Shown here one piece after another: positions 1 to 59,973 of a DNA stretch of 59,973 nucleotides (positions within the stretch are counted from its first letter, which is position 1; each line of letters begins with the position of its first letter). This DNA comes from a virus. Taxonomy: Duplodnaviria; Caudoviricetes. A program made the translations under genes and the position numbers. The DNA is taken from IMG/VR virus record IMGVR_UViG_3300017743_000009, positions 1-59,973 of that record. One strand, 5' to 3'. Below the pieces are notes generated by a model. It was not told where the DNA came from, did no database searches, and saw only the letters and a list, made by a program, of their open reading frames with translations.

Positions 1-368
1 GTTACTGTTGCATCAGTCTTATATTCTGATGGGCTAGCTTCTCCAAACTCTCTCAAGTTACCAACATGGCTATTAATTGCGTGTGACCACTCTTCCATAG
101 CGTTTCTGATTAGAAAATCTTCATCGTTGATGACTGTAACAGGCCATGGAGCAAATACCCTATTACCAGCAACTTTAAATTTTCTACCAAAATATGGAAC
201 CTCTACAAGACCCAGAGATGAAGCTGGAAGTTGTGAAGCCTTTACCATGAAAGGAGTTTTAAGATCCCCAGCACCATTAACAGGATTATTAATCCTCACT
301 TGGAACAGGGAAGGACGTGCACCGCCTAATACTAGCTGCGATCTAATTTCATTTATATTAAATGCCAT
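1..368 (-). CDS. gp19: Tail tube protein, T4 gp19-like (3' end runs off the window)
   Basis: Not in the ORF track. Manual translation from ATG at 368 (RBS AAGGAG): MAFNINEIRSQLVLGGARPSLFQV...LPASSLGLVEVPYFGRKFKVAGNRVFAPWPVTVINDEDFLIRNAMEEW, with the typical gp19 GGARP / GR.K.AG.R.F..W.VTV.NDEDF motifs; directly downstream of gp18. Confidence 0.95.
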   Translation of the reverse strand, partial: MAFNINEIRSQLVLGGARPSLFQVRINNPVNGAGDLKTPFMVKASQLPASSLGLVEVPYFGRKFKVAGNRVFAPWPVTVINDEDFLIRNAMEEWSHAINSHVGNLREFGEASPSEYKTDATV

Positions 369-381
369 CTCTCTTTACTCC

Positions 382-2457
382 TTAAAATTTACCAACTACT
401 TCTGAGAACTCAACCCCTGACCTTACGGCTACAAAGTTAAGTTGTATAAAGTTAATTGATTTAGCAGGCTTGACATATATATCACCTACAAATTCGTTTC
501 TATCTATTACTTCTCCAGTATTGTTTGAATCGTCACAAACAACTTTAAAGTCGTATATACCTCTTCGTCCTTGTACATCTCTTAAGAATGGTTCAATTAG
601 GTTAACAAACTGAGCTCTTGTAAACTCATCATTAAATTCAAATAATGAGAATTGAGCTGCATTACTAATAGCTTTCTCTAGTACTATGAATAAACGTCTT
701 ACGTTAATTCTATCAAAAGCACTTGGTTTAGCTAGTAATGTTTTGTCACCGAATAGAACTGTTCCTTGTCCTGGGAATGAAACAACTGGGTTAACACCTG
801 ACTTATAGAGTTGATCTCTATATGCTAGTCTAGGATTGAATGCTAGTTTAACAACATTCTTAATTTGACCTCTATTGAATCCTCCTGGGGAGAACCATGC
901 ATCTCTTTCACCATCAGTTCTAGCACAAAGACCAGCAATGTCACCGTTCAATGGTACGTATCTATATACGTCACTGAACTTATCGTATTGATATTTGTAA
1001 CCGCTATCTAAGATACCATATGATGAAGATCTAACAGAGTTTTTAAATGTAACTACGTTATCTGTTTGTGATGATAAGCTTGTTACGTTTACTACATCAG
1101 CTCTATCTGGAGAACCGAATACAACGCAATCCTTTCTTACTTCACAAATATTATCTATGATATAGTTAAGTAGGCCTTCTCCATTAGTTCCACCAACTGC
1201 TTTACCAGTTAATAGTAATGAAATATCCACATCAGCTGAATCGGAGAACATATCATAACCTACGGCTAAATCTCCTAGACTAACTGCTGACTCAGCATTT
1301 CCGTCTGCACCACCAGAAAAGTCATACTTTCTTGGTAACGCTGTTGCTAGAGCAGCCATAGCTGAACCTAATCCTGAAGTTACAGGATTTTTAACTACAT
1401 AGACCCAATTAGATGAATCATTTAATTTATCTAACCAGTATAGTGATTCACCAGATTCGTTTTTAGCATCTGTTGCTCTTGAAAGGTTTGACCACTTCTC
1501 TATAATTGTACCTTTAGTACCTGTAATATCTCCATTACCGTCTATTACAACGACGTGAAGTTCATCACCTGTACCACCTTTACCTTCTACATAAGCTGAA
1601 GTACCTGGAGCTGCATCAAAGTTATCTAAGTAACCCCATTGTCTCTCTAGTACAGTTTCTGCTATAGTTGATGATAAAGTATATCTGTTTTCGAATGTTA
1701 TTATTCTTGTGGCGTCAAAAACCGCTCCACCTGTATCGGTGAATACGTCTGAACCACTTACTGCGATTGATTTAACTTGTAGTTTTTGCTCACCAATTGC
1801 GGTGTTGCCTACGTTAATTAAATCCCCTACCTGTATATCGTTTACTACTTCGTCTAAATAAGCTGTAAGTTGAGTATTAGTAATACTTGATCCAGAGGCA
1901 ATAACATTTAGGTTAGCTGTTAAGCTTCCTGTTCCTATAGTTAAAGATCCAGAAGTAATGTGAGCATTAGTTCCGCCTGAGGCAGCATCTATTGTCACTG
2001 TACTATTGAATGCAGCGCTTGAATCACATAGTTCAACTTTTAATCCATTACCTTTAAGGCCTGGATACTTAGCTGCTAAAATATGATCAGCGTGAGCTGA
2101 ATAGCTCGCTGCATCAAAATCAACTTTATTCTTAATTAGTACGCCTGAGGTGTCACCACCGCTTCCTGATACGATACCTGTAGAGTTTAGGGCAGCACTT
2201 GAAACTGTTCTGACAACATATAATTTATTGCCATAGTTTAAAAAGTTTGATGCGGTAAAGAATGTTTCGAAATTAGATGCTGTTGGTTCACCAAAACGTG
2301 ATACTAAAGAAGTTTCGCTATCAACGAGAACTCTTTGCTCAACAGGACCCCACTCAAATACACCAGCTATTGCACCTTCCGTTGTGGAAACTGCAGGCAC
2401 TACTGTAGTTAAGTCGACTTCGCTAACATTTACACCGGGACTGACTTGAAATGCCAT
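382..2457 (-). CDS. gp18: Contractile tail sheath protein
   Basis: MAFQVSPGVNVSEVDLT N-terminus; WFSPGGFNRG; FGDKTL...FDRINVRRLF; FEFNDEFTR; IYVKPAKSINFIQLNFVA. Confidence 0.98.
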   Translation of the reverse strand: MAFQVSPGVNVSEVDLTTVVPAVSTTEGAIAGVFEWGPVEQRVLVDSETSLVSRFGEPTASNFETFFTASNFLNYGNKLYVVRTVSSAALNSTGIVSGSGGDTSGVLIKNKVDFDAASYSAHADHILAAKYPGLKGNGLKVELCDSSAAFNSTVTIDAASGGTNAHITSGSLTIGTGSLTANLNVIASGSSITNTQLTAYLDEVVNDIQVGDLINVGNTAIGEQKLQVKSIAVSGSDVFTDTGGAVFDATRIITFENRYTLSSTIAETVLERQWGYLDNFDAAPGTSAYVEGKGGTGDELHVVVIDGNGDITGTKGTIIEKWSNLSRATDAKNESGESLYWLDKLNDSSNWVYVVKNPVTSGLGSAMAALATALPRKYDFSGGADGNAESAVSLGDLAVGYDMFSDSADVDISLLLTGKAVGGTNGEGLLNYIIDNICEVRKDCVVFGSPDRADVVNVTSLSSQTDNVVTFKNSVRSSSYGILDSGYKYQYDKFSDVYRYVPLNGDIAGLCARTDGERDAWFSPGGFNRGQIKNVVKLAFNPRLAYRDQLYKSGVNPVVSFPGQGTVLFGDKTLLAKPSAFDRINVRRLFIVLEKAISNAAQFSLFEFNDEFTRAQFVNLIEPFLRDVQGRRGIYDFKVVCDDSNNTGEVIDRNEFVGDIYVKPAKSINFIQLNFVAVRSGVEFSEVVGKF

Positions 2458-2495
2458 CTTATGCTCCTATATTAAAAATTCAAATAGTTTGAATA

Positions 2496-2503
2496 TATTT
2501 ATT
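2496..2503 (-). promoter_or_regulatory. T4-type late promoter (AATAAATA) upstream of gp18
   Basis: NATAAATA box in the gp17-gp18 intergenic gap, upstream of RBS AGGAG; gp33 is encoded in this window. Confidence 0.7.
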
Positions 2504-2522
2504 AAAACCTAGGGTTAGAAAA

Positions 2523-4130
2523 CTACCAGCTCCCCTCTTGGAGATAACCATCAGCTACCTGATCAAAACCATCTTCAACAAACCCAAATGGAAGCATATC
2601 TTCTTCTATCATTTTTGCGTGTTGATCTTGTGTATGTTTTCTAACGTCTGTTTGTGTTAATTCTTTAAAATAATCTTGAATGCTCAACCAACCAAATAAT
2701 ACTAAACACATTACCAAGTCATCATGACAGCCACCTTCGGCTTCATATGATTCACCTTTTTGAGCAAAATGAGTAAGCTCTTCTAAAATTTTATAATCAG
2801 TTATAAAGAGACTATCATTTTCTATTAATGTCTTTAGATTTAGGCATCCTGTTCTTTTGACTTGCTTAGTTGTTCTAACGCCAAAATATTGTCCTCCTGC
2901 ACCAAAACCAGAAGATAAAACCTGACCAGCTCTCCCTCTTGCAGCTGACATTAATACATTTTCTAACTCTAAATCATTATGTATTGATTCAGCAACTGCC
3001 ATTCCTATATCATTTGACTCAACAAGCATATATGCATTGTTATATTTTCTCGATAGCCCTGCTATTACTTGAGGAAAGTTCATAGGTGATATTGTATTGT
3101 TCTGATAAACGGCAACTACCTTTGCTGGTATCTCTGTTACATCAATAACAACAACAGCTGAGTAGTCGTTATTTACCCCTCTTGATGTATCACAAATTGC
3201 TACATAAGTATGACCTTTTATCTGCTCTTCATATAATCTATAATCTTCAGTTTCAGTTATTGGTCTCTTATATACTAATCGTTTTAATACTGAAGGTGAG
3301 ATTAAAGTATTTGATGAACCTATAAACTCACATTCAAACTCTACTCTAAACTGATCAGCAGAGGTATTTCTAATAGTTTGTTCTTTCCATTCTTTATCTC
3401 TTCCTGGCACATCTGACCAATGAACATCTATTCGTTCATACTCATTAATACCCTCTTCACTATCATTCCATATTTTATAGAACAGATTTAAACCATTAGG
3501 TGTTGAGGTAATTAAAACTTTAGATGTCTTACCAGATGAAATCGTAGGATAAACAGAAGCAAAAAACTCTTCTTGAATATGCATAGGTACAAAAGCAAAC
3601 TCATCTAAATAAATTAAGTTAAAAGATCCCCCTCTTATTGCTGAAGCGGATGTAGAAGCAGCTAAAATTTTAGAGCCATTTTCTAACTCAACATTACCTT
3701 TATTCCACTCTACTACTCCTAACTGTAACCATCTTGGAAGATGTTCATATGCTAAGGATATTCGGGCTAAAATTTCTCTTGACTGTTGAGATTTATGAGC
3801 TAGAATAGCTATACTAAAAGACTCATTAAACATTAAATACCATAATAATGTAGCAGCAATAGTAGTTGTTTTACCAGACTGCCTAGGCATCTTACATATA
3901 ACAAATCTTTCATCTTGAACTAGTTTAACTATATCTTCTTGAAAGTCATACAGATTAAAAGGAACTAGACCTTCATCTATATTTACAATCTGTATATAGT
4001 TTTGAATAAAATAAACACAATCAGTAGAACATTTTACAAACTCTTCTACTTGCTCCGGAGTAAACTCTTGAGGAACATTAGCTCGTTTTAAGTTAGGATT
4101 ACCTAAGTAATTTTCTCTAGCTTGATTCAT
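2523..4130 (-). CDS. gp17: Terminase large subunit
   Basis: YLGNPNLK N-terminus; Walker A PRQSGKTT; Walker B LIYLDEFAF; TSTPNG motif III; C-terminal nuclease HDDLVM. No intein seen. Confidence 0.98.
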   Translation of the reverse strand: MNQARENYLGNPNLKRANVPQEFTPEQVEEFVKCSTDCVYFIQNYIQIVNIDEGLVPFNLYDFQEDIVKLVQDERFVICKMPRQSGKTTTIAATLLWYLMFNESFSIAILAHKSQQSREILARISLAYEHLPRWLQLGVVEWNKGNVELENGSKILAASTSASAIRGGSFNLIYLDEFAFVPMHIQEEFFASVYPTISSGKTSKVLITSTPNGLNLFYKIWNDSEEGINEYERIDVHWSDVPGRDKEWKEQTIRNTSADQFRVEFECEFIGSSNTLISPSVLKRLVYKRPITETEDYRLYEEQIKGHTYVAICDTSRGVNNDYSAVVVIDVTEIPAKVVAVYQNNTISPMNFPQVIAGLSRKYNNAYMLVESNDIGMAVAESIHNDLELENVLMSAARGRAGQVLSSGFGAGGQYFGVRTTKQVKRTGCLNLKTLIENDSLFITDYKILEELTHFAQKGESYEAEGGCHDDLVMCLVLFGWLSIQDYFKELTQTDVRKHTQDQHAKMIEEDMLPFGFVEDGFDQVADGYLQEGSW

Positions 4131-4521
4131 TTATTTGTTTCTTAATTAGTTTCTGTAAGTCGCCTGTACTACCTACAAACAAAGTATTGTTTACTGTAGA
4201 TGGATTAGTACCACCGTTAGCAGCTGTTTCTATATTTTGTTTCTTTTTAGATAAGTCCATTAGAGCAATATTAGCATCAGATAAAGTACGTACTAGAGTA
4301 GCTACTACTTCAAATGCTCTGGGGTGCTGAGATTGCTGTGCAACTTCTAGAAGCTCTTGTAATGCATTTGAGCCATTTTCAATAACTTGATATAAGTTAC
4401 CTCTTGCATACTCAAAGTCATTATCTAACTTACTGTCATTTACAATTGCTTTTGCTTTTGTTATATCTTTCTTGAGAGGCTCTAGTTCTAAAAACTCACC
4501 AATAGTATCTTTATTATCCAT
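4117..4521 (-). CDS. gp16: Terminase small subunit
   Basis: DFEYARGNL, HPRAFEV and NNTLFVGSTGDLQKL motifs; overlaps the gp17 start. Confidence 0.93.
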   Translation of the reverse strand: MDNKDTIGEFLELEPLKKDITKAKAIVNDSKLDNDFEYARGNLYQVIENGSNALQELLEVAQQSQHPRAFEVVATLVRTLSDANIALMDLSKKKQNIETAANGGTNPSTVNNTLFVGSTGDLQKLIKKQINESS

Positions 4522-5347
4522 TAAAGTATTTATCTGTCACGAATCCATAGTTATCATTTGCACTAACACTATCTGTATTTATAGCAAGTGTGCTATTAGA
4601 TGTTGGGTTACCGTTAGCATCTAATCCAGGTGTTATAGTTATTCTAGAAGCAGGAGTAGAAATACTATTAATATTAAATACACCTGGTGCACCTGGGTCA
4701 ACATAAAATTGAGTATTTGCTTTTTTAATAAGACCTTTCTTATCTTCTACAGGACCAAATACATATCCTTTTATATCAAATCTTAAAGTATGAATAAGAG
4801 CTCTTCTTGATTCAAAATTACCTTCATAAGAATCTGAAGTATTTAAGCTTTGAAACACTACAGGTATATCAAAACCAAAATCTAATCCATCTATTAATTT
4901 AAGAGTAGCTGTAAACTCAGGAGTAAAATAAGGTAAAATTTGTTCTAATATTCTTACTCCATCTTCTGCATTTTTTACCATAATAGCTAATTCAAAACCT
5001 ATATTGAATGGAGTTGGTGTTCCAACACTAGACAAATTAAATGATTCATCTCTTTTAGCCTGTACTAAATCTCTCATAGGATTCATTCTACGCTCAGGAT
5101 CATACTGAAATGAAATCATCTCAAATGACATTCTCGGTAATTGAATCTGTATCTGTCTATCTAAATTAGGGTCTACATTTAATCTTTCAATAAATTTCTG
5201 TCTGGGACCATAAGAAACAGGCACACGCAAAGTCTGAATAGCATTACCTGATTCATCCTCTCTATCTATCTCTATGTTATTAAACAGAGTACCAAAGTAA
5301 ACTACATACTTTCTTATAACACCGTTGTAATATTTTTTACCAAACAT
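4514..5347 (-). CDS. gp15: Tail sheath stabiliser / tail terminator
   Basis: FGTLFNNI, VPVSYGPRQKF, LPRMSFE and EQILPYFTP motifs; synteny gp13-14-15-16-17. Confidence 0.95.
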   Translation of the reverse strand: MFGKKYYNGVIRKYVVYFGTLFNNIEIDREDESGNAIQTLRVPVSYGPRQKFIERLNVDPNLDRQIQIQLPRMSFEMISFQYDPERRMNPMRDLVQAKRDESFNLSSVGTPTPFNIGFELAIMVKNAEDGVRILEQILPYFTPEFTATLKLIDGLDFGFDIPVVFQSLNTSDSYEGNFESRRALIHTLRFDIKGYVFGPVEDKKGLIKKANTQFYVDPGAPGVFNINSISTPASRITITPGLDANGNPTSNSTLAINTDSVSANDNYGFVTDKYFNG

Positions 5348-6111
5348 TAAAAGTTATTCTCGCTAAATGGGTTGAACTCACTAAAGTCAATAAAGTCAGC
5401 CCCTTCATCTTGGAAGAAGGTTGAATCGTCATCTTTATCTTGAGTTCTTTTATCGTAGTTATCGTTTATAATTTCTTGACCAGATTCTGTAGTTAATGCT
5501 AATCCAGTTTCTAATGTTAGACCTTTTGCATCTAACAAGTATGATTGAGATCTATCTACCTCAATACTATCTACTTCCGGTATACCTGTACTAAATCTCT
5601 CATCTGAATATTCAAATGTTTCTAATGAAAGATCATAAGTTTGAAGATCACCTAATTGATAAAACATTTGATCATGCTTAACAAATTTTATTTCAAACAA
5701 TTTACCTATAGCGTTTTCAGTTGAACCTTTTATCCATGGTAAGAATATAAGATCTCCTTCTCTAGGTCTAGTTATATCAGGCTGAAACTCTTCTATCTCT
5801 TCGTTAAATCTTCTTCGTGCTATAGTAACATTCATCTGATCTTGAATAGTAAGACCAAATCTCTCCATAAAGGCGCCCTGTCCTTCATATCCCTCTACTG
5901 ACTTAATGTATAACTCTAAAGGGTAAGCTAATTCAAATTTAGATAATACAGCTTCTGAGTATAACTGATCTTGACTTACTTGATTTCTTGGTAGGTAAAA
6001 AGATGCTTGGCCATATATAGAAATAGCTTCTATAATAAGATCTTCTATTAAGCGAGATTCACCACTAGCTTCGTAGTTTTGAAAGTATGTTGATCTTCCT
6101 TGTATCGCCAT
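5347..6111 (-). CDS. gp14: Neck protein (head closure)
   Basis: LIEDLIIEAISIYG..YLPR, RPREGDLIFLP, LFEIKFV, FYQLG and DFSEFNPF motifs. Confidence 0.95.
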   Translation of the reverse strand: MAIQGRSTYFQNYEASGESRLIEDLIIEAISIYGQASFYLPRNQVSQDQLYSEAVLSKFELAYPLELYIKSVEGYEGQGAFMERFGLTIQDQMNVTIARRRFNEEIEEFQPDITRPREGDLIFLPWIKGSTENAIGKLFEIKFVKHDQMFYQLGDLQTYDLSLETFEYSDERFSTGIPEVDSIEVDRSQSYLLDAKGLTLETGLALTTESGQEIINDNYDKRTQDKDDDSTFFQDEGADFIDFSEFNPFSENNF

Positions 6112-6117
6112 AGTTCA

Positions 6118-6864
6118 TTACCCTATCATATCAGTTACTGGTAAGCTGTAAGATGATGTCATTTCGGCCTCAAGCTTATTTATTTCTGCTTCTGCCTCAT
6201 TCATTATCTGGCTACCATTAAATGAAACGCCCCCGGGTAATTGTAAACCGCCAAACTTCGATAGGTTAGATCCCCATTGATATTTAATTTTTGCAGTTGC
6301 ATAATTTAAAAGCCATCTATCCTTATAAACGTCATTATAGATTTCCGGGTCAACTATTTTGTATACTTCAGCAATAACATATTCACCAGCTTGCATTTTT
6401 TCCCAATCCATATCTACATAAAGTCTATTAGTATGTCTATTAAATCTAATAGGCTGTCTACCTACTAAAAGTTCTTCTATAAATTGAATATGCTGCATAT
6501 TAGTAAAATATGTAACTAGTGATTGATTGAATGATGTAAGATCATAAAGATCATTTAAAGCAATTTGATATCTTATATTAAATAAATTATTTGTAGATAG
6601 AGCATCTCCAATATCAAATATTCTAACTGCTCCTATAATATTATCAGGAACGGTTAAATATCTATTTTCGATATCAGTTGATGTTAGTGACCATTTATAA
6701 AAATCTCTCTCGACACCGTCAAAATGATAATCCCAATAATATGAAAATGATTCATCTATACGATCTTGAACTTGCATATCCTCTACATTAATTTCTATAA
6801 CAGGAAAGCCAAGTTTACGTAAGCAATAATCTTTAAATTCTGTTCTACTAGTTGGCATTGCCAT
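6118..6864 (-). CDS. gp13: Neck protein (head-tail adaptor)
   Basis: YCLRKLGFPVIEINV; QWGSNLSKFGGLQLPGGVSFNG. Confidence 0.96.
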   Translation of the reverse strand: MAMPTSRTEFKDYCLRKLGFPVIEINVEDMQVQDRIDESFSYYWDYHFDGVERDFYKWSLTSTDIENRYLTVPDNIIGAVRIFDIGDALSTNNLFNIRYQIALNDLYDLTSFNQSLVTYFTNMQHIQFIEELLVGRQPIRFNRHTNRLYVDMDWEKMQAGEYVIAEVYKIVDPEIYNDVYKDRWLLNYATAKIKYQWGSNLSKFGGLQLPGGVSFNGSQIMNEAEAEINKLEAEMTSSYSLPVTDMIG

Positions 6865-6867
6865 TTT

Positions 6868-9800
6868 TTATCCCCAGACTACCGAACCACCACTATCATA
6901 TACTTTTAATAATCTATTTGAACTATCATATAGATCTTCAATGACAGCATTAGCTGCTATAGTTATATCATTAAATTGTACGCTCGCTCCAGTCGCAACA
7001 TCTTGACCAATATGTACACCGGTTGAATTTGATGTTACCCCTGTACCACCTACTACTGCAAATGATCTTGATGCGGCAATATTACCACCACCTGTTAAAC
7101 CATTGCCAGCCGTTAATGTGACAGATGTATGATTAATGTGCTCATTAGCTACAAACCCTGATAATGAGTCATGATTAATTTGTGAATCATTAGTATATAA
7201 ACCTGATGAATTAGCTGTCAGACCAGTTTGTGCATTAATTGCTACTGCCGGTTCCCATCCTTCTCCTGCTGAACCTGTAACATTAATACCGTTACCACCA
7301 GTAACATTATCTACATAGTTACCTGAAGTATCAGTTCCTAATGCAATATCATTCGCTTTAGTATGGAAAGCATATTCAGTACCACCGGCAAGCTTATGAG
7401 TCCATTTATCTGTTGATTCATCCCAGTAGAATAATGCATTTGCTGAATCGCCTCTTTCTACTTCTAAACCTGCGTCTACAGAAGGTGTACCTGTTTGATC
7501 TTTTGCTACTGTTATGATTGCATCTGTTACTGATAAAGTAGCTGTTGAAACAGTTGTTTCTGTACCTGAAATAGTTAAATTACCAGATACATTTACATCA
7601 TTAAACGTTACATTATCTGTAGTTCCTACTGATTGTCCTATATGTACACCAGATGAATTAACTGAAACACCAGTACCTGGTTTAACATATGTACCAGTTG
7701 CATTAGATGTTATACCATTATTAGCAAGTACTCTTACTGTTGAACTATTTACTGCTACACCACTTCCAGCACCTACAGATACTGCAGTTGAGTTAGCAAC
7801 TATACCATTACCAGCACCAACGTTTAATGTTCTAGTAGAAGCAATTGTACCTCCACCAGTTAAACCTGTACCAGCTGTTACTGAAATAGTACTATGATTA
7901 AGGTTTTCATTAGCAACATACCCTGAAAGATTATGAATATCAATATTACCTTCAGCAATAAAGACACCTGTTGAATTAGATACTACTTGATTATTACCTG
8001 CAGCTACGGCTAAAGTTCTAGAAGCAGCTATTGTACCGCCTCCTGAAAGACCGTTACCAGCAGTAATAGTTACTCCTGAATGATCTATATTTTCGTTAGC
8101 GACATAACCTGATAAATTATGAATATCAATATTACCTTCAGTAATAAAGACACCTGAGGTGTTTGATACGACTTGATTATTACCTGCAGCAACTGCTAGA
8201 GTTCTATTAGCTGCTATTGTGCCACCACCAGATAAACCATTACCTGCTGATATCGATACACTTGAATGATCAATATTTTCGTTAGCAACATACCCTGATA
8301 AGTTATGTATATCAAGATTTCCTTCTGCTACAAATATACCTGATGTATTAGATACTATTTGACTATTTCCTGCTACTGCATGAACCCCGGTTGAGTTAGA
8401 TGCAATACCTAAGCCTGCTGTTACAGCAACTGCAGTTGAATTAACTCCAATACCGTTTCCAGCTCCTACTGCAAATGATCTATTAGTAGTGATATCACCA
8501 CCACCTGTTAAACCGCTTCCAGCTGATAAAGTTACTCCACTATGATCTATATGCTCATTAGCTACAAACCCAGATAAAGAATCATGGCTTATTGCTGACG
8601 CATCTGCATATACACCTGATGAGTTAGATATAATACCTGAACCAGCTACTACATGAACTCCTGTTGAGTTAGAAGCAATACCATTACCTGGATTAACTGC
8701 TATAGCAGTATTGTTAGCAGTAATACCGTTTCCTTGACCTGCAGTAATAGTAATAGTTCCTGTTGAACCACCACCTGTTAAACCTGTACCAGCTACTACA
8801 TCAGTAATACTTGAATTACCTACATCGAATCCAGCATCATTATTAAATGCTGATAGAGGTATTTCTGAAATAAGTTTTCTTCTATCTGCTCCGTTATCTA
8901 ATATAATAAGTTCATCTTCTGAATTATCAACTGCTTGAGTCATATCAGTTAATTCAGATAAATCAACGTTTAAAGTAACCGCGCCTGATGTACCACCACC
9001 GCTTAAACCAGTGCCAGCAACTACAGACTCAATGTCTCCCGCATCGTTTGTGAAAGTAAATTGTCCAGTTCCACTATCGTAACTTAAGTCACCTCCAGCA
9101 CTAAATAGACCTTTAATAGTACTTTCATTAATCATTAATTTTGTTGAGTTAGCAGTTAAACCTGTTCCGGCTTCTACGTGTACTCCAGATGCATTAGCTG
9201 ACAAACCAATACCAGCATCTACTGCAAATGATCTAGAAGCAGCTATTGTACCGCCTCCTGATAGTCCGTTACCGGCTGTAAGATTAACTCCACTATGATC
9301 TATATTCTCGTTGGCAACATATCCTGATAAATTATGAATATCAATATTACCTTCAACTACATAAACTCCTGATGAGTTAGATGATACTTTATTATGACCC
9401 GGTTCTACATGAACTCCGGTTGAGTTAGAAGTTAAACCATTTCCTCCAGTAACAGCTACAGATGTATTATTTACTGTAACACCATTACCAGCACCAACGT
9501 TTAATGTTCTAGTTGATGTTAAATCTCCACCGCCAGTTAAACCAGTACCTGGAGAAATCTCAACTGCACTATGATCTATGTTTTCATTAGCAACGTAACC
9601 TGATAAATTGTGAATATCTAAATTACCTTCTGCTACAAATACACCAGATGAATTAGATACTATTTGATTATTACCAGCAGCAACTGCTAAAGTTCTAGTT
9701 GAGGTAATATCACCACCACCAGATAGTCCGCTTCCTGCAGTTATATTAACTCCAGAATGATCTATATTTTCATTAGCTACATACCCTGATAAGTTATGTA

Positions 9801-11187
9801 TATCTAAATTGCCTTCATTAACAAACACTCCAGTAGAATTTGATACTACCTGTGAGTTACCTGCTGCGACTGCAAGAGTAGGTGTGCCACCCTCTGTGGC
9901 TGATGAACCGGTTATTCCGTTTCCTGCTGTAATAGTAGCAACATAATTACCAGATGTATCCGTTCCTAAAGCAACATCATCTGCTTTTGTATGGAAGGCA
10001 TACTCTGTACCACCTGCTACTTTATGTGTCCATCTATCAGTAGATTCATCCCAGTATAATAATGCATTGGCTGAATCACCCCTTTCAACTTCTATACCAG
10101 CATCAACAGATGGTACGCCTGTTTGACCAGAAGCAATAGTTATAATTGCATCATTAACAACTAAGTTATTTGTATCAACAGATGTCTCTGTTCCTTGAAC
10201 TGTTAGGTTACCAGATATAATTACATCACTAAATGTTACGTCTGCTGATGTACCTACATCCTGCCCTATATGAATACCTGATGCATTAACTGTAACACCT
10301 GTTCCACCAACAGCAGTTAAAGTTCTTGTTGATGAAATATCACCACCACCTGTTAATCCATCTCCAGCTGTTATATCAACACCTGTATGATCTATATTTT
10401 CGTTAGCGACATATCCGCTTAAGCTGTGTATATCTAGATTACTTTCTACAACAAATACACCAGATGAGTTAGATACTATCTGATTGTTTCCTGCTGCAAC
10501 TGCTAAAGTCCTATTTGATTCTATAGTACCGCCGCCTGATAATCCGTTACCTGCCGAGATTGATACACCTGAATGATCTATATTTTCATTAGCTTCATAA
10601 CCATTTAGGTTATGTATATCGATGTTTGATTCTGCTATAAAAATACCAGTAGAGTTTGATACTACTTGGTTATTACCTGCTACTACAGCAAATGATCTAG
10701 AAGCAGCTATTGTGCCTCCCCCTGATAAACCATTGCCTGCTGTTAATGTAACTCCAGTATGATCTATATTCTCATTAGCTTCATAGCCACTAAGGTTATG
10801 AATATCTATACTTGATTCAGTTACGTTAATAAAGCCTGTTGAGTTTACTGATACTAAGTCACCTATTTTAACTAGGCCTGAGACTGTAGAATTTGCAGAT
10901 GGAAGTGTTTGCGCAAATGCAGATCCATCTCCTGTACTTAAAACAAAAGTAGAATTAGCAGCGGTATAAGTATAATTACTTACTCCACTTACACTTGCAC
11001 TTTGAATGTTAGTTACAAGCCCTTTTGCATTAACTGTAACGACTGGAATAGTAGTTGTATTACCAACAGTACTTGCACTTACTCCTGATGCGGGCATAGC
11101 AGATGTATTAACGACACCTGAATTATTTGCTATCTCAACGCCGCCTACTTCTAAGCCATTTTTTATTCTAAAATTTTGATTTGCCAT
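6868..11187 (-). CDS. Large repetitive fibre protein (1439 aa) at the wac/fibritin position
   Basis: G/S/T/N-rich; 11 copies of a (D)IHNLSGYVANENIDH module with AGxGL(S/T)GGG shaft repeats; two copies of a DAG(I/L)EVERGDSANA..YWDESTD.W domain; immediately upstream of gp13. Confidence 0.75.
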   Translation of the reverse strand: MANQNFRIKNGLEVGGVEIANNSGVVNTSAMPASGVSASTVGNTTTIPVVTVNAKGLVTNIQSASVSGVSNYTYTAANSTFVLSTGDGSAFAQTLPSANSTVSGLVKIGDLVSVNSTGFINVTESSIDIHNLSGYEANENIDHTGVTLTAGNGLSGGGTIAASRSFAVVAGNNQVVSNSTGIFIAESNIDIHNLNGYEANENIDHSGVSISAGNGLSGGGTIESNRTLAVAAGNNQIVSNSSGVFVVESNLDIHSLSGYVANENIDHTGVDITAGDGLTGGGDISSTRTLTAVGGTGVTVNASGIHIGQDVGTSADVTFSDVIISGNLTVQGTETSVDTNNLVVNDAIITIASGQTGVPSVDAGIEVERGDSANALLYWDESTDRWTHKVAGGTEYAFHTKADDVALGTDTSGNYVATITAGNGITGSSATEGGTPTLAVAAGNSQVVSNSTGVFVNEGNLDIHNLSGYVANENIDHSGVNITAGSGLSGGGDITSTRTLAVAAGNNQIVSNSSGVFVAEGNLDIHNLSGYVANENIDHSAVEISPGTGLTGGGDLTSTRTLNVGAGNGVTVNNTSVAVTGGNGLTSNSTGVHVEPGHNKVSSNSSGVYVVEGNIDIHNLSGYVANENIDHSGVNLTAGNGLSGGGTIAASRSFAVDAGIGLSANASGVHVEAGTGLTANSTKLMINESTIKGLFSAGGDLSYDSGTGQFTFTNDAGDIESVVAGTGLSGGGTSGAVTLNVDLSELTDMTQAVDNSEDELIILDNGADRRKLISEIPLSAFNNDAGFDVGNSSITDVVAGTGLTGGGSTGTITITAGQGNGITANNTAIAVNPGNGIASNSTGVHVVAGSGIISNSSGVYADASAISHDSLSGFVANEHIDHSGVTLSAGSGLTGGGDITTNRSFAVGAGNGIGVNSTAVAVTAGLGIASNSTGVHAVAGNSQIVSNTSGIFVAEGNLDIHNLSGYVANENIDHSSVSISAGNGLSGGGTIAANRTLAVAAGNNQVVSNTSGVFITEGNIDIHNLSGYVANENIDHSGVTITAGNGLSGGGTIAASRTLAVAAGNNQVVSNSTGVFIAEGNIDIHNLSGYVANENLNHSTISVTAGTGLTGGGTIASTRTLNVGAGNGIVANSTAVSVGAGSGVAVNSSTVRVLANNGITSNATGTYVKPGTGVSVNSSGVHIGQSVGTTDNVTFNDVNVSGNLTISGTETTVSTATLSVTDAIITVAKDQTGTPSVDAGLEVERGDSANALFYWDESTDKWTHKLAGGTEYAFHTKANDIALGTDTSGNYVDNVTGGNGINVTGSAGEGWEPAVAINAQTGLTANSSGLYTNDSQINHDSLSGFVANEHINHTSVTLTAGNGLTGGGNIAASRSFAVVGGTGVTSNSTGVHIGQDVATGASVQFNDITIAANAVIEDLYDSSNRLLKVYDSGGSVVWG

Positions 11188-11217
11188 TCGGTTCCCTATC
11201 CCCTATATAACTATGAC

Positions 11218-11225
11218 TATTTATG
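11218..11225 (-). promoter_or_regulatory. Putative late promoter CATAAATA overlapping the upstream stop codon
   Basis: GCATAAATA formed by the stop of the 136-aa gene, about 30 nt upstream of the 1439-aa gene. Confidence 0.55.
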
Positions 11226-11631
11226 CTTCTACGTATTCTACAGAGTACTTATATGTAGTATTAGCATTTGCAGCCGTGGTTCTTATTCTTACATTATTTC
11301 CGCTAACATCAGATGTTACAGAAAATAAGCTGCTGCCTGATCTTACTGTAGCAAATTCCGTATCGTAAGTTGTAGAGCCGTCATGTATAATGACGAAGGT
11401 TGTTGTATGGTAATTAGAGCCTTGCGTTGCCTGTATTTTAAATATAGCTGATCTATAAGTCGCTTTAGCAAACGTGACTAAATTTTCAGCATTAGTGCCT
11501 CCAGCAGATTTTGTATTACTTCTTGATGCGCCACTCGTTGTCATCTTTTTAGAAGTCTCTACTTTATCAGTAGTTGCATTATAAGAAATATGTCTTATTA
11601 GCTCGGCAATTCCGAATGCTTTTGTAGTCAT
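11221..11631 (-). CDS. Small virion structural protein; paralogous to the C-terminal domain of the 385-aa neighbour
   Basis: TFAKATYRSAIFKIQA...IIHDGSTTYDTEFATV aligns by eye with TFNSSVYRTAKYIIQA...LIHDGTTAYVTEYGEV. Confidence 0.65.
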   Translation of the reverse strand: MTTKAFGIAELIRHISYNATTDKVETSKKMTTSGASRSNTKSAGGTNAENLVTFAKATYRSAIFKIQATQGSNYHTTTFVIIHDGSTTYDTEFATVRSGSSLFSVTSDVSGNNVRIRTTAANANTTYKYSVEYVEA

Positions 11632-12788
11632 TATACGTTAATTCCTATACGTTTTACCTTAAAGGTTGTTCCTGAACCTGTCGGTGTTACTCTCAACCTA
11701 ACTTCAGTACCACTGATATCCCCTGTAACTGTATAGAGATTAGTATTAGAATATACTTCTCCGTACTCAGTTACATATGCAGTTGTACCATCATGTATAA
11801 GAATCGCTTCACTAGCTGCGTATGAATCAGACGTGTTAGCTTGTATGATATATTTAGCAGTTCTATACACTGAACTGTTAAAAGTGTTTATGGTTAATGT
11901 GCTGGTACTTGAAGATGAATAACCTACAGCTTCTGTAAGATCCTCTCCAGCTCCTGCAAATACTACTGTCTCTAAAACGTCAGTAGCTACTGCATTAGCA
12001 GATAAAACTATATGAGATGAATTTGGTCTAGCATAGTCATCAACTGCTATTAATTTAATACCATTTAAAAATACTTGTTCTCTTCCAGGAGTATAATTTA
12101 ATACTGCTGAGTTATCGTCAGTGCCTGTAAAAGATGTTTGGTTTGCTGTAACTGTATATTGATATTCTAGAACAGTAGATGATCCAGATATTTTTACTAT
12201 TTGAACAGTATCCCCATTTACTGCGTTAGCACCTAAAGTAATTGCAGATGTATTTGTAGCTGTATAGTCATCAACAGATATTAATTTAACACCATTAAGA
12301 TATACATCTTCTTCACCAGAAGAATAATCTAATACTAATCCGTTCTCATCTGTACCTGAAAATACTGTTGTATCTGAAGTTGGTTTAAATAGATATTCAG
12401 TAATAGTGACTGAACCACCACCTGATGAAGCAGTCCATTCATAGTCAGAACCGTTCCAGCTTAATACATTATCTTCAGCAGCTGAACTAGTATTAAGATG
12501 TGTATCAACATCACCAGTCGTAAACCCTTCAACAGGAGTAGAAAAAACAAGAGACCCATTACCGTCTGTTTTTAATACCTGGCCATTTGAACCGTCTGAT
12601 GCGGGAAAAGAATAATCGTTTACTGTAAGAGAAGAAACATTAGCACCAATTTCGAATACTACGGTGCCATTAGAACCATACATGATTCCATCAGTCAAGT
12701 TAAGAGCTAACTCTCCGGTTGATATCTGGGATGTATTAGGCGCTTGTCCACTAACGGACGATCGCTTAACTAAAAACTTTGCTGCCAT
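11631..12788 (-). CDS. Tail-fibre-like structural protein
   Basis: N-terminal KRS...GELALN fibre module; PASDGSNGQVLKTDGNGSLVF fibre motif; two tandem EY..T.F.GTD.N..VL.Y..G.E.V.LNG.KLI.VDDY domains. Confidence 0.7.
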   Translation of the reverse strand: MAAKFLVKRSSVSGQAPNTSQISTGELALNLTDGIMYGSNGTVVFEIGANVSSLTVNDYSFPASDGSNGQVLKTDGNGSLVFSTPVEGFTTGDVDTHLNTSSAAEDNVLSWNGSDYEWTASSGGGSVTITEYLFKPTSDTTVFSGTDENGLVLDYSSGEEDVYLNGVKLISVDDYTATNTSAITLGANAVNGDTVQIVKISGSSTVLEYQYTVTANQTSFTGTDDNSAVLNYTPGREQVFLNGIKLIAVDDYARPNSSHIVLSANAVATDVLETVVFAGAGEDLTEAVGYSSSSTSTLTINTFNSSVYRTAKYIIQANTSDSYAASEAILIHDGTTAYVTEYGEVYSNTNLYTVTGDISGTEVRLRVTPTGSGTTFKVKRIGINV

Positions 12789-12799
12789 ATGGGCTTCTT

Positions 12800-12815
12800 C
12801 CTCTTATATAAGAGG
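12800..12815. repeat. Perfect 16-bp palindrome CCTCTTATATAAGAGG covering the RBS of the 385-aa gene
   Basis: Self reverse-complementary; on the minus strand its 3' arm AAGAGG is the only clear SD-like sequence upstream of ATG 12788. Confidence 0.8.
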
Positions 12816-12841
12816 TGAGGGTTTCACTGTCCCCCGATCAC

Positions 12842-13045
12842 CTACTTCTTCTTCTCTGTATTTACAGATGTTTCTTTTTCTACTTTAATTTTATTTTCTA
12901 ATTTTTTTAACTCTACAATTTGTTCATTTGCTAATTGTAATTGAGCTTTAAGACTTATCAATTCTAAAGTCTTATGTTGCAATTCAGTATTAATGTTTGC
13001 AATATATAATCTAACGTACCCGTCTTGTGGGTTTTCAATACTCAT
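12842..13045 (-). CDS. Small coiled-coil protein (possible fibre assembly chaperone)
   Basis: Heptad pattern LQHKTLELISLKAQLQLANEQIVELKKL; RBS AGAGG; lies between fibre genes. Confidence 0.6.
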   Translation of the reverse strand: MSIENPQDGYVRLYIANINTELQHKTLELISLKAQLQLANEQIVELKKLENKIKVEKETSVNTEKKK

Positions 13046-13062
13046 AATATACCTCTAATTAT

Positions 13063-14505
13063 TTAATAAGTTCCACCATCAATGATAGCTTCAATGTAAG
13101 CAAGATTACTTGCTGTGTAAGAAACTTCATTTCCTGGTTCACCTGTTATACCTTCTACAAATACGAAAGCCTTATTTGAATTACTTTTATCTCTAAACAA
13201 ACCTGAGTACTTCTGAGTATCAGAATCATCAAATGTCATATAAAGACCAGTATCAACTAAGTCATCATCTGTACCTGTTTGGTTAGCAGCTAACTTAATT
13301 AAGTTATCATTTATTTCAACTGTAGTAGAAGAAACAGTTGTAGTTGTTCCTGAAACTATTAAGTTACCAGAAACTGTTAACACTCCACCAACGGTAGCTC
13401 CGCCTGTAATAGCTGCTGAAGCTGCATTAACTTCTCCAGTTATATCTGCATCTCCACCTATTGTTATATCGCCACCAGATTGAATAGTAGTAGTAGCATT
13501 TACAAAGCCTGTTGCTGTAACATTACCAGATGCTAATGTAGTACCTATAACCGCAGCGCCTGTAATAGCTGCTGAAGCTGCATTAACTTCACCTGTAATA
13601 TCTACATCACCACTTGCTATAACATGAGAAGCTGATACGTTTCCTGAGAAAGTACCAACGCCAGTTACGCTTAATGGTTGTGTTGCTACAACGTGAGTAG
13701 CGTTACTATATAAGTTATCTGGTTGTATGAATACATCTGCACCCATACCACTATGATTTTCACAGAAGTAATATAAGCTATTAGGTGCGTCTTGTTGTAA
13801 TTGTACTCTTGTATAAGCACCTGCACTACCAGCTGTACCTACTTGTTCATAAATTTTAAATCCACTTGAAGTGCCTTGGGATACTTCTGAACCGTTTGCT
13901 GCTGTACCAAATGCTAACGGATGTGAGCTGTTTGTATTATCTGATTGATCGAACCAATAGATAACACCTGGTACAAGTCTTAAATCTTGTTGTGATGTTC
14001 CATCTATTACAAACTTACCGCCTGCAACTGTTACTGTATGTTCTGAACCTTTGTTTTCTACTAGTAAAGCACTTGTTGATGTATTAGATACAACAAGACC
14101 ATTATTACCTGTAATAGTAATAGTATCAGCATCTGCGTCTCCACCTAATACTAGAGTACCGGTTGAAGCAGAACCACCTGCTGTAATATCATAGTCAGTT
14201 TCTGTTTGTTGAATATCAATTACAGATGAGTTACCTGAAACTGTAATACCGCCTGATCCTACAAATTGAACTTGGTCATTACTTAGAGATGCATTATCAA
14301 CGTTTAAGTTGACAATACCATGTGTGGCATTACTTGTTGAGGTTAGATTATACTGATCCCCTGATAAAGTAAATGAGTTGCCAGTCGCGTTAGCACTATA
14401 CAGCTTCTTTGCTGAAATATCTATCGCTAATTCGCCTTCTGTTAAAGTACCATCAGCTGGAGCTCCGGAACCTCTTCTTAATTTTATTAATGCTTGTCTA
14501 GCCAT
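13063..14505 (-). CDS. Tail-fibre-like protein with a cupredoxin-like insert
   Basis: N-terminal IKLRRG...GELAID; HPLAF...YYFCENHSGMG module; duplicated DITGEVNAASAAITG; C-terminal IDGGTY. Confidence 0.7.
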   Translation of the reverse strand: MARQALIKLRRGSGAPADGTLTEGELAIDISAKKLYSANATGNSFTLSGDQYNLTSTSNATHGIVNLNVDNASLSNDQVQFVGSGGITVSGNSSVIDIQQTETDYDITAGGSASTGTLVLGGDADADTITITGNNGLVVSNTSTSALLVENKGSEHTVTVAGGKFVIDGTSQQDLRLVPGVIYWFDQSDNTNSSHPLAFGTAANGSEVSQGTSSGFKIYEQVGTAGSAGAYTRVQLQQDAPNSLYYFCENHSGMGADVFIQPDNLYSNATHVVATQPLSVTGVGTFSGNVSASHVIASGDVDITGEVNAASAAITGAAVIGTTLASGNVTATGFVNATTTIQSGGDITIGGDADITGEVNAASAAITGGATVGGVLTVSGNLIVSGTTTTVSSTTVEINDNLIKLAANQTGTDDDLVDTGLYMTFDDSDTQKYSGLFRDKSNSNKAFVFVEGITGEPGNEVSYTASNLAYIEAIIDGGTY

Positions 14506-14521
14506 TTTTACCTCTTAATCT

Positions 14522-14773
14522 TTATCTAAAAGGAGATGTTTTTCTCTTTACGTCCTTTAGTTTTAAAGCTTTTTTTACGTTTATGTTATTTATACTATTT
14601 AAGTCGTCTACTATCTCTCTTAAAACTTGTACCTCAGCGGTAAGTTTTTGATTCTTTTCTGACAAATCTTCAATTATTGTCTTTTGATTTAATACAAATC
14701 GACTCAATACTTTAAGTTGGACCTCTCCAAACTCATCCGTAAGTATTTTATGTTCCCAAAATTTCCATTTCAT
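14522..14773 (-). CDS. Small coiled-coil protein
   Basis: IEDLSEKNQKLTAEVQVLREIVDDL heptads; TAATG coupling to the upstream gene. Confidence 0.6.
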   Translation of the reverse strand: MKWKFWEHKILTDEFGEVQLKVLSRFVLNQKTIIEDLSEKNQKLTAEVQVLREIVDDLNSINNINVKKALKLKDVKRKTSPFR

Positions 14774-15522
14774 TAATAAGTTCCACCATCCAAATCACTA
14801 AAGTCAACATCATTATTTGTCACTATCATAACTTGACCATTTGATCCAGTTTTAAAATCCATTGTAGTTGAGTTAGCTGAAGCTAATACTGCATTAGCAG
14901 TAAAGCTAGTAACTCCTGTACCACCATCTTTCACTTCCAGAGGCGCTGATAAACTAGTTATAGTTGCATTAACTAAATTAGCATTGCTTAAGGAAGCTCC
15001 GCTAAAACCAGTGTTACCATTATATTTAGCTCCTGTAATAAAGATACCTTTACCAGCAGTCACACCTGAAGGTAAATTAGATCCTATAAAATGAAGTACT
15101 CCAGATTGATAATCAAAGTACCATTCATCACTATTTCCTGAACCTGTTTCGAATAATTGAGTTCCGTTAGAAGCAGGGTTACCAGATCCTGCCGTATCTA
15201 CGTACACCTTTAATTGATAAGTAGCACCAAAAGAAGAAGGTACCCAATTAGAAATATTTGACTTCCATGTACGTCTAGCTGTAGAAGTTACATCTTCAGT
15301 TGTTGATTGTTCTGTATATATTATTAACGGACCTGTATTTGCTGCTGGTTTAGTACTTGGAATGCTTGCAGCATCAGTCCATATTGTTGACGGTTTAATT
15401 ATTAACTCAGAAACAATAGCCTCATTAGGTGCTTTCTTATTTGTATTAGTATCTGTTTTAACTTTACTGAAGCCTATCTTCTTCCAGAGTAAATCAACTT
15501 TTTGTGTATCAGATATTGCCAT
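14773..15522 (-). CDS. Virion structural / fibre adaptor protein
   Basis: MAISDTQKVDLLWKK N-terminus, EWYFDYQSGVLHF, L.VKDGGTG fibre motif, C-terminal LDGGTY. Confidence 0.65.
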   Translation of the reverse strand: MAISDTQKVDLLWKKIGFSKVKTDTNTNKKAPNEAIVSELIIKPSTIWTDAASIPSTKPAANTGPLIIYTEQSTTEDVTSTARRTWKSNISNWVPSSFGATYQLKVYVDTAGSGNPASNGTQLFETGSGNSDEWYFDYQSGVLHFIGSNLPSGVTAGKGIFITGAKYNGNTGFSGASLSNANLVNATITSLSAPLEVKDGGTGVTSFTANAVLASANSTTMDFKTGSNGQVMIVTNNDVDFSDLDGGTY

Positions 15523-18500
15523 TATGAGATCTCTAATTTAGTTAAACTTTGACCACTGCTTAATCCTACAGATACTAATATTTGATTATTAGTAGATGTA
15601 GATGCATTTTGATCACCTAATGTCATTGTAAAAGAATTATTGTTATAGTTTGTACTTGATTGTATCCTATCTCCAGAAGTAAACGCACATCCATCTGAAC
15701 CATTACCACCAGCTGCAGTATTAGCTCCAGGTGTCCCAGCTCCTGCATATGTATTAGAGGCATCTACCCATCCATTACTATCTGAAGTATCATCAATATT
15801 AGTACCTGGAGCTGCTATATGAAATGAAGCTACAGTTCCAGTTAAAGTAACATTAAAGTTAGCTACGTTAGTTCTTTTAAATGCAAATCTAAAGTATTGA
15901 ACTCCAGACCTACTTGTATTTAGGTTAGGTCCTGCCGGTAAATATCCGGAAGAATAATCAACAACATTATGTGCTAGTGTCCCGTACCTCTGAATCGCTT
16001 CGTCAGTTCCAGCGACAGTAACTGCGCCAGTCCAAGCGTTGTTAACATAATAGTCCACATTATTAGCAAAGGTAGGAGTAGCATTAGTTGAACTAAAATT
16101 AGATAATCTTTTACCGTCTGTGTCATACGTTGCCCCTAAGCTATCTGATACTGGAATGGCATCCTCTCTAACGCCTGATGAGTTGCCATTATATACAGCT
16201 ACTTTTGTATTTGCGTATTGTAAGGTAGAACTTGATCCATTTACATTCTCCATCATCATAGAGAATCCTTCTACTCTTCTCCCGCCACCGTTAACTGCTA
16301 CTTGAAATGTTTCAATACTTACATTAGCTCCAACTCCCGTATTAGCTTTAGGATATCCTGATACTAGAGTTGATGAAGGCAGGATAGAATAATTTTTAGT
16401 TTGCGTGCTAAAGGATGATCCACTATCTCCTTCTATATTAGTACCACTATATATGTTAAATGGTGTAGAATCGTTTTTATAGAATTGACCAGCTACATTA
16501 CTTACTAAAGCTCCAATTACATTTAAGGATGCGTCATTAGTATAGTAAGGTACTCCAGATACATAAGCTAAAGTTCCTGCTGAATTTTGAGTAACGGTAG
16601 TACCGCTAAAATTTAAAACAGGAGTTCCAGTTAAATTATCCTTAGCAAATTCTAATACAGAAGTATTTCCAGTAGTTGAATGACTCAATTTATAAGTATG
16701 AGATCCTGTTGCTAGAGATGATTTATTAATTCTAGCTCTGAAACCAGAATATAATCCAGGTGCATATCTTCTACTTCCTGCAGAAACACTGCCTCCTGTA
16801 TTATTAAAATTATAGAAATCTAATTCGTCAACAACTACTAATGATTGATCAGTACCTGTATTATCACTACTATTAAATGTAATAGTACCTTCTGCTGAAC
16901 CATCAACAATTGCAGATAAGGTTCCAGTACTAGCATCATAAACTACTTGCGAATTTGCTTCACCAGAAGTCTGAATGTTGCCTGATGTTGTGTATCTTGT
17001 TACACTATCTCCAGCTGCAAAAGAACCTTCTGATGTATTATTAATAAATCCTGAAGCTAATCTTGGAGATGATCCAACCGAGCTTGATGTTAAAGATATA
17101 GATTTACCTGATAACCCTTCTGGTGCTGCTATACCAGTATCAAATATTTTTATAGTCTTAGTTGATGAATCAGGTACAGCTGTTGGGTTAGCTGTAGAAT
17201 GGCTATTAATTGAAAGTGTTATTGTGTCTGTTCCAGTACTTGTACCAGCAGTATATGTATGCGTTAATCTCGCACCTTGAGTTCCACCTGCTACTGAAGT
17301 GTTTGATATTGCAGAAGTATCTCCATCGCCCCAGTTAACAAAGAAGGTCGCTACTACATCATTAGCGTTTGTTGTTTCGTTATCTAAATATATTACTTGA
17401 TTGATATTAGCTTCAGTAATTTCTGAGCCACCAGATGCAGCATTAAATATATCAAAGTCAGCACTAGGATCAGATGTATATAATGTTATTAAATCAGTAG
17501 CGGTAAAAGTGGCTGTATTACCTTCACCTAATGCGTTTGTATTTCTAGCTGCTACAACTATATCAAAAGGTGAATTAGTATTGTCTGTATATGTATGTGA
17601 AGGGGTAGCATCTGTAGTATTATTTGTATAGCTACCATCACCCCAAGTTATATCATATCTATTTGCATTACCTACTACATCGATTGTTAAAGTGCTTGTT
17701 AGAGGAGCTCCTCCTACATTACCAGAATTACATGTTACAGAAACATCTCTTACATATGTATTTTGATATACATTAAACATTACTTCATTCATTGAATCTA
17801 TAGCATCAGCTACACTTGTTGTATTAGCTATAGAAGTAACTGCTCCTTCTATATTTCCTGACCCAGATCCATTAGCAAATACTCCATCTGTTGGTGCACC
17901 TATCTGTGTTGTATTTCCTACAGTGCTAATACCACCTACCTGAGTATCTACATAACCTTTAGAAGCTACTTGTGAGTCAGCTACTGGATTAGATGCAATT
18001 GTAATTTGATTTGCATATACATGTTTATAATTATTAGTTGATGAACCTAAATCGTAAGTTACATTATCAGAAGGTATAATACTTGTATTAACAGTAGCAC
18101 CTAAAGATATAACATCTCCTCCATCACCAAGCTGTATACTTGAACCTCTTAATATAAAGTCACCGTTAACTGTTAAGTTGTTTGATATAGAAACATCATT
18201 AGCATGAAGCATTCCAGTCAAAGTGGTTACTGTTGAGTTGGCTGCTATTATCTGTGGTTCATGGACTCTTATTGTTGATCCCATACCAGAGTGATTACCA
18301 CAATAATAAAATAGTCTAGTAGGAGCATCCGCTTCTAATGATACTATAGAATATGAGCCTGCCGAACCAGGAGTACCTACATGAGTAATACCAGTTGTAA
18401 ACTCTGAACCACTGCCGTGTGTACCGTCTGCTGTTTCACTAAACTTTAGAGGATGGCTGCTATTAGATGAGTCTGATGTATCGAAATAATATTTTAAACC

Positions 18501-18902
18501 AGGTAGTAATCTAAATACTTGCTGTTCTGTACCGTCAATAGCAAATTTACCATTCGCTACAGTTATTGTATGTTTAAAGCCTTGAAATGCAGCTTCAGTA
18601 ATAGATAAATTAGGTACTGTAAGATCTGTACTAATAACTATATTATTTACTGTAGCTGTACCATCTACTGTAAGAGCAACGGTTTTAAGATCATCTACAA
18701 AAGATGAAGCATTTACTACTATTGCTTGATTAGCTGTTAATGTCCCTGGGGTCCTTTGACCTCCGATAGGAATATTTGTATTACCTGTTGCACTACCTAC
18801 ATATAAAATACCACCATTAGAAGTAAATGCAAGTTCACCAAATGATATATTTGCAAACGAATCAAGAGTTTGCGATCGTTTTATCTGAATTAAATCGGAC
18901 AT
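15522..18902 (-). CDS. Large fibre/adhesin protein with cupredoxin-like and two PKD-like domains
   Basis: N-terminal IQIKRS...GELAF; HPLKF...YYCGNHSGMG; PKD signatures YDITWGDG...PSHTY and FVNWGDG...LTHTY. Confidence 0.7.
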   Translation of the reverse strand: MSDLIQIKRSQTLDSFANISFGELAFTSNGGILYVGSATGNTNIPIGGQRTPGTLTANQAIVVNASSFVDDLKTVALTVDGTATVNNIVISTDLTVPNLSITEAAFQGFKHTITVANGKFAIDGTEQQVFRLLPGLKYYFDTSDSSNSSHPLKFSETADGTHGSGSEFTTGITHVGTPGSAGSYSIVSLEADAPTRLFYYCGNHSGMGSTIRVHEPQIIAANSTVTTLTGMLHANDVSISNNLTVNGDFILRGSSIQLGDGGDVISLGATVNTSIIPSDNVTYDLGSSTNNYKHVYANQITIASNPVADSQVASKGYVDTQVGGISTVGNTTQIGAPTDGVFANGSGSGNIEGAVTSIANTTSVADAIDSMNEVMFNVYQNTYVRDVSVTCNSGNVGGAPLTSTLTIDVVGNANRYDITWGDGSYTNNTTDATPSHTYTDNTNSPFDIVVAARNTNALGEGNTATFTATDLITLYTSDPSADFDIFNAASGGSEITEANINQVIYLDNETTNANDVVATFFVNWGDGDTSAISNTSVAGGTQGARLTHTYTAGTSTGTDTITLSINSHSTANPTAVPDSSTKTIKIFDTGIAAPEGLSGKSISLTSSSVGSSPRLASGFINNTSEGSFAAGDSVTRYTTSGNIQTSGEANSQVVYDASTGTLSAIVDGSAEGTITFNSSDNTGTDQSLVVVDELDFYNFNNTGGSVSAGSRRYAPGLYSGFRARINKSSLATGSHTYKLSHSTTGNTSVLEFAKDNLTGTPVLNFSGTTVTQNSAGTLAYVSGVPYYTNDASLNVIGALVSNVAGQFYKNDSTPFNIYSGTNIEGDSGSSFSTQTKNYSILPSSTLVSGYPKANTGVGANVSIETFQVAVNGGGRRVEGFSMMMENVNGSSSTLQYANTKVAVYNGNSSGVREDAIPVSDSLGATYDTDGKRLSNFSSTNATPTFANNVDYYVNNAWTGAVTVAGTDEAIQRYGTLAHNVVDYSSGYLPAGPNLNTSRSGVQYFRFAFKRTNVANFNVTLTGTVASFHIAAPGTNIDDTSDSNGWVDASNTYAGAGTPGANTAAGGNGSDGCAFTSGDRIQSSTNYNNNSFTMTLGDQNASTSTNNQILVSVGLSSGQSLTKLEIS

Positions 18903-19120
18903 TAACTTACCTCGCCACCATCAATACCACCTCTAGCAGATGCTACAGAAACAGGTGTAAAAGTATTTGAAGATGAATTATAGGCTAGTATTTCACCATT
19001 AGCAATAGTTTGATAATTAATATTTAACCCTGAAATATCATTTGTTGACGTTTGGTTTTTAATTATCTTAGTTACTATAGGTGTAGAAGTAGTCTGAATT
19101 GTTGCAACTGTATTAGCCAT
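18902..19120 (-). CDS. Small structural adaptor protein
   Basis: NGEILAYNSSSNTF fibre-knob motif; C-terminal IDGGE; translationally coupled on both sides. Confidence 0.6.
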   Translation of the reverse strand: MANTVATIQTTSTPIVTKIIKNQTSTNDISGLNINYQTIANGEILAYNSSSNTFTPVSVASARGGIDGGEVS

Positions 19121-19455
19121 TAGTATGAAATCTCCGGTGTTACGGTTACTTGGCCTTGCAATACTCTATTAATAGTTGAACCACCACCTAAAGAAACTTC
19201 AACATCATACATATAACGACCAGGCGGTATTGCACCTGTAACTGTGTTATTAGCTGATAGAGTTAAAATTCCATTTACTGGATCTGATGCAGATGCACTG
19301 ATTGAATATGATGTATTTGAAGACCAATGTTTACGTAACTTACAGTTTGCAGCATAGCCTGTTAAGTTAAATACTTCTCCATTAGCCTGTGTGACTGTTA
19401 CAGCCAGAGAAAAATCAGTACCTTTATCTATTATAATATTTGCGCGCGTAGCCAT
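19120..19455 (-). CDS. Virion structural protein with a BppU-like/Ig-like fibre attachment domain
   Basis: NIIIDKGTDF...FNLTGY...GRYMYDVEV...RVLQGQVTVTP pattern typical of marine T4-like structural proteins; RBS AGAGG. Confidence 0.65.
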   Translation of the reverse strand: MATRANIIIDKGTDFSLAVTVTQANGEVFNLTGYAANCKLRKHWSSNTSYSISASASDPVNGILTLSANNTVTGAIPPGRYMYDVEVSLGGGSTINRVLQGQVTVTPEISY

Positions 19456-19502
19456 TTACACCTCTATTTTAAGTATATTTAGGCTATTTTAAAACGAGGG
19501 TA

Positions 19503-20342
19503 CTACGCTTCTTCTATTTCTTCACAAAGGTCTTCCCATATACTTCTATCTGGGACAACTGTTGATAGTGTAAATCTTCTAGTTACGGCATGAGCACAAT
19601 GCCAGCTAGCTGTTTCTTGATCTGCAAGTATAGGGGTTGTATATGTTTGTTCACGTTTGCCAAACTTACCTGCAATCTTCTCATCATACTTATTTGGATC
19701 TGAAATTGTATCATAAAAAATACCAGCTCTAGCTACCCAACCTGGCTTATCTTTATATTCAATTATCTCTCCATCATCGTAAGTATAGAAAGAACCACTA
19801 CCTTCTTTATTATAATGTAATAAAATATTATTACCAGGAGCATTACCATTATGATGCCAAGGTATATGTCCCCCAGGCTCATAGAACGCGCATAATGCCA
19901 TAGCTGAACCACCTAACCATTTATGTGATATGTCATACACCATGTCTCTAAACCAATCGTAATCTTTAGTTCGCTCCCAAACTTTTTTACCTGTTACAAA
20001 TGGTTCCAAATTAGGGAAGCCTTTTGTTTCATGATGTAACGGGCCTTTTTCTTTCATAAGATCTTTTTGATAATTTAAATATTCAATTCCAATTGGACTC
20101 ATTTGGCCTGACTTTAATTCATCGTTCATGTTCCAGGGTAGAATATCCCAATGAGGAGCTGCTACATAAGCTTCTTCTTTATTATCTTTTTCTCTTTCCT
20201 TTGGACTTTTAGATTTATATTCTAGATCAATTAATGAGCTCATTAATTCTCGATCATCAAATAATTCATCAACCTTTAACGCTAGATTATCTAATTTTTT
20301 TATAAGTTCTGGATTTCGTATTGTTAGGTCTTGCATCTTCAT
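19503..20342 (-). CDS. 2OG-Fe(II) oxygenase / DSBH-fold enzyme with an HxN...H...R motif
   Basis: FYEPGGHIPWHHN (Y.PGG..WHxN) ... SWHCAH..RRFTLS (distal His and R-x-T/S 2OG-binding motif). Confidence 0.65.
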   Translation of the reverse strand: MKMQDLTIRNPELIKKLDNLALKVDELFDDRELMSSLIDLEYKSKSPKEREKDNKEEAYVAAPHWDILPWNMNDELKSGQMSPIGIEYLNYQKDLMKEKGPLHHETKGFPNLEPFVTGKKVWERTKDYDWFRDMVYDISHKWLGGSAMALCAFYEPGGHIPWHHNGNAPGNNILLHYNKEGSGSFYTYDDGEIIEYKDKPGWVARAGIFYDTISDPNKYDEKIAGKFGKREQTYTTPILADQETASWHCAHAVTRRFTLSTVVPDRSIWEDLCEEIEEA

Positions 20343-21187
20343 ACTGGATTACCTCCTGGACCTGTACCAGGCTGATATTCATCTTCTAAATATAATCCAG
20401 GTGTTTGATTTAATAATCCTCTATTAATAGGATGATGTTTAATAATAGGAGTTAATCCTCCATGAGATCTATTACCCATATAATGATTCCAATTCCATCT
20501 TAACATCTCATGCTTATTATTATTTTCTACTTCTTGTATTTTAAGATCTGGAATTAATTTTTGATGTATCCACCACCAGGTAAATTGATCCCATGCTCGA
20601 TTCTTAAAATAAATTTCAGGATGGTTTTTCCAAAAATCAGGATTAGCATTTATATTTAAATATTCTGTCCACCATAGGTTCATAGCTTTTTGAGCGTTAG
20701 GACGCTTATCATTATTCCACCATAAAAAGAACCCGCCATGATATCTTAAATGTTTATCTACAGCATTATCTCTTATATCTGCTTCACCTTCTTTAGTATA
20801 AATTGCTGTACTTGCTCCAGTATTAGGATCGATAACAGTAAAGGCGCAATCATGATTATCATCTAATAAATCAAAAACTCTTTCTATTTCCTCATCTACT
20901 ATTTCCATATCAGCATCTAAATAGCAAGTCTTTTCAAATGGTGTATGCTGAAGAGCCCATAATTTAGATCTTACACTTATTGGAAAATCTTCACTAACCA
21001 CTTTAACAACTGAATCTAATCTTTCAAAATCTTCTACCCATTCTGGATGGCATGCAACCATAACTTTAGGATCATTATAATAATCTTCTAAACTTTCTAT
21101 ACATTGAATAGCACTATTTTTATAGTGGTTATGCATAGAAGCAACTAATAAAAAACCTTCTTTATGTTTCTGTTCTGTCATAATCAC
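20339..21187 (-). CDS. Glycosyltransferase, GT-A fold (GT8-like)
   Basis: RSKLWALQHTPFEKTCYLDADM (DxD), HGGFFLW, WDQFTWW and terminal IIKHH. The start may be the second Met at 21181. Confidence 0.8.
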   Translation of the reverse strand: MIMTEQKHKEGFLLVASMHNHYKNSAIQCIESLEDYYNDPKVMVACHPEWVEDFERLDSVVKVVSEDFPISVRSKLWALQHTPFEKTCYLDADMEIVDEEIERVFDLLDDNHDCAFTVIDPNTGASTAIYTKEGEADIRDNAVDKHLRYHGGFFLWWNNDKRPNAQKAMNLWWTEYLNINANPDFWKNHPEIYFKNRAWDQFTWWWIHQKLIPDLKIQEVENNNKHEMLRWNWNHYMGNRSHGGLTPIIKHHPINRGLLNQTPGLYLEDEYQPGTGPGGNPV

Positions 21188-21578
21188 TCACTACTGCTGC
21201 ACCATAGACGTATAATTCTGCAAATGTTTTAGCTTTACGAATACGTCTTTTTAACTTTTTATTAGTTGTCTTTTTAATTTCATCGATTTCCATAACTGAT
21301 AATTTTTCAATAAATAGAGCTTCCTGCATTTGTCGTTCTTCATTCTCTTTATGGAATTGTTCTTCAGCTAATTTCTGTTCTCTAAATTGCTTTACGTCCT
21401 CTTCAGACCTTGCAGTAATTTCTTCAATAGAAAATTCTGCTAAAACAGCATCGTAGTTTTCTTTATCTTTGGGATCTATGATAAGCTCTCTACTACCTGT
21501 TTCAGTAATTTCAAGAGCCCTAATTCGTTTTTTTTCTTCTGGGATTTCCCAGAGAGCATTTTTAAATCGGTTTGCCAT
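21162..21578 (-). CDS. Highly charged hypothetical protein (possible fibre chaperone)
   Basis: E/K-rich and helical; RBS GAGG; directly downstream of the 1505-aa repeat protein and overlapping the GT start. Confidence 0.6.
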   Translation of the reverse strand: MANRFKNALWEIPEEKKRIRALEITETGSRELIIDPKDKENYDAVLAEFSIEEITARSEEDVKQFREQKLAEEQFHKENEERQMQEALFIEKLSVMEIDEIKKTTNKKLKRRIRKAKTFAELYVYGAAVVSDYDRTET

Positions 21579-21624
21579 TATATAACCTCACGTTTACATT
21601 ATTATTATTATATGTTCTTTTATC

Positions 21625-21632
21625 TATTTATG
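21625..21632 (-). promoter_or_regulatory. Putative late promoter CATAAATA for the 138-aa/GT/oxygenase cassette
   Basis: NATAAATA box overlapping the TAA of the 1505-aa gene. Confidence 0.55.
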
Positions 21633-24600
21633 CAACTCTTAGCCATAATTTTATAGTAGAGTTATTTGAGGCTGTACCTTGAATAGTATCACCTGCAAAT
21701 TGACCCGTAAACTGAGATGAATAAGTAGATGTAAATTGCGGACCTGTTATTAATCTCGCGAATTGGTCTCCATTATATGATGGCCCTGGAGTCGTTCTAG
21801 CATACCCTACACTATAATTATCTCCTACTACTAACCTTGCAAATTGTCCTCTTGTATATTGAGGGCCAGGTGTAGTTCTAGAATACTGAGAGGTGTATTG
21901 AGGTCCTACTACAAGTCTAGCAAACTGGCCTCTAGTGTATTGTGGTCCAGGTGTAGTTCTAGCATAATTAACAGTGTAGTTTGGTCCAGTCACCAGTCTT
22001 GCATATTGACCGTCTGAGTAATTAGGGCCAGGTGTTGTTCTAGAGTAGCCAACACTATAATTAGGACCCGGTGTTATTCTAGCATATGCTCCATCTGAAT
22101 AATTAGGTCCAGGTGTTGTTCTGGCATAGTTAACTGTATATTGTGGTCCTGGTCTAGCTCTTGTATACTGACCGTCACTGTATGCTGGCCCTGGCGTCGA
22201 CCTAGCATAGTTAACTGTATATTGAGGACCTACTACAAGTCTTGCATATTGTGCAGAATAAATTCTTGTAAACTGTCCTGTATACTGCGCAGTAAACTGT
22301 CTTGTAAAAGATCTACCATAATTTACTGAATATATTCTAGCATATTGTCCTGTATATTGAGCTGTATATTGTCTATTAAATGCCCTTCCATAATTGGCGG
22401 AATATATTCTTGTATATTGTCCTGTATATTGGGCAGTAAATTGTCTGTTAAAGGATCTAGAATATGAAGCTGAAAAAATCCTAGTAAATTGCCTACTATA
22501 TTGTCCGGAATATATTCTAGCAAATGATCTTCCGTATCCTGCTGAGAATATTCTAGTAAATTGTCTGGCATATTGGCCAGCATAACTTCTTGCAAATGCT
22601 CTTCCATAATTAGCGGAATATATTCTGGCATATTGACCTGTGTATTGAGCTGTATATTGTCTATTGAATGATCTACCATAACCAGCTGAAAAAATCCTTG
22701 TAAATTGTCTAGCGTATTGGCCGTTATAAACTCTACCGAACGCTCTTCCGTACCCTGCTGAGTATATTCTTGTAAATTGTCTAGCGTACTGGCCGTTATA
22801 AACTCTACCAAAAGCCCTTCCGTATCCTGCTGAGTATATTCTTGTAAATTGTCTTGCATATTGACCATAATAGACCCTACCAAAAGACCTACCATACCCG
22901 GCTGAAAAGATTCTAGTAAACTGTCTTGCATATTGACCATAGTATACTCTACCAAAAGCTCTTCCGTATCCAGCTGAAAAGATTCTAGTAAATTGTCTTG
23001 CGTATTGACCATAGTATACTCTACCATAGTTAACTGCATAGTTAGGTCCTGGTCTTGATCTACCATAGTTACCATAATAGATTCTACCATAGTTAACAGT
23101 ATAGCCTACAGCATAGTTAGGACCTGGTCTAGATCTTCCATAGTTACCATAATAGATTCTACCAAACGATCTATTGTATTGGACACCATATGCTGGGCCC
23201 GGTCTTGCTCTATTATATGAACCATAGTACACTCTTCCAAACGATCTATTGTATTGGACACCATATGCTGGTCCAGGTCTAGCTCTATTATATGAACCAT
23301 AGTATACTCTTCCATAGTTTACAGTATAACTTGAAGAATAGTTTGGTCCTGGGCGTGATCTAGTAAAATTTCCTGAGTAAATATTAGCACCACCGGCCTG
23401 TCTATAGTAAGATGGTAATCTAGTAAACCCTTTATACTGACCACCTATAGGAGGGAAGCCACCAGCAGATGCGTAAATATTAGCAGAACGCGTGTAGATA
23501 GTGCCTCTATAATATTGACTGCCGCCGTCTTGGTCCGGGGGTGGAAAGAATGTTGGAGGTCCAAAATAAGGTTCTACTGGAGCACCATAACCGGTTCCAT
23601 ATCCACCTTCAAGCCTATCAGAATTATAATTAAAGTCAAATGCTAATCGTGAAAAATTAGCTCCAGCATAACTACCATAGTAAACTCTTCCAAAAGATCT
23701 CGAATAACTTACACCGTAAGCTGGACCTGGTCTTGATCTACCATAGTTACCATAATATACTCTACCATAGTTAACAGTGTATCCTACGGCATAGTTAGGG
23801 CCTGGTCTAGATCTTCCATAGTTACCATAATAGATTCTACCATAGTTAACAGTATACCCTACAGCATAGTTAGGGCCTGGTCTTGCTCTATTATATGAAC
23901 CGTAGTATATTCTTCCAAACGATCTGCTATACTGTACACCGTAAGCAGGTCCTGGTCTAGCTCTATTATATGAGCCAGTGTATACTCTACCATAATTGAC
24001 TGCGTACGCAGGTCCTGGTCTTGATCTTGTATATTGTCCATCACTATAATTAGGACCTGGTGTTATTCTGGCATAGTTAACTGTGTAATTAGGACCCGGT
24101 CTTGATCTTGTATACGACCCGTCCGAATAATTAGGCCCCGGAGTTGTTCTAGCGTAGTTAACTGTGTAGTTGGGACCAGGTCTTGATCTTGTATATTGTC
24201 CATCACTATAATTAGGTCCCGGAGTTGTTCTAGCATAGTTAACAGTATAATTAGGTCCTGGTCTTGATCTTGTGTATTGCCCATCACTGTAATTAGGACC
24301 AGGTGTAGTTCTAGCGTAGTTTACAGTATAATTAGGACCCGGTCTTGATCTTGTGTATGACCCATCTGAGTAATTAGGTCCAGGTGTAGTTCTTGCATAG
24401 TTAACTGTGTAGTTAGGCCCTGTAATTAATCTTGCAAATTGACCTCTAGTATACTGAGGACCTGGTGTTATTCTGGCATAGTTAACTGTATAGTTAGGAC
24501 CAGGTCTAGCTCTTGTATATGACCCGTCTGAATAATTAGGACCTGGAGTTGATCTTGCATAGTTAACAGTGTAATTAGGTCCAGGTGTTATTCTAGCATA

Positions 24601-26145
24601 GTTACCATCTGAGTAAGCTGGTCCTGGAGTTGCTCTTGAATATCCTGCAGAGTAATTAGGACCGACTACTAATCTGGCAAATTGACCTCTTGTGTATTGA
24701 GGTCCTGGAGTTGTTCTTGCATAGTTAACTGTATAGTTAGGTCCTGTAATTAATCTAGCAAATTGTCCTCTTGTGTATTGAGGTCCTGGAGTTATTCTTG
24801 CATAGTTGGCAGTATATTGGCTACCTACTACTAGTCTTGCAAATTGACCTCTTGTGTATTGAGGTCCTGGAGTAGTTCTAGAATAGCCTGATGTATATTG
24901 TCTAGTAAATTGTCTACCATATCCTGCAGAGAAAATTCTTGTAAATTGTCTAGCGTATTGGCCAGCATAACTTCTTGCAAACTGTCTTCCATATCCTGCT
25001 GAGAATATTCTAGTAAACTGTCTAGAATAATCGCCAGTAAATATTCTTGCAAATGCTCTTGTATATTGTGCAGAGAATATTCTAGTAAACTGTCTTGCGT
25101 AGTCACCGGTAAATTGTCTATTAAAAGCTCTTCCATAAGCTGCAGAGTATATTCTAGTAAACTGGCCTGTGTATTGAGAAGTATATTGCCTTGTAAACTG
25201 TCTACCGTATTGAGCAGAATATATCCTGGTGAACTGTCCAGTATATTGAGATGTAAATTGTCTATTAAAAGACCTAGTATATTGAGCTGTAAATGACCTA
25301 GCAAACTGTCTTGTATATTGAGCTGAGAATTGTCTAGTAAACTGTCTACTAAAGTTTCCAGTAAACTGATTAGAGTATTGTTGAGAAGTATTATCAGCTA
25401 CCTGATCGATTAGACTATCACTAACTTGTAACCATGTACCAGTTCCTGGAGCACTTACTTGTAGTTTATAAGTACCAACACCAGTAGCTACAATTCTATT
25501 TCTTAATCTTTGAGTTAATGATTTAATTTCAGCAGTAGACATCTGCTTAATAAGAGATCCATCTAACTTAACAGTAGGTATATTAGTATAACTTATTCCA
25601 TCATCTGTTTTACGATATAAATTATATGTTTGATTTGTTCCTGCATTATGAGTAATTGTATCAGTAACGGTCGCTTTGGTAGCCCAAGTCCCTCCAGAAG
25701 GTGCTGCGGTACCAAAATAATACTGCCCCGTAGCATAATTGGAAGTATTAGCTATTTTATCTAAGGCATATTTAATAATTGAATTATTTAAATCTGTATC
25801 TGTTTGTTCTTTTACTGAAGAACTAGAATAGCCTAACGGTCTTACTAAACCTGATTCAGATATAGCAGTAACATTTTGATAGAAGGTAGTTGTTACAGTA
25901 TTAGTAGATCCGGTTGCAGGATGAGTACCAATAGATTCTGTTCTTCTTGTATCAACGAAAGATCCTATAGAAGTTCCTGTAGTAATATTAAGATCACCTG
26001 TTACTACATTACTAGAGGCAAAATCTTCAAGTACAATATTAGTGACATAATCCATTTCTGCATTAGTCATTTCCTGCAGACCTGAGAAGTTAGTTGAGTT
26101 TACACTCGAACCACTACTAACTTTTATTTTTAATGGATTACTCAA
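21628..26145 (-). CDS. Giant aromatic/Arg tetrapeptide-repeat protein (predicted beta-hairpin fibre), 1505 aa, TTG start
   Basis: About 255-aa globular N-region, then about 1230 aa of [FY]xxx and [FY]xRxxPGPx repeats around a unique centre; ends KLWLRVA; paralogous to 26185..28653. Confidence 0.85.
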   Translation of the reverse strand: MSNPLKIKVSSGSSVNSTNFSGLQEMTNAEMDYVTNIVLEDFASSNVVTGDLNITTGTSIGSFVDTRRTESIGTHPATGSTNTVTTTFYQNVTAISESGLVRPLGYSSSSVKEQTDTDLNNSIIKYALDKIANTSNYATGQYYFGTAAPSGGTWATKATVTDTITHNAGTNQTYNLYRKTDDGISYTNIPTVKLDGSLIKQMSTAEIKSLTQRLRNRIVATGVGTYKLQVSAPGTGTWLQVSDSLIDQVADNTSQQYSNQFTGNFSRQFTRQFSAQYTRQFARSFTAQYTRSFNRQFTSQYTGQFTRIYSAQYGRQFTRQYTSQYTGQFTRIYSAAYGRAFNRQFTGDYARQFTRIFSAQYTRAFARIFTGDYSRQFTRIFSAGYGRQFARSYAGQYARQFTRIFSAGYGRQFTRQYTSGYSRTTPGPQYTRGQFARLVVGSQYTANYARITPGPQYTRGQFARLITGPNYTVNYARTTPGPQYTRGQFARLVVGPNYSAGYSRATPGPAYSDGNYARITPGPNYTVNYARSTPGPNYSDGSYTRARPGPNYTVNYARITPGPQYTRGQFARLITGPNYTVNYARTTPGPNYSDGSYTRSRPGPNYTVNYARTTPGPNYSDGQYTRSRPGPNYTVNYARTTPGPNYSDGQYTRSRPGPNYTVNYARTTPGPNYSDGSYTRSRPGPNYTVNYARITPGPNYSDGQYTRSRPGPAYAVNYGRVYTGSYNRARPGPAYGVQYSRSFGRIYYGSYNRARPGPNYAVGYTVNYGRIYYGNYGRSRPGPNYAVGYTVNYGRVYYGNYGRSRPGPAYGVSYSRSFGRVYYGSYAGANFSRLAFDFNYNSDRLEGGYGTGYGAPVEPYFGPPTFFPPPDQDGGSQYYRGTIYTRSANIYASAGGFPPIGGQYKGFTRLPSYYRQAGGANIYSGNFTRSRPGPNYSSSYTVNYGRVYYGSYNRARPGPAYGVQYNRSFGRVYYGSYNRARPGPAYGVQYNRSFGRIYYGNYGRSRPGPNYAVGYTVNYGRIYYGNYGRSRPGPNYAVNYGRVYYGQYARQFTRIFSAGYGRAFGRVYYGQYARQFTRIFSAGYGRSFGRVYYGQYARQFTRIYSAGYGRAFGRVYNGQYARQFTRIYSAGYGRAFGRVYNGQYARQFTRIFSAGYGRSFNRQYTAQYTGQYARIYSANYGRAFARSYAGQYARQFTRIFSAGYGRSFARIYSGQYSRQFTRIFSASYSRSFNRQFTAQYTGQYTRIYSANYGRAFNRQYTAQYTGQYARIYSVNYGRSFTRQFTAQYTGQFTRIYSAQYARLVVGPQYTVNYARSTPGPAYSDGQYTRARPGPQYTVNYARTTPGPNYSDGAYARITPGPNYSVGYSRTTPGPNYSDGQYARLVTGPNYTVNYARTTPGPQYTRGQFARLVVGPQYTSQYSRTTPGPQYTRGQFARLVVGDNYSVGYARTTPGPSYNGDQFARLITGPQFTSTYSSQFTGQFAGDTIQGTASNNSTIKLWLRVA
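21688..25377 (-). repeat. Mirror-ordered coding repeat array (24-aa, 27-aa and 25-aa super-repeats)
   Basis: Blocks: A 25377-24886, B 24885-23995, C 23994-23671, centre, C' 23367-23029, A' 23028-22249, B' 22248-21688. Confidence 0.9.
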
Positions 26146-26173
26146 AGTTCACTTTTCCTTAATCTTGTAATGT

Positions 26174-26189
26174 TATTTATTTATTTATG
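26174..26189 (-). promoter_or_regulatory. Overlapping tandem late-promoter boxes (CATAAATAAATAAATA)
   Basis: Three overlapping NATAAATA matches starting at the stop of the 822-aa gene, upstream of the 1505-aa gene. Confidence 0.6.
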
Positions 26190-28653
26190 CAACTCTTAAC
26201 CATAAGGTCTTAGTAGTAGTTGTAAAACTTCCTGTTACTGTGGCACCAGCATATTGTCTTTCTCTTGACCCTGCGTAATTACTAGTATACTGACCATCAG
26301 TATAGTTGGGCCCTACAATCTCACTAGTATATTGCCCTGTGAACTGTCCACGAGTAAACTGACCTGTATATTGTGGACCGGTTACAATTCTTGTGAATTG
26401 TATAGCGTATTGAGTGCCTCTTGAAAATGCTACTGAGTAATCAGCAGAAAAATTAGCAGTAAATTGTCCCGTGTATTGGGGTCCTGGTGTTGATCTAGTA
26501 TATTGACCATCACTGTAATTTGGACCAGGTGTAGTTCTAGCATATTGCGGACCATTATATTGAGGTCCAGGAGTAGATCTTGAATACTGTGCTCTTATAA
26601 AGTTACCTTGATATTGTGGTCCATCAAACTGTCTTACATAAGTACCATAGCTTCTTGATCCATCATATGTAGATGTATATTGCGGACCATTATATTGAGG
26701 TCCAGGTGTTGATCTATCATAATTAGTTGTATACGAAGCACGAGTATATTGCGGTCCTGGAGTTGCTCTTGCATAAGATGGCCCAGGTGTGGTTCTTGCA
26801 TATTGACCGTCTGAGTAATTAGGTCCAGGTGTTGTTCTATCATAATTAGCAGTATATTGACCATAAAATGTAACTGAATAACCAGGTCCAAATGAATAAC
26901 CTGTGTATGCTGCTCTAATATACTGACGAGAATAAACAACTTGATATGGTGGACTGCCTACATCATTTGATCTAAAATATTGTTGAAGCCTTGAAAAACC
27001 TTTGTATATACCTGATACAGGAGGTAACCCTCCAAGATCACCTGAATATACATTAGAGCTACGGGTGTAAACAAACCCTCTATAATATTGTGTACCATCT
27101 CTATCGGCTGGTGGAAATTGTGTAGGAGGTCCAAAATAGGGCTCTTCTCGCGCATAAGGTTGACCATACCCATTAGTCTCTCCATGGTCAGCATTGTAAC
27201 CAAAAGCTAAACCTGATCTAGCAAATTGAGCTTCATAACCACGATTAAAACTTCCTGTAAATGATCTATCATAAGTTACAGTTATACCTACCCTTGTAAA
27301 TTGCCTACCATACTGAGCAGAATAAATTCTGGTAAACTGTCTTGCATAATCAGCTGAGTAAATTCTTGCATAGTTAGCTGAGTAAATTCTAGTATATTGA
27401 GATCTTATAAATGATCTTCCATATGTTCCAGCATATACTCTTTGGAATTGTCTGGTAAATTGATTGCCTCTGCTATATGTTCCAGCATATGTTTTCGTAT
27501 AAGCTGAGCCATCAAACTGTCTAGTAAATTGGCTATTGTATGGTCTACCGTATTGTGCTGAAAATGTTCTTGCAAACTGCCTTTGATATTGCGCAGTAAA
27601 AACTCTATTAAACTGTCTTGCGTATTGTGCTGAATATATTCTAGTATATTGACCACGAGAAAATTGTGATCCTATAACAGCCCTTGAAAATGATCTTAAA
27701 AATTCTCTAGTAAAATTTCTTGCATACTGTCCAGTATATATTCTAGTAAATTGATTAGCAAATTGTCTGTTAAATTGACCTCTAGTGTATTGAGCTGAAA
27801 ACTGTCTACCAAATTGTCTTGAAAATTGTCTAGAGTAGTTAGCTGAATAAGTACCTGTATATTGTATACTTGAAATTACAGGATTTCTATCAGTAGCAGT
27901 TCCTCTAGCTACCCATGTACCTGTTCCTGGAGCAGATGTTTGAAATTTATAGGTACCAATACCAGTTGCAATAATTCTATTTCTTAGTCTTGAGGTTAAA
28001 TTTTCTAATTCATTATCAGTTTGAACTTTAAGAGTACCATTTACTTGCTTAAGTAACTTTATATCTGATGGTGAGTTATCATAAGAAGTCTTTCTCCATA
28101 GCTTGTAAGTGGTCTTAGAGCTATCATCATTAGCATTATTAGTTATCTCATCATAGAAATTATCTTGTGCTACCCATGTACCAGCAATAGAAGGAGCTGA
28201 TTCACTTATGTAATAAGTCCCTGTACCTGCTGCAGTAGAATTTGCTTTTGCTATATCTGCTAAAGCAAGATCCATTACTACATTTAATTCAGCATCTGAT
28301 ACTACTCTAATATGCCCAGGGTTACCCGTACCGTCATGAGTAATTAAAGGGTGTATTGAACTCTCTGAAGCCGTTGAATTGTTTTGTTTAAATGTATAAG
28401 TGGTTGTTGAAGTAGATCCAGTATAAGGATGTGTTCCAGTTTCGGAAGTAGCAAAATTATCCTCAAATACTCCTACAGAAGTACCTAGTGAATCTATATT
28501 TAGATCACCAGTATTGTCTCCAGCTCCAGACTCAGAAGCGTATAAAGTTAATAATTTTTTTGATAGAAAATCAAGCTCTGCATTAGTAGTTACTTGAACG
28601 CCATTATTGTAAATACCGTTAGCGTGGGTTCGCATTTTGAGAGGATTTGGCAT
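26185..28653 (-). CDS. Shorter paralogue of the aromatic/Arg repeat hairpin fibre, 822 aa
   Basis: M.NPLK start; shared RLRNRI.ATG.GTYK.Q.SAPGTGTW; same central EPYFGPPT.FPP.D.DG..YYRG domain; ends TLWLRVA. Confidence 0.85.
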   Translation of the reverse strand: MPNPLKMRTHANGIYNNGVQVTTNAELDFLSKKLLTLYASESGAGDNTGDLNIDSLGTSVGVFEDNFATSETGTHPYTGSTSTTTYTFKQNNSTASESSIHPLITHDGTGNPGHIRVVSDAELNVVMDLALADIAKANSTAAGTGTYYISESAPSIAGTWVAQDNFYDEITNNANDDSSKTTYKLWRKTSYDNSPSDIKLLKQVNGTLKVQTDNELENLTSRLRNRIIATGIGTYKFQTSAPGTGTWVARGTATDRNPVISSIQYTGTYSANYSRQFSRQFGRQFSAQYTRGQFNRQFANQFTRIYTGQYARNFTREFLRSFSRAVIGSQFSRGQYTRIYSAQYARQFNRVFTAQYQRQFARTFSAQYGRPYNSQFTRQFDGSAYTKTYAGTYSRGNQFTRQFQRVYAGTYGRSFIRSQYTRIYSANYARIYSADYARQFTRIYSAQYGRQFTRVGITVTYDRSFTGSFNRGYEAQFARSGLAFGYNADHGETNGYGQPYAREEPYFGPPTQFPPADRDGTQYYRGFVYTRSSNVYSGDLGGLPPVSGIYKGFSRLQQYFRSNDVGSPPYQVVYSRQYIRAAYTGYSFGPGYSVTFYGQYTANYDRTTPGPNYSDGQYARTTPGPSYARATPGPQYTRASYTTNYDRSTPGPQYNGPQYTSTYDGSRSYGTYVRQFDGPQYQGNFIRAQYSRSTPGPQYNGPQYARTTPGPNYSDGQYTRSTPGPQYTGQFTANFSADYSVAFSRGTQYAIQFTRIVTGPQYTGQFTRGQFTGQYTSEIVGPNYTDGQYTSNYAGSRERQYAGATVTGSFTTTTKTLWLRVA

Positions 28654-28669
28654 AATCTAACCCTCCCCT

Positions 28670-31633
28670 CTACGCCGGCCAAGCAACCGATCCGTTAGCG
28701 TAATAAACCCTAAATGCATTGCCTCCTTCATCTTTAAGATCGCTATGAACACTTAAATCGCCTACTACGTTAGCTGATGAACTCATTGTTGCAGCTCCAG
28801 TAACACCTAAAGTACTTGATAGAGTTGCTGCGCCTCCTACTGCTAATGTTCCGTCTGCATCGATGCCAGAAGAAGTAATTGCTGTATTTACCGAACTAGT
28901 TCCTACAGTAATTTTTGTTGTTGATAAGTTGACGTTAGCGCCAATGTTTAATGTACTTGATATGTTTGCAATACCTGTAACAGAAGCACCACTTGTTGCA
29001 GTTAATAGTCCTGAGAAGTTACCTGTATTAGCTGTAATTACAAATCGTTTAGACGTTGTACCAAGTGTTTGGCCTACAGTATTAGATTTAGGAATAATTT
29101 GTGAACCAACTGCTATTGAAACTATATTAGCTGTATTAGCAAATAATTCGTATCGTTTTAAATTTGTTCCTAAAGGTACTCCATTAGCGCCTGGTATTAA
29201 TCCAACGGTTGTATTACCAACCGGTGCATATACAAATAAATTTTCAGTGCCTGAACCATTACCAATAGTAGTAGTACCATCTAAGGTTGACTCAGCTGAT
29301 ACTGATAAAGTTGTCATTGATGCTACATTCAATGATAAAGCTTGATTAGAAGATAAAGATGTTGAACCTTGAACTTCTAAATCACCAACAATAGTTACAT
29401 CATCATTAAATGTAGTATTTGGTGTAGCTGTTATTCCAGTATCTGTAATATATAATTCGCCTGATACTAAATTAGCTGTAGCACCAGTATGAACTATTGC
29501 TGACTTTAAAGTACCAAAAGTCATTGAACCTGTAATATCTGCATTACCACCTACGGTAATTTTACCACCTGATTCCATTGTGGTTGTAGCATTTACAAAA
29601 CCTGTTACTGTTGTGTTTCCTGCTGCTAAAGTTTTACTGAATATAGAATTGTCTGCTACTGTTATTGAATCTTGGAACGTAGCATTACTTTGAACTTCTA
29701 ATCTATTATTAAGATCTAGAATACCAGTTACATTTAATCCACCGCTTACATTTAATGTACTTGATACGTTAGCTATACCAGTAACTGTTAAACCTTTCTT
29801 AAGAGTTGATAATCCATTTGCAGTAAATGTATTACTTGTAGCTAAAGCACCTGTAAATGTTCCAGTATTAGATCCTGCTACTGCTCCAGTTACTCCTAAC
29901 TGACCAGAAAGAGATCCTCCTACTGCTTGTATATTTCCATCGGCATTTATATTACCGCTATCATCTATAACTACATTAGTAGATGCGTCACCAACAGTTA
30001 TTTGCCCGGCGTTTAATTCTACATTACCTACAACTACATTTGAGGATACTATAGTATGTCCTGCTATATCTGTATTACTTCCACTTAAAGTAGAGACTCC
30101 ACCAACAGTTAAAGTACCACCTGTTGATATAGTTGTTGATGTTAATTTTGAATTTGATGCATTGTTACCTACTGCTATGCTATTATTAGATAACTTAACT
30201 TTAGTATTTGCTGAACCAACATGAATAGCAACTGAAGCATTTGCTGTACCTGTTACTATTAAATTACTTTTAGCTCTTAATAATCCACCTACATTTGCTG
30301 CTGTAGTAAATACTGCATTTCCTGCGACAGTTAAAGTGTTACTAAATGATACAGAATTAGTAACTGCTAAGGTATTACTTAGAGTAGTTGCCCCAGTAAC
30401 ACCTACTGTATTACTGAAAGTGGCTGTATTTGTTACCGCTAAAGTATTACTTAAAGTAGCTGCACCTGTAACTGTGATAGTATTACTAAATGTAGCTGTA
30501 TTAGTTACAGCAATAGTATTACTAAATGTTCCTGCTCCTACTACATCAAGTGTATTACTAAAATCGCCTGTACCTGTAACTAGTAATGTTTTGCTTACGT
30601 TTATATCTTCTGCATTAACATCCCATCTTGCATTTGTAGCACCAAGAACTTTAGAGTTGGATGTAGGTATTATATTAGTATCAACTTTACCATTAATAGA
30701 AATAGTATCTGCAGATGCATTACCTAAGTCTACATCAGAAGCAAACGTTGCATTCCCTGTTACTGATAGTGTGTTTGATACACTTACTGTATTACTATTA
30801 AGGTTCCATCTAGCGTCTGTTAGACCAAGGGACAATGCATTAGATACAGGATTTAAACCAGTATCTGCTTCAGAGTTAAACGAAACAGTATCAGAGTTTG
30901 CACTACCTAATATTACATTAGCATTAAATAAAGATTCATCTGAATTAACTGTTAATAAGTTTCCAGATAAAGTAAGATTTGCTTCTGTGCCGTCTCCATT
31001 TAAATCTAAGACAGTTGTAGATCCATCAGCTTTAACTGTTATGTCATTAGCGGTTAAAGTAATATCGTTATAATCAGCTGTTAGAGCAGTACCGTCCATA
31101 TCAACGGTTGCTGAATTAATATCAAAAGTTGTTCCAGTTACATGAGTAGCAGTAGAGTTAAGAGAAGTATTAGAAGACGTACTGTTAATATGTACATCAC
31201 CTTTAATTTGAAGTAAGCTGTTATTTACAAATACGTTTGTTGTTTGTATATCAGTATAAGCACCTTTTATTCTTACCGTATTAGTAGTAGACTGAGAAGC
31301 AACATTAATTGTATCGCCTAGTATATTAGTATTAGATGTTATAGAAAGAGTATTAGATGCTTGAACATTACCACCTCTAAGACCATCTAAAGCAGCTACA
31401 GTATTAGCTTGAATAATACCACCAGTTGAACTAACCCAGGCAGATGTATCTTGATTATAAACGTTAGAAGTAATAACAACGTTACCAGAAGTAGAACCAC
31501 CAACTGTATTCTGTTGGGCAGTAACCACAACTTCTGACATATCAAATACTATTTGGTTGGTTCTATCTACCCATGCTCCAAAAGTATCTGTCTGAGTTGC
31601 TACATTAGCGGATTTGTATTTACGTTCAGCCAT
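28670..31633 (-). CDS. Long tail-fibre/whisker-like protein (987 aa)
   Basis: N-terminal TDTFGAWVDRTNQ anchor motif; beta-helix-like T/S/N-rich repeats; P....LG....RW fibre motifs; C-terminal VYYANGSVAWP. Confidence 0.7.
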   Translation of the reverse strand: MAERKYKSANVATQTDTFGAWVDRTNQIVFDMSEVVVTAQQNTVGGSTSGNVVITSNVYNQDTSAWVSSTGGIIQANTVAALDGLRGGNVQASNTLSITSNTNILGDTINVASQSTTNTVRIKGAYTDIQTTNVFVNNSLLQIKGDVHINSTSSNTSLNSTATHVTGTTFDINSATVDMDGTALTADYNDITLTANDITVKADGSTTVLDLNGDGTEANLTLSGNLLTVNSDESLFNANVILGSANSDTVSFNSEADTGLNPVSNALSLGLTDARWNLNSNTVSVSNTLSVTGNATFASDVDLGNASADTISINGKVDTNIIPTSNSKVLGATNARWDVNAEDINVSKTLLVTGTGDFSNTLDVVGAGTFSNTIAVTNTATFSNTITVTGAATLSNTLAVTNTATFSNTVGVTGATTLSNTLAVTNSVSFSNTLTVAGNAVFTTAANVGGLLRAKSNLIVTGTANASVAIHVGSANTKVKLSNNSIAVGNNASNSKLTSTTISTGGTLTVGGVSTLSGSNTDIAGHTIVSSNVVVGNVELNAGQITVGDASTNVVIDDSGNINADGNIQAVGGSLSGQLGVTGAVAGSNTGTFTGALATSNTFTANGLSTLKKGLTVTGIANVSSTLNVSGGLNVTGILDLNNRLEVQSNATFQDSITVADNSIFSKTLAAGNTTVTGFVNATTTMESGGKITVGGNADITGSMTFGTLKSAIVHTGATANLVSGELYITDTGITATPNTTFNDDVTIVGDLEVQGSTSLSSNQALSLNVASMTTLSVSAESTLDGTTTIGNGSGTENLFVYAPVGNTTVGLIPGANGVPLGTNLKRYELFANTANIVSIAVGSQIIPKSNTVGQTLGTTSKRFVITANTGNFSGLLTATSGASVTGIANISSTLNIGANVNLSTTKITVGTSSVNTAITSSGIDADGTLAVGGAATLSSTLGVTGAATMSSSANVVGDLSVHSDLKDEGGNAFRVYYANGSVAWPA
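30308..30560 (-). repeat. Seven tandem 12-aa repeats SNT(L/I/V)xVxxxx(T/S/V)(F/L)
   Basis: SNTLDVVGAGTF SNTIAVTNTATF SNTITVTGAATL SNTLAVTNTATF SNTVGVTGATTL SNTLAVTNSVSF SNTLTVAGNAVF. Confidence 0.85.
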
Positions 31634-31877
31634 CTATTTTTCCTAATAACTGTACTAGCATTGATTTAATTTCATGACAGTCTTTGCTTTGAGATTTAAT
31701 CTCAGTTTTCATTTGCAAGACATCAATTTCCAATTTATCAATTCTAGAAAGCTTTTCATTTAATTTTTTCTTTTTAGCCTTATAAGCCTGTAATGCTTCT
31801 ACATTAGTATTTAGCACCGCTCCACTATAATTATCTTTAACTAAGAAAGGAACATCTGTTTTATTTATTCTTTCCAT
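31626..31877 (-). CDS. Small conserved coiled-coil protein following the VrlC-like gene
   Basis: LVKDNYSGAVLNTN motif and C-terminal EIKSMLVQLL, seen at this position in marine T4-like phages. Confidence 0.7.
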   Translation of the reverse strand: MERINKTDVPFLVKDNYSGAVLNTNVEALQAYKAKKKKLNEKLSRIDKLEIDVLQMKTEIKSQSKDCHEIKSMLVQLLGKIDG

Positions 31878-33925
31878 TATAAGCTTAACGCAATAGCTCT
31901 CATATCTGCTATTCTAGGTACTTTATTTGTAGTTTCTGATAGTAGTATTAATTTTATTTGGAAGAAAGCAAATGTTTCATGCTCTGCTCCTGCGCTATCA
32001 AAATATCTTAACTTAACTGTTCCATCACCTTGAGGATAAGCTACAGCAGATTGTTTTTCATCTGCATTAACTTTATAATGAAGCCCGGCTGAGAATGTTT
32101 TATCCGCTACTGTATCTAAAACAACAGCTGTTGTATTAGCAGATGCTATTCTACCTAATACATAATTATTTTTTATACCATCAGTAACAATTATTAGATC
32201 ACCAGCATTATAATATGTACTTGCAGAAGCAATAGCTACTGTTGTACTACCACTTGTGGTGTTTGCAGTACCAGTTTGTTTGTTGGTACCGTCTATTGTA
32301 GGAATAGATGGAATAGTAAATTTAAATTCTCTAAAGTCATTAGCTGAATCATTAGAACTAAATAAGTTAACTTGCTCTGGAGAAATAGCCATTTCAGTCC
32401 ATTGCTTATCAATTAATTTATCAGAATCATCTAAAGCCGTAACCATACAGTATGCTTTAATATCTGTATTAGCCGGTCTATATCCTGTAACATATACAGC
32501 AAGATCATCAGCATCTAACCCAGATGCTAACTGAACAGTTTTAGAAAGATATCTAGAAGTAGAAGCCCCTAGGCCGAATAATTTTTCATTTGTATAATCG
32601 TTATTAATTAAATTTTGATATGATTGTACTAAACTTACTTCTGGATCTGATATAGGTGAAACATTTTCATTAGTAGTTTTTAGCGTTTGTGTAATAACTA
32701 GTGACTTCTTACCACCACCAACTATCTCATTTGATTTACTAAATACTGCGCCTTCATAACTAAAAACTTTATTTGATACACCACTTATAAGCTGACTAGA
32801 AGATTGATTATCTAAGTTCGCTGATTCAGAAATTTTAAAATTTGCAGTTATGGTTGATCCTGTTGGCTCAGTTTTATATACAAATGGTTGAAAGTTATTT
32901 ACTACTCGATTATCTACAGAAGTAATTGCAGCATTAGCTGCTGAAATTGTACCTTTAATAACATCATTATTAGCAAAATAAGACCCGCTTATAGCTGTTG
33001 AATCTTTTAAAGTAATTTGTGTTATAGTAGCGTTTGAAAAAACTTTTTGTACTCTACCTGTCGGTACTTTAGCTGCTTTACCAATAGTTATTCCTACTCT
33101 TGGAGCTCCTAAAACTGTTAAAGATGTATCACTTTCTACAGATTTGACTTCTAGTACATCAGCAATATCAAAATTTGAAGTCTGTCGTACTGCTATTGAA
33201 TCTCCAGCAGCATAATCAGATGTAAAGGTTGTACCTGTTCCTACTACGGTTGAACTAGTTTTAGTTAGAGCTACATTTCCTGCTGCAAAAGATGAAGGTA
33301 CTTTATATACCTCTTCATCATTCCTAAAAGTTCCTGATAAATTATTAATAGTAAAAAATTCTAAATCTCTATTTGTTAAAGTAACAGTACCTGTCTTTTT
33401 AGCATTAAATACACTTTTGTACATTCTAAACTTAAGATCAGCATCTAAACGAGGCTCCCAAGTATCAGAAGCAGAAACAAATAATACACCATCACCCCAT
33501 GTTGAGTTAATTGGTGATCCAGATACTACGTCATTTTCACCTTTCTGAGCAAACCAAATTCTATAATCTGGAGAACCTGCGTCAGGTCTAATACATACTG
33601 CATACTGCATACCTGATTTTAAAAAAACAGGTCCAGGAAAAACTACTCTTGTAGGAGTAGCACCAGTTGAAGATACAGCTACTTCTTTTGATAGAAGATG
33701 CTTTTTACTAAATTGTAAAACCTTTTTAGAAGGGTATCCATTTTTTACTTCTCTTATATCAACATTAATACCATACTTAGCATCTTTCTTTTGAAAAAAC
33801 AAATCTACAGATGACATATATAAGCCGTCTGAATCGGGACAGTGTTCGGGTAAAATCCTAAAAGTTTGCGCAATAGGATCGTCGTTTAGACTACTCTTAT
33901 TATACCATTTATTAGTTGCGCCCAT
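31877..33925 (-). CDS. C-terminal part of a DUF4815/VrlC-like virion protein
   Basis: DPIAQTF, SSVDLFFQKKD, GYPS, DLKFRMY and terminal FQIKLIL...VPRIADMRAIAL; has its own RBS AGGAG. Confidence 0.8.
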   Translation of the reverse strand: MGATNKWYNKSSLNDDPIAQTFRILPEHCPDSDGLYMSSVDLFFQKKDAKYGINVDIREVKNGYPSKKVLQFSKKHLLSKEVAVSSTGATPTRVVFPGPVFLKSGMQYAVCIRPDAGSPDYRIWFAQKGENDVVSGSPINSTWGDGVLFVSASDTWEPRLDADLKFRMYKSVFNAKKTGTVTLTNRDLEFFTINNLSGTFRNDEEVYKVPSSFAAGNVALTKTSSTVVGTGTTFTSDYAAGDSIAVRQTSNFDIADVLEVKSVESDTSLTVLGAPRVGITIGKAAKVPTGRVQKVFSNATITQITLKDSTAISGSYFANNDVIKGTISAANAAITSVDNRVVNNFQPFVYKTEPTGSTITANFKISESANLDNQSSSQLISGVSNKVFSYEGAVFSKSNEIVGGGKKSLVITQTLKTTNENVSPISDPEVSLVQSYQNLINNDYTNEKLFGLGASTSRYLSKTVQLASGLDADDLAVYVTGYRPANTDIKAYCMVTALDDSDKLIDKQWTEMAISPEQVNLFSSNDSANDFREFKFTIPSIPTIDGTNKQTGTANTTSGSTTVAIASASTYYNAGDLIIVTDGIKNNYVLGRIASANTTAVVLDTVADKTFSAGLHYKVNADEKQSAVAYPQGDGTVKLRYFDSAGAEHETFAFFQIKLILLSETTNKVPRIADMRAIALSL

Positions 33926-33933
33926 TTATTCTC

Positions 33934-36900
33934 CTATTTCAAGTGCTCTCTACTAGCACTTGTATGACGTGTCTTACCACCGCCGCCACCGGTTATAGCA
34001 TCTGCTGCCTTAGATCCGGTACCAGTAGTTGATTCACCACCTTCTGTTAAAATTATAATATCGTTATTTGTGTATGGATAGTAAGCTGTATTACTTGTAT
34101 CCTGACCACCAGTATCTGGTAATAGAAGGTTTTCATGATAGTATTCATCCCACCACCAGTTATAAGCATAGCTGTTAGTAATTGTGATATCAATATCTAC
34201 ATCAATAGTTTGTTCTTCAAAAGTAGACTCAGATGAACTAATATCAAAAGTAGGTTGCCTTGTAGTTACAGTTATACTCTCTTTTTCCACGCTATAGTTA
34301 TATGCATTATAAGTATCAGAAGCTGTTGAGGTAGCTGAACTTAAATTAGTTAATGAATTAACATCTGCTATAACTAATTGCCTATCCCCTACTAAGAATG
34401 TTTCTTTAGGTAAATCAAAGAGTGCTTTTAATACTCCATACTCATCAGTCGTGACTGCATCTCCGTAATCACCAAATCGATATACGTATTTAGGTTTATC
34501 TAATAACGTATATGTAGGTAGAGAAATAGCAGCAATACTTCCAGGTGCTACGTTAGCATTAATATCAGTATTATCAAAATAGAAATAATGCTGTGTATCT
34601 GGTCTTAAACCAGTAGCTATTACTCTTATTCTTTTAGGTCTCATAAATGGTGAGAATGAAACATCAGTAACAAAATCGCCAACTGGTGAGGTTGAATTTT
34701 CATACCCCATAGAAAGTTGCTGAGTAGTTTTTAAATATGTGTCTGTAGTTGCCGTTGTTGTGGTTGTTACAGCTGTCTCTGTAGTTATACTGTAAGGATT
34801 ATAATACTTACCACCCCACCAGTCTCCATGATAGCCTCCATAGTAACCACCATAACTTCCATAGTAATTATTCCAGGCATTGTAACCACCGTAACCCCAG
34901 TAACCATAATGCTTGAAGGTAGTATCTGTAGTTACTTCAGTCTCTGATTGAACATCTGTTGAAGTACCAATCTTTTCTATATTAGTTCTGGTTAATGGGT
35001 AAAACTCATTAAGGTTATCTAAAAGGTCATTCATACCTGCTGAACTATCAACAAATATATCTTTAGTTCCTACGACAGTTTCATCATAACCAGAATCATA
35101 AGTTGGGTTCATTTTAATTTTACCCTTAAACTTAAAGAAACTTTCTGTACATGGTCTGTGATTTGTAGCTACTCTTTGCTCCATTATAATTGATTCTGTA
35201 GCGCTCATAACATATGCACCGTCTAACTCAATTACATTATTAGTGTTAGCTACAATTAAATCAATATCTTCTTTTCTAAATCTAGGAACAAATTCAGTAG
35301 CAGTAGGATCTATACCTATACTAAACTCTCTGTTGTCTACATCAGAAGTATTAAAGTCAGTAGCTGGATCTACTAAAATACCATTTTTAAATCTGTCATT
35401 ACCATTTGAATCAGTAATAGCCATATTTTGAGTTTTTTGCTCAAGCATTGAAAGCGTAGTATAATATTCTAAATTTTTAAGACGTTTTTCAAATTTACCA
35501 ATCTCTTTCATTGTATAACGTCTAATATTTTCTGGAGTAATAGATATTGATTCGTTTCGTCTTGAAGTACCTCTTGCTTCTTTAGATGTTAGAGAAGGAA
35601 AAGGAGGAACAACTATTGTACCAAGATTTAATGCACCTGGCATATCTTGAGGAGGAACAGGTCTTGAAGAAGGTGTACCTCTTTTAGTTGTTAAATACCC
35701 TTGCTCATTAAGAGCTATTTTATCTATTCTACCTAAGTAGTAGTTAAAATCAGTCTCAAATATTTGATTAGGAGCTGCAGTGAAGTGCTCTATGCTTCCA
35801 AAAGATTCTGTTTCAGCCGGGTTTGTAGATGCACCGCTTGCTGTAGAAGCAACATTTGCTGTATTAGCAACTTGTGGTCTAACATCAATTAAATTTCTTA
35901 GATCCCCTCTTAATCCATTAGGGCTCTCGTATACTGGAATCTCTGTAATAGGTAAATCATCAGTTCCATTAGTATCTTTAAAACTTGAAATAGAATAAAA
36001 TCCTTTACCATCTGCTGGTGAGTCAGCCTGCATAACTGTTGCTTTAACTAATATTCTATTTGAGGTGGTAAGATTAGTTCCTGATTTAACACTTAACTTA
36101 GATAGCCCGTAATGAGTTTCAAATACGTTCTTTTCTAACTCATACCCTGATTTATTATCTGGATTGCTTTCACTAAAATTAGTACCTACATAAACATTAT
36201 CAATAGATACAACATCTGGTAAACCTAAACTATATGGACCATTATTTGTAGTACCATGGGTGTTACAATTTATTTTTATGAATACTTGTTTCTTAGTCTT
36301 TTTAATAGGTGCAACATTTGTTTTCTTTTCATTATGTACTACAACAAAGGATGTACTTGTTATAGGGCTTCCTACTGCACCTGATAAGTTAATTGTAGCT
36401 GAGCTACCAGAAACTGTTATAGCAACATCATCAAGATTAATAGGTACATTATTAGCAAGTCCACCATGTGAGCCACCACCCAGAGTTGGATAAATTACCC
36501 AGTCTTTCTTTTGACTATTAGATAAAGTTCCTGAATAAGGAAATACACCTGTTACTGCACTTACAGTAAATGTATTAGAAGTAGCAGTAGTTTGTTGCTG
36601 AGTTCTAAAAATAAAATTAGAACCTGAAGTTGATTTAACTGAGGGACTAGGTATTGCAAAAACACCAGGTAGTAAATTTTTCTCTTTAATGACTGCTCTA
36701 GAATTTTCTAATACAACATCACCAGTACCTTTGTTATTTAAATGTACTGATCTAGTATTCCTAAATGCTTTACCAGCACTCATTTTAATATTAAATATGT
36801 ATAGTTTATATTGAGCTTTAGCTGTACCCTGTACTCCATCGTTATACTCAAATGCTCTTACACTTGCTGTACCTATTTGATTACCAGGAGCAACACCTAA

Positions 36901-38136
36901 GTTATCTCCATCACTAACAGAAGTACCAGCAGTGTCTCTTAATGATACTGTAGCTACTGTATTAGCAGCAAATGATCCTACTACTTGATCAAGCACCAAA
37001 TAGTTACCCATATTAAAGGTAATATATTCTCCTGTTGCGCTTGCAGATGCTGATGCTTTTTGAATAGCTATTCTAGTAGTATTAAATTGTTCTTGTCTTC
37101 TTCCATTTACATAATGAAGACCAGGTCCGATTAATAAATTAAAGTGAGAACTATTAGCAGTTTCAGCTTGCATTTCATTTACTTTAACTGTATAGTTGCC
37201 TGATTCTTCAAATGTTCTTGAAGCCATTTCATCATTAATAACATTATATTGTGTAGTTAATTTTTTAGATATGGGTAATCCATTCTGAAAATCCATAACT
37301 GCAAGGAAGTTAGCATTTGATCTTGCGTCTTGAGTAGGTATTGCTGTAAGGAATGGATTTAATTTTAATCTATCTGCGCCAGGAGCGTTCTCATTATTAT
37401 ATCCTGAAGCGTTATCTAATAATGTTGTATCACTATCTGAAGTAACTATTGATTCAGCTACATCAAAACCAATTGATACATTATCTGGTTTATTAGAATA
37501 TTTAGAAGCTACTACAGTATTAGATGATACTCTTAAAAAATGTCCTTTTGAATAAACAATACCTTCTGAAACTTTAACTGCATAACCTTGGCCAACAGCT
37601 GTAGCAGAATCAGTAACTTCTGAACCTGCAATAGTTAATGTAGTATTATTATATAATGACCCGCTATCGAAAGATGTGTTACTATGTACTTCTACTGTTT
37701 CTGTTGTAGTAAATGTCTTAGCACTACTTACCCCTGTGGTTAGGTAATCAATATATAGAGTAGTTAAGTTAGGGTCCTGAGATACAAGACCGTCTGCGTA
37801 TGCTACAATTTGAGCTGTTACATTTGAAACTGTACCTTTGGCATATAAGGTTAGATATGTAGATGGTGCAACTGGTTGTCCATCAACCTGCAGATCAGAA
37901 ACTTTAACATAATCAAAAGCTGGGTCAAGAGTAATAGAACAACCTTCAATAATTGTTCCTTCTTTATAGATATTATTACCAAACCTCTCTACTTGGTTTT
38001 GTAATATAGTTTGAAGCTGAGTAAGTTCCCTTGCTTGTAATGCTACGGCTGGTTTAAAAAGTACTCTCTGGAACTTTTTATCTTCATCGTAATCATCGTA
38101 ATATGGACTTACGTTGAAATTTGTATCTAAACTCAT
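33934..38136 (-). CDS. DUF4815/VrlC-like large virion (baseplate-peripheral) protein, N-terminal part
   Basis: NFNVSPYYDDY, RVLFKP..ALQARELTQLQTILQNQVERFG, APGADRLK, RTFEESGNY, RYTMKEIG..EKR..NLEYYT.LS.LE, RFKNG..VD. Confidence 0.88.
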   Translation of the reverse strand: MSLDTNFNVSPYYDDYDEDKKFQRVLFKPAVALQARELTQLQTILQNQVERFGNNIYKEGTIIEGCSITLDPAFDYVKVSDLQVDGQPVAPSTYLTLYAKGTVSNVTAQIVAYADGLVSQDPNLTTLYIDYLTTGVSSAKTFTTTETVEVHSNTSFDSGSLYNNTTLTIAGSEVTDSATAVGQGYAVKVSEGIVYSKGHFLRVSSNTVVASKYSNKPDNVSIGFDVAESIVTSDSDTTLLDNASGYNNENAPGADRLKLNPFLTAIPTQDARSNANFLAVMDFQNGLPISKKLTTQYNVINDEMASRTFEESGNYTVKVNEMQAETANSSHFNLLIGPGLHYVNGRRQEQFNTTRIAIQKASASASATGEYITFNMGNYLVLDQVVGSFAANTVATVSLRDTAGTSVSDGDNLGVAPGNQIGTASVRAFEYNDGVQGTAKAQYKLYIFNIKMSAGKAFRNTRSVHLNNKGTGDVVLENSRAVIKEKNLLPGVFAIPSPSVKSTSGSNFIFRTQQQTTATSNTFTVSAVTGVFPYSGTLSNSQKKDWVIYPTLGGGSHGGLANNVPINLDDVAITVSGSSATINLSGAVGSPITSTSFVVVHNEKKTNVAPIKKTKKQVFIKINCNTHGTTNNGPYSLGLPDVVSIDNVYVGTNFSESNPDNKSGYELEKNVFETHYGLSKLSVKSGTNLTTSNRILVKATVMQADSPADGKGFYSISSFKDTNGTDDLPITEIPVYESPNGLRGDLRNLIDVRPQVANTANVASTASGASTNPAETESFGSIEHFTAAPNQIFETDFNYYLGRIDKIALNEQGYLTTKRGTPSSRPVPPQDMPGALNLGTIVVPPFPSLTSKEARGTSRRNESISITPENIRRYTMKEIGKFEKRLKNLEYYTTLSMLEQKTQNMAITDSNGNDRFKNGILVDPATDFNTSDVDNREFSIGIDPTATEFVPRFRKEDIDLIVANTNNVIELDGAYVMSATESIIMEQRVATNHRPCTESFFKFKGKIKMNPTYDSGYDETVVGTKDIFVDSSAGMNDLLDNLNEFYPLTRTNIEKIGTSTDVQSETEVTTDTTFKHYGYWGYGGYNAWNNYYGSYGGYYGGYHGDWWGGKYYNPYSITTETAVTTTTTATTDTYLKTTQQLSMGYENSTSPVGDFVTDVSFSPFMRPKRIRVIATGLRPDTQHYFYFDNTDINANVAPGSIAAISLPTYTLLDKPKYVYRFGDYGDAVTTDEYGVLKALFDLPKETFLVGDRQLVIADVNSLTNLSSATSTASDTYNAYNYSVEKESITVTTRQPTFDISSSESTFEEQTIDVDIDITITNSYAYNWWWDEYYHENLLLPDTGGQDTSNTAYYPYTNNDIIILTEGGESTTGTGSKAADAITGGGGGKTRHTSASREHLK

Positions 38137-38144
38137 CTACTTCC

Positions 38145-40397
38145 CTAAAATTTTAATATTAATTTAAATGTTTCTGTTTGGTTATTATCTCTTGAAACCG
38201 CTGAAATATTTTCTTTATAGATTATTTCTCCTGATCCACTCTTTAATTGTGGTAGGGAAACATCAGTTATTTTAAACTCTGCAGCACTATTAGCTCCTGA
38301 TAAATATTTATCACCCCCAGAGACATCAGACAGTAAGAAGTTATTTCTAACATCAGTTAATTCAATAGATCCATCAGCTGCTCCAGGGTGTGAAAGAACA
38401 AAACCCGAAGCTAAAGATTCACCCTGTGAAACTTTCTCGTCTTCAGATAAACCAGTTCCTTGAGTACCTGAATAAGATACCTCTGATATAAATTTATGTG
38501 TCTGTCTAAATGTAGTAGTGGGCTGTGATACAGCGCTAAGAGTAGCATTACCACCTGTAAAGGTAATTGTCTCGCTTGAGTTAAAATAGCCTCTTATATC
38601 TTTTACAGCAATATCAGATGCCGCTACTGAAATAACAGTAGCAGTCGCGTTACTAGTACTACCTGTTACAACTAGCCCAGAACTTATCGCTGCTGAATTA
38701 GCTGAAAATGTTAGGGTACCGTTTGCAAATAACGGATCTTTTATAAGACCTATTTCCCTAAAATCATTATTAGCAATTAAGGTCCCTGATTCAGTATTAG
38801 ATAATGAAACACTAATACCTATTTTATTACCAAAAAGTTCAGAGAGATTATTTGATCCGTGCCCATTAGGTGGTGATATTACTGCTCGTGCGGCAGCTGT
38901 TGTGGTCAAATAACTGTTTGAAACTGCATTGGTTACAAAACCAGTATTTCCTTGTATTGCTATATTTGCATATGTATAATCAGATCCAACATTTATTACT
39001 TCTACATTAGCTACAACATTAGCATTTAATAAACTATTAACTCGTGCTCTTGCTACAGCTCCTGATCCATCTCCAGTAATTATAACTTGTGGACTGATAG
39101 AAAATTTACTATCTGAAGCTAAGGAATTATCTAATTCAGAAGCAAGTAAGACTCTTTTTTCATTTGCTGTAACTATATATTCATCGATTATACCTATTTG
39201 ACCTGCTCCAGTACCAGATTCAATATAAAAAGATGATCCTTTATAGAAGTCTGTATTAGAAGAAAGTTTATCACCTATCTGAGTTACAGCTGTTATATTA
39301 GATTTAGTAGATGATGTTGTGCCTGTTATTTCATCCGCTGTGTCTATTACCCCACTTATAGATGAGACAGTTAAATGAGTAGAATTAGAATCTATAACAA
39401 CACCATTAGCTGTACCTAAACTGGCTAAAATAGAAGCAGCTGCTGTATTAGAAGCCCCAGTAACTGTAACAGTTGGAGTACCTGAATGACTTTTACCTCT
39501 TGAAGTTAAGTTAACTCCAGTAATAGCTCCATTACTATCAACACTAGAAATACTAGCTGTAGCCACAGCAGTAGCTGACCCGGTTATAGCAATAGTATCT
39601 GATGTAGTAAAACCAGCACCCCCGTCTAATATTCTTAAACCATTTACAAATGAAGTAGTAACTTCCTCTTTAACAAACCCTGAGGTACTACCTACATTAA
39701 GAACGGTACTTGTTGTTCCAGATAAAGAGATTAATTTATTGTCTCCAGCTACACCAAATTGAGTAACAAACCCTTCTGCATAACTTGAGTAATTATTACC
39801 TCCATCAGTAAGCTTAATTACCTGAATAGATCCATCTATAGCATTTGTTATAACATCTGTGTTAGCAATAACTGGTATATAATCATCTGTTGTAAATTTA
39901 TCATATACTGATTCTGGAATTGTATACATATATTTCCATTGATAACCATCAGAAGCAGTTATATAAATTGTATCATTAGCATTTGTTTCTGTTAATGAGG
40001 GCGCTTGAATTGAATTAGCACCATAATTATTATCTATGCATTTGAAGACATTATAATTAGATGTTTCTTGTCTTATTACAAAAAAATCAGTTTCATCTAA
40101 ATGTGCAGTAGTATCATCATACATTGAATAGGCTGTTCCACTTGACCAATCTTTTCTGTTAACCATATGCATAACATCTACATTATCAATCTTTTTACCA
40201 CCAATCATATTTCTATATGATTCATAATGGATAGCATTAACAGACTCCTCAAATGCTGGAGTTACATCCCCGTTAGGAAAAGGTGTGTGCTTACCATAAT
40301 AAAGATACAGTATTGTATTAGCCGGTTCAGTTAATGACTCTTTAAACTGCTCAGCGCTCGAAACTTTAAAATTATTTGTAATAAAACTATGTGCCAT
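38145..40397 (-). CDS. gp8: Baseplate wedge protein, gp8-like, with inserted domains
   Basis: W.SGT.Y.MYDD, NVFKCIDNN, DGYQWKYMYTI, ISPPNGHG, NDFREIGLIKDP, SGEIIYKEN...QTETFKLILKF. Confidence 0.8.
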   Translation of the reverse strand: MAHSFITNNFKVSSAEQFKESLTEPANTILYLYYGKHTPFPNGDVTPAFEESVNAIHYESYRNMIGGKKIDNVDVMHMVNRKDWSSGTAYSMYDDTTAHLDETDFFVIRQETSNYNVFKCIDNNYGANSIQAPSLTETNANDTIYITASDGYQWKYMYTIPESVYDKFTTDDYIPVIANTDVITNAIDGSIQVIKLTDGGNNYSSYAEGFVTQFGVAGDNKLISLSGTTSTVLNVGSTSGFVKEEVTTSFVNGLRILDGGAGFTTSDTIAITGSATAVATASISSVDSNGAITGVNLTSRGKSHSGTPTVTVTGASNTAAASILASLGTANGVVIDSNSTHLTVSSISGVIDTADEITGTTSSTKSNITAVTQIGDKLSSNTDFYKGSSFYIESGTGAGQIGIIDEYIVTANEKRVLLASELDNSLASDSKFSISPQVIITGDGSGAVARARVNSLLNANVVANVEVINVGSDYTYANIAIQGNTGFVTNAVSNSYLTTTAAARAVISPPNGHGSNNLSELFGNKIGISVSLSNTESGTLIANNDFREIGLIKDPLFANGTLTFSANSAAISSGLVVTGSTSNATATVISVAASDIAVKDIRGYFNSSETITFTGGNATLSAVSQPTTTFRQTHKFISEVSYSGTQGTGLSEDEKVSQGESLASGFVLSHPGAADGSIELTDVRNNFLLSDVSGGDKYLSGANSAAEFKITDVSLPQLKSGSGEIIYKENISAVSRDNNQTETFKLILKF

Positions 40398-40398
40398 A

Positions 40399-43300
40399 TT
40401 AACTCGTTGTTATAGTTGCATTTGCAGATGCTAATGTCAACGTATCTGATTCTCTTACTTTAACTACCTCACCAAATAACTTAGTACCTGATACATGTAA
40501 TATTTCTTTAAGTTGCTCTTCATATTTAGCTAACGCGATACCAGTTCTTACAACATAAGAATATTCTTGATAGTAATTACTATCTTGGACTTTTGAAACA
40601 TCACTAATAAAACTTATTCTATCTCTCCATTCACCAGCACCTACTCCCTGTTTACCTGTAAATGCTTTTCCCGTTACGATAAATGGTGTATCATTGCTCT
40701 GCAATTGTACTATAGTATTAGCCTCATAACCATACCCAGAATCAATTATTTCTAAATTAGATGCAACTCCGTTTGCGGTGATAACAGTTGCGTTAATTAC
40801 AGCGTTTAATCCAATTGGTAAAGTTGTGTCGTCTTGGTAAGCAAATAAAACATCAGCAGTTGCTCCAGATGTTGAGCCTGTGAGCGATGCTCCAGCAACA
40901 AAAGCCTGGCCAAATTTTAATCTTCTTATTTTTACCTGCTCAACTTCATTAACAATAGATGTTGATTTATATCTTCCTGTAGCAATTGAAGTTATAGTAT
41001 TAGCAGTAACACCTGAAGAATCGGGATTAACAGCAGCATTAGATGAAAGAGTTATAATATCTGTAGCATCATTAAAGGTACCTATTGGATTTGATATTTT
41101 AATATGAGTAGCATTAGATGATTCAATAACACCAGTAGCTCCTGTAGCTACTTGAGAGACACCTTCTCCTATAGTAATAGCAGCTCCTCCATCTAGAGTT
41201 ACATTACCACTATGTAAAACTAAGAACCCAGCTAAAGATAAAGTCTGGCCTAAATTTTCACCAGGAATAAATAACCCGTTTCTATTACCTATAACACATA
41301 CTATATCTCTTCTATTAAACCCAGCTACATAAGGATTATGAGCAAGAGGAACAGGATCTAAATTATAACTGCTTCCTGGATTAATAAAGTTAAGTGATTC
41401 TATAGTACCAATAGTAAATGTACTAAACGTAAGGGCATTATATAATATAGTAGTTAAATCTGCCTGACCTGATTTTGGTAAGCCGTAGCCAAAATCCATA
41501 TTTACGGATAATGAAGCACCGGTGCCTGTTGATGTTGATATACTCATTGTGGCATTAGAGTCGTATTCTGAGCCAGGTTCATTTAAAGTTATACTATTTA
41601 CAGAACCAGAATTAGCTGCATTAGCTGAGAATATTCCTGTTGCTGTTACGTTAGGTGATCCACCAGAAAATGTAACTGTATCTGATGGAGCATATCCTGT
41701 ACCACCCATTAAAGATGAAGAAGTAACATTAGCAAATGCATTAACACCTTCATTAGTTATAGTTCTACTATTAGTAAAAGTCCCGTTTGATAAATTTCTA
41801 GCTACTATATGAGTAGCATTAATTGATTTAATAGTTCCTACAGCTCCAATTGAATTACCGGATGCTCTCATTCTTGCCTTAAGTACAGCTCCAGCTCCAG
41901 AAGAAGTAATAGTAACTGCAGGCACACTCTCATATTGAATACCGTTATTAGATATTTCTATTCCTTGAACTGTTCCACTACCATCTGTTACAATATTAGC
42001 TGTAGCGACAGTCCCTGGACTGCCTCCTGTAAATACAACTGTATCTGAATTACTATACCCTGAACCTATTGTTGTAACTGCAATACTATTCACTACTACA
42101 TTAGCTTCAAATATATAATCACCAGCTGAAAAGGTACCGTTAGCTGCAAAAGGCATTCCGGAATTAGCTATATTATTAATACCTATTTTAGTATCTATAG
42201 TTACTGAATCAACAAATCCTACTCCTGAGTTTGATCCGTTAACATGCACATTAGATGTTGGTACTGGATTTAATGCTGTATTATTAGCTCCAATAATATC
42301 AGTAAATAGGGATAGTGTTTCTTGTGTGCCAAGAGAACCAACTTCGTAATCACCACCAATTCCTGTACCTGTATTTGCTACGTTAGCATAAGTATTACTA
42401 GATGACCCAACAACATATGTATAAGGTCCTTTAAAAAACGGTTTATTGTTTGCATTTAAACCTATAACATTAGCAGTTTCTCTTACCTCTCTTCCAATAA
42501 ATTCACCTGTAGCTGTAGCATTAACAACTGTATCAATTGCAACATTACTTACAACATTACTGATTGCACCAACTCGAATAAAATCAGCATGAGCAAAATT
42601 ACCGTTAGCTACCATAATAGTAACTAAATTACCAGTACCGGTCTGTACCCAATGCCCGTTAGCAACAGCTGTATTTGACGCAATGTTAACACCAACTAAT
42701 AAACTGCCACTATTAGCTGCATTTATAAAATTAGTTGCTGTCATTCCAGATGTCCAGGTAACATTAGCAAGCGGTTGACTTACTGTTTCAAATAAGAAAA
42801 AGTCATCTATTTCTGTATTAGAGTTACTAGTATTATTAACTACTAAAGTAGCGTTAGAAGATAGCGTACGTGTATAAGTATTAGATACTGTATATCCATA
42901 CCCTCCATTAGCTAATGTATAATCTACTTTACCTGTAGCATCTTGTACCCCGGTAATTTTTGCTCTACCGTCTTTACCAGAAGTAGATATAACATTAAAA
43001 GTATCTCCTACTTGAAATAATCTTCCACCATTTGTGATACTTATATTAGTAAGTGAACCTACCATTTTTGGAGCATCTTCAATAAGTCCATCATCACTTA
43101 TAAATTCACCAGTTTGAAAATTACCTACTACATTAGATAAGAATGCTAAAGTAACTCTTTTACCAGTTATTACTTTAGTTATAACTGATTCTACAAACGC
43201 TGTGGCAAGTGAGCTAGATCCAATTACTTCTTTACCAATATAGTTACGAGTTCTTTCTGATGGTGAAAGCTCTAAGTATACTGGTTTTGTAAATGAACTC

Positions 43301-43686
43301 TGTGAAGGAATTAAAACTCTTGAACTAGGTAAGAAAACTTCTATTTCTTGACCAAATAACATTCTAATTAAAAGTTCGATAGAACGTATACTGCCCTTAG
43401 ATTGATAAAGGTCACTAATGTGTTTGATCATGAATCGTTCATCTGATTCAGATTCTAATTGTGTGCCTTGTAGAAATGTTTTCTTAAAATGAATTATAAA
43501 ATCTGAGATGGTGTCATCTATATCTCTGTTTTTACTTAAGTTACGAAGAACATTAGTTGTTTGATTAGATGTTTCAAGCCATTCATAATAAGCAAGTACA
43601 AATTGCACAATTTCTGAGTTAGATTCTCTGAATATTTCTGGGAATTGATCTTCAATAAAGTTTGAAATAAACTCAGGACTATACAT
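40399..43686 (-). CDS. gp7: Baseplate wedge initiator, gp7-like
   Basis: QFPEIFRE, F..AYYEWLE, LYQSKGS..SIELL.R.LFG; C-terminal QDSNYYQEYSYV and LH.SGTKLFG; between gp6 and gp8. Confidence 0.75.
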   Translation of the reverse strand: MYSPEFISNFIEDQFPEIFRESNSEIVQFVLAYYEWLETSNQTTNVLRNLSKNRDIDDTISDFIIHFKKTFLQGTQLESESDERFMIKHISDLYQSKGSIRSIELLIRMLFGQEIEVFLPSSRVLIPSQSSFTKPVYLELSPSERTRNYIGKEVIGSSSLATAFVESVITKVITGKRVTLAFLSNVVGNFQTGEFISDDGLIEDAPKMVGSLTNISITNGGRLFQVGDTFNVISTSGKDGRAKITGVQDATGKVDYTLANGGYGYTVSNTYTRTLSSNATLVVNNTSNSNTEIDDFFLFETVSQPLANVTWTSGMTATNFINAANSGSLLVGVNIASNTAVANGHWVQTGTGNLVTIMVANGNFAHADFIRVGAISNVVSNVAIDTVVNATATGEFIGREVRETANVIGLNANNKPFFKGPYTYVVGSSSNTYANVANTGTGIGGDYEVGSLGTQETLSLFTDIIGANNTALNPVPTSNVHVNGSNSGVGFVDSVTIDTKIGINNIANSGMPFAANGTFSAGDYIFEANVVVNSIAVTTIGSGYSNSDTVVFTGGSPGTVATANIVTDGSGTVQGIEISNNGIQYESVPAVTITSSGAGAVLKARMRASGNSIGAVGTIKSINATHIVARNLSNGTFTNSRTITNEGVNAFANVTSSSLMGGTGYAPSDTVTFSGGSPNVTATGIFSANAANSGSVNSITLNEPGSEYDSNATMSISTSTGTGASLSVNMDFGYGLPKSGQADLTTILYNALTFSTFTIGTIESLNFINPGSSYNLDPVPLAHNPYVAGFNRRDIVCVIGNRNGLFIPGENLGQTLSLAGFLVLHSGNVTLDGGAAITIGEGVSQVATGATGVIESSNATHIKISNPIGTFNDATDIITLSSNAAVNPDSSGVTANTITSIATGRYKSTSIVNEVEQVKIRRLKFGQAFVAGASLTGSTSGATADVLFAYQDDTTLPIGLNAVINATVITANGVASNLEIIDSGYGYEANTIVQLQSNDTPFIVTGKAFTGKQGVGAGEWRDRISFISDVSKVQDSNYYQEYSYVVRTGIALAKYEEQLKEILHVSGTKLFGEVVKVRESDTLTLASANATITTS

Positions 43687-43687
43687 A

Positions 43688-45502
43688 TTATAATCTCTCT
43701 TGTATTACATTTAAAGAAATATCTTCAGAATTTAATTGCAAAATATTTGATTGCTTACTTAATAAGTCTTTATTTTTAGCCCTTGCAAATATTTTTAAGA
43801 TACCGCCACTGAAAGAGGGAATTAGTATAGAGTTAATATCTACTTTTCCAGTAGTATAATTTACAGTACCAGCATCAGATAATAGTTCAACAAACTTATT
43901 AGCTGTATCTAATTTTACTATTTTTAAGCCACCTGTTCCATTATCAATAAAGAAAGCATTTGTATCTGTTTTATAGGTAAATAAAGATGATTCTATAGCA
44001 GGTAAGTATAAAGCTTTAGATGTAGTAGAATTAAAAATATCATCTGCTTGTAGCTCATTATCAAAAAGCAATTCATAAGAAGCTGCCAATAATGAATTTG
44101 GGGTTATTTTCTTAAATAGCCTTAATTTTAATTCTGAAGACAGTATACTATTATCACTGTTATCCATTGAATTTAATGCTTTAGAGTTTCTATACTTAGA
44201 ATTAAAGGCGTTAATATTTGATTCTGCAAAGTTAAGAAGTGCATTTTGAGCTTTAGTTTTAATAGTATCAGAGTTCTGTGCAGTAACAGATATATTATAT
44301 TTAATATCACTCACTACTTCTAAAAATGTAAATTCTGGTTGAACAACTTCTACATCTATACCCACTGGTGTTTTTTTAGTAAAGAAGTCTGATATAGATT
44401 TTTTAGTAGACGCTGGAACGCCGTCTGCATTTTTCATGTCAACAGCTAAAATAACTTTTCCATATCTAGGTGGGTTTAATTGCTCGCCACCGAAGGCTAA
44501 AATATTTTGTATTTCAGGAAATTCTCTCTTACCTAGTATTTCATAATCATTGCTTGTAACTGCTCTTTCTTGAACTTGAAAAGCTCTTGGAGCATTTTTT
44601 CTTATACTTTCAATAGATTCTGCTTCTGCACCTCCAGAAGAATTGGTAACAGTTGTTACTGTAACGTTACCATATTGTCCTGAAACTAAATCTAAATTAG
44701 AAAATACTTTACCATTATTACCTTCTTTCTCTGATGTAATTCTATATTTAACTCTTACTAAATTACCTGGAGTCAATTTCTTACCGAAAGTACCGTCACC
44801 GAAAGAAACTCTAAATTTATCAGCTTTAGCTGGTTCAATGAAATAGGCGTTTGAACTAGCACTAAGTCCAAATAAAGTATCTGCTTTAGACCAAACCGCA
44901 TTAGTGCTTGATGTATTAGATAATTTAATATTAACTTCTAAATGATCTGTATCTATATCTTTATTAGATATTTCAGCTATAAAGTTATTTGCTGTGCTTA
45001 CAACAAATGTTTCTTCAATAATAGTACCTTCATATACTTCTATATTATTACCAATCCATTCGGCGCCGCCTGTGGTATTGGCTGACTTAGTAATAATCAA
45101 GTCACTCTGGGTTGAAAATGTTTTTACTTTACCGTTTATAGTTGATTGAAATTTATGCCACTTTGGAATTGAGACTGAGCCTGGGTCATTATTAGGAAAG
45201 ACCTTAACATTAATAACAGCTTTAGCTGAACTAGAAGATTTAGGTACGTAATTTAATTCCTTAGCATGTGAAATTATACTGTCTTTTATTTGAGCTGTAT
45301 CTAAGAACATTTCATTAGCTATCATATTAGTATAATGATTATTTAAATAGGTGTTATATGATAGTACATCTAGTAAAGTACTAATATTTGACCCTTCAAA
45401 GTCATAATCTTTAATATTAGCCTGTGTTCTTAAAAAAGTTTTTAGTTCATTTTTTATAGTATCAAAATCTAAATTTACTACTGATGTTACCGTATTTGCC
45501 AT
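43688..45502 (-). CDS. gp6: Baseplate wedge protein
   Basis: LDFDTIK, DYDFEGSN..LLDVL.YNTY, NEMFLDTA, FGDG.FG, ESIESIR.NAP...Q.RAVT..DY. Confidence 0.95.
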   Translation of the reverse strand: MANTVTSVVNLDFDTIKNELKTFLRTQANIKDYDFEGSNISTLLDVLSYNTYLNNHYTNMIANEMFLDTAQIKDSIISHAKELNYVPKSSSSAKAVINVKVFPNNDPGSVSIPKWHKFQSTINGKVKTFSTQSDLIITKSANTTGGAEWIGNNIEVYEGTIIEETFVVSTANNFIAEISNKDIDTDHLEVNIKLSNTSSTNAVWSKADTLFGLSASSNAYFIEPAKADKFRVSFGDGTFGKKLTPGNLVRVKYRITSEKEGNNGKVFSNLDLVSGQYGNVTVTTVTNSSGGAEAESIESIRKNAPRAFQVQERAVTSNDYEILGKREFPEIQNILAFGGEQLNPPRYGKVILAVDMKNADGVPASTKKSISDFFTKKTPVGIDVEVVQPEFTFLEVVSDIKYNISVTAQNSDTIKTKAQNALLNFAESNINAFNSKYRNSKALNSMDNSDNSILSSELKLRLFKKITPNSLLAASYELLFDNELQADDIFNSTTSKALYLPAIESSLFTYKTDTNAFFIDNGTGGLKIVKLDTANKFVELLSDAGTVNYTTGKVDINSILIPSFSGGILKIFARAKNKDLLSKQSNILQLNSEDISLNVIQERL

Positions 45503-45903
45503 TATCGTACCCTATTTAAAACCAAATCGAATGTGACTGGTCTTTCTGCGTTTATTGCTTGAAATGTAATATAAACTTTTAAACTATGCTCATCTTCATT
45601 ACTCTCAACTAAAACATCCAATATCTGACATCTAGGTTCAAAGTTCTCAATAGTCTCTAAAACTGCCTCTTTTAAATTATACTGCATTTGAGGAGTAGCA
45701 AGTTCAAACAATAAAGATCTAATATTAGAGCCTATTTCTGGTTGAAAAGGTCTTTCATAGAAATTTGTTTGTAATAAATTTATTATAGAAGTCTCTATAG
45801 CTTTTTCATTTACACTTAAAATTACATCATCATTAGCTGGATTAACAGCTAAGTCAGACCTAAGATCTGAAAAAAAGATATTGTTTGTAATAGTCGTAGC
45901 CAT
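45502..45903 (-). CDS. gp25: Baseplate wedge subunit
   Basis: NL..TN..ERPFQPEIGS...LLFE and IENFEPR motifs. Confidence 0.93.
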   Translation of the reverse strand: MATTITNNIFFSDLRSDLAVNPANDDVILSVNEKAIETSIINLLQTNFYERPFQPEIGSNIRSLLFELATPQMQYNLKEAVLETIENFEPRCQILDVLVESNEDEHSLKVYITFQAINAERPVTFDLVLNRVR

Positions 45904-45908
45904 ATTTT

Positions 45909-45916
45909 TATTTATC
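45909..45916 (-). promoter_or_regulatory. Late promoter GATAAATA, 5 nt upstream of the gp25 ATG
   Basis: GATAAATA-AAAAT-ATG; no SD between box and start. Confidence 0.6.
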
Positions 45917-45923
45917 TTACGTT

Positions 45924-46619
45924 CTACATGCGTATAAATGTAGATATGCTTTTAATCTGTTCTTTTTCTTGCTCTACTTTTTCTATATCTATAGAAGCTG
46001 TAATATTTGCTAAAGCAGATGTTAATTTATCTTGATCAACTGACTCAACCAACTCACTGGCAGCCTTTTCAAGTCCTGCTGTATCAACCGATATTGCAAA
46101 TGCAGCTATTGATTCTGCGTCTATTTCCGGTGCTGTTGCAGGAATGCCTTTTATTTGAAATACTCCATCTATCTTCTCTACATTAGGTACCATTTTGCAA
46201 AGATTATCTATATCAATTTTACCTGCTTTAATATCAGCTGTTAAACTAGTTAAATCCATATCAGGAAACTTATCTTGTAAGCTATCTAAATTTTTTAACG
46301 CTTGGGCTTTATCAAGTGGATTATTACTTTTTATTTTATTAATAATACTGCCTACTTCTAATTGTAAAGATAATTCTGGTAACTTTAACTCTGGTATTTT
46401 AAATTCTGGAATAGTAGGCAATTCTGGTAGCTCTATAGTAGGGAGCATCTCTTTTAGACCACCAGCTATACTACTTACCTGCGCATCTAAAGTTGCTCCT
46501 AAACTATCGAGACTTCCCATTATACCTTCTGCACCTGAGGTGAGCCCGTCAACTGCTCCCATAGCTGCATCCTTTAGTCCATTTAATTTAGTTAATCCTT
46601 TACCTGGTCCACATGCCAT
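45924..46619 (-). CDS. Hypothetical protein between gp5 and gp25
   Basis: 231-aa ORF filling the gap co-directionally; LPTIELPELPTIPEFKIPELKLPEL low-complexity segment. Confidence 0.7.
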   Translation of the reverse strand: MACGPGKGLTKLNGLKDAAMGAVDGLTSGAEGIMGSLDSLGATLDAQVSSIAGGLKEMLPTIELPELPTIPEFKIPELKLPELSLQLEVGSIINKIKSNNPLDKAQALKNLDSLQDKFPDMDLTSLTADIKAGKIDIDNLCKMVPNVEKIDGVFQIKGIPATAPEIDAESIAAFAISVDTAGLEKAASELVESVDQDKLTSALANITASIDIEKVEQEKEQIKSISTFIRM

Positions 46620-46621
46620 TT

Positions 46622-48100
46622 TTAAGTCCCGTCAGTTGGTGCTACAGTTTGTTTATTATCTGGTCCGTCTCCATCAGGAGCAGTACCACCTGTCTGTAAG
46701 TGAGTATGAGTATGTAATGTTACATTAGTATCAGTAATATTACCTGTTACTACATCAATAGAACCTGTATTATAGTCTAGTGTACCAGTCTCTGCATTAA
46801 TATCTTGTGTAGTAGACGTTAAAGTCTGAGTTGTTCCAGCATTCATAAGCTGAGTTGTTCCTGCTAATAGCTGTGTTGCTTCTACTGATTTAATATTTAA
46901 ATTTTTACCAGAACCCATATTTAAATTATTAGCATAACCATAATCACCTGTTTTTGCTCCAGCTGTAGCATCTGTGCCGCCTACTATAGTTTTTCTATCA
47001 GAAAGAATAGTTACGGATTGATTACCAACAATCTGCTCATCATGGGTGCCGCCAACTTGTAAAGATTCATTTTTTTCTATTGATCTTATATCATTACCTG
47101 TTACTCGCATAGCATTATTACCGTTTATTTGAGTTGATCTGTCTGTAAGTATTTCAGTAAGATGGTTACCACCAATTTTTTCTATCTTATCTTTACCTAT
47201 AGTTACAAAATGATTACCCTCGATCTCTTCATACTTATCACCTTTAACAGATAGTTTAACGTTACCTGTTACTGTTATATTAACATCTCCAGTCACCTGA
47301 ACATTTTTACCGTTTAAATATATCTCGTAGTCTTTCCCCTTTACTTTAGTAACTCTAGAGCCATCAGCTTGAATTTCTTGAAATGTACCAGACTTATGAT
47401 AACTATGTATTCGCTCATTGTCTAGAGAATCATCTAGCTCTAAAATACTACCCTTTTCAGATTCAAAAACATAATTAAATGGGTATTTTGATCCGTAATC
47501 TTTTTCCGGTGCTTTACCATCATACCCTCTTGGATGAGGTTCATCCCAGGTTTTATTTTCATAGTCAGCAGTAGGCTTGTCATCTTGTAGTTTTAAAGAA
47601 GGTGCCTTAGCAGTAGGTACCTTAGTTACTCTTGATGCTCTTTTCTTTTTAAGATTAACATGATCTTCAGCTTTTTTTCCACGAGATAAATAACTAGCGT
47701 CTGGTTCTCCTATTTCATGTAGCCCTTTTGTGTTTCTTGGATAGTTTAAATTAGGATCATTAAATGCAGTATTTTCTTGAGGTTCTTCTCCAGGTACACC
47801 TGGTACGGCTCCAAGTATCATAGGCTTTTGATAAAACCCTTCGTCAATAAAGAAACCAATAACCCAAGTGCCTTCTACTAAACCTATTAAAGGCCCACCT
47901 ACTCCTGAAGTACCAGGTGACATAGGTGATTGTATAACAGTAGCCCATGGTAAATCAGCTGTGCTTACGTTATCTAGTTTATCAGAATGAACTCCATAGA
48001 ATCTAACTTTTACTCTACCAATATTAAATGGGTCATTTCTATCTTCTACTACCCCAAAATGCCATTGAAACTTACTGTAATTTAAATCTTGTTTAGGCAT
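46622..48100 (-). CDS. gp5: Baseplate central spike, gp5-like (OB fold plus beta-helix; no lysozyme; HxH apex)
   Basis: GVVEDRNDP...GRVKVR..G.H, LPWA, GTWVIGFF.D; YPFN.V.ES..G...E.DD; 8-residue beta-helix repeats; C-terminal LHTHTH. Confidence 0.9.
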   Translation of the reverse strand: MPKQDLNYSKFQWHFGVVEDRNDPFNIGRVKVRFYGVHSDKLDNVSTADLPWATVIQSPMSPGTSGVGGPLIGLVEGTWVIGFFIDEGFYQKPMILGAVPGVPGEEPQENTAFNDPNLNYPRNTKGLHEIGEPDASYLSRGKKAEDHVNLKKKRASRVTKVPTAKAPSLKLQDDKPTADYENKTWDEPHPRGYDGKAPEKDYGSKYPFNYVFESEKGSILELDDSLDNERIHSYHKSGTFQEIQADGSRVTKVKGKDYEIYLNGKNVQVTGDVNITVTGNVKLSVKGDKYEEIEGNHFVTIGKDKIEKIGGNHLTEILTDRSTQINGNNAMRVTGNDIRSIEKNESLQVGGTHDEQIVGNQSVTILSDRKTIVGGTDATAGAKTGDYGYANNLNMGSGKNLNIKSVEATQLLAGTTQLMNAGTTQTLTSTTQDINAETGTLDYNTGSIDVVTGNITDTNVTLHTHTHLQTGGTAPDGDGPDNKQTVAPTDGT

Positions 48101-49392
48101 TAATAATCTCCAATTCTACATAAATTAATTATTTGATAATAAGTAGTAGCAGTAAAGGAATGTGTTAAATCTTTTATTAAAAACTTACCACTAAGCATAG
48201 AATCAGCTTCTTTTTTATTTGAAGCAGTATTCATTTCATTAATATTTAAATATACACCTTCACCAATATCTAAATCAGAATTGCCAGGTATTCTAATCTG
48301 AATTAAGTTATTAAAAAAGACATTACCATATATTTTTTTAGCGATATGTGAGTCACTAGTATCAATATAATTTGGCAAGCCCTTATTAATATGAAGCCAA
48401 TCTGTTGAATTTGATTCTTTACCAAACGTATCTAGGAAATCATCTGTTACTGGTAAAGTACTTAATAAAGGATCAACATCTTCTTGAACATACTTTAAGC
48501 TTTTACGCTCAACGCTTTTTGTAAAATAATCAACAGTAGCTATAGTATTATGTATAGCTCCAGATTCAGCAAAAGCAAATGAACTGCTTCTATTAATTTG
48601 ATTAAAACTTATTATCTGTTTACAGGCTATATCTGGTCTTGTAATCGTTGAGCGGGCATTATCTGCACCACTAAAATTAAAACTTCTTTCTTGTAAACTA
48701 ATATCATGCACATCATGAAAAAGATTATCTAATAATTTAAAATTATACCCCTCAAGATCTTGATAGAAGAAAAATAAATTAGAATAAGATGGAGAAGTTT
48801 TAGCCCAGCTTGCTAAGTAGTCCATAGTATCAAATGGAGTATCACTTGGAATTATAAAATCATTAGTGCCTTCTGTCTCATCAATAGTTAAATTATTCTT
48901 AGAATCAAAATAAAACTTTTTATCTAATTCTATAGCCTTTTCTTTTGCTTTATCGAATACTTTTTGAGCAGCAGTAGAAATATTATCTGAAAAATAATTA
49001 TCTACGGAAGTAAATGATTGCACGTAACCTAATTCAGATACTCCAGCTATAGCTAAAACACTTTCATCCGATGTTTCGTTATACCCTAGACCACCTATAT
49101 TAGTAATTCTAAAAGCTATTTCTCTTTGTTTAGTAGTAGATATATACTCAGGTGTTTTCCAGGTAGCTACTATTAGTTCATCTCCTTTTAAACCATACCT
49201 CTTAAATATTCCAGCTGAATCAAAGATAACCATACTAATTGTCATGGCTTTCTGATTAATAGAACTACTTATAGTTACATTACGTAAAAGAGGCATTAAA
49301 TCAAGATATAGCTCTTCACCACCGCTTATTGCACTTATAAACAATTCAGTAAAAGAATAAGCACCTGGTTGTACTGCTGGAATTTCACTCAT
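48100..49392 (-). CDS. Baseplate hub protein, gp27-like
   Basis: Between gp53 and gp5; FIIP...PF, FFFYQD..GYNF, I.IPGN..L..G and SGKFLI..L.H.F hub motifs. Confidence 0.7.
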   Translation of the reverse strand: MSEIPAVQPGAYSFTELFISAISGGEELYLDLMPLLRNVTISSSINQKAMTISMVIFDSAGIFKRYGLKGDELIVATWKTPEYISTTKQREIAFRITNIGGLGYNETSDESVLAIAGVSELGYVQSFTSVDNYFSDNISTAAQKVFDKAKEKAIELDKKFYFDSKNNLTIDETEGTNDFIIPSDTPFDTMDYLASWAKTSPSYSNLFFFYQDLEGYNFKLLDNLFHDVHDISLQERSFNFSGADNARSTITRPDIACKQIISFNQINRSSSFAFAESGAIHNTIATVDYFTKSVERKSLKYVQEDVDPLLSTLPVTDDFLDTFGKESNSTDWLHINKGLPNYIDTSDSHIAKKIYGNVFFNNLIQIRIPGNSDLDIGEGVYLNINEMNTASNKKEADSMLSGKFLIKDLTHSFTATTYYQIINLCRIGDY

Positions 49393-49902
49393 TTATTTCA
49401 AAAGCCTTTTTAAATTTTCTTCTGCAGCACCAGCTAAATCGTATCTTAAGAGTCTTATGACTCTTTTAGCTTCATTATCATCATCTTCTCTATTGTATGA
49501 GTATACTGGTGTAAGAGTATTCCTTACAGATACGTCAGCGTACGTATATGTGTCTTTAGAATATTTAATCCCATCTGTATTAGTATAATACTCAATATTT
49601 GTAGTTGCAGCTTCTAATGAACCGTATTTTTTTATTATATACTTTTCAAAATTAAATTGATCTAAATGCCATTCATAATATGGATCAACTATATTATTGC
49701 TTAAAAATACAAGCCATGTTCTATCAACATCTTCATAGTAATCATGAGCTATTGTCCATGGTTTATCATTAGGTGACATAGTATAATTAGCATATGAAAA
49801 AAGATCTTCTGATAGAATATCTGATAGCTTTACTTTAGATATAATATTTTTTGTTGTGTAATTATTATATACTACTTCTGGAAATGAATCAAAGTATTTC
49901 AT
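49393..49902 (-). CDS. gp53: Baseplate wedge protein (LysM-like)
   Basis: YF..FP...Y, KP..IA..YY.D...W.V...NNI.DP...W, YI..KYG, NE.KR.I.LL. Confidence 0.9.
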   Translation of the reverse strand: MKYFDSFPEVVYNNYTTKNIISKVKLSDILSEDLFSYANYTMSPNDKPWTIAHDYYEDVDRTWLVFLSNNIVDPYYEWHLDQFNFEKYIIKKYGSLEAATTNIEYYTNTDGIKYSKDTYTYADVSVRNTLTPVYSYNREDDDNEAKRVIRLLRYDLAGAAEENLKRLLK

Positions 49903-50882
49903 TAACTAAAACTCCTTCCACCCGCATAACCTCTATTCTTATTAGTGTTATCATTTGTTTCCTCAACATCTTCAAAGTCAGATCTAGTAATAAAGTCTAT
50001 TTCATTAATTTCTAAACTTAAAGTATACTCTACTGGACTACCAGTACCCTGGAAAAAGTTAAGACCACCTTGACCGGTATGGTCAACTCCAAAAGCAGAT
50101 ACTAAAGCTGGTTTATAAAAAATACTATTATTAATATCAGGTGTAATTAAAGCACATTGTATAATATCTGGATATCTTTGAAAGAAAGCTCCGCTAGTTG
50201 CAGAAGAACCATCTCCGAACCCATCGAGCTGTGAATGCATACTTCTTCTAATTAATTTAACTATATTACTTAAAGTTTCAGATTCAGATTTGCTCCTTGG
50301 TACTAATTTCCAATTTAATTTATGTTTTCTTATTGGTGTACCTTTAAATGCAGTAATATTAGCAGGGTTAAATATATTTCCTGCCCCCGCTTCAACAGCT
50401 GAAACTATAAAATCTGGAGATATACTTTTACCTGCTGCTTTTGCAGCTGCTTGAAGACCTCTTAAACCAGCAAAACCTTCTTGGGCTCCACCAGTTGACA
50501 TATCCCCTAGCATTTCTAGAGCACTTTTTTTAGAGTTGTTAATTGCCGCATCAATAGTACCTGTGAATCCTTCACCGGCACCTTCATTTACTTGTGCATT
50601 AGTGGCTAAAGAGATAGCTTGTCCTATTGGATTTAATTCTTCATCTTTTAAGGAAGCATTATATTCTTGACCTAATTTCTCAGGTAAAGGTAAAATGATA
50701 GAATTTTTAGTATCTATTTTTAGAGGATTATCTGTATTAACTCTATAAGTATACTCTTGAAAGTTCATTATAAACCCATATTGAGCTAAATCATCTGGGT
50801 ATGCGAGTTGACTCATACCGCCTAACCTATTTCCTTTCATTTTTACTTCTGGTGGTTTAATTAAACCGGCTCTTACTGACAT
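49902..50882 (-). CDS. gp48: Baseplate tail-tube cap
   Basis: L.YP.DL, I.LPLP, FNP....F.G...R.H...W.L.PRS..E, GSPVEY.L.L...EI..ITR.D. Confidence 0.85.
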   Translation of the reverse strand: MSVRAGLIKPPEVKMKGNRLGGMSQLAYPDDLAQYGFIMNFQEYTYRVNTDNPLKIDTKNSIILPLPEKLGQEYNASLKDEELNPIGQAISLATNAQVNEGAGEGFTGTIDAAINNSKKSALEMLGDMSTGGAQEGFAGLRGLQAAAKAAGKSISPDFIVSAVEAGAGNIFNPANITAFKGTPIRKHKLNWKLVPRSKSESETLSNIVKLIRRSMHSQLDGFGDGSSATSGAFFQRYPDIIQCALITPDINNSIFYKPALVSAFGVDHTGQGGLNFFQGTGSPVEYTLSLEINEIDFITRSDFEDVEETNDNTNKNRGYAGGRSFS

Positions 50883-50891
50883 GTTTAGTCC

Positions 50892-50899
50892 TATAAATA
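50892..50899 (+). promoter_or_regulatory. Consensus T4 late promoter TATAAATA, 5 nt upstream of the gp4 ATG
   Basis: Exact TATAAATA in the 22-bp divergent gap between gp48 and gp4. Confidence 0.8.
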
Positions 50900-50904
50900 T
50901 CTAA

Positions 50905-51345
50905 ATGGCGTATAAAGGTAAATTTAAACCTATTAACTATTACAAGTATTTAGGTAACCCTACAAATATTATTTATCGAAGTCTATGGGAATGTAAGCTA
51001 ATGTCCTATTTAGACAGGCATAATGATGTAATAGGATGGGCAAGTGAGGAGATAGCAATCCCATATCGTAGCCCTTTAGATGGAAGAAAGCATAGATACT
51101 TTCCTGATTTTTATGTAAAAAGAAAAATAGGGAGCAGTATTAAAGAATCTTTAATTGAAGTAAAACCATATAAACAGACAATGCCGCCTAAAATAACTAA
51201 AAGTAAATCCCCTACTAAAAAGTATTTAAATGAGGTTAGAGCTTGGGGTGTTAATGAGGCTAAATGGAACGCAGCTACTGAATATTGTAAAGATAGAGGC
51301 TGGGATTTTAAAATAATGACCGAGAATGAACTAGGGATCAAATAA
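50905..51345 (+). CDS. gp4: Head completion protein (TnsA-like nuclease fold)
   Basis: MAYKGKFKP.N..KY.GNP.NI.YRSLWE, W.SEE..IPY, HRYFPDF, IEVKP, N.AKW.AA. Confidence 0.95.
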   Translation: MAYKGKFKPINYYKYLGNPTNIIYRSLWECKLMSYLDRHNDVIGWASEEIAIPYRSPLDGRKHRYFPDFYVKRKIGSSIKESLIEVKPYKQTMPPKITKSKSPTKKYLNEVRAWGVNEAKWNAATEYCKDRGWDFKIMTENELGIK

Positions 51346-51995
51346 TGGCTTTACAATATCTTTTTCAAAAAATTATTAAAGATGCAGCTCTTTTAAATAT
51401 TTCAGCTGATATGAATAAGAGATCTAGGGAATACTTTAAACAAAAAGCTGGTGAATTACAAAATCAAAGACCGGCTAATATTCTTAAAAGAAAATCAGTT
51501 CAAGAAAATGCAACTGCTCAAATACCTTTTAAACCAGGTGATATATTTCTTTTTAATTATATGCCTAAAAATGCAAACAACGAGAGACTGTTACCATACT
51601 ATGATAGATACCCATTAATAGTACTAGTAGATGTAACACCTGAATATGTTTGTGGGTTAAACTTCCACTATTTACCATATGAAGAAAGAGCAGTTTTATT
51701 AACTCAACTATATAATTTTTTAGTAGAAGATACTAGTGGTACAGAAGGTCTAGATACTATGTTGGGAGATAAAGCATTCTTAGATGTTACATATGATAAG
51801 ATAAAGTTACTAGATGTTCCTAAGAGTTATTGGAAACCCTGTTTTAAAAAGTACCTAAATACTAATATAAGGGGCAAATTATTAAAGATACATCCACAAG
51901 AATGGGATATTATTTTACAGCTACCGCTAGAGAGATTTGTTAGAGCTAATAGACAAAGAGTATTTAATGATTCTCGTAATAAATGGAATAAGTAA
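51345..51995 (+). CDS. gp2: DNA end protector protein
   Basis: F.Y.PK....LPYYDRYPL, GLNFHYLP, PCFKKYL, W.....LP.E.F. Confidence 0.9.
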   Translation: MALQYLFQKIIKDAALLNISADMNKRSREYFKQKAGELQNQRPANILKRKSVQENATAQIPFKPGDIFLFNYMPKNANNERLLPYYDRYPLIVLVDVTPEYVCGLNFHYLPYEERAVLLTQLYNFLVEDTSGTEGLDTMLGDKAFLDVTYDKIKLLDVPKSYWKPCFKKYLNTNIRGKLLKIHPQEWDIILQLPLERFVRANRQRVFNDSRNKWNK

Positions 51996-52753
51996 TGACA
52001 TTTAATATAAATGACATAAAATCTAAGGTTAATGGAATGCAGGGATTACAAGTCCCTAACTTATGTCAAGTAAAATTTAACCCTAGAGGTAAGCAGCCAG
52101 GATGGGCTAAAAATAGAGAATCATTGAGCCTTCTAGGTTATGCCTTTGCCATACCAGCTTTAAATTTAGTTACTACTCAAGTAAGAAGACAAGGGTTTGG
52201 TGTTTCAGAGCAAAGAGCAGTAAATTATGCTCCTAGTACAATTAGTCTTGAATTCTTTTTAGATAACAATAACACAGTTTTAGATTTTTTTAACCAATGG
52301 GCCTTAAGACATGTTAATTATCAAGTAGGCTCTGAGAATTCTGTAACTGAAATCGACGGTCAAGAGGCTTTATTTGGCCAAGTTGGATACCAAGAAGACT
52401 ATGCCATGGATTTAGATATAGAAATATATTCACCTATGTCAGAATCAGAAACTATTACAACATATAAAATTAGAGATGCTGCAATAATTAACTTAGGCAA
52501 TATTGAGCTAGGTTGGCAGCAAAATAATGAGATTACAACTCTAACAGTACAGCTAAGTTACAGAAGTTTTATACCAGAATCTAACCCAGTACCTCAAGGA
52601 ACTGCGGGTGGTAAAGGATTAAATTTATTTCAATTTATAAGTAAAATGAAAGGTGCTGTAGAGGTAGTTAAAAGCTTTGAAAAACCATCGAATGTTCAAG
52701 ATGCTTTAAACTTAATTAATAATGCAAAAACCCTAGGATCGGGATTCGATTAA
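51995..52753 (+). CDS. gp54: Baseplate tail-tube initiator (gp19-fold), gp54-like
   Basis: Tube-like motifs (IP...L.T, FF..W, Y..DY..D..I, I.LGW......L.VQ..YR); synteny gp2-gp54-gp26. Confidence 0.7.
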   Translation: MTFNINDIKSKVNGMQGLQVPNLCQVKFNPRGKQPGWAKNRESLSLLGYAFAIPALNLVTTQVRRQGFGVSEQRAVNYAPSTISLEFFLDNNNTVLDFFNQWALRHVNYQVGSENSVTEIDGQEALFGQVGYQEDYAMDLDIEIYSPMSESETITTYKIRDAAIINLGNIELGWQQNNEITTLTVQLSYRSFIPESNPVPQGTAGGKGLNLFQFISKMKGAVEVVKSFEKPSNVQDALNLINNAKTLGSGFD

Positions 52754-52769
52754 ATAATGGAGAAAAATA

Positions 52770-53513
52770 ATGTTACCAAAAATTGATACACCAATTTTTG
52801 ATATTGAGCTACCAATATCTAAAAAAGTGATTAAAGTGAAACCTTTTACAGTAAAAGAAGAAAAATTACTTCTTTTTGCTCAACAATCAAACTCAGATAA
52901 GTCAATTATTGAATCAGTTATGCAGGTTTGTAATAACTGTTTAGTAGAAGATATTGATGTAAGAAAATTAGCTTCATTCGAATTAGAATATCTGTTTATT
53001 AAATTGAGAGCAGTCTCTATTAATAATATAATTAAATTAAATATTTTAGATGAAAAGAATTCAACTGAAGATACACCAGTTTATATTCAAACAGATTTAA
53101 ATTTAGATGACGCAGAAATAAAAGTAAACTCTGAAAAAGAAATAGCTGACAGAATAAAATTGGATGATACCTATTCTATTAAATTAAGATACCCAGCATA
53201 CTCTCAATTAGATGCTATAGATATGAAACCTAATGAAGATAAAGCAGCAGGAGATATTGCTGTATCATTAATATCAAGTGTAATCGAATCAGTTTACAAT
53301 CAAGATGGTAGTGAAGTTTATGTTTTAGATGACTATAACCAAGAAGAGAAAGATGAATTTCTTTCAAGTTTAACATCAAAGAACTTTGCACAAATACAAG
53401 AATTTTTATCATTAGCTCCAGTTTTATATTCAAAAATAAAATATGAAAATGAAGAAGGTGATAAATTTGAAAGGGAGTTGAGAGGGTTAGCTGATTTTTT
53501 TATGTTAGCCTAA
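52770..53513 (+). CDS. gp26: Baseplate hub assembly chaperone
   Basis: MLPKI..P...LP, PFTVKEEKLLL, F.LEY.F..LRA.S, LRYP; C-terminal GLADFF. Confidence 0.92.
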   Translation: MLPKIDTPIFDIELPISKKVIKVKPFTVKEEKLLLFAQQSNSDKSIIESVMQVCNNCLVEDIDVRKLASFELEYLFIKLRAVSINNIIKLNILDEKNSTEDTPVYIQTDLNLDDAEIKVNSEKEIADRIKLDDTYSIKLRYPAYSQLDAIDMKPNEDKAAGDIAVSLISSVIESVYNQDGSEVYVLDDYNQEEKDEFLSSLTSKNFAQIQEFLSLAPVLYSKIKYENEEGDKFERELRGLADFFMLA

Positions 53514-53529
53514 GCCATACGGACTTAGG
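53482..53529 (+). promoter_or_regulatory. Predicted -1 programmed ribosomal frameshift signal
   Basis: Internal SD GAGGG (53482-86); slippery T TTT TTT (53495-53501); 7-nt spacer; hairpin CCTAAGCC-ATAC-GG(A)CTTAGG (53509-53529). Confidence 0.75.
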
Positions 53530-53689
53530 AAATCATTATCAATTACAGTTTAACCTGGCTCAGCATCATAAATACTCGTTAACGGAGCTAGAAAATATGT
53601 ATCCGTTTGAGCGTGAGTTATATACTGAAATGTTAGTGGATTATTTAAAGGCTCAGGAAGAAGCTAGAAAGAGGAATAATAATGGCTAA
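53495..53689 (+). CDS. gp51: gp51-like hub assembly catalyst ORF with no own start; probable -1 frameshift extension of gp26
   Basis: Missed by the ORF track. The -1 frame reads FFYVSLSHTDLGNHYQLQFNLAQHHKYSLTELENMYPFERELYTEMLVDYLKAQEEARKRNNNG*; QHHKYSLTELENM.P.ERE.Y is the gp51 signature; an in-frame TGA lies just before it and there is no ATG/GTG/TTG before the conserved core. Confidence 0.85.
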   Translation, partial: FFYVSLSHTDLGNHYQLQFNLAQHHKYSLTELENMYPFERELYTEMLVDYLKAQEEARKRNNNG

Positions 53690-54050
53690 AGATAATGACA
53701 GGAATGAAGTAGAAATAGATCTGGATAAGTATATGGCTTTAATCGAAAAGATTGATGGTCAAGAAGATACTATAAAGGAATTAAAGGAAGAAGCAGAAGC
53801 AGCACGTAAGCAGCTAGCTCCTCCTAAAAGAAAATTTATGGACTTATTTCTGGATGATAATGACGTAAATGAAAAGGCAATAATTGGATTTATTTCATTT
53901 AGTTTAATGACTATATTTGGTGTTTGTGATCTAATCACTGCATTTATGGGTCAAGATCTAGTTATATCTGATACAATTTATACATCATTTGTTGTAGTAA
54001 CACTTGGTGCATTTGGTATTAGTGAAGCTGGAAAAGCGTTCGGTAAATAG
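53682..54050 (+). CDS. Coiled-coil plus two-transmembrane-helix protein (possible holin or ejection-associated protein)
   Basis: RBS GAGG; hydrophobic segments AIIGFISFSLMTIFGVCDLITAFM and TIYTSFVVVTLGAFGI. Confidence 0.65.
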   Translation: MAKDNDRNEVEIDLDKYMALIEKIDGQEDTIKELKEEAEAARKQLAPPKRKFMDLFLDDNDVNEKAIIGFISFSLMTIFGVCDLITAFMGQDLVISDTIYTSFVVVTLGAFGISEAGKAFGK

Positions 54051-54058
54051 GAAAATAA

Positions 54059-56431
54059 ATGGCAAAAGATGGTAGCGGGACTTTCGACCAACCTAAAATA
54101 GGAAAGAAATTACCTAAAGGTCAAGGCGATCTTAAAACTAACGCACAAGTATTTGGGCTTATTGGTCAGCAGGTTATGCGTATTAATAAGTTAACTGCTG
54201 CAATAGATTCAGGAAACGCTACCCTTGTCAATACATTAGATACACAATTAAATCAAGCTAATAATCTAGCTGGTTCACAGCTAACAGTTTTAACAAATAT
54301 TCAATCTATACTAGGTAATATTGGCTCAAGCCTAGCCCCGCTTGCCGCATTTGCTACTGAGCAAAATGAAGGTAAAGTAGGTAAAGGGGGAATGATGTCC
54401 GGTATAGCTGGCTTCTTTTCACCAAATAAGCAGACTACAGCAGAGATAGATAAAAATACACAGGCAGTAAATAGGCTTGCTTCATCTTATAAAAATTTAG
54501 ATAAACAAGCTGGTAGAATGACAGGGGCAGGTTTAGGGGGAGGAATAGTTGGAGCTACAATAGGTGGTGCAATTGGTGGCCTTGGCAGGGCTGGAATGAT
54601 GGGTGGTGCAGTTGTTGGAGGCACTTTAGGATTACTAGGTGGTGGACTTTTAATGGTAACTGGTGCTTTGTATGTTGGCGCAAAAGCAGTAGAAACATTT
54701 GGTGAAGGTCTTATAAAAGTCGATGAAGGAATGAGAAGATTAAACGGCCTTGATCTTACAATAGACAAATTTAAACAATTAAACCTTGCAATAAACGCTA
54801 TTAATAAAGATATTCAGGCCGGGGAAGCATTAGGCTTTAATATATTCTCTAGATCTAACTTTGAAAATTTAGCAGCTGGTGTTACCACATTAAACAACAC
54901 GGAGCTTGATACCAAAGTTTTTGATGATCTAGGAGCTGCAATAACTAGCTTACAGACTCCAATTTTAGGAGCTGTTGGACTACAAATCTTTAATGCTACT
55001 AATTACCAAAAATTAAAAGATGGAGTAGAAACTTTAGCAGATATAGAAGTTGATCCTATGTTCGCATCAAGAATAGCAGAAGTAGGAAAAGGTATAGGTG
55101 ACTTTACAAGTAATTCTTATACATTCTGGAGCGGAAAAGGCGGGGTGTCTGTAATAGAAAAACTATCAGAAGTAAACCTTAAAAGTTTTGCTGATGGTAT
55201 CAACCATTTAAACTCTATTAAATATGATGATAAGCTACAAAGCAACCTAGCTGGTGCTGGAACAGCAATTGAAAAATTCTTAGATCCTTTAACTGACTAT
55301 TTTGGTAATGATAAAAAAGGTGCTAATATTATTACTACATTAGCTGAGAAAAATACCTTAAAGTCCTTAGCTTTTGGTCTAACAACATTGAACAATATGC
55401 CTAATAAAGAAAGGTTAAAAGAGAGTTTAACATTAATAGGTGAGAGTGTTAAAGCAATGTTAGACGGTTTTAAAAATGCTAAAGCTGCAGGGGTAATGAC
55501 ATCATTAACAGCAGAAGACTTTACTACTCTAGTAAAAGGTATGGAAGACCTTCAATCACTGGTATCTAAACCAGTAGATATACTTAATGACATGGGCGAA
55601 AAGGTAGGGTCAGTTAGAAATTCAGAAGTATTAAAATCAGATTTTGAAGCTTTAGGTCAATCTTTAACTGCATTAATGAGTGGATTAGAAAGATCAAAAG
55701 TAAACAGTTTAAGAAAGTTAACAGGGGCAGGATCTTTATTTGATAAGAATGCTTTAGTAGAATTAGAAGAGGGTATTGCAAGTTTGAATGCACTACCTGC
55801 TATAGATACAGAAAACTTTGAAAAGATAGGCCAAGCACTTTATAGTGTAGTCACAGGATCAAGAGGTAAAACAACTGCAGAAGAATTTACACAAATGCAA
55901 GATTCAGGATTTTGGGATAGATCGCTATTAGTTTTTGATAATGGTATGAATTATTTTGCTAGTATATTTAAAGAATCACCTCTTGAAGATGCCGCAAAAG
56001 GTATGCAATTAATGAGTGCTACTATTAAAAGTTATGAAGAAGTAGATGAGGAACAATTAACAAATTTTGTAACTGGTGCTAATGCAATACGTAATGTTAT
56101 GAGCACATTATCAGATGAAAATATTGCAGGAACTTCTAACTACGAGAAATTAAACAAGTTTATAAAAACAATATCTAAATTAGATGCAGATAACTTAAGT
56201 AATATATCAGAAATAGCTGATACTTTAGGTGTCGCTGTTCAAGGTCAAGCTATTACTGAAAGACAGGTCAATGCTTTAAGAACGGCTGTAGTACAGCAAG
56301 TGTTAAATACTTCAGTAATAGATAACTCATCACAAACAAACGTCACAGCACCCTCATCAAGTAAAACAATAACTTATGGTTCAGGTGGTTCGGCATCATA
56401 CGTTCCAGTATCAGTATTAGTTTCTAAATAA
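54059..56431 (+). CDS. Tape measure protein (gp29 functional analogue)
   Basis: 790-aa amphipathic helical protein with imperfect repeats, a Gly-zipper hydrophobic segment and a C-terminal DNSSQTNVT tail; downstream of gp26/gp51. Confidence 0.75.
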   Translation: MAKDGSGTFDQPKIGKKLPKGQGDLKTNAQVFGLIGQQVMRINKLTAAIDSGNATLVNTLDTQLNQANNLAGSQLTVLTNIQSILGNIGSSLAPLAAFATEQNEGKVGKGGMMSGIAGFFSPNKQTTAEIDKNTQAVNRLASSYKNLDKQAGRMTGAGLGGGIVGATIGGAIGGLGRAGMMGGAVVGGTLGLLGGGLLMVTGALYVGAKAVETFGEGLIKVDEGMRRLNGLDLTIDKFKQLNLAINAINKDIQAGEALGFNIFSRSNFENLAAGVTTLNNTELDTKVFDDLGAAITSLQTPILGAVGLQIFNATNYQKLKDGVETLADIEVDPMFASRIAEVGKGIGDFTSNSYTFWSGKGGVSVIEKLSEVNLKSFADGINHLNSIKYDDKLQSNLAGAGTAIEKFLDPLTDYFGNDKKGANIITTLAEKNTLKSLAFGLTTLNNMPNKERLKESLTLIGESVKAMLDGFKNAKAAGVMTSLTAEDFTTLVKGMEDLQSLVSKPVDILNDMGEKVGSVRNSEVLKSDFEALGQSLTALMSGLERSKVNSLRKLTGAGSLFDKNALVELEEGIASLNALPAIDTENFEKIGQALYSVVTGSRGKTTAEEFTQMQDSGFWDRSLLVFDNGMNYFASIFKESPLEDAAKGMQLMSATIKSYEEVDEEQLTNFVTGANAIRNVMSTLSDENIAGTSNYEKLNKFIKTISKLDADNLSNISEIADTLGVAVQGQAITERQVNALRTAVVQQVLNTSVIDNSSQTNVTAPSSSKTITYGSGGSASYVPVSVLVSK

Positions 56432-56432
56432 T

Positions 56433-56509
56433 TGGCGCACCCACCAGGAGTCGAACCTGGAACCTACAGCTTAGAAGGCTGTTGCTCTATCCAATTGAGC
56501 TATGGGCGC
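56433..56509 (-). tRNA. tRNA-Arg (anticodon UCU), CCA encoded
   Basis: Reverse complement GCGCCCATAGCTCAATTGGATAGAGCAACAGCCTTCTAAGCTGTAGGTTCCAGGTTCGACTCCTGGTGGGTGCGCCA (77 nt): acceptor stem, D arm, anticodon loop CT-TCT-AA, GTTCGA T-loop. Confidence 0.96.
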
Positions 56510-56515
56510 TCAAAC

Positions 56516-56546
56516 AAAAAAATGGGGCAGCATGATACCGCCCCCA
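56516..56546 (-). terminator. Rho-independent terminator after gp32
   Basis: GGGGCGGTA-TCA-TGCTGCCCC stem-loop followed by ATTTTTTT. Confidence 0.8.
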
Positions 56547-56558
56547 GAAGAGAATTAG

Positions 56559-57464
56559 CTATTCAGCTAATTTCTGAAAAAACGACATTGTGTCGTCATC
56601 ACCAGAGTCAGAAGAAAGAGGAACATCTTCATCGGCTGATGTAGTAGGAATAGATGGTGCAGCTATCTCAGGTTGAGGTTGAGGTGCTGAAGCAACTGGT
56701 TGACTACTTGTTTCACCTAAGGCTAAAACTCTATAGAGCTTAGTCTTTAATTCATCATATGTCTTGAAGTTTTCAGAAACAGTAAACTCATTAAGAGGAT
56801 ACTCTGTTTTCCAAACTGTTTCAAGCAAGCTGTCATCGCTACTTAGCGGTGCTGGACTATCAAATTCCGACTTATCATAATTCCTGTAACCTTCTACATT
56901 ACGTATTTTAAGCTTGAAGTCAGCTCCAGCCCAAAGGTCAAACGGGTTAACAGGATTTTCATCTTCAAATTGTGGGTTCATAAGATCATTTAATTTCTCA
57001 AAGATCTTTTTACCATATTTGTAGAGGAATACTTTACCTTCATTTTCAGGTCTAGTAGGGTCTTTAACAATATAAATGTTAGAATAAAAAGAAAGCCTTC
57101 TTTTATATTTTCTAACTAAGTCTTTATTAGCTTCAATACCTGAATTCCAGAGCATAGTATTATACTCAGATACAGGATCTTTCTGACCAACAGTAGTTAA
57201 AGATTTTTCGATATACCATTGCCCAGTAGGTCCTTGGAAGCCATGATCCCATACTCTTACGAATGGTACATCTTCATTTTCTGGTGCTGGTAAAAATCTG
57301 ATAACTGCATAACCGTTCCCTGCTTTATCAACATCAGGTTTCCAGATTCTATCATCTGGTCCATTTTGCTTTTTAGGACTGCTATCCAGTTTAGTTAGTG
57401 CCTCGGTAAGTTTATTAAGCTCAGAAGCCGAGTTCTTCTTAAGTGCTTCAAATGATTGCGACAT
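56559..57464 (-). CDS. gp32: Single-stranded DNA-binding protein
   Basis: DDRIWKP..DKAGNGYAVIRFLPAP, HGFQGP.G.WYIE.SLTT, GKVFLYKYGKKIF, RNYDKSEF; acidic tail FFQKLAE. Start placed at 57464 (AAGGAG RBS) rather than 57521. Confidence 0.97.
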   Translation of the reverse strand: MSQSFEALKKNSASELNKLTEALTKLDSSPKKQNGPDDRIWKPDVDKAGNGYAVIRFLPAPENEDVPFVRVWDHGFQGPTGQWYIEKSLTTVGQKDPVSEYNTMLWNSGIEANKDLVRKYKRRLSFYSNIYIVKDPTRPENEGKVFLYKYGKKIFEKLNDLMNPQFEDENPVNPFDLWAGADFKLKIRNVEGYRNYDKSEFDSPAPLSSDDSLLETVWKTEYPLNEFTVSENFKTYDELKTKLYRVLALGETSSQPVASAPQPQPEIAAPSIPTTSADEDVPLSSDSGDDDTMSFFQKLAE

Positions 57465-57473
57465 ATTATCTCC

Positions 57474-57514
57474 TTGCGTATTGCGGTATATATTGCGGTT
57501 TATTTGCGGTTTAT
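57474..57514 (-). repeat. Four short direct repeats (C)CGCAA in the gp32 leader
   Basis: ATAAACCGCAA-ATAAACCGCAA-TATATACCGCAA-TACGCAA-GGAG. Confidence 0.8.
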
Positions 57515-58104
57515 CTATCATTAAAATAATCCAAAGTAATGGTCTTAAACTTATCTAAATCTATAGATAGAAAAGGCCTATACTTGGTTATTATAGTATA
57601 TTTATCTTCCCAGATCAAGTCTTTTTGTAAATATTTGTTCCAAGTTTTACTATAATTCACTAGCATATCAAGTATGCACATTGTTTCAATACAAACTTCA
57701 TTTCTTAAATATAACCTAAGCAAGTGCGGATGGCCATACTTTTCGACAGCAAAGTTTTTATCAAAATTATCATCAAGATTACTTAACTCGTTTTTAAAAG
57801 TATAAGTTAAAGCTTCTTGTCTTTTTTTCCAGTTACGATATACATCTTCCGGTGCAGATTCTCTTAATTCACCAATCCAGAAATCTTTATCACCGTCAAC
57901 TATATTAGCTAAAAGGAAATTTTCTACATCTTTATGCTTAGATAACTTCATAAAAAAGTATTTGTCTTTTCTAATATTAAATGCGTGTTCAGATGCTCTT
58001 ACTTTACCGTTATAAGTAAAATAATTATAATGTTCTGTTGTAAAATGTTGCTTAAGAGCAAGATACTTTATATAAACCTCATAAGGGGATATCGTACTTT
58101 TCAT
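57511..58104 (-). CDS. gp59: Helicase loader
   Basis: Y..YLALK.HFT...Y.YF.YNGK, RKDKYFF.KLS, W.KR...L.Y.F, HP.LL..YL, I.KY.PF; start placed at MKSTIS (GAGG RBS). Confidence 0.92.
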   Translation of the reverse strand: MKSTISPYEVYIKYLALKQHFTTEHYNYFTYNGKVRASEHAFNIRKDKYFFMKLSKHKDVENFLLANIVDGDKDFWIGELRESAPEDVYRNWKKRQEALTYTFKNELSNLDDNFDKNFAVEKYGHPHLLRLYLRNEVCIETMCILDMLVNYSKTWNKYLQKDLIWEDKYTIITKYRPFLSIDLDKFKTITLDYFNDR

Positions 58105-58786
58105 AGTACCTCTTAAATCTATCGAACCCTTCGGAAGGGATTTGATCGTTTGTGCTCCACCAATCATAAAATTCCTCTAAATGATATAACCATATTATAG
58201 CTGAATATCTAATACCTTCTGTAACAGGAGTAACTCCATGATACATCCTTGAATCAAATAAAACAGCGTCACCTAAATTCAAATCAATATTTTTAGCATT
58301 GTATTCAAACGAATTCTGCTCACCATCGGGTTGAATTTTAAAGTCACCTCCATTATAGTCGCATTTATTATTAAGTGCAACTGTTATTGAAATCTTTCTT
58401 CTAGGACGTGAATTAATAATAAAATATTCTTCAGGGTCTGTTATTCTATTACCGTTACCGTCAATATAAACTTTATAGTTAATATCATCAGTATGATAGT
58501 CAAATTTAGCCCCTAGCCTTGAATCATATTTAAGAATACTAATAGACTCATTAGTATAAAATTTATTATTGAAAATACTATTAGCTTTTTTTATGATTTT
58601 TGATGGAATGCTACCTAATTCATGAAAATTTAGACCAACCATTTCAGTAATTCTAGATGAATCATATGAAAGCTCAGTACCTTTAGCATCTATAGAAGAA
58701 GCTCTTTCCCAGTCTCTATTACAGAGTGACATAAGATCAGTTACTTCTTCTCGCGATAGAAGATTTCTAACAACAAAACCTTCCAT
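58079..58786 (-). CDS. 2OG-Fe(II) oxygenase (prolyl-4-hydroxylase/PKHD-like)
   Basis: FDYHTD (HxD), RKISITVALN, Y.GGDF, LFDS...HGVTPVTEG.RYS...W. Confidence 0.9.
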   Translation of the reverse strand: MEGFVVRNLLSREEVTDLMSLCNRDWERASSIDAKGTELSYDSSRITEMVGLNFHELGSIPSKIIKKANSIFNNKFYTNESISILKYDSRLGAKFDYHTDDINYKVYIDGNGNRITDPEEYFIINSRPRRKISITVALNNKCDYNGGDFKIQPDGEQNSFEYNAKNIDLNLGDAVLFDSRMYHGVTPVTEGIRYSAIIWLYHLEEFYDWWSTNDQIPSEGFDRFKRYYEKYDIPL

Positions 58787-59049
58787 TAGATAGGGAGTTT
58801 ATTGCCAGATGCTTTTAATAATTTTTTACCTTCAGATTCAGCAGCAAGTTTAGCCTTTAATACATGACTATTCTTTACTAGAGAAGCTATTGTTTCTATT
58901 TCTACACTATTTTGATCTGCATAATGCGTAAGAGCATCTAAATAGCCTATTTTTTTATCATTAACAAAAGTTTCTATAGATAGAGCAAAGTCTTTTACTG
59001 TAATTATTTTTTCGTCTATTTGTTGTTGGATTGTTTTTTTATCCTGCAT
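58786..59049 (-). CDS. gp33: Late-transcription co-activator
   Basis: F...IE..V......Y.DA...Y.....EIE....L.....LK.K...E pattern, terminal LPI; synteny gp33-gp59-gp32. Confidence 0.85.
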   Translation of the reverse strand: MQDKKTIQQQIDEKIITVKDFALSIETFVNDKKIGYLDALTHYADQNSVEIETIASLVKNSHVLKAKLAAESEGKKLLKASGNKLPI

Positions 59050-59485
59050 TTCTCATTCTTTCAACTAATCTTTCTGATCTTTTACCAACTTGGTTATACC
59101 ACTTTGAGTCCATCATTTGATTAGCTGCCTCATCATAATTTTTTTCATCAAGAGCTCCAATAAATTTTTTAAATTTACTTAAACGAGTTCTTCCCATATT
59201 AAACATCATATTAATAAGTATTTCCTGCACCTCATCTAACTTTTCATCAAAGTCAGAAAATAATACTTTACACTCATTAACAGTAACTTCAAGATCATGG
59301 TCAAATACTTCTAAGCATCTTTCCTCTGAAACAGGAACACCAACATCTTGACCAAACTCAGGGTCGGATTCTAGAACTAAGTGTCCTATTCCGAATGTAG
59401 GATAACCTAAGTGATCTTTATAGATCTCATAAACTATACCTTCGTCAATTTTTAATTGATCAATTACTTTTTGTTTATCGTACAT
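59039..59485 (-). CDS. Lysozyme (GH24, T4 e-like endolysin)
   Basis: LKIDEG....YKDHLGYPTFGIGHL catalytic E-D-T triad; NMMFNMG; AA..M.DS.WY.QV..R..RL. Confidence 0.92.
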   Translation of the reverse strand: MYDKQKVIDQLKIDEGIVYEIYKDHLGYPTFGIGHLVLESDPEFGQDVGVPVSEERCLEVFDHDLEVTVNECKVLFSDFDEKLDEVQEILINMMFNMGRTRLSKFKKFIGALDEKNYDEAANQMMDSKWYNQVGKRSERLVERMRNAG

Positions 59486-59498
59486 ATTTACTCCGTAT

Positions 59499-59527
59499 AT
59501 TATATAATAGATTATGTATTAGTTCAA
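59499..59527 (-). promoter_or_regulatory. Sigma70-type promoter TTGAAC-N17-TATAAT
   Basis: Minus strand TTGAAC taatacataatctatta TATAAT atacggag; perfect -10 and 17-nt spacer. Confidence 0.7.
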
Positions 59528-59528
59528 C

Positions 59529-59536
59529 TATTTATT
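59529..59536 (-). promoter_or_regulatory. Late promoter AATAAATA upstream of the lysozyme gene
   Basis: NATAAATA box immediately upstream of the -35 element above. Confidence 0.6.
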
Positions 59537-59541
59537 ATACC

Positions 59542-59973
59542 TTAATTACAGTTTACATTATAACCATCAACGTGATAGTTAGCAGGTCCAGCACATCTTG
59601 ATGTCGTATTATACAGGTAATGGTTTCTTAAGACAACTATTGTTAGAACTACATTATAAAATACCATATCTTCGTAACTAGAGTTTGCAGCTAGAAGAGG
59701 AGCTGTAAGTCCCTTTTGTAATATGAATTGCCCTGCATTAGGTTTTTCAGGTAATAGAGGATTACCTTCTTTTATATTAGGATGATCATGTACATAATGA
59801 TATGACATACTCATATCTAAAAAATTCATAAGCCAAAAGTAGTTTAATTGAAAGTCAGTGGGCTCATTAACTACATGTATAAACCGTAACTTTTTCAGTC
59901 TTGCCCTTGACTTGGATTCTATCAACTTCTCTGAATTTTCCTTCTGTACTTGCTTCACGACTGAACTGTGATA
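59542..59973 (-). CDS. Hypothetical protein (5' end likely beyond the window)
   Basis: The frame stays open from the GTG at 59958 to the window edge; contains a hydrophobic segment and EGNPLLP. Confidence 0.6.
   Translation of the reverse strand, partial: YHSSVVKQVQKENSEKLIESKSRARLKKLRFIHVVNEPTDFQLNYFWLMNFLDMSMSYHYVHDHPNIKEGNPLLPEKPNAGQFILQKGLTAPLLAANSSYEDMVFYNVVLTIVVLRNHYLYNTTSRCAGPANYHVDGYNVNCN

Follow-up and report, generated by a model that had tools for sequence, protein, structure and literature searches.

Among the closest described counterparts of the locus analysed here are collagen lysyl hydroxylase and glycosyltransferase (GT) systems such as those of mimivirus (L230, R699), as covered by the relevant passages of PMC9546862 and PMC5802723. 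Phage-encoded GTs can also act on the phage's own structural proteins: in mycobacteriophages they are reported to glycosylate capsid and tail-tube subunits at their C-termini (Freeman et al. 2023, as cited in PMC12619734). GT8-type genes occur among the tail-fibre genes of pelagimyophage and cyanomyophage host-recognition clusters, and a role in O-chain modification was proposed for them in the section of Zaragoza-Solas et al. 2020 that deals with these clusters (PMC7029224).

The window (the whole 59,973 nt stretch of viral DNA that was analysed, IMG/VR record IMGVR_UViG_3300017743_000009) carries two repeat-fibre genes, rep2 and rep1, followed by genes for a small charged protein (p138), a GT-like protein and a DSBH-like protein. 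All five lie on the minus strand where the first-pass annotation had placed them (Table 1). Its description of three small genes following the repeat genes within a structural module agrees with the flanking PHROGs, which are those of a T4-type module (tail sheath, terminase, baseplate wedge/hub and tail fibre). The nearest relatives of the tail sheath are from phages of Proteobacteria, including HTVC008M. In the window and its close relatives an LtfC-like gene comes directly after the trio, and in distant relatives it is found 2–8 kb downstream.

Table 1. Features of the repeat-fibre locus, in coordinates of the window.
Feature	Position (nt)	Strand	Description
rep2	26185..28653	-	822 aa; fibre-family paralogue; ORF and translation
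rep1	21628..26145	-	1505 aa; fibre family; TTG start as listed in the ORF table
Late-promoter-like box ATAAATA	21625..21631	-	CATAAATA including the preceding base (21625-21632); overlaps the rep1 stop
p138	21162..21578	-	138 aa; small charged protein; candidate adaptor/partner of the GT
GT-like	20339..21187	-	282 aa; GT-A fold (predicted), invariant Y-x-D-A-D; likely start ATG 21181
DSBH-like	19503..20342	-	279 aa; DSBH / 2OG-oxygenase-like, invariant motif W-H-x-N ... D ... W ... H ... R-x-T
LtfC-like	19120..19455	-	111 aa; phrog_3304, 'L-shaped tail fiber protein assembly'

The locus resembles the collagen systems in having a viral DSBH-type enzyme and a GT-A protein beside a long, short-period repeat fibre. 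It differs in that the enzymes are encoded by adjacent genes, whereas they are fused in L230/LH3 (PMC9546862, PMC5802723, in the parts describing these proteins); the fibre repeats have neither G-X-Y repeats nor conserved Lys or Pro; the DSBH protein carries H-x-N and is not similar in sequence to LH domains; the likeness of the GT to GT8/GT24-type enzymes is limited to the fold; and the virus, a tailed phage, infects a bacterium. Mycobacteriophages likewise encode GTs for their own structural proteins, but the targets there are the capsid and tail tube rather than a repeat fibre, the phage and host groups differ, and the passage of PMC12619734 describing them mentions no DSBH partner or p138-like protein.

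The last three genes have overlapping starts and stops, as previously noted, and these can be read directly off the sequence. The p138 stop codon (21162–21164) falls inside the start region of the GT gene, giving an overlap of 26 nt from GTG 21187 or 20 nt from ATG 21181; in alignment, GT homologues begin at the position matching the ATG, not the GTG. The GT stop and DSBH start share an ATGA (20339–20342). The late-promoter box described at 21625 was recovered as CATAAATA, a late-promoter-like sequence one base off the T4 consensus, with its ATAAATA core about 46 nt before the p138 ATG. This core is rarer than expected in the window (22 matches versus 46.1 expected), and by our own reading of the motif and ORF lists, 14 of its 16 copies on the minus strand precede an ORF start on that strand by no more than 100 nt.

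If the three small genes belong with the repeat genes, they should occur together in other viruses, and neighbourhoods were scanned from three sides, each scan keeping its 80 best relatives (out of 141, and out of at least 558). Starting from the GT (75 loci, phage C48C1 and the window; 77 sources), the DSBH gene adjoins the GT in 73 sources; in two of the other four the locus stops at that point, and the remaining two are remote loci with the GT only. A p138 homologue is directly upstream of the GT in 71/77 and a fibre-family gene is upstream in 62/77; of the remaining 15, 13 have less than 1 kb of upstream sequence and two are the remote loci just mentioned. Starting from the DSBH protein, a GT was upstream in 73 of 74 new loci. 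The fibre-seeded scan found the full trio in 56 of 66 loci, the other ten being truncated (i.e., 56/56 informative loci), and no locus among the 66 had room for the trio and lacked it. The loci of these scans share kinship, many being near-identical contigs, and the motif seeds favour relatives. After deduplication to 119 distinct DSBH sequences from viral contigs, and counting those with enough upstream sequence, the GT was present in 115/116, p138 in 114/115 and a fibre-family gene in 97/99. Separation of GT and oxygenase homologues from the repeat proteins was seen only in L219, where a DSBH homologue lies behind the major capsid gene (gp23) and GT, p138 and fibre genes are all absent from the vicinity. 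The co-occurrence anticipated by the first-pass annotation is therefore strong, and supports the three small genes being a unit tied to repeat-fibre genes. We give roughly even chances to the fibre, p138, GT and DSBH genes forming a module dedicated to tailoring the fibre in uncultured T4-like myoviruses.

In some lineages, genes for additional tailoring enzymes occupy this slot as well. L220 and L061 carry a canonical 2OG-FeII_Oxy_3 (PF13640) as an additional gene (48.8 and 53.5 bits, cut-off 27), L127 has a GT25 and a methyltransferase, and 37 scanned neighbours include radical SAM/SPASM, GT25, cupin and methyltransferase genes.

A different role for the enzymes would be modification of the host envelope (LPS O-chain, capsule or S-layer), blocking superinfection or unmasking a receptor, with their position beside the fibres due only to the cluster. 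The reading given to GT8-type genes of the hypervariable 'host recognition cluster' in PMC7029224, where that cluster is discussed, is host LPS modification; GT25 ('LPS biosynthesis') is beside the cassette in some loci, and the affinity of the tail sheath to phages of Proteobacteria, HTVC008M among them, is also consistent with this. The fixed gene order and near-obligate tie to one fibre family across the 119 distinct DSBH sequences argue against it, as do the translational coupling and late-promoter-like box, which imply that the enzymes are expressed alongside the structural genes. The DSBH and p138 families, unlike borrowed LPS genes, have almost no cellular homologues, and envelope modification seems unlikely.

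The fibre proteins share a conserved domain of about 265 aa at the N-terminus (HMM E 8.4e-87 for rep2, 2.1e-108 for rep1). In rep1 there are long period-4 repeats of the form x-Ar-x-R/G/A/S (aromatic lag-4 of 0.60 at an aromatic fraction of 0.18) and a C-terminus ...AGDTIQ...KLWLRVA, while rep2 has period-4 aromatic repeats (aromatic lag-4 of 0.48), a non-repeat domain in the centre and a C-terminal ...TLWLRVA. The repeats are also seen in the DNA as tandem arrays. The homologues have in common the N-terminal domain, an aromatic repeat of four residues (Y-x-G/R-x) and a C-terminal LWLR(V/T)A, in its wider form ...LW(L/I/V)(R/K)(T/V)A; the repeat region of the family is variable in length, with the pattern aromatic-x-Gly/Arg-x, and is rich in Tyr, Gly, Thr and Ser.

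It had been proposed that (T/R)PGP bulges or Arg/Asn residues are the modification targets, with the DSBH protein first adding a hydroxyl to Pro (or Arg/Asn) of the bulges and the GT attaching a sugar to that hydroxyl by O-glycosylation, as for collagen, extensin and Skp1. The motif is indeed regularly spaced, with 35 copies in rep1 (spacings of 13, 14, 25 and 27 residues) and seven in rep2, and the prolyl hydroxylases PHD2 and P4H are among the DSBH fold matches. A long DSBH form (270–299 aa), extended by additional segments at the N-terminus and internally, is found in the clade with PGP fibres, a correlation at clade level only, and the L230 lysyl hydroxylase/glucosyltransferase of mimivirus, as far as described in the passages cited above, provides a viral precedent on collagen. 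However, only 8 of 87 distinct fibre homologues with the cassette have at least three (T/R)PGP copies, median Arg is 2.6%, and Pro is about 2% in distant fibres, yet GT and DSBH are kept with all of them, so neither (T/R)PGP nor Arg can be a conserved substrate. The DSBH protein has H-x-N, not H-x-D, and the canonical P4H-type 2OG oxygenase of L220 and L061 is an extra gene. Hydroxylation followed by glycosylation on (T/R)PGP or Arg is not supported, and we consider this scheme improbable.

The assignment of the middle gene as a DxD GT-A glycosyltransferase was borne out. The DxD (D91-A-D93) is invariant in 35/35 aligned GT sequences, and D91, D93, H150 and H251 are strictly conserved residues of catalytic type. 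The AF2 model is confident (pLDDT 91.2) and its top Foldseek matches are glycogenin-1 (E 6.1e-9), UGGT, LARGE1, XXYLT1 and alpha-1,3-GalT, with TM about 0.5; a profile comparison also aligned YLDADM onto the DxD of glycogenin (E 0.019). The predicted fold is closest to retaining GT8, GT24 and GT6 enzymes, and is glycogenin-like. In Pfam, the GT8 family (Glyco_transf_8) was matched weakly by only 1/35 members, whereas Glycos_transf_2 was weak in 20/35 (best E-value 4e-4). Glycogenin glucosylates a tyrosine of a protein, and Tyr makes up 10–16% of the fibre neighbouring the GT.

The third protein had been called a DSBH 2OG-Fe(II) oxygenase, of which the DSBH fold stands, weakly supported, and the oxygenase part is in doubt. 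Its AF2 model (pLDDT 92.8) matched mostly 2OG oxygenases in Foldseek (PolD, ALKBH3, PHD2, P4H, AspH), the rest being some cupins and a small number of unrelated viral proteins, but the matches are weak (E 6e-4 to 5e-3 in PDB, similar in BFVD; TMq 0.17–0.29). By our own reading of the model, a His, a His and an Arg would lie, respectively, where strand II ends and where strands VII and VIII begin, presumably as in PHD/AlkB-type enzymes. Among representatives of clusters at 50% identity, H163, N165, D198, H248 and R256 are strictly conserved, with H163-x-N165 where oxygenases have H-x-D/E. Because Asn replaces the facial-triad carboxylate in 145/145 and 51/51 sequences, and 0/56 members match 2OG Pfam families, the hydroxylase role is putative. 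No sequence match was found to PDB chains, and the atlas gave a viral PF05118 cluster as a weak lead (score 0.86). A search of 185,579 species genomes gave only five relatives, each on a contig from a MAG or bin, and by sequence the protein is a member of a large new family almost confined to viral contigs.

The missing carboxylate does not preclude catalysis, since AspH, which has just two His ligands, is a functional 2OG hydroxylase according to the relevant parts of PMC10947486 and PMC13168262. AspH is among the fold matches and likewise has two His and no Asp/Glu at the H-x-D position, but it has no detectable sequence homology to the phage protein, in which the substitute residue is an invariant Asn and which lacks a TPR domain and an EGF-like substrate. 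The fold matches also include AlkB, ALKBH2 and ALKBH3, and DNA-glycosylating GTs are known from phages (cited in the passage of PMC12619734), as would suit a DNA hypermodification pair in which the DSBH protein oxidises a base (TET/JBP or AlkB-like) and the GT glycosylates it (base J or glucosyl-hmC-like). This is very improbable: the genes are in a tail-fibre operon with the fibre gene, not with replication or nucleotide genes, no TET/JBP is among the fold matches listed, and the H-x-D is lacking.

The p138 protein has a conserved C-terminal basic motif (K-x-L-K-R-x-I-R-K-A-K) and no match in Pfam or PHROG. In L195 and L198 it is joined to the GT in a single 561-aa ORF, which points to a partner of the GT rather than a 'chaperone', making p138 a candidate adaptor or partner of that enzyme. 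Complex prediction for the L026 fibre and its cognate p138 was weak, with a score of 0.35 (runs 0.35, 0.04 and 0.53) against 0.00 for the best of three controls; the three runs disagree (agreement in at least 0% of contacts; partner pLDDT at least 72). The mark for such predictions is reached by 58/80 solved complexes and 2/110 mismatched pairs, with scores of 0.60 or less in only 7 of those 80 plus both passing mismatches.

Fibres of T4 require dedicated chaperones (gp57A, gp38), and the three proteins might similarly assist assembly without catalysis, or be minor constituents of the virion, helping an aromatic fibre that is prone to aggregation to fold or to attach, with the GT-A and DSBH folds retained as binding scaffolds. 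The absent triad carboxylate, the weak fibre-p138 contact, the LtfC-like gene directly after the trio and the precedent of T4 are in keeping with this, and T4-type helpers (gp57A, gp38, LtfC-like) are also small accessory genes beside fibre genes in a late operon. However, neither PHROG nor Pfam matched p138, GT or DSBH to any fibre chaperone. Two of the three have active-site motifs typical of enzymes, in which the catalytic-type residues are strictly kept, and other bona fide enzymes are found in the same slot. A purely structural role is also unlikely.

For the fibre-tailoring module, the gene linkage, folds and conserved motifs are observed here, while from gene order alone we infer that the fibre is its substrate; the order and chemistry of the steps are likewise inferred. 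The three late, translationally coupled genes follow the fibre gene; p138, a helical charged adaptor, would work with the GT and may hold the fibre, and the GT, a retaining-type GT-A enzyme, would transfer sugar onto the fibre protein. The DSBH protein, with its 2-His-plus-Arg site (H-x-N...H...R), would carry out a second modification: a 2OG-type oxidation at an atypical metal site, or some other reaction that depends on a metal. Since the fibres conserve neither Pro nor Arg, the acceptor is more likely to be Tyr, Thr/Ser or the conserved termini. The locking of the fibre gene to three helper genes suggests that the fibre is chemically decorated after synthesis, and it is likely that this includes glycosylation.

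The five genes of the repeat-fibre region were found, by translation of the open reading frames, exactly where the first-pass annotation had placed them (see table). Two encode repeat fibre proteins (rep1 and rep2), and a trio encodes a small charged protein (p138), a GT-A glycosyltransferase-like protein (GT) and a double-stranded beta-helix, 2OG-oxygenase-like protein (DSBH). The operon structure can be read directly: ATGA is common to the GT stop and the DSBH start, and the p138 stop overlaps the GT start by 20 nt from ATG 21181, or by 26 nt from GTG 21187, with GT homologues starting at the position that matches ATG 21181. No terminator-like sites were found on the minus strand between 18800 and 28900. 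The record is an IMG/VR fragment (estimated 34% complete), consisting mostly of the minus-strand structural operon of a T4-like myovirus, and on the flanks of the region are the tail sheath and large terminase, the wedge and hub of the baseplate, and several PHROGs for tail fibres. Upstream of rep2 lies a 987-aa protein of a fibre type unlike rep1 and rep2, with many short S-N-T-(L/I)-x-V-T-G-like repeats.

Positions of the features discussed, in the window unless a locus (L) of an IMG/VR contig is named
Feature	Position	Strand	Remarks
Tail sheath	382-2457	-	nearest: Stenotrophomonas phage DLP_6 56%, Pelagibacter phage HTVC008M 49%, Sinorhizobium phiM12-like 48%
DSBH	19503-20342	-
GT	20339-21187	-
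p138	21162-21578	-
rep1	21628-26145	-
rep2	26185-28653	-
987-aa protein	28670-31633	-	phrog_25747 'tail fiber protein', E 3e-6
Late-promoter-like site before p138	21625-21632	-	CATAAATA
Late-promoter-like site, example	4576-4583	-	TATAAATA/ATAAATA match
Late-promoter-like site, example	14587-14594	-	TATAAATA/ATAAATA match
Late-promoter-like site, example	26174-26188	-	TATAAATA/ATAAATA match
Late-promoter-like site, example	50892-50899	+	TATAAATA/ATAAATA match
Central segment of rep1	23300-23700	-	approximate
Central segment of rep2	26950-27250	-	approximate
Alternative-frame ORF in rep genes	22323-23090	-
Alternative-frame ORF in rep genes	24831-25304	-
Alternative-frame ORF in rep genes	26634-26939	-
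Alternative-frame ORF in rep genes	22141-22329	+
C48C1 fibre homologue (P0001)	L001:1412-11455		3347-aa Y-x-R/G repeat protein, end ...TLYVRVA
p138-GT fusion ORF	L195:11257-12942	+	561 aa; identical in L198
DSBH homologue	L219:3824-6336	+	E 6.6e-43; after Gp23 major capsid gene (464.8 bits)
Canonical 2OG-FeII_Oxy_3 (P4H-type)	L220:5347-5973		between GT and DSBH; 48.8 bits, cut-off 27
Canonical 2OG-FeII_Oxy_3 (P4H-type)	L061:11573-12181		after DSBH; 53.5 bits, cut-off 27
GT25 + methyltransferase	L127:4996-6425		between fibre and p138
436-445-aa ORF, no Pfam match	L014:8150-9484		between fibre and p138; also in L016
436-445-aa ORF, no Pfam match	L064:8173-9480		between fibre and p138

The nearest relatives of the tail sheath, which also include rhizobial or Caulobacter T4-like phages, are not cyanophages, and for this reason the host is probably not a cyanobacterium. 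As psbA (PF00124) was not found in the 34%-complete record, and the sheath is nearest to phages of Proteobacteria, the virus is not called a cyanophage here. Phage C48C1, which carries the same gene set (below), is classified under Kyanoviridae in its record.

In a T4-type late promoter, TATAAATA stands some 10 nt 5′ of the point where transcription of a late gene begins. The site about 46 nt before p138 has one mismatch to this consensus. Both the core ATAAATA (22 observed vs 46 expected) and TATAAATA (3 observed vs 16 expected) are rarer than chance in the window, and, by our own reading of the site and ORF lists, 14 of the 16 minus-strand cores precede an ORF start by no more than 100 nt. 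From its depletion and its position before ORF starts, ATAAATA appears to act like a late promoter element, and the pattern fits T4-type late promoters combined with selection against stray copies. Nearly all coding-strand copies of the motif are just 5′ of gene starts, and three overlapping copies precede rep1.

A search of 50,697 phage records with nucleotides 19000-22000 (blastn) gave no match, and tblastn of the DSBH, GT and rep2 proteins matched a single deposited phage, C48C1. Its gene order is that of the window: repeat protein, 153-aa charged protein, GT-like, DSBH-like and an LtfC-like gene. The C48C1 fibre carries several non-repeat inserted domains, and an exact tandem duplication of about 70 residues that is either real or an assembly artefact.

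Linkage was then scored from three sides in IMG/VR contigs. The GT-seeded scan returned 75 loci, making 77 sources with C48C1 and the window; DSBH adjoins GT in 73, p138 is upstream in 71 and a fibre-family gene is present in 62, all misses being incomplete loci or two remote GT-only loci. Among the 74 new loci from the best 80 of at least 558 viral-contig stretches matched by DSBH, GT is upstream in 73, p138 is present in 68 and the fibre N-terminal domain in 60, and, L127 excepted, the misses reflect incomplete upstream sequence. Seeding with the fibre N-terminal domain (best 80 of 141 stretches, 66 new loci) gave the full trio downstream in 56; the other 10 end early, and no locus had room for the trio but lacked it. 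The scanned loci are not independent samples, many contigs being near-identical. When counted over 119 distinct DSBH sequences, scoring only those with enough upstream sequence, GT is present in 115/116, p138 in 114/115 and a fibre gene in 97/99, so that the co-occurrence of the trio with repeat-fibre genes, proposed in the first-pass annotation as a check, is borne out. The order fibre-p138-GT-DSBH is kept down to 25–30% protein identity. In the exceptional locus L127 there is a 691-aa, 16%-Tyr repeat ORF that was missed by the fibre models. One clear case of the DSBH family outside a fibre module was seen, in L219, with no GT, p138 or fibre gene near it.

By these counts and the ATGA overlap, the hydroxylase-like and GT genes are genetically coupled to the fibre gene. 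A different role, in which the enzymes modify the host envelope instead of the fibre, is the one that extracts of one report (PMC7029224) give to GT8-type genes of this hypervariable region; for the present cassette we regard it as unlikely.

Some lineages carry additional enzymes in the cassette slot, which hints at further enzymatic tailoring. Besides the P4H-type oxygenases of L220 and L061, the 37 further ORFs aligned (A8, from 115 distinct neighbouring ORFs) include two radical SAM/SPASM proteins, one GT25, one cupin and one methyltransferase, along with unrelated genes (DNA ligase, PNKP-type phosphatases). The apparent radical SAM/SPASM genes, in L101 and L110, were assigned from sequence starts. 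A 381-aa ORF without a match lies between GT and DSBH in L062, L063, L065, L066 and L068.

None of the three cassette proteins of the window has a significant Pfam or PHROG match. The GT-A fold and DxD motif attributed to GT by the first-pass annotation are well supported: the AF2 model is confident (pLDDT 91.2, pTM 0.90) and shows a Rossmann-like GT-A fold, while the DxD is invariant in 35 of 35 sequences (alignment A2, the window GT with 34 of its 38 metagenomic cluster relatives; P0040, P0071, P0073 and P0074 omitted). Invariant in the same alignment are Y89-x-D91-A-D93, H150-G-G, W199-D-Q and H251, the last at what we take to be the position of the GT8 C-terminal His that completes the Mn site. 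Foldseek gave at least 500 PDB matches at E <= 0.001, the top matches listed being all GT-A enzymes, and the nearest were retaining ones at TM ~0.5: glycogenin-1 (E 6.1e-9), the UGGT catalytic domain, LARGE1, XXYLT1 and alpha-1,3-GalT. The sequence profile also reaches glycogenin, at E 0.019, with both DxD motifs aligned. The window GT does not match PF01501 at E <= 0.1; one of the 35 family members does so weakly (E 0.019), below the gathering score for GT8 membership, 20 of the 35 weakly match PF00535 (Glycos_transf_2), and by sequence GT falls in no CAZy-type Pfam family.

The p138 protein is charged and, by composition, largely helical, with a conserved C-terminal K-x-L-K-R-x-I-R-K-A-K (alignment A6, 30 of about 50 distinct sequences). 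In two loci it is fused to GT: between the p138 domain and a GT domain in which the DxD position reads D-C-D, the ORF has some 165 aa without a Pfam match. The existence of this fusion points to p138 acting together with GT. L051, L173, L178 and L072 have this region divided between two overlapping frames, whether through a genuine frameshift, a programmed one or an error of sequencing. A complex of the L026 fibre with its cognate p138, used as stand-ins for the much longer fibres of the window, was predicted with a score of 0.35 (runs 0.35, 0.04 and 0.53), the best of three controls giving 0.00; contact agreement between runs is at least 0%, with a partner pLDDT of at least 72. Of 80 solved complexes 58 reach the mark for such predictions, as do 2 of 110 mismatched pairs; among scores of 0.60 or below it is reached by only 7 of the 80 solved complexes together with both passing mismatches. 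The prediction lends weak support to a fibre-p138 contact.

The description of DSBH as a 2OG-Fe(II) oxygenase held for the fold, but not for the metal site or for family membership. The AF2 model (pLDDT 92.8) has eight strands in double-stranded beta-helix order. Its PDB matches are weak (E 6e-4 to 5e-3, TMq 0.17–0.29, or 0.17–0.35 when viral models are counted too) and mainly 2OG oxygenases; they include PolD, ALKBH3, PHD2, bacterial P4H, AspH and AlkB, and also small cupins. Against viral models it matched one family member at E 1.5e-16; those ranking next are mostly 2OG oxygenases of cyanophages and giant viruses, with a few viral proteins of unrelated kinds among them. Although ALKBH3 and AlkB are among the fold matches, DNA modification by DSBH and GT is extremely improbable in our estimation. 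None of 56 diverse members matched a 2OG-oxygenase Pfam family at E <= 1, family profiles gave chance-level matches only against PDB sequences, and the ESM Atlas returned unnamed viral clusters with two weak leads, 2OG-FeII_Oxy_3 (0.87) and Asp_Arg_Hydrox (0.86), below the 0.9 level. The family is large: a search of 1.84 billion proteins gave 750 representatives at E <= 1e-3, and 128 when the limit was E <= 1e-30. Among 185,579 species genomes only five relatives were found, each of them on a MAG or bin contig.

For DSBH, alignments were made of the window protein with 32 of its 34 cluster relatives (A1; P0005 and P0033 omitted), with 9 of the 34 and 15 locus sequences (A3), and with 55 of the 150 representatives listed (A4). 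The H-x-D/E...H facial triad is absent: H-x-N replaces H-x-D/E in 51/51 distinct locus sequences and in 145/145 representatives of 50%-identity clusters. Other active-site-like residues are highly conserved, namely the distal His (141/141 aligned), R256 (140/141), D198 (143/145) and W202 (145/145). In Fe(II)/2OG oxygenases a basic residue of strand VIII (R-x-S/T) binds the 2OG C5 carboxylate, and a conserved R256-x-T258 lies at the start of the last strand of the AF2 model, eight residues past the distal His. A three-His site using H176 was ruled out, this residue not being conserved in distant members. The idea that D198 might serve as a metal ligand in a new position was also considered, but not retained. 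According to extracts of two reports, AspH catalyses with two His metal ligands (PMC10947486, PMC13168262), and so the missing carboxylate does not by itself exclude catalysis by DSBH. That all three cassette proteins are non-catalytic assembly factors, which the lost carboxylate might favour and the invariant GT motifs would not, has in our view a small chance of being correct.

The fibres rep1 and rep2 have in common an N-terminal domain of about 265 aa, long arrays in which every fourth residue is aromatic and the ending ...LWLRVA. Aromatics make up 0.18 of rep1; of the aromatics in rep1 a fraction of 0.60, and of those in rep2 0.48, have a further aromatic at +4. No Pfam match was found in either, and in the DNA the repeats are encoded by tandem arrays of 24 to 243 nt. 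Around a common central non-repeat segment (consensus ...PYFGPPT-FPP-D-DG-QYYRG...YTRS...GG-PP--G-YKGF-RL...), the repeat types are arranged roughly as mirror images, which would fit the hairpin proposed in the first-pass annotation. Long alternative-frame ORFs (up to 255 aa; four are tabulated, others occur) are by-products of the low-complexity repeats and are not to be called genes. Cassette-linked fibres range from 317 to 3347 aa and conserve the N-terminal domain, the period-4 unit and a C-terminal ...(A-G-D-T-I-Q)...LW(L/I/V)(R/K)(T/V)A; short forms are represented by 25 of 36 distinct sequences (alignment A5). In distant clades the unit is mainly Y-x-G-x, with Thr at 15–17%, Gly at 12–17%, Tyr at about 11% and Pro at about 2%.

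It had been proposed that DSBH hydroxylates (T/R)PGP or Arg/Asn residues of the fibre, which GT then glycosylates. There are 35 copies of the motif [TR]PGP in rep1 and 7 in rep2, spaced 13, 14, 25 or 27 residues apart. Three or more copies are found in only 8 of 87 distinct fibres, all close relatives of the window, and the median Arg content of the 87 is 2.6%; hydroxylation of Pro or Arg at PGP bulges is therefore not the conserved job of the enzyme, and this mechanism is highly doubtful. Nor was a conserved hydroxylatable Pro or Lys found in the repeat unit (Lys is 0.9–1.8% in rep1 and rep2). Hydroxylation of PGP bulges could be a use specific to the clade of the window, where a longer DSBH with extra segments occurs alongside PGP-bearing fibres, a correlation at the level of the clade only.

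The best-supported explanation, to which we give about an even chance, is a dedicated fibre-tailoring module. In this module a retaining-type GT-A enzyme, together with p138, would glycosylate the fibre, and the H-x-N DSBH protein would perform a second step. The analysis shows the linkage, the arrangement as an operon, the folds and the conservation of active-site-like residues; we infer the fibre as substrate, the order of the reactions and any hydroxylation. A more specific version has the modification directed at the tyrosines of a four-residue Tyr-Gly/Arg beta-fibre. DSBH would then represent a class of two-His metalloenzymes that is new and restricted to phages, and would work with a retaining GT of glycogenin-like type and the p138 adaptor of that GT. 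The chemistry would be, for example, O-glycosylation of Tyr, alone or combined with cross-linking or with oxidation of the ring or the beta-carbon, and the P4H-type oxygenase, GT25, methyltransferase and radical SAM add-ons would diversify the fibre coat by lineage. In this full form the proposal is quite unlikely; if true, it would be the first known case both of a system for enzymatic post-translational tailoring of phage tail fibres and of viral glycosylation directed at Tyr.

In logic, fibre tailoring resembles the collagen LH/GT systems, including mimivirus L230 and R699, and mycobacteriophage virion glycosylation as summarised in PMC12619734. The module differs in falling outside GT8, the 2OG-oxygenase families and the Pro/Lys hydroxylation-glycosylation systems as these are defined. 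In the literature searched, supplements apart, no description was found of a fibre-p138-GT-DSBH module, nor of a 2OG-oxygenase active site in which H-x-N occurs naturally. The module would be a case of a virus tailoring its own fibre with enzymes that it encodes, and it has three unannotated protein families and a natural H-x-N DSBH site.

Tail fibres determine which hosts a phage infects, and little is known of how these fibres are built and varied in the large myoviruses of aquatic origin that are uncultured. Were the cassette to consist purely of assembly factors, it would still define three phage protein families that are new and have a clear signature in the genome. If fibre tailoring is correct, a fibre homologue of about 330 aa and three small genes would offer a tractable co-expression system for phage protein glycosylation, and a large phage-restricted family would supply the 2OG-oxygenase active site in a natural H-x-N form. 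The target of glycosyltransferases in the 'host recognition cluster' would in that case be the virion instead of host LPS, and a widespread fibre family, whose DSBH partner alone forms 750 clusters at 50% identity and occurs in at least 558 viral-contig stretches, would be matured by its own enzymes.

Follow-up and report, generated by a model that had tools for sequence, protein, structure and literature searches.

The locus and the layout of its protein

The window analysed here is a stretch of viral DNA of 59,973 nt (IMGVR_UViG_3300017743_000009), in which P0001, a gene of the tail-fibre module of an uncultured T4-like marine myovirus, forms a single intact open reading frame of 1505 aa on the minus strand (21628-26145; Table 1). 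The start codon is TTG; AAGGA precedes it by 10 nt, an in-frame TGA lies two codons before it, and relatives of the gene start with M-x-N-P-L-K at the same site. Fibre genes surround P0001, and baseplate wedge genes lie to one side of it, sheath/terminase to the other. Three downstream genes, for which no Pfam or PHROG family was found, travel with the family gene: by tblastn, genes 1 and 2 both follow it in 72 of 83 loci, and gene 3 was found in 70. The L015 locus has tail-fibre neighbours too, and the family occurs in viral-fraction metagenomes.

Table 1. Features of the P0001 locus (window coordinates).
Feature	Coordinates	Strand	Remarks
Candidate hairpin-fibre protein gene P0001	21628..26145	-	whole gene, 1505 aa; stop 21628-21630
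N-domain module 1, aa 1-99	25849..26145	-	hhalign family alignment A3; boundaries by eye
N-domain module 2, aa 100-188	25582..25848	-	RPL..., helix, GGTW...D, short hairpin, YNLYRK
N-domain module 3, first part, aa 189-256	25378..25581	-	ends GTW(236-238)...D, putative outgoing strand of extended hairpin
Block A, aa 257-420	24886..25377	-	41 four-residue units, 24-aa super-repeat; opposite B'
Block B, aa 421-717	23995..24885	-	11 x 27 aa (9+5+9+4); opposite A'
Block C, aa 718-825	23671..23994	-	25-aa repeats, 26 registers; opposite C'
Centre, aa 826-922	23380..23670	-	97 aa, non-periodic, Pro/Gly/aromatic-rich; presumed distal tip
Block C', aa 923-1035	23041..23379	-	25-aa repeats, 27 registers
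Block A', aa 1036-1299	22249..23040	-	11 x 24 aa; opposite B, reverse order
Block B', aa 1300-1486	21688..22248	-	half repeat + 6 x 27 aa + three 4-residue units; opposite A, reverse order
Return strand ...TIKLWLRVA, aa 1487-1505	21631..21687	-	completes module 3
Paralogue P0003, 822 aa	26185..28653	-	adjoins P0001; same N-domain, centre, ...TLWLRVA end
Downstream gene 1, 138 aa	21162-21578	-	travels with family gene
Downstream gene 2, 282 aa	20339-21187	-	travels with family gene
Downstream gene 3, 279 aa	19503-20342	-	travels with family gene

Beyond the N-domain (aa 1-256), P0001 consists of two arms of ~565 aa each around the centre. The arms carry a net charge of +62 and +65, about +127 in total, and the whole protein has only 2 His in 1505 aa. 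The spacing of aromatic residues was as first described, that is 4 all through A and A', 9-5-9-4 all through B and B', and 9-4-4-4-4 in C and C'. Each block B repeat holds two PGP and one DG/RG, and the B-type strand is longer than its A-type partner by three residues per repeat. At the DNA level, the period is 81 nt in block B (24010-24807) and 72 nt in block A'. We counted 133 registers in the N-arm, as predicted, and 135 rather than 134 in the C-arm, a gap that comes from the assignment of one boundary unit. No long DNA palindrome was found in the gene, the longest inverted repeat being 29 nt at 72%. A Pfam search with P0001 returned 0 families at E <= 1, including no G5 and no repeat-family model of beta-solenoid proteins (pentapeptide-like and others).

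P0001 aligns to its family across the whole N-domain, and comparing the modules by hhalign with family alignment A3 showed that all three are homologous (E 3.7e-15 for modules 1 and 2, 4.9e-15 for 1 and 3, 4e-26 for 2 and 3). Hence, the GTW...D module proposed for the N-region is real, but there are three copies instead of two. The proposal that a C-terminal strand closes such a module held as well: the TIKLWLRVA end of P0001 is conserved in the listed family sequences, with ...[LIV]W.[RK].A, also present in P0001, in 119 of the 150 listed representatives. In the predicted models described below, the return strand corresponds to E273-314, which pairs back, in P0049 and to E810-820 in P0003.

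Mirror covariation between the two arms

By comparing the repeats of the two arms, we found that the 24-aa and 27-aa repeats covary in mirror order (Mantel r 0.86), a value reached by 0/100000 free shuffles and 0/100000 within-block shuffles; the parallel order gave r -0.06. Sliding the mirror by 1-3 repeats gave r <= 0.28 versus 0.89 unshifted, and a one-repeat shift lowered r from 0.8-0.9 to <= 0.37. The predicted code, with Asp of the B-type 5-mer opposite Arg of A-type unit 4 and Arg opposite Gly, was present in all 17 repeat pairs of the window (17/17), and in 35/36 pairs once the orthologue L002 was included, these 36 pairs not being independent since the window and L002 are orthologues; the exception is a YSGPL variant opposite Arg. 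The RS-type units of C/C' stand opposite VN-type ones in 4/4 cases, again as first described. RARPG lies opposite FARS-YAGQ in 3/5 pairs, but this partnership is not exclusive, the L002 repeats also setting RARPG against FTRI-YNGQ and YGRV-YYGQ.

At the residue level, the best-coupled columns were anti-diagonal, B column j pairing with approximately A column 26-27 minus j. The Spearman coefficient was -0.77 for 17 variable B columns and 36 pairs (0/2000 column-label shuffles reach it), -0.67 for the window alone (21/2000 shuffles) and -0.56 for L002 alone (12/2000 shuffles), values to be read with the strong linkage of variants inside repeats. Irregular units of 5-7 aa were mirrored across the arms in 19/22 cases versus 8.2 in shuffles (0/2000 reach it), and were confined to one arm in 2/27 proteins. 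A test of composition similarity did not discriminate, mirror beating direct order in 24/41. One contig (run X7) skips 162 nt, that is two B repeats, with no counterpart skip seen in A', a difference due to repeat collapse or else to a genuine unmatched variant.

Thus, the mirror-ordered repeat arms at the core of the original prediction were confirmed, the covariation being significant against shuffles for both repeats and residues. Because the arms are in mirror order, the chain most likely forms a giant out-and-back beta-hairpin. A stacked-repeat beta-solenoid, for which no distant mirror dependence is expected, is contradicted by the covariation at both levels.

Arm lengths and structure prediction in the family

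In the orthologue L002, B and A' number 13 repeats each versus 11 each in the window, the surplus consisting of two B repeats of R type and, mirroring them, two A' repeats of G type. The mirror r of L002 is 0.81 (0/50000 shuffles reach it). The paralogue P0003 has an A-type N-arm of 219 aa and a B-type C-arm of 240 aa. The centre of P0001 is conserved only in L002, P0003 and the L004 paralogue. Searching with a profile of four N-domains returned at least 460 representatives at E <= 0.001, 366 of them at <= 1e-10. P0001 belongs to a large unnamed family defined by a three-module N-domain and an extended hairpin. There was no PHROG match for the N-domain, P0003, P0056, P0031 or P0020, no Pfam match for P0003 or P0049 either, and no PDB sequence match for the family at E <= 0.4.

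We then compared arm lengths, starting from the 150 listed representatives, of which 119 were complete and 36 of these had exactly one turn motif. The N-arm minus C-arm difference was within 4 aa of -8 in 27/36 (2.3 expected by chance), with 17 of them at one modal value, and arm lengths correlated with r 0.999 across arms of 21-150 aa, the turn motif lying where both arms are equal. The 9/36 outliers are false motif or anchor matches, or arms with inserted domains. A separate IMG/VR set gave a difference of -7 to -11 in 30/33 proteins, and in a 1376-aa IMG/VR member, 571 and 573 aa flank the sole turn-motif match, located inside a ~100-aa centre. In P0050 the arms are unequal by 8 aa, against the usual difference in P0163, a close relative. 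The arms of short members vary in length by steps of 4 aa, not 24, and a tight-turn motif (YYGG and similar) stands exactly at the midpoint. That arm lengths change in pairs among homologues, as anticipated, is thus borne out by L002 and by the equal arms of the family.

AlphaFold2 gave a confident model for the short member P0049 (316 aa; 72 sequences; pLDDT 94.8, pTM 0.85), with three homologous modules, the last of which ends in a continuous two-stranded hairpin whose straight strands, 238-270 and 273-314, are linked through G271-G272. Closure of the hairpin by the C-terminal strand is thus predicted with high confidence for this short member. The proposed check by structure prediction succeeded for P0049 only, since P0003 (822 aa) yielded no confident model (pLDDT ~25 in both arms). 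Foldseek searches of the P0049 model, this short member only, against PDB and BFVD returned nothing at E <= 0.001.

Proposed architecture, alternatives and known systems

Together, shuffles, homologues and the P0049 model uphold the part of the hairpin interpretation in which antiparallel out-and-back arms are inserted in an N-domain hairpin. As judged from sequences, antiparallel pairing is established at repeat and residue level, along with equal arms family-wide, and the two arms of P0001 very probably pair in this way. We are quite confident that they do so within one chain, and a virion fibre is the likely identity of P0001. The full reading, a virion fibre with an enormously extended module 3 hairpin and arms paired in register, appears probable to us. 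In such a fibre, the N-terminal 256 aa would form three tandem ~88-aa modules each ending in a beta-hairpin, that of module 3 being hugely stretched. The chain would exit after GTW...D (aa 236-247), go out through A, B and C (133 registers) to the 97-aa centre, and come back along C', A' and B' (135 registers) on an antiparallel course that stays in register with the arm going out. Module 3 would then be closed by the final strand, ...TIKLWLRVA. Each 24-aa A-type repeat would lie opposite one 27-aa B-type repeat, whose strand accommodates three extra residues (two PGP, one DG/RG), with complementary residues facing each other, Arg opposite Asp, perhaps as the salt bridges first suggested, and Gly opposite Arg. 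The arms may be paired as a ribbon of two strands, each face lined by Tyr/Arg ladders and the free edge holding the Pro residues at i and i+2; the net charge (+62, +65) would keep the ribbon extended and soluble. The N-domain would anchor the ribbon to the baseplate or another fibre, the centre being the distal tip, and an extended ribbon would span about 175 nm. On the other hand, two PGP in every 27 aa are uncommon for a regular strand and count against a hairpin, and we know of no solved precedent for a two-stranded ribbon > 100 nm without a hydrophobic core.

Whether the ribbon is straight bears on its length, as an antiparallel ribbon that coils or supercoils so that each turn takes up roughly one 24/27-aa super-repeat, e.g. 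a two-start antiparallel solenoid, would be compact, a rod of a few tens of nm where the extended form spans about 175 nm. Three features fit such coiling: the strict super-repeats of 24 aa and 27 aa, both within the usual range of residues per beta-solenoid coil; the three turn-like Gly/Pro sites per repeat; and the longer B-type strand, which resembles the outer strand of a curved ribbon. However, each A-type repeat covaries with one B-type repeat only, whereas a two-start solenoid coil touches two; the PGP prolines at i and i+2 would presumably block hydrogen bonds on one strand edge, and a net charge as high as about +127 speaks against a compact form. Since short members also vary by 4 aa and P0049 is predicted with straight strands, we consider coiling unlikely and lean slightly towards extended arms.

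The same i+j=constant covariation and equal-arm rule would be expected if the N-arm of one chain paired with the C-arm of another, in a domain-swapped dimer or higher assembly where each N-domain is completed by the C-terminal strand of another chain. An in-register 565-residue single-chain hairpin is kinetically demanding to fold, and phage fibres are usually oligomers (PMC12143355). Nevertheless, we hold both the swap and this completion in trans to be improbable: short members have a tight-turn motif of their own at the exact midpoint, AlphaFold2 closes the P0049 hairpin inside one chain, the N-domain is already a single-chain three-module pseudo-trimer, and the centre would need self-pairing. 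Even less credible is an ordinary repeat fibre (local beta-solenoid or parallel trimer) whose mirror order stems from repeat evolution, mis-assembly or chance. Short-period Gly/aromatic repeats are indeed common among fibrous proteins and short-read contigs do not bridge the repeat region, but mis-assembly would destroy rather than generate the 17/17 code, no DNA palindrome explains the mirror, and to our knowledge no mutational process copies protein repeats in mirror order. The shuffles, the anti-diagonal residue signal, the paired changes in L002 and the family-wide equal arms all argue against it as well.

The topology of the proposed antiparallel hairpin has a partial precedent in T4 gp37, in which each of the three chains reportedly runs out and back, in work attributed to Bartual et al. 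in 2010. The core of the gp37 needle holds iron by His (His-x-His sites), sites of a kind not found in P0001 with its two His. Both proteins belong to T4-like phages and would share antiparallel strands along the fibre axis and a distal head at the chain turn. The gp37 tip is described as a six-stranded antiparallel needle (PMC9659904) about 15 nm long (PMC3004832) and homotrimeric, whereas the arms of P0001 reach ~565 aa. Moreover, the gp37 needle is C-terminal, while the P0001 hairpin is N-terminal and would grow from a single-chain three-module domain. Foldseek matched the P0049 model to a T4 protein 37 fragment only at E 0.77 and TM 0.11, and the PDB sequence search gave no match to gp37 either. 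Hence, the claim that no described fibre has this architecture was too strong, the gp37 tip being a short trimeric precedent for the topology; the building principle as a whole is not known to have been described in phage fibres.

Long two-stranded hairpins off a globular domain also occur in beta-pore-forming toxin stems (anthrax protective antigen, aerolysin, lysenin) and flagellar LP-ring proteins, the top, non-significant Foldseek matches to P0049 (E 0.2-2 over ~90-100 columns). Those hairpins have 30-50 residues per arm and serve solely as staves of an oligomeric membrane or ring barrel, and nothing at E <= 0.001 links them to P0049 by homology. Canonical trimeric tail fibres (triple beta-helix, beta-spiral, coiled coil) share with P0001 a gene among baseplate/fibre genes, and with its family an extreme length variability and a conserved N-terminal anchor. 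Unlike them, P0001 has no fibre Pfam or PHROG match and repeats its N-domain threefold in one chain, and a parallel trimer does not predict mirror covariation. In function, our reading of P0001 resembles SasG/Aap and other 'Periscope' surface proteins, for which a monomeric, highly extended beta rod (PMC4458895) and a projection distance of the binding domain that depends on repeat number (PMC8201768) are described: an extended rod projects a domain. Yet these proteins are linear domain strings from N to C that a single duplication lengthens, whereas the P0001 rod would be a folded-back chain and, because of this, any change in its length would need matching changes at two mirror sites far apart.

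Among 50,697 GenBank phage records, the sole relative was CDS0201 of Phage C48C1 (OQ984149.1, Kyanoviridae), a 3347-aa protein annotated 'hypothetical protein' and encoded next to genes for a tail fibre and a tail assembly chaperone. The protein shares the N-domain (33% identity) and the chain end, here ...YTLYVRVA, has 4- and 8-residue aromatic repeats and, unlike P0001, carries several globular inserts between its repeat blocks.

Repeat architecture and mirror register of P0001

P0001 is encoded by a single unbroken open reading frame of 1505 codons, starting at a TTG codon; AAGGA lies 10 nt ahead of this codon, and a stop in the same frame precedes it by 2 codons. An M-x-N-P-L-K start is found at the equivalent position in its relatives. 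A Pfam search of the protein gave no family at E ≤ 1. Its composition is extreme (195 Tyr, 178 Gly, 156 Arg and 155 Thr, with only 2 His and 3 Met), and its net charge of about +127 is shared nearly evenly by the two arms (+62 and +65, with 71 basic residues each).

Aromatic residues are spaced by exactly 4 across blocks A (aa 257-420, 41 units) and A' (1036-1299), by 9-5-9-4 across B (421-717, 11 repeats of 27 aa) and B' (1300-1474), and by 9-4-4-4-4 across C and C'. Tandem Repeats Finder recovered the same periods in the DNA (81, 72 and 75 nt), and since matches between copies are only 69-91%, the copies have diverged. With each 9-mer taken as two registers and each 5-mer as one, the N-terminal arm has 133 registers (569 aa, 37 extra residues) and the C-terminal arm 135 (564 aa, 24 extra residues). 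The original prediction, which saw in the protein an out-and-back antiparallel beta-hairpin, had counted 133 and 134, correct within one boundary unit, and its description of the sequence was borne out in every countable respect.

Then, we divided both arms into repeats, 17 of A-type (24 aa) and 17 of B-type (27 aa), and paired them as in a hairpin (A1 to A6 with B'6 to B'1, B1 to B11 with A'11 to A'1). First, the distance matrices of A-type and B-type partners correlated with r = 0.86 in mirror order, against -0.06 in parallel order, and sliding the B/A' pairing by 1-3 repeats lowered r from 0.89 to 0.28 or less. The predicted mirror covariation is significant, since neither 100,000 free shuffles nor 100,000 within-block shuffles reached the mirror value even once. 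Second, the proposed residue code turned out to be exact in all 17 repeat pairs of the window: where the B-type 5-mer carries Asp, unit 4 of the mirror A-type repeat carries Arg, and where it carries Arg the mirror carries Gly. Given the compositions, such an exact match would by our own arithmetic arise by chance once in 330 for B/A' and once in 15 for A/B'.

Third, we pooled 36 repeat pairs from P0001 and its orthologue on the contig L002, and took for each variable B column the most informative A column. These best partners are B 2 with A 24; B 9, 11 and 12 with A 15; B 14 with A 12; B 15 with A 11; B 16 with A 10 or 8; B 18-20 with A 8; B 23 with A 4; and B 25 and 27 with A 2. The sum of the two column numbers is about 26-27 and rises slowly as B gains its three additional residues; four weaker columns fall off the line. 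The coupling was strong in the pooled set (Spearman -0.77, with 0/2000 column-label shuffles as extreme) and held in the window alone (-0.67, 21/2000) and in L002 alone (-0.56, 12/2000). Because the best partners run anti-diagonally, the antiparallel relation exists inside the repeats as well as between them. It agrees with the unit-to-unit facing described earlier: A-type unit 1 lies opposite YTVN, units 2-3 opposite the second 9-mer, unit 4 opposite the 5-mer and units 5-6 opposite the first 9-mer. Judged by sequence covariation, the arms of P0001 keep an antiparallel register at the level of both repeats and residues.

A DNA palindrome as the origin of the mirror order was rejected, the longest inverted repeat in the gene being 29 nt at 72%. 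A test of composition similarity on 41 long family members was uninformative; it scored mirror above direct order in 24 of them and was negative for P0001, because unlike repeats face each other there. With this outcome, a palindromic block order that seemed visible by eye in another member, L043, is not claimed.

The L002 orthologue, carried by an IMG/VR contig of which L003 is an identical copy, is truncated at its 5' end and has an N-domain 91% identical to that of P0001. It carries 13 B and 13 A' repeats, compared to 11 and 11 in the window, and its B variants run RRRR DD RR x DDDD while A' read backwards runs GGGG RR GG R RRRR. Its mirror correlation is 0.81 (0/50000 within-block shuffles as high), against 0.33 in parallel order. 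At the A6/B'1 pair, FARS-YAGQ with RARPG in the window is replaced in L002 by FTRQ-FTGQ with RLVTG, a double change at sites about 900 residues apart.

The window also encodes a paralogue next to P0001, P0003, whose N-arm is A-type and 219 aa long and whose C-arm is rich in PGP and 240 aa long; the contig L004 carries both paralogues side by side in the same way. The centre domain was rejected as a family marker, being restricted to P0001, L002, P0003 and the L004 paralogue.

Features of the P0001 locus and its surroundings in the window
Feature	Coordinates	Strand	Description
P0001 gene	21628-26145	-	
P0003 gene	26185-28653	-	upstream tandem paralogue, 822 aa; N-domain, centre and C-terminal end as in P0001
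Three downstream genes	19503-21578	-	138, 282 and 279 aa; conserved order behind family members
111-aa protein	19120-19455	-	three genes below the cassette
987-aa protein	28670-31633	-	rich in Ser, Thr, Asn and Gly; many short ...SNTL.VTG.A.FS... repeats
682-aa and 1400-aa proteins	31877-38136	-	adjacent
Strand-switched region	50905-56431	+	rest of window on minus strand

Arm lengths across the family

By searching 1.84 billion proteins, clustered at 50% identity, with a profile of four N-domains, we found at least 460 cluster representatives at E ≤ 0.001 (366 at ≤ 1e-10). A search with N-domain residues 1-256 among proteins of near length gave no match; it was the HMM search of representatives that found the family. 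Among the best 150 of the 460, complete proteins span 273-1490 aa, and the ones carrying a source name are labelled hypothetical. Members share one layout, in which an N-domain ending GTW..G...DTR is followed by [YF]xGx-type units and then by G.T[IV]......LW.R.A. Many have a tight-turn motif (Y.[LRV]YYGG and variants), and P0056 (273 aa), the shortest among those listed, has almost nothing between the two anchor strands.

The same best 150 included 119 complete proteins, 36 of them with exactly one turn motif. The difference between N-arm and C-arm was within 4 aa of -8 in 27/36, with 17 at one modal value, where random placement of the motif in the insert would give 2.3/36; the equal-arm correlation was r = 0.999 for arms of 21-150 aa. 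The nine outliers are false anchor or motif matches, or proteins with inserted domains. The member P0050 is off by 8, and its 90%-cluster relative has a C-arm eight residues longer. In a second sample, drawn from a separate IMG/VR set (33 one-motif proteins among 57 distinct complete ones from 80 loci), the difference was -7 to -11 in 30/33. In a 1376-aa member the sole turn-motif match is flanked by 571 and 573 aa, a midpoint that is only rough since the match falls inside a non-periodic centre of about 100 aa and not in a tight turn; a 1247-aa member is off by 105, which corresponds to a centre domain of about 110 aa after the motif.

Irregular units of 5-7 aa were mirrored at a matching distance from the turn in 19 of 22 cases (8.2 in shuffles, 0/2000 as high), a count drawn from the 8/27 proteins that have them in both arms; in 17 they were in neither arm and in 2 in the C-arm only. 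As read from these comparisons, selection keeps the two arms equal in length family-wide. Arm lengths thus shift together among homologues, both across the family and from 11 + 11 to 13 + 13 repeats, as a hairpin was expected to require. This equality and the residue-level anti-diagonal coupling are two lines of evidence beyond those of the original prediction.

Predicted structure and proposed architecture

AlphaFold2 modelled P0049, a short member of 316 aa, with high confidence from a 72-sequence alignment (mean pLDDT 94.8, pTM 0.85). The model holds three strand-strand-helix-strand-hairpin repeats, with contacts deduced from secondary-structure strings only, and its last hairpin consists of strand 238-270, G271-G272 and strand 273-314 reaching the C-terminal LWLR; pLDDT is 79-84 in the distal part of this hairpin and >93 elsewhere. 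Profile comparison confirmed that the N-domain modules are homologous (E 4e-26, 3.7e-15 and 4.9e-15), as had been proposed, and found three of them rather than two. In the short member, the arms are predicted to form one beta-hairpin, the last hairpin of module 3. Foldseek found no relative of the P0049 model in the PDB and BFVD at E ≤ 0.001, the best weak rows being long stem hairpins of pore-forming toxins and ring proteins.

For P0003, with 10 sequences, the prediction yielded no usable arm model (pLDDT 35.5 overall and ~25 in the arms), the last strand, 810-820, being placed as a strand at pLDDT ~60. A complex prediction of B (421-717) against A' (1036-1299) scored 0.00 and is evidence neither way. 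The hairpin reading of P0001 thus survives the shuffle and homologue tests, and structure prediction for the short relative only.

We propose that in P0001 the arms of the module 3 hairpin are lengthened to about 133 registers each, with the N-domain as anchor and the 97-aa centre as tip. On one face of each strand, aromatics (position 1) would alternate with Arg, Gly or Ala (position 3), and Tyr/Arg ladders could replace a hydrophobic core. The prolines of PGP, at i and i+2, would lie on one strand edge and could cap the free edge; the three additional residues in each 27-aa repeat would come from the DG/RG and PGP sites, probably as bulges. Arg/Asp and Gly/Arg complementarity would fix the register, and the net charge would stiffen the ribbon and attract it to anionic cell surfaces. 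Since short members lack a tip domain altogether, the adhesive surface may, speculatively, be the Tyr-rich ribbon itself.

The geometry, oligomeric state and virion role proposed for P0001 are inferences. At 0.33 nm per residue, a fully extended ribbon would measure about 175 nm, which is an upper bound; the main rival to an extended ribbon is a coiled one. On balance, we consider it possible, though somewhat short of an even chance, that P0001 represents a new fibrous class, namely one chain forming a core-less two-stranded beta-ribbon of >100 nm with Tyr/Arg ladders and complementary cross-strand residues, whose length evolves by matched duplications at mirror sites hundreds of residues apart and which, with arms of ~20 to >550 residues, would serve uncultured marine T4-like phages as a very cheap tether or adhesive line of long reach. 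The ribbon would cost about 1500 residues, compared to several thousand for a long tail fibre built as a trimer.

Phage fibres are in general homotrimeric and attach through their N-termini (PMC12143355). The nearest topological precedent is the T4 gp37 needle, which is six-stranded and antiparallel (PMC9659904) and measures ~150 x 25 Å (PMC3004832); P0001 differs from it in having no shared sequence, fold match, His sites or scale. Most alike in working are the SasG/'Periscope' proteins (PMC4458895, PMC8201768), monomeric extended rods of variable length, which are linear domain chains, unlike the folded-back chain proposed for P0001. Our literature search, with many subscription papers outside its reach, gave no account of the P0001 family or of a two-stranded ribbon fibre in phages, and as far as could be found the architecture of this putative phage fibre is undescribed.

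If the ribbon is real, nature would offer a rod-like beta structure that has no hydrophobic core and whose register can be read from a pairing code (Arg/Asp, Gly/Arg, RSRPGP/FGRV-YYGQ and others), and with it a ready-made system for the study and design of long beta-hairpins. In terms of evolution, such repeat arrays would grow only via compensating changes at two distant mirror sites, and the natural variants of P0001 and L002 already display compensating arm growth.

Distribution and genomic setting

PHROG searches with the N-domain, P0003 and the three short members P0056, P0031 and P0020 gave no match, an N-domain profile found none among PDB sequences, and a protein-atlas search with the N-domain gave best scores of 0.76 and 0.75, below a useful level. 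Among 50,697 GenBank phage records, the only relative was a 3347-aa hypothetical protein of Phage C48C1 (OQ984149.1, 7989-18032). Since Pfam, PHROGs, the PDB and all deposited phage genomes except this one lack the family, host-range models for ocean myoviruses miss it completely. In the C48C1 protein, a segment of ~70 aa (KTRHRSYLYY...SGQY) is exactly duplicated in tandem, and at least 5 globular inserts lie between its repeat blocks; the protein may fold as a single hairpin bearing side domains or as more than one hairpin.

In 185,579 species genomes, a short-member query had one match, at 5001-5975 of L087, an 11.4-kb contig of a Balneola metagenome-assembled genome (PCAT01000109.1), probably a phage contig binned into it. 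Balneola as host was set aside, this single match being at best a weak hint and too weak to name a host.

Near-identical copies of the P0001 gene are found in 15 runs at no less than half of the sampled words, and 20 rows from 14 studies, mostly marine viral metagenomes, have the gene whole or in part. Contigs from three DNA runs cover 30/30 bins of the gene and are fragmented over the repeats; as no contig spans these, the assembly of the array has no independent confirmation. RNA-library contigs cover 25/30 bins, which does not establish transcription. One contig of run X7 joins 24676 to 24839 and so omits 162 nt, precisely the length of two B repeats, and no counterpart skip in A' was listed; this is either an assembly repeat collapse or a natural variant with unmatched arms.

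The window record, an IMG/VR virus of 59,973 bases with an estimated completeness of 34%, carries on the same strand as the P0001 gene T4-type baseplate hub and wedge genes, several fibre genes, a large terminase and a sheath, and its terminase is 57-60% identical to those of T4-like cyanophages. By this gene set and terminase identity, the phage is an uncultured marine T4-like myovirus. Tail-fibre genes adjoin the family gene in the window, in C48C1 (plus an annotated tail assembly chaperone) and in the contig L015. In 72/83 family loci examined, the fibre gene is followed in order by the 138-aa and 282-aa genes, and the third downstream gene (279 aa) is found in 70/83. Together they look like a four-gene cassette, and its fibre architecture and gene set are widespread in marine viral metagenomes. 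The three downstream proteins matched neither a Pfam nor a PHROG family; they may serve as partners for assembly or as adaptors.

Several neighbouring genes were also noted. The 111-aa protein matches phrog_1084 and phrog_3304 (L-shaped tail fibre assembly), with Pfam BppU_N and LtfC matches below threshold, and is a possible fibre chaperone or adaptor. The 987-aa protein matched PHROG tail fibres only weakly (3e-06) and Pfam not at all, and was read as another fibre. The 682-aa and 1400-aa proteins match different parts of phrog_358 (2056 positions, unknown function) and may be a split or duplicated giant structural protein. Finally, GC and AT skew flip sign where the genes change strand (switch ~50900-56431).

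Follow-up and report, generated by a model that had tools for sequence, protein, structure and literature searches.

The 822-aa protein P0001 and its 1505-aa paralogue P0002, both encoded in the window (the whole stretch of 59,973 nucleotides that was analysed), are probably fibre proteins of a marine T4-like myophage, in which a lengthened hairpin of the third N-terminal module runs out to a tip and back, held in register by a complementarity code. In the proposed arrangement, the two proteins would belong to a host-recognition cluster encoded downstream of a VrlC-like (DUF4815) gene. The base would consist of a globular N domain of three ~90-aa modules, with the hairpin of the third module enormously lengthened. 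From there, the chain would run outward as about 51 four-residue rungs in P0001 and 134 in P0002, turn in a ~93-aa tip domain rich in Pro, Gly and aromatic residues, and return antiparallel and in register to the N domain, on which it would dock by its last strand (...TLWLRVA). The code would keep the register, with an aromatic residue at every slot and one Arg per rung, at position 3, facing a small residue, Val or Asp. A 9-mer of the YxRx-xPGPx type would lie opposite an Arg 4-mer and then a non-Arg 4-mer, the 5-mer YSDGQ (without Arg) opposite YARQ, and the 5-mer YTRGQ (with Arg) opposite YTGQ.

The ORF at 26185-28653 on the minus strand is intact and its product has 822 aa. An RBS-like sequence, GAGGGGAGGG, is located upstream of the ATG. 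The arms were measured in slots, a slot being one aromatic-to-aromatic unit; units of 3-6 aa were counted as one slot and units of 7-10 aa as two. The layout of P0001 is as follows:

26185..28653, minus strand: the predicted 822-aa hairpin-fibre protein P0001, whole ORF with the stop codon included
27862..28653, minus strand: N-terminal globular domain, residues 1-264, AlphaFold2 (AF2) pLDDT 72-94
27226..27861, minus strand: outgoing arm, residues 265-476, 51 slots, mostly Y/F-x-R-x and Y/F-x-A/G-x 4-mers
26947..27225, minus strand: predicted tip domain at the chain reversal, residues 477-569, non-periodic
26254..26946, minus strand: returning arm, residues 570-800, 52 slots, YxRxxPGPx 9-mers and 5-mers
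26185..26253, minus strand: conserved C-terminal tail/strand, residues 801-822 (...TKTLWLRVA), with the stop codon, AF2 pLDDT 75-95

The nucleotide ranges given for the two arms in the initial annotation correspond to residues 265-476 and about 574-803. Between residues 265 and 475 the aromatic residues are spaced by 4 in 41 of 48 intervals, and between 575 and 805 the spacing is mixed (4, 5 or 9). The same count revealed no such order in residues 1-264 or 476-574. The 5-mers of the returning arm are YSDGQ and YNGPQ, and Pro, Gly and aromatic residues abound in the tip (EPYFGPP...YYRG...). A collagen-like or polyproline-II fibre, built on a 3-residue G-x-y repeat, does not fit the period of 4.

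The second gene encodes a longer protein with the same order of parts:

21628..26145, minus strand: 1505-aa paralogue P0002 with a TTG start, AAGGA 10 nt upstream of the TTG
Within P0002: N domain 1-256, out arm 257-830, predicted tip 831-922, return arm 923-1482, C strand 1483-1505

The N domains of P0001 and P0002 are 42% identical, the tips are 57% identical over 87 aa (E 4e-18), and the C-terminal strand is common to both. These values bear out the earlier proposal that the two proteins are the same device. The word "independently", used there for the shorter protein, was too strong, as the two genes are paralogues. A search with P0002 returned no relative of similar length with more than 40% identity; the best was P0028 (898 aa).

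The N domain of P0001 consists of three tandem modules of ~90 aa (about 1-100, 101-195 and 196-264), each of which terminates in a beta hairpin. Comparison of module profiles with hhalign gave a probability of 98.3% (E 1.2e-14) for modules 2 and 3, 84% (E 7e-6) for modules 1 and 2, and 54% for modules 1 and 3. On these profiles, the N domain is a triplicated module. AlphaFold puts the C-terminal strand (residues 801-822) onto the N domain with high confidence, and the C-terminal motif (...LW.R..) was found in 186 of 220 family proteins. The C-terminal strand of P0001 is the return strand of the module 3 hairpin, and the fibre is this hairpin, hugely lengthened.

The register of the two arms was anchored at the base and not at the centre, at Y265 (after the N domain) and Y801 (start of the conserved C-terminal tail). 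The facing pairs that had earlier been read from the centre outward in P0001 coincide exactly with rungs 38-44 counted from the base: YTRI|TPGPQ, YSAN|YARA, YARI|TPGPS, YSAD|YART, YARQ|YSDGQ, FTRI|TPGPN and YSAQ|YDRT. In P0001, 36 of the 51 rungs carry exactly one Arg, five carry two and ten carry none. In shuffled controls the count averaged 27.7 (sd 3.4), and 36 was reached in 268 of 20000, or about 1 in 75. The one-Arg-per-rung signal in P0001 by itself, with a rule that fails in 15 of the 51 rungs, is real but moderate. The signal in P0002 is overwhelming: exactly one Arg is present in 126 of 134 rungs and two in none, which was matched by 0 of 20000 shuffles. By this rule, shift 0 outscored the 16 other shifts in P0001 as well as in P0002; in P0001 the base-anchored shift scored 0.70 and the others at most 0.66.

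The longer units were then scored in the same frame. All 11 of the 9-mers of P0001 face two 4-mers, which is also the case at shifts -1 and +1 and does not discriminate; nor did the count of clashes between 9-mers in P0001. The oriented pattern, in which the YxRx half lies opposite a unit without Arg and the xPGPx half opposite one with Arg, was present in 9 of 11 9-mers of P0001, as compared with 0-5 of 10-11 at the other 16 shifts. In P0002 it was present in all 44 9-mers; other shifts gave 0-1, but multiples of 3 slots gave 33-38. The 5-mers of P0002 follow the code as well, with YSDG. opposite YARQ or YSRQ in 10/10 cases and YTRG. opposite YTGQ in 6/6. Even the sole isolated unit of YTRGQ type on the out arm of P0002 (at 565) lies opposite a return-arm YTGQ. 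The pairing of A-type 4-mers with B-type PGP 9-mers is thus confirmed at the level of sequence, and with it the predicted topology, register and code.

In P0002, the two types of repeat alternate along each arm. The out arm is of A type at 257-420 and then of B type at 421-717, and the return arm is of A type at 1048-1299 and then of B type at 1300-1482. This order agrees with the inner segment with swapped arms that had been proposed for the long protein. The facing blocks contain 41/41, 68/68 and 24/24 slots, as counted by hand from the unit listing. At the DNA level, an array of ~10.8 x 81 nt (24010-24886) faces one of ~10.7 x 72 nt (22256-23026), where the copy numbers were computed from the spans of overlapping tandem-repeat rows. 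The higher-order arrays of P0002 also face each other (243 nt x 3.0 and 216 nt x 3.0), and 75-nt arrays of 1.9-3.2 copies are present on both sides of the tip. Block boundaries, copy numbers of the tandem arrays and unit subtypes in P0002 are mirrored across the predicted tip. The equal slot counts and the matched copy numbers uphold the suggestion that elongation preserved the register.

We considered that the arms might instead be compact repeats, i.e., beta-solenoid coils of 24-27 aa, or amyloid-like or disordered low-complexity sequence, in which the mirror pattern would reflect the history of duplication and not contact. The higher-order periods of P0002, 24 aa and 27 aa, are typical of solenoid coils, and the AF2 confidence is low in the arms. 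However, neither period is found in P0001, whose gene has a single tandem DNA repeat (2.1 copies of 24 nt), and family members with just 5 rungs per arm cannot form solenoids. Moreover, units that face each other are complementary rather than similar (Arg against non-Arg, a 9-mer against 4+4), and their subtypes vary together on the two sides of the tip. The mirror pattern does not stem from a DNA palindrome, as only inverted repeats of 16-23 nt were found. With the mirrored indels of the homologues described below, this reading appears highly improbable.

Homologues were examined for the same register. Shift 0 was the best in 21 of 45 anchored homologues (about 2.6 expected by chance) and not the best in 24 of 45; as these proteins share ancestry with one another and with both paralogues, the counts are not of independent events. 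When only the distal rungs were used, shift 0 was the best in 11 of 19 homologues, with total slots of 73 to 289. In P0003-P0006, the 4-mer YARQ (437) and the 5-mer YSDGQ (613) are both missing. In P0020, insertions of 23 aa at 347 and of 20 aa at 720 are accompanied by 4-aa deletions at 318 and at 750. In these alignments, the homologue indels are mirrored between the putative arms. With a crude detection of the tip, the slot counts of the two arms were within 3 slots in only 34 of 105 family members; across these 105 members, the same crude detection gave a median difference of 8 slots and r = 0.60.

The AF2 model of P0001 has pLDDT below 50 for residues 267-800. Its out-arm beta segments (247-288, 297-315, 321-332, 339-346 and 389-415) are each matched by a return-arm segment where the rung table expects one (777-820, 748-763, 730-740, 715-723 and 641-669). 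Strands are absent from 347-388 and 416-640 of this model. A 316-aa family member was predicted with pLDDT 89 and shows long paired strands at 238-258 and 286-314; the tip of its hairpin has pLDDT below 50. We infer that the arms may form an extended two-stranded ribbon with a Tyr/Arg cross-strand zipper. At full strand extension, assumed as ~0.33 nm per residue, the fibres would be 65-70 nm and 175 nm long. The tip may be the distal, putatively host-binding end, and the paralogues would then place similar tips at different reaches.

The closest known system is the needle of T4 gp37. In PMC9659904, which refers to Bartual et al. 2010, it is described as six antiparallel strands that run out and back along the fibre axis, with a broader distal head that carries the putative receptor-binding site. 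P0001 and P0002 belong to a T4-like phage as well, and their chains are likewise predicted to reverse distally with antiparallel arms, here from the primary structure alone. The gp37 needle is a six-stranded trimer, whereas the base of P0001 and P0002 is triplicated within a single chain. The needle binds iron ions through His-x-His repeats and is only about 15 nm long. Unlike gp37, the arms of P0001 have no His, and the sole His in 265-800 is in the tip segment YNADHGETNG (486-495). P0001 and P0002 also differ in the 4-residue Tyr/Arg repeat code and in having 51-134 rungs.

The same out-and-back topology might be realised by a homotrimer, in which three hairpins form a six-stranded antiparallel needle or the arms pair between subunits, with the Tyr/Arg faces as the core. 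Phage fibres are typically trimers, gp37 among them, and mirror complementarity suits antiparallel pairing within and between chains equally; the low monomer pLDDT of the arms could stem from the missing oligomeric context. On the other hand, an N domain already triplicated in one chain suggests a pseudo-threefold monomer with one of three hairpins extended. The arms also lack HxH metal-binding repeats, and no likeness to gp37 in sequence or fold was detected: P0001 had no Pfam match at E <= 1, and the best BFVD match of the 316-aa member model to a T4 protein 37 fragment had E 0.9. We regard the homotrimer as doubtful, if plausible.

Elongated beta structures with no conventional hydrophobic core and with cross-strand aromatic ladders are known from the central sheet of OspA, the rods of SasG/Aap and the tryptophan-zipper peptides. 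From these structures, there is no physical obstacle to a thin beta rod made of a single chain. They are much shorter than P0001 and P0002 and are not made of 4-residue repeats, and none is known to have Arg/non-Arg complementarity, PGP bulges or a role in a viral fibre. It is tentatively proposed that members of the family form a monomeric two-stranded beta ribbon of tens to hundreds of nm, extended from one hairpin of a pseudo-threefold base, in which Tyr/Phe pairs alternate with one Arg per rung and the length is tunable by matched duplications on both arms. Marine myophages would then carry two such "fishing lines" of different reach and with related tips for host capture, which would represent a new fibrous architecture.

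Searches of Pfam, NCBIfam and PHROGs assigned no family to P0001. Foldseek with the full AF2 model of P0001, most of which is of low confidence, gave a best E of 0.7 against the PDB, and with the model of the 316-aa member it gave nothing at E <= 0.001 against the PDB and BFVD. A sequence search of the PDB with the N domain of P0001 returned one chance match (E 0.23), and all matches in the ESM Atlas were hypothetical clusters from viruses, with scores of 0.80-0.82, which is below the meaningful level. PHROG 20647 matches residues 248-415 of P0002 (E 1.7e-10) and has no match to P0001. A 3347-aa hypothetical protein of phage C48C1 (OQ984149, Kyanoviridae) shares the N domain, with 27.5-28% identity to P0001. 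Among the INPHARED phages searched, C48C1 is the sole isolate with a gene for a relative. Like P0001, it has repeat arms and a C-terminal strand (...TLYVRVA); unlike P0001, it contains several globular inserts between the repeat arrays. Neither this protein nor PHROG 20647 has a described function or structure.

A total of 442 clusters (50% identity) matched the family at E <= 0.001, and relatives are encoded on 122 IMG/VR stretches, usually by two genes in tandem. P0001 has the features by which the family is recognised, i.e., the triplicated N domain, the periodic aromatic arms and the ...LW.R.. C strand. The size of the predicted hairpin differs between members, from a ~5-aa loop (P0164, 273 aa) up to arms that are hundreds of residues long. 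The family occurs widely among marine phages and is previously undescribed; no description of it was present in the full-text literature searched, which leaves out most subscription journals.

P0001 lies in the host-recognition/tail-fibre module of the structural operon. It is preceded on that strand by baseplate wedge PHROGs, the DUF4815 (VrlC-like) gene and a tail-fibre PHROG. Tail fibres are located downstream of VrlC according to PMC7029224. The most likely role of the P0001 family is that of a predicted host-recognition fibre. The hairpin fibre could also serve as something other than a receptor-binding tail fibre, such as a whisker, a capsid or neck decoration, an environmental sensor, or an assembly scaffold or ruler. 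Consistent with this, no adhesin, lectin or enzyme domain was detected in the tip, the tips of the two paralogues are more alike than their N domains, and PHROG 20647 carries no functional description. We consider such roles unlikely, as the gene is situated between the baseplate/VrlC-like genes and other fibre-like genes, and the tip is the least conserved region among homologues from other phages, as seen in the consensus line of the alignment. In addition, 4-mer repeat arms like those of P0001 are fused to a C-terminal Gp38 adhesin domain (PF05268) in P0079 and P0237; P0001 and P0002 themselves have no match to PF05268 at the gathering score.

In T4-like phages that infect abundant marine bacteria, the host-recognition clusters are large and the fibre proteins in them mostly unannotated. 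The family described here is common in these gene clusters and has no known domain or fold relative. Its readable pairing code makes the length of the fibre, its register and the location of the distal, probably host-binding tip directly testable. Lengthening of a hairpin fibre demands matched changes at two distant sites of the gene, and the code makes this testable as well. The code is also simple enough to be of interest to designers of rigid nanofibres of programmable length.

The pairing of the two arms was analyzed in the proteins encoded by two neighbouring genes:

26185-28653, minus strand: ORF of the 822-aa hairpin-fibre protein
21628-26145, minus strand: 1505-aa paralogue, TTG start with AAGGA 10 nt upstream, 39 nt downstream of the 822-aa gene

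Each sequence was cut at every aromatic residue, and units of 3-6 aa were counted as one slot and units of 7-10 aa as two. In the 822-aa protein, the aromatic spacing is 4 residues in 41 of the 48 intervals of the out arm (residues 265-475) and 4, 5 or 9 in the return arm (575-805). Facing slots were paired into rungs from the base, using Y265, the first repeat past the N domain, and Y801, the start of the conserved C-terminal tail, as anchors. The base anchor is independent of the centre-outward reading in the initial annotation, according to which an outgoing arm of mostly A-type 4-mers faces a returning arm that carries the PGP 9-mers (B-type). The pairs listed there match rungs 38-44 exactly, and the pairing is continuous, unit by unit, from base to tip. 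All 11 of the 9-mers lie opposite two 4-mers, which is equally true at neighbouring shifts of the return arm. The oriented 9-mer pattern was found in 9/11 cases at shift 0, the base-anchored register, and in 0-5 of 10-11 at 16 other shifts.

One rule is common to both proteins: each rung has exactly one Arg, the third residue of Y-x-R-x, and across from it stands either a unit with Gly, Ala, Val or Asp in the same place or the xPGPx portion of a 9-mer.

Table. One-Arg rungs in the two paralogues (1505-aa protein; 822-aa protein)
Rungs with exactly one Arg: 126/134; 36/51
Rungs with two Arg: 0; 5
One-Arg rungs after shuffling of return-arm units, mean ± sd: 66.8 ± 6.0; 27.7 ± 3.4
Shuffles reaching the observed count: 0/20000; 268/20000
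One-Arg fraction at shift 0: 0.95 (133 rungs scored); 0.70 (50 rungs scored)
One-Arg fraction at the other 16 shifts: 0.79-0.89 at multiples of 3 slots and 0.29-0.41 elsewhere; ≤0.66

Judged by its rung count, the shuffles that reached it and the fraction at shift 0 versus other shifts, the 822-aa protein does follow the rule, with moderate strength when taken alone. The A-faces-B code of this hairpin was confirmed and extended by the base-anchored register and the one-Arg rule.

The out arm of the 1505-aa paralogue is A-type at residues 257-420 and B-type at 421-717, followed by mixed 25-mers; the return arm begins with mixed 25-mers and is A-type at 1048-1299 and B-type at 1300-1482. These blocks agree with the arm swap proposed earlier for the long protein. 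The facing blocks, counted by hand, hold 41/41, 68/68 and 24/24 slots. The main facing arrays are an 81-nt repeat of ~10.8 copies on the out arm (24010-24886) and a 72-nt repeat of ~10.7 copies on the return arm (22256-23026), with copy numbers computed from the spans of overlapping rows; 75-nt arrays are present in 1.9-2.6 and 2.3-3.2 copies, respectively. Equal slots and similar copy numbers bear out the claim that elongation preserved the register at two sites. Higher-order repeats also lie at facing positions, 243 nt x 3.0 on the out arm (residues 467-712; 24010-24746; 78% matches) and 216 nt x 3.0 on the return arm (residues 1040-1256; 22378-23026; 76%), and each copy of either comprises 18 slots. 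Both have diverged to a similar extent, which points to expansions of comparable age. The Arg-containing 5-mer YTRGQ was opposite YTGQ in 6/6 cases, including the lone isolated out-arm unit of this type (565), and YSDGx, which lacks Arg, was opposite YARQ or YSRQ in 10/10. Unit subtypes covary across the arms. A DNA palindrome as the cause of the mirror pattern was considered and none was found at the DNA level, so the mirror resides in the protein, complementary rather than repetitive.

Among 1.84 billion representatives, 442 clusters belonged to the family at E ≤ 0.001; a word-index search gave 86 matches, and a relative was encoded in 122 of 159 IMG/VR stretches matching a search pattern. 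Anchors could be placed in 45 Arg-type homologues, of which the base-anchored shift was the best of 17 in 21 (~2.6 expected) and not the best in 24, several of which were off by 1-3 slots, misses that we attribute to irregular units miscounted by the slot rule. With distal rungs alone, shift 0 was best in 11 of the 19 homologues listed, which have 73 to 289 slots in total. Pairwise alignments showed that the facing 4-mer YARQ (437) and 5-mer YSDGQ (613) are both absent from family members P0003-P0006, which have 4 and 5 additional aa nearer the tip. In homologue P0020, +23 aa at 347 goes with +20 aa at 720, and 4 aa are missing at each of 318 and 750. The indels of these proteins are mirrored between the arms; P0010 and P0016 are among the homologues whose indels could not be paired. 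Across 105 proteins, arm slot counts correlated with r = 0.60 and agreed within 3 slots in 34 only, as measured with crude automatic tip detection.

The N domain (27862-28653, minus strand; residues 1-264) consists of three tandem ~90-aa modules, each with a helix and strands and a hairpin at its end. Profile comparison with hhalign gave 98.3% probability (E 1.2e-14) for modules 2 and 3, 84% (E 7e-6) for 1 and 2, and 54% (E 1.3e-4) for 1 and 3. The hairpin return strands, TTYTFKQNN, TTYKLWRKT and, for module 3, TKTLWLRVA at the extreme C-terminus of the protein, are mutually alike. This internal triplication with similar return strands suggests a pseudo-threefold base within a single chain. 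The C-terminal motif was found in 186 of 220 family proteins, the remainder being mostly fragments. Short members carry irregular 6-mers at mirrored positions. Because members grade from a ~5-residue loop in P0164 (273 aa), by way of 5 rungs in each arm of P0144 and P0210, up to hundreds of residues, the fibre is an elaboration of one hairpin, and its two ends must meet.

AlphaFold (AF2) was run on the 822-aa protein with a 36-row alignment, and pLDDT was 72-94 for residues 1-260, 75-95 for 801-822 and <50 for 267-800. Structure prediction had been proposed as a check in the initial annotation. Despite the low confidence in the arms, each beta segment assigned to the out arm has a counterpart in the return arm at the place given by the rung table. 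For P0144 (316 aa; mean pLDDT 89, pTM 0.82), predicted paired strands 238-258 and 286-314 reach past the globular part to a low-confidence tip. Strand pairing in these models was judged from segment positions. Sequence covariation and topology, rather than a confident three-dimensional model, give the hairpin reading good support; fibre lengths, oligomeric state and function are all proposals.

Searches of Pfam, NCBIfam and PDB sequences found no match for the hairpin-fibre proteins, PHROG 20647 (unknown function) matched the 1505-aa paralogue only, and no Foldseek match in PDB (to April 2026) or BFVD reached E ≤ 0.001. The T4 gp37 needle, described in PMC9659904 as six antiparallel strands with a receptor-binding head at the end, is the closest working analogue. 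The hairpin fibre differs from T4 gp37 in that its arms lack the His repeats and that neither its sequence nor its fold was found to be similar. The phage collection searched gave a single relative, a 3347-aa hypothetical protein of C48C1 (Kyanoviridae; OQ984149, 7983-18026). It has several globular inserts set apart by short arrays of repeats, and its RxRxS-type 8-mers alternate with 4-mers; the gene immediately upstream is annotated 'tail assembly chaperone'. The long family members P0100, P0112 and P0139 (1463-1578 aa) have two 4-mer arms of ~63-103 slots each around a non-repetitive centre of 500-670 aa without a Pfam match, and look like a stalk bearing a big head domain.

The 59,973-bp viral record is ~34% complete (CheckV estimate) with a G+C content of 31-38%, and the following genes surround the fibre genes:

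38145-43686, minus strand: baseplate wedge genes, upstream of both fibre genes
33934-38136, minus strand: 1400-aa DUF4815 gene (E 8.6e-60; PHROG 358 match), upstream
upstream of the fibre genes, minus strand: 682-aa gene, counted among the structural genes
upstream of the fibre genes, minus strand: 987-aa gene with a weak tail-fibre PHROG match
21162-21578, minus strand: small ORF of 138 aa, directly downstream of the 1505-aa gene

The 138-aa ORF had no family match in Pfam or PHROGs and, by position alone, could be a fibre chaperone. Out-of-frame ORFs of 81-255 aa inside both fibre genes (minus strand; 26634-26939, 26958-27203, 27405-27656, 22323-23090 and 24831-25304) are most likely by-products of repetitive coding sequence. 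Among phages, the wedge protein finds its best relatives in phiM12-like, Cr30, Pelagibacter and Synechococcus T4-like phages. We take the DUF4815 gene to be VrlC-like. For pelagimyophages and cyanomyophages, PMC7029224 describes a 'host recognition cluster' that is located between VrlC and gp14 and has its tail fibres downstream of VrlC. The two hairpin-fibre genes occupy the position described there, and the DUF4815 gene marks the start of this cluster. A tandem pair of family genes was found in 42/77 IMG/VR loci, with contig ends cutting some of the remaining loci; the two-gene arrangement is therefore conserved. Paired genes lie on the same strand and the second is not always longer (e.g., 812/1278, 1024/456 and 1104/847 aa in loci L011-L085).

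Two proteins that lack the family N domain, P0079 (930 aa) and P0237 (951 aa), have aromatic 4-residue repeat arrays flanking an irregular middle and carry a Gp38 adhesin domain at the C-terminus (PF05268; 32.7 and 38.3 bits vs. a cut-off of 25). From the genomic context, the fibre-like build, the tip, which is variable across phages, and these Gp38 fusions of similar arms, we infer that the hairpin-fibre proteins serve in recognizing the host and that the tip is their distal end. With 57% identity between the tips of the two paralogues, the phage probably presents related tips at two reaches.
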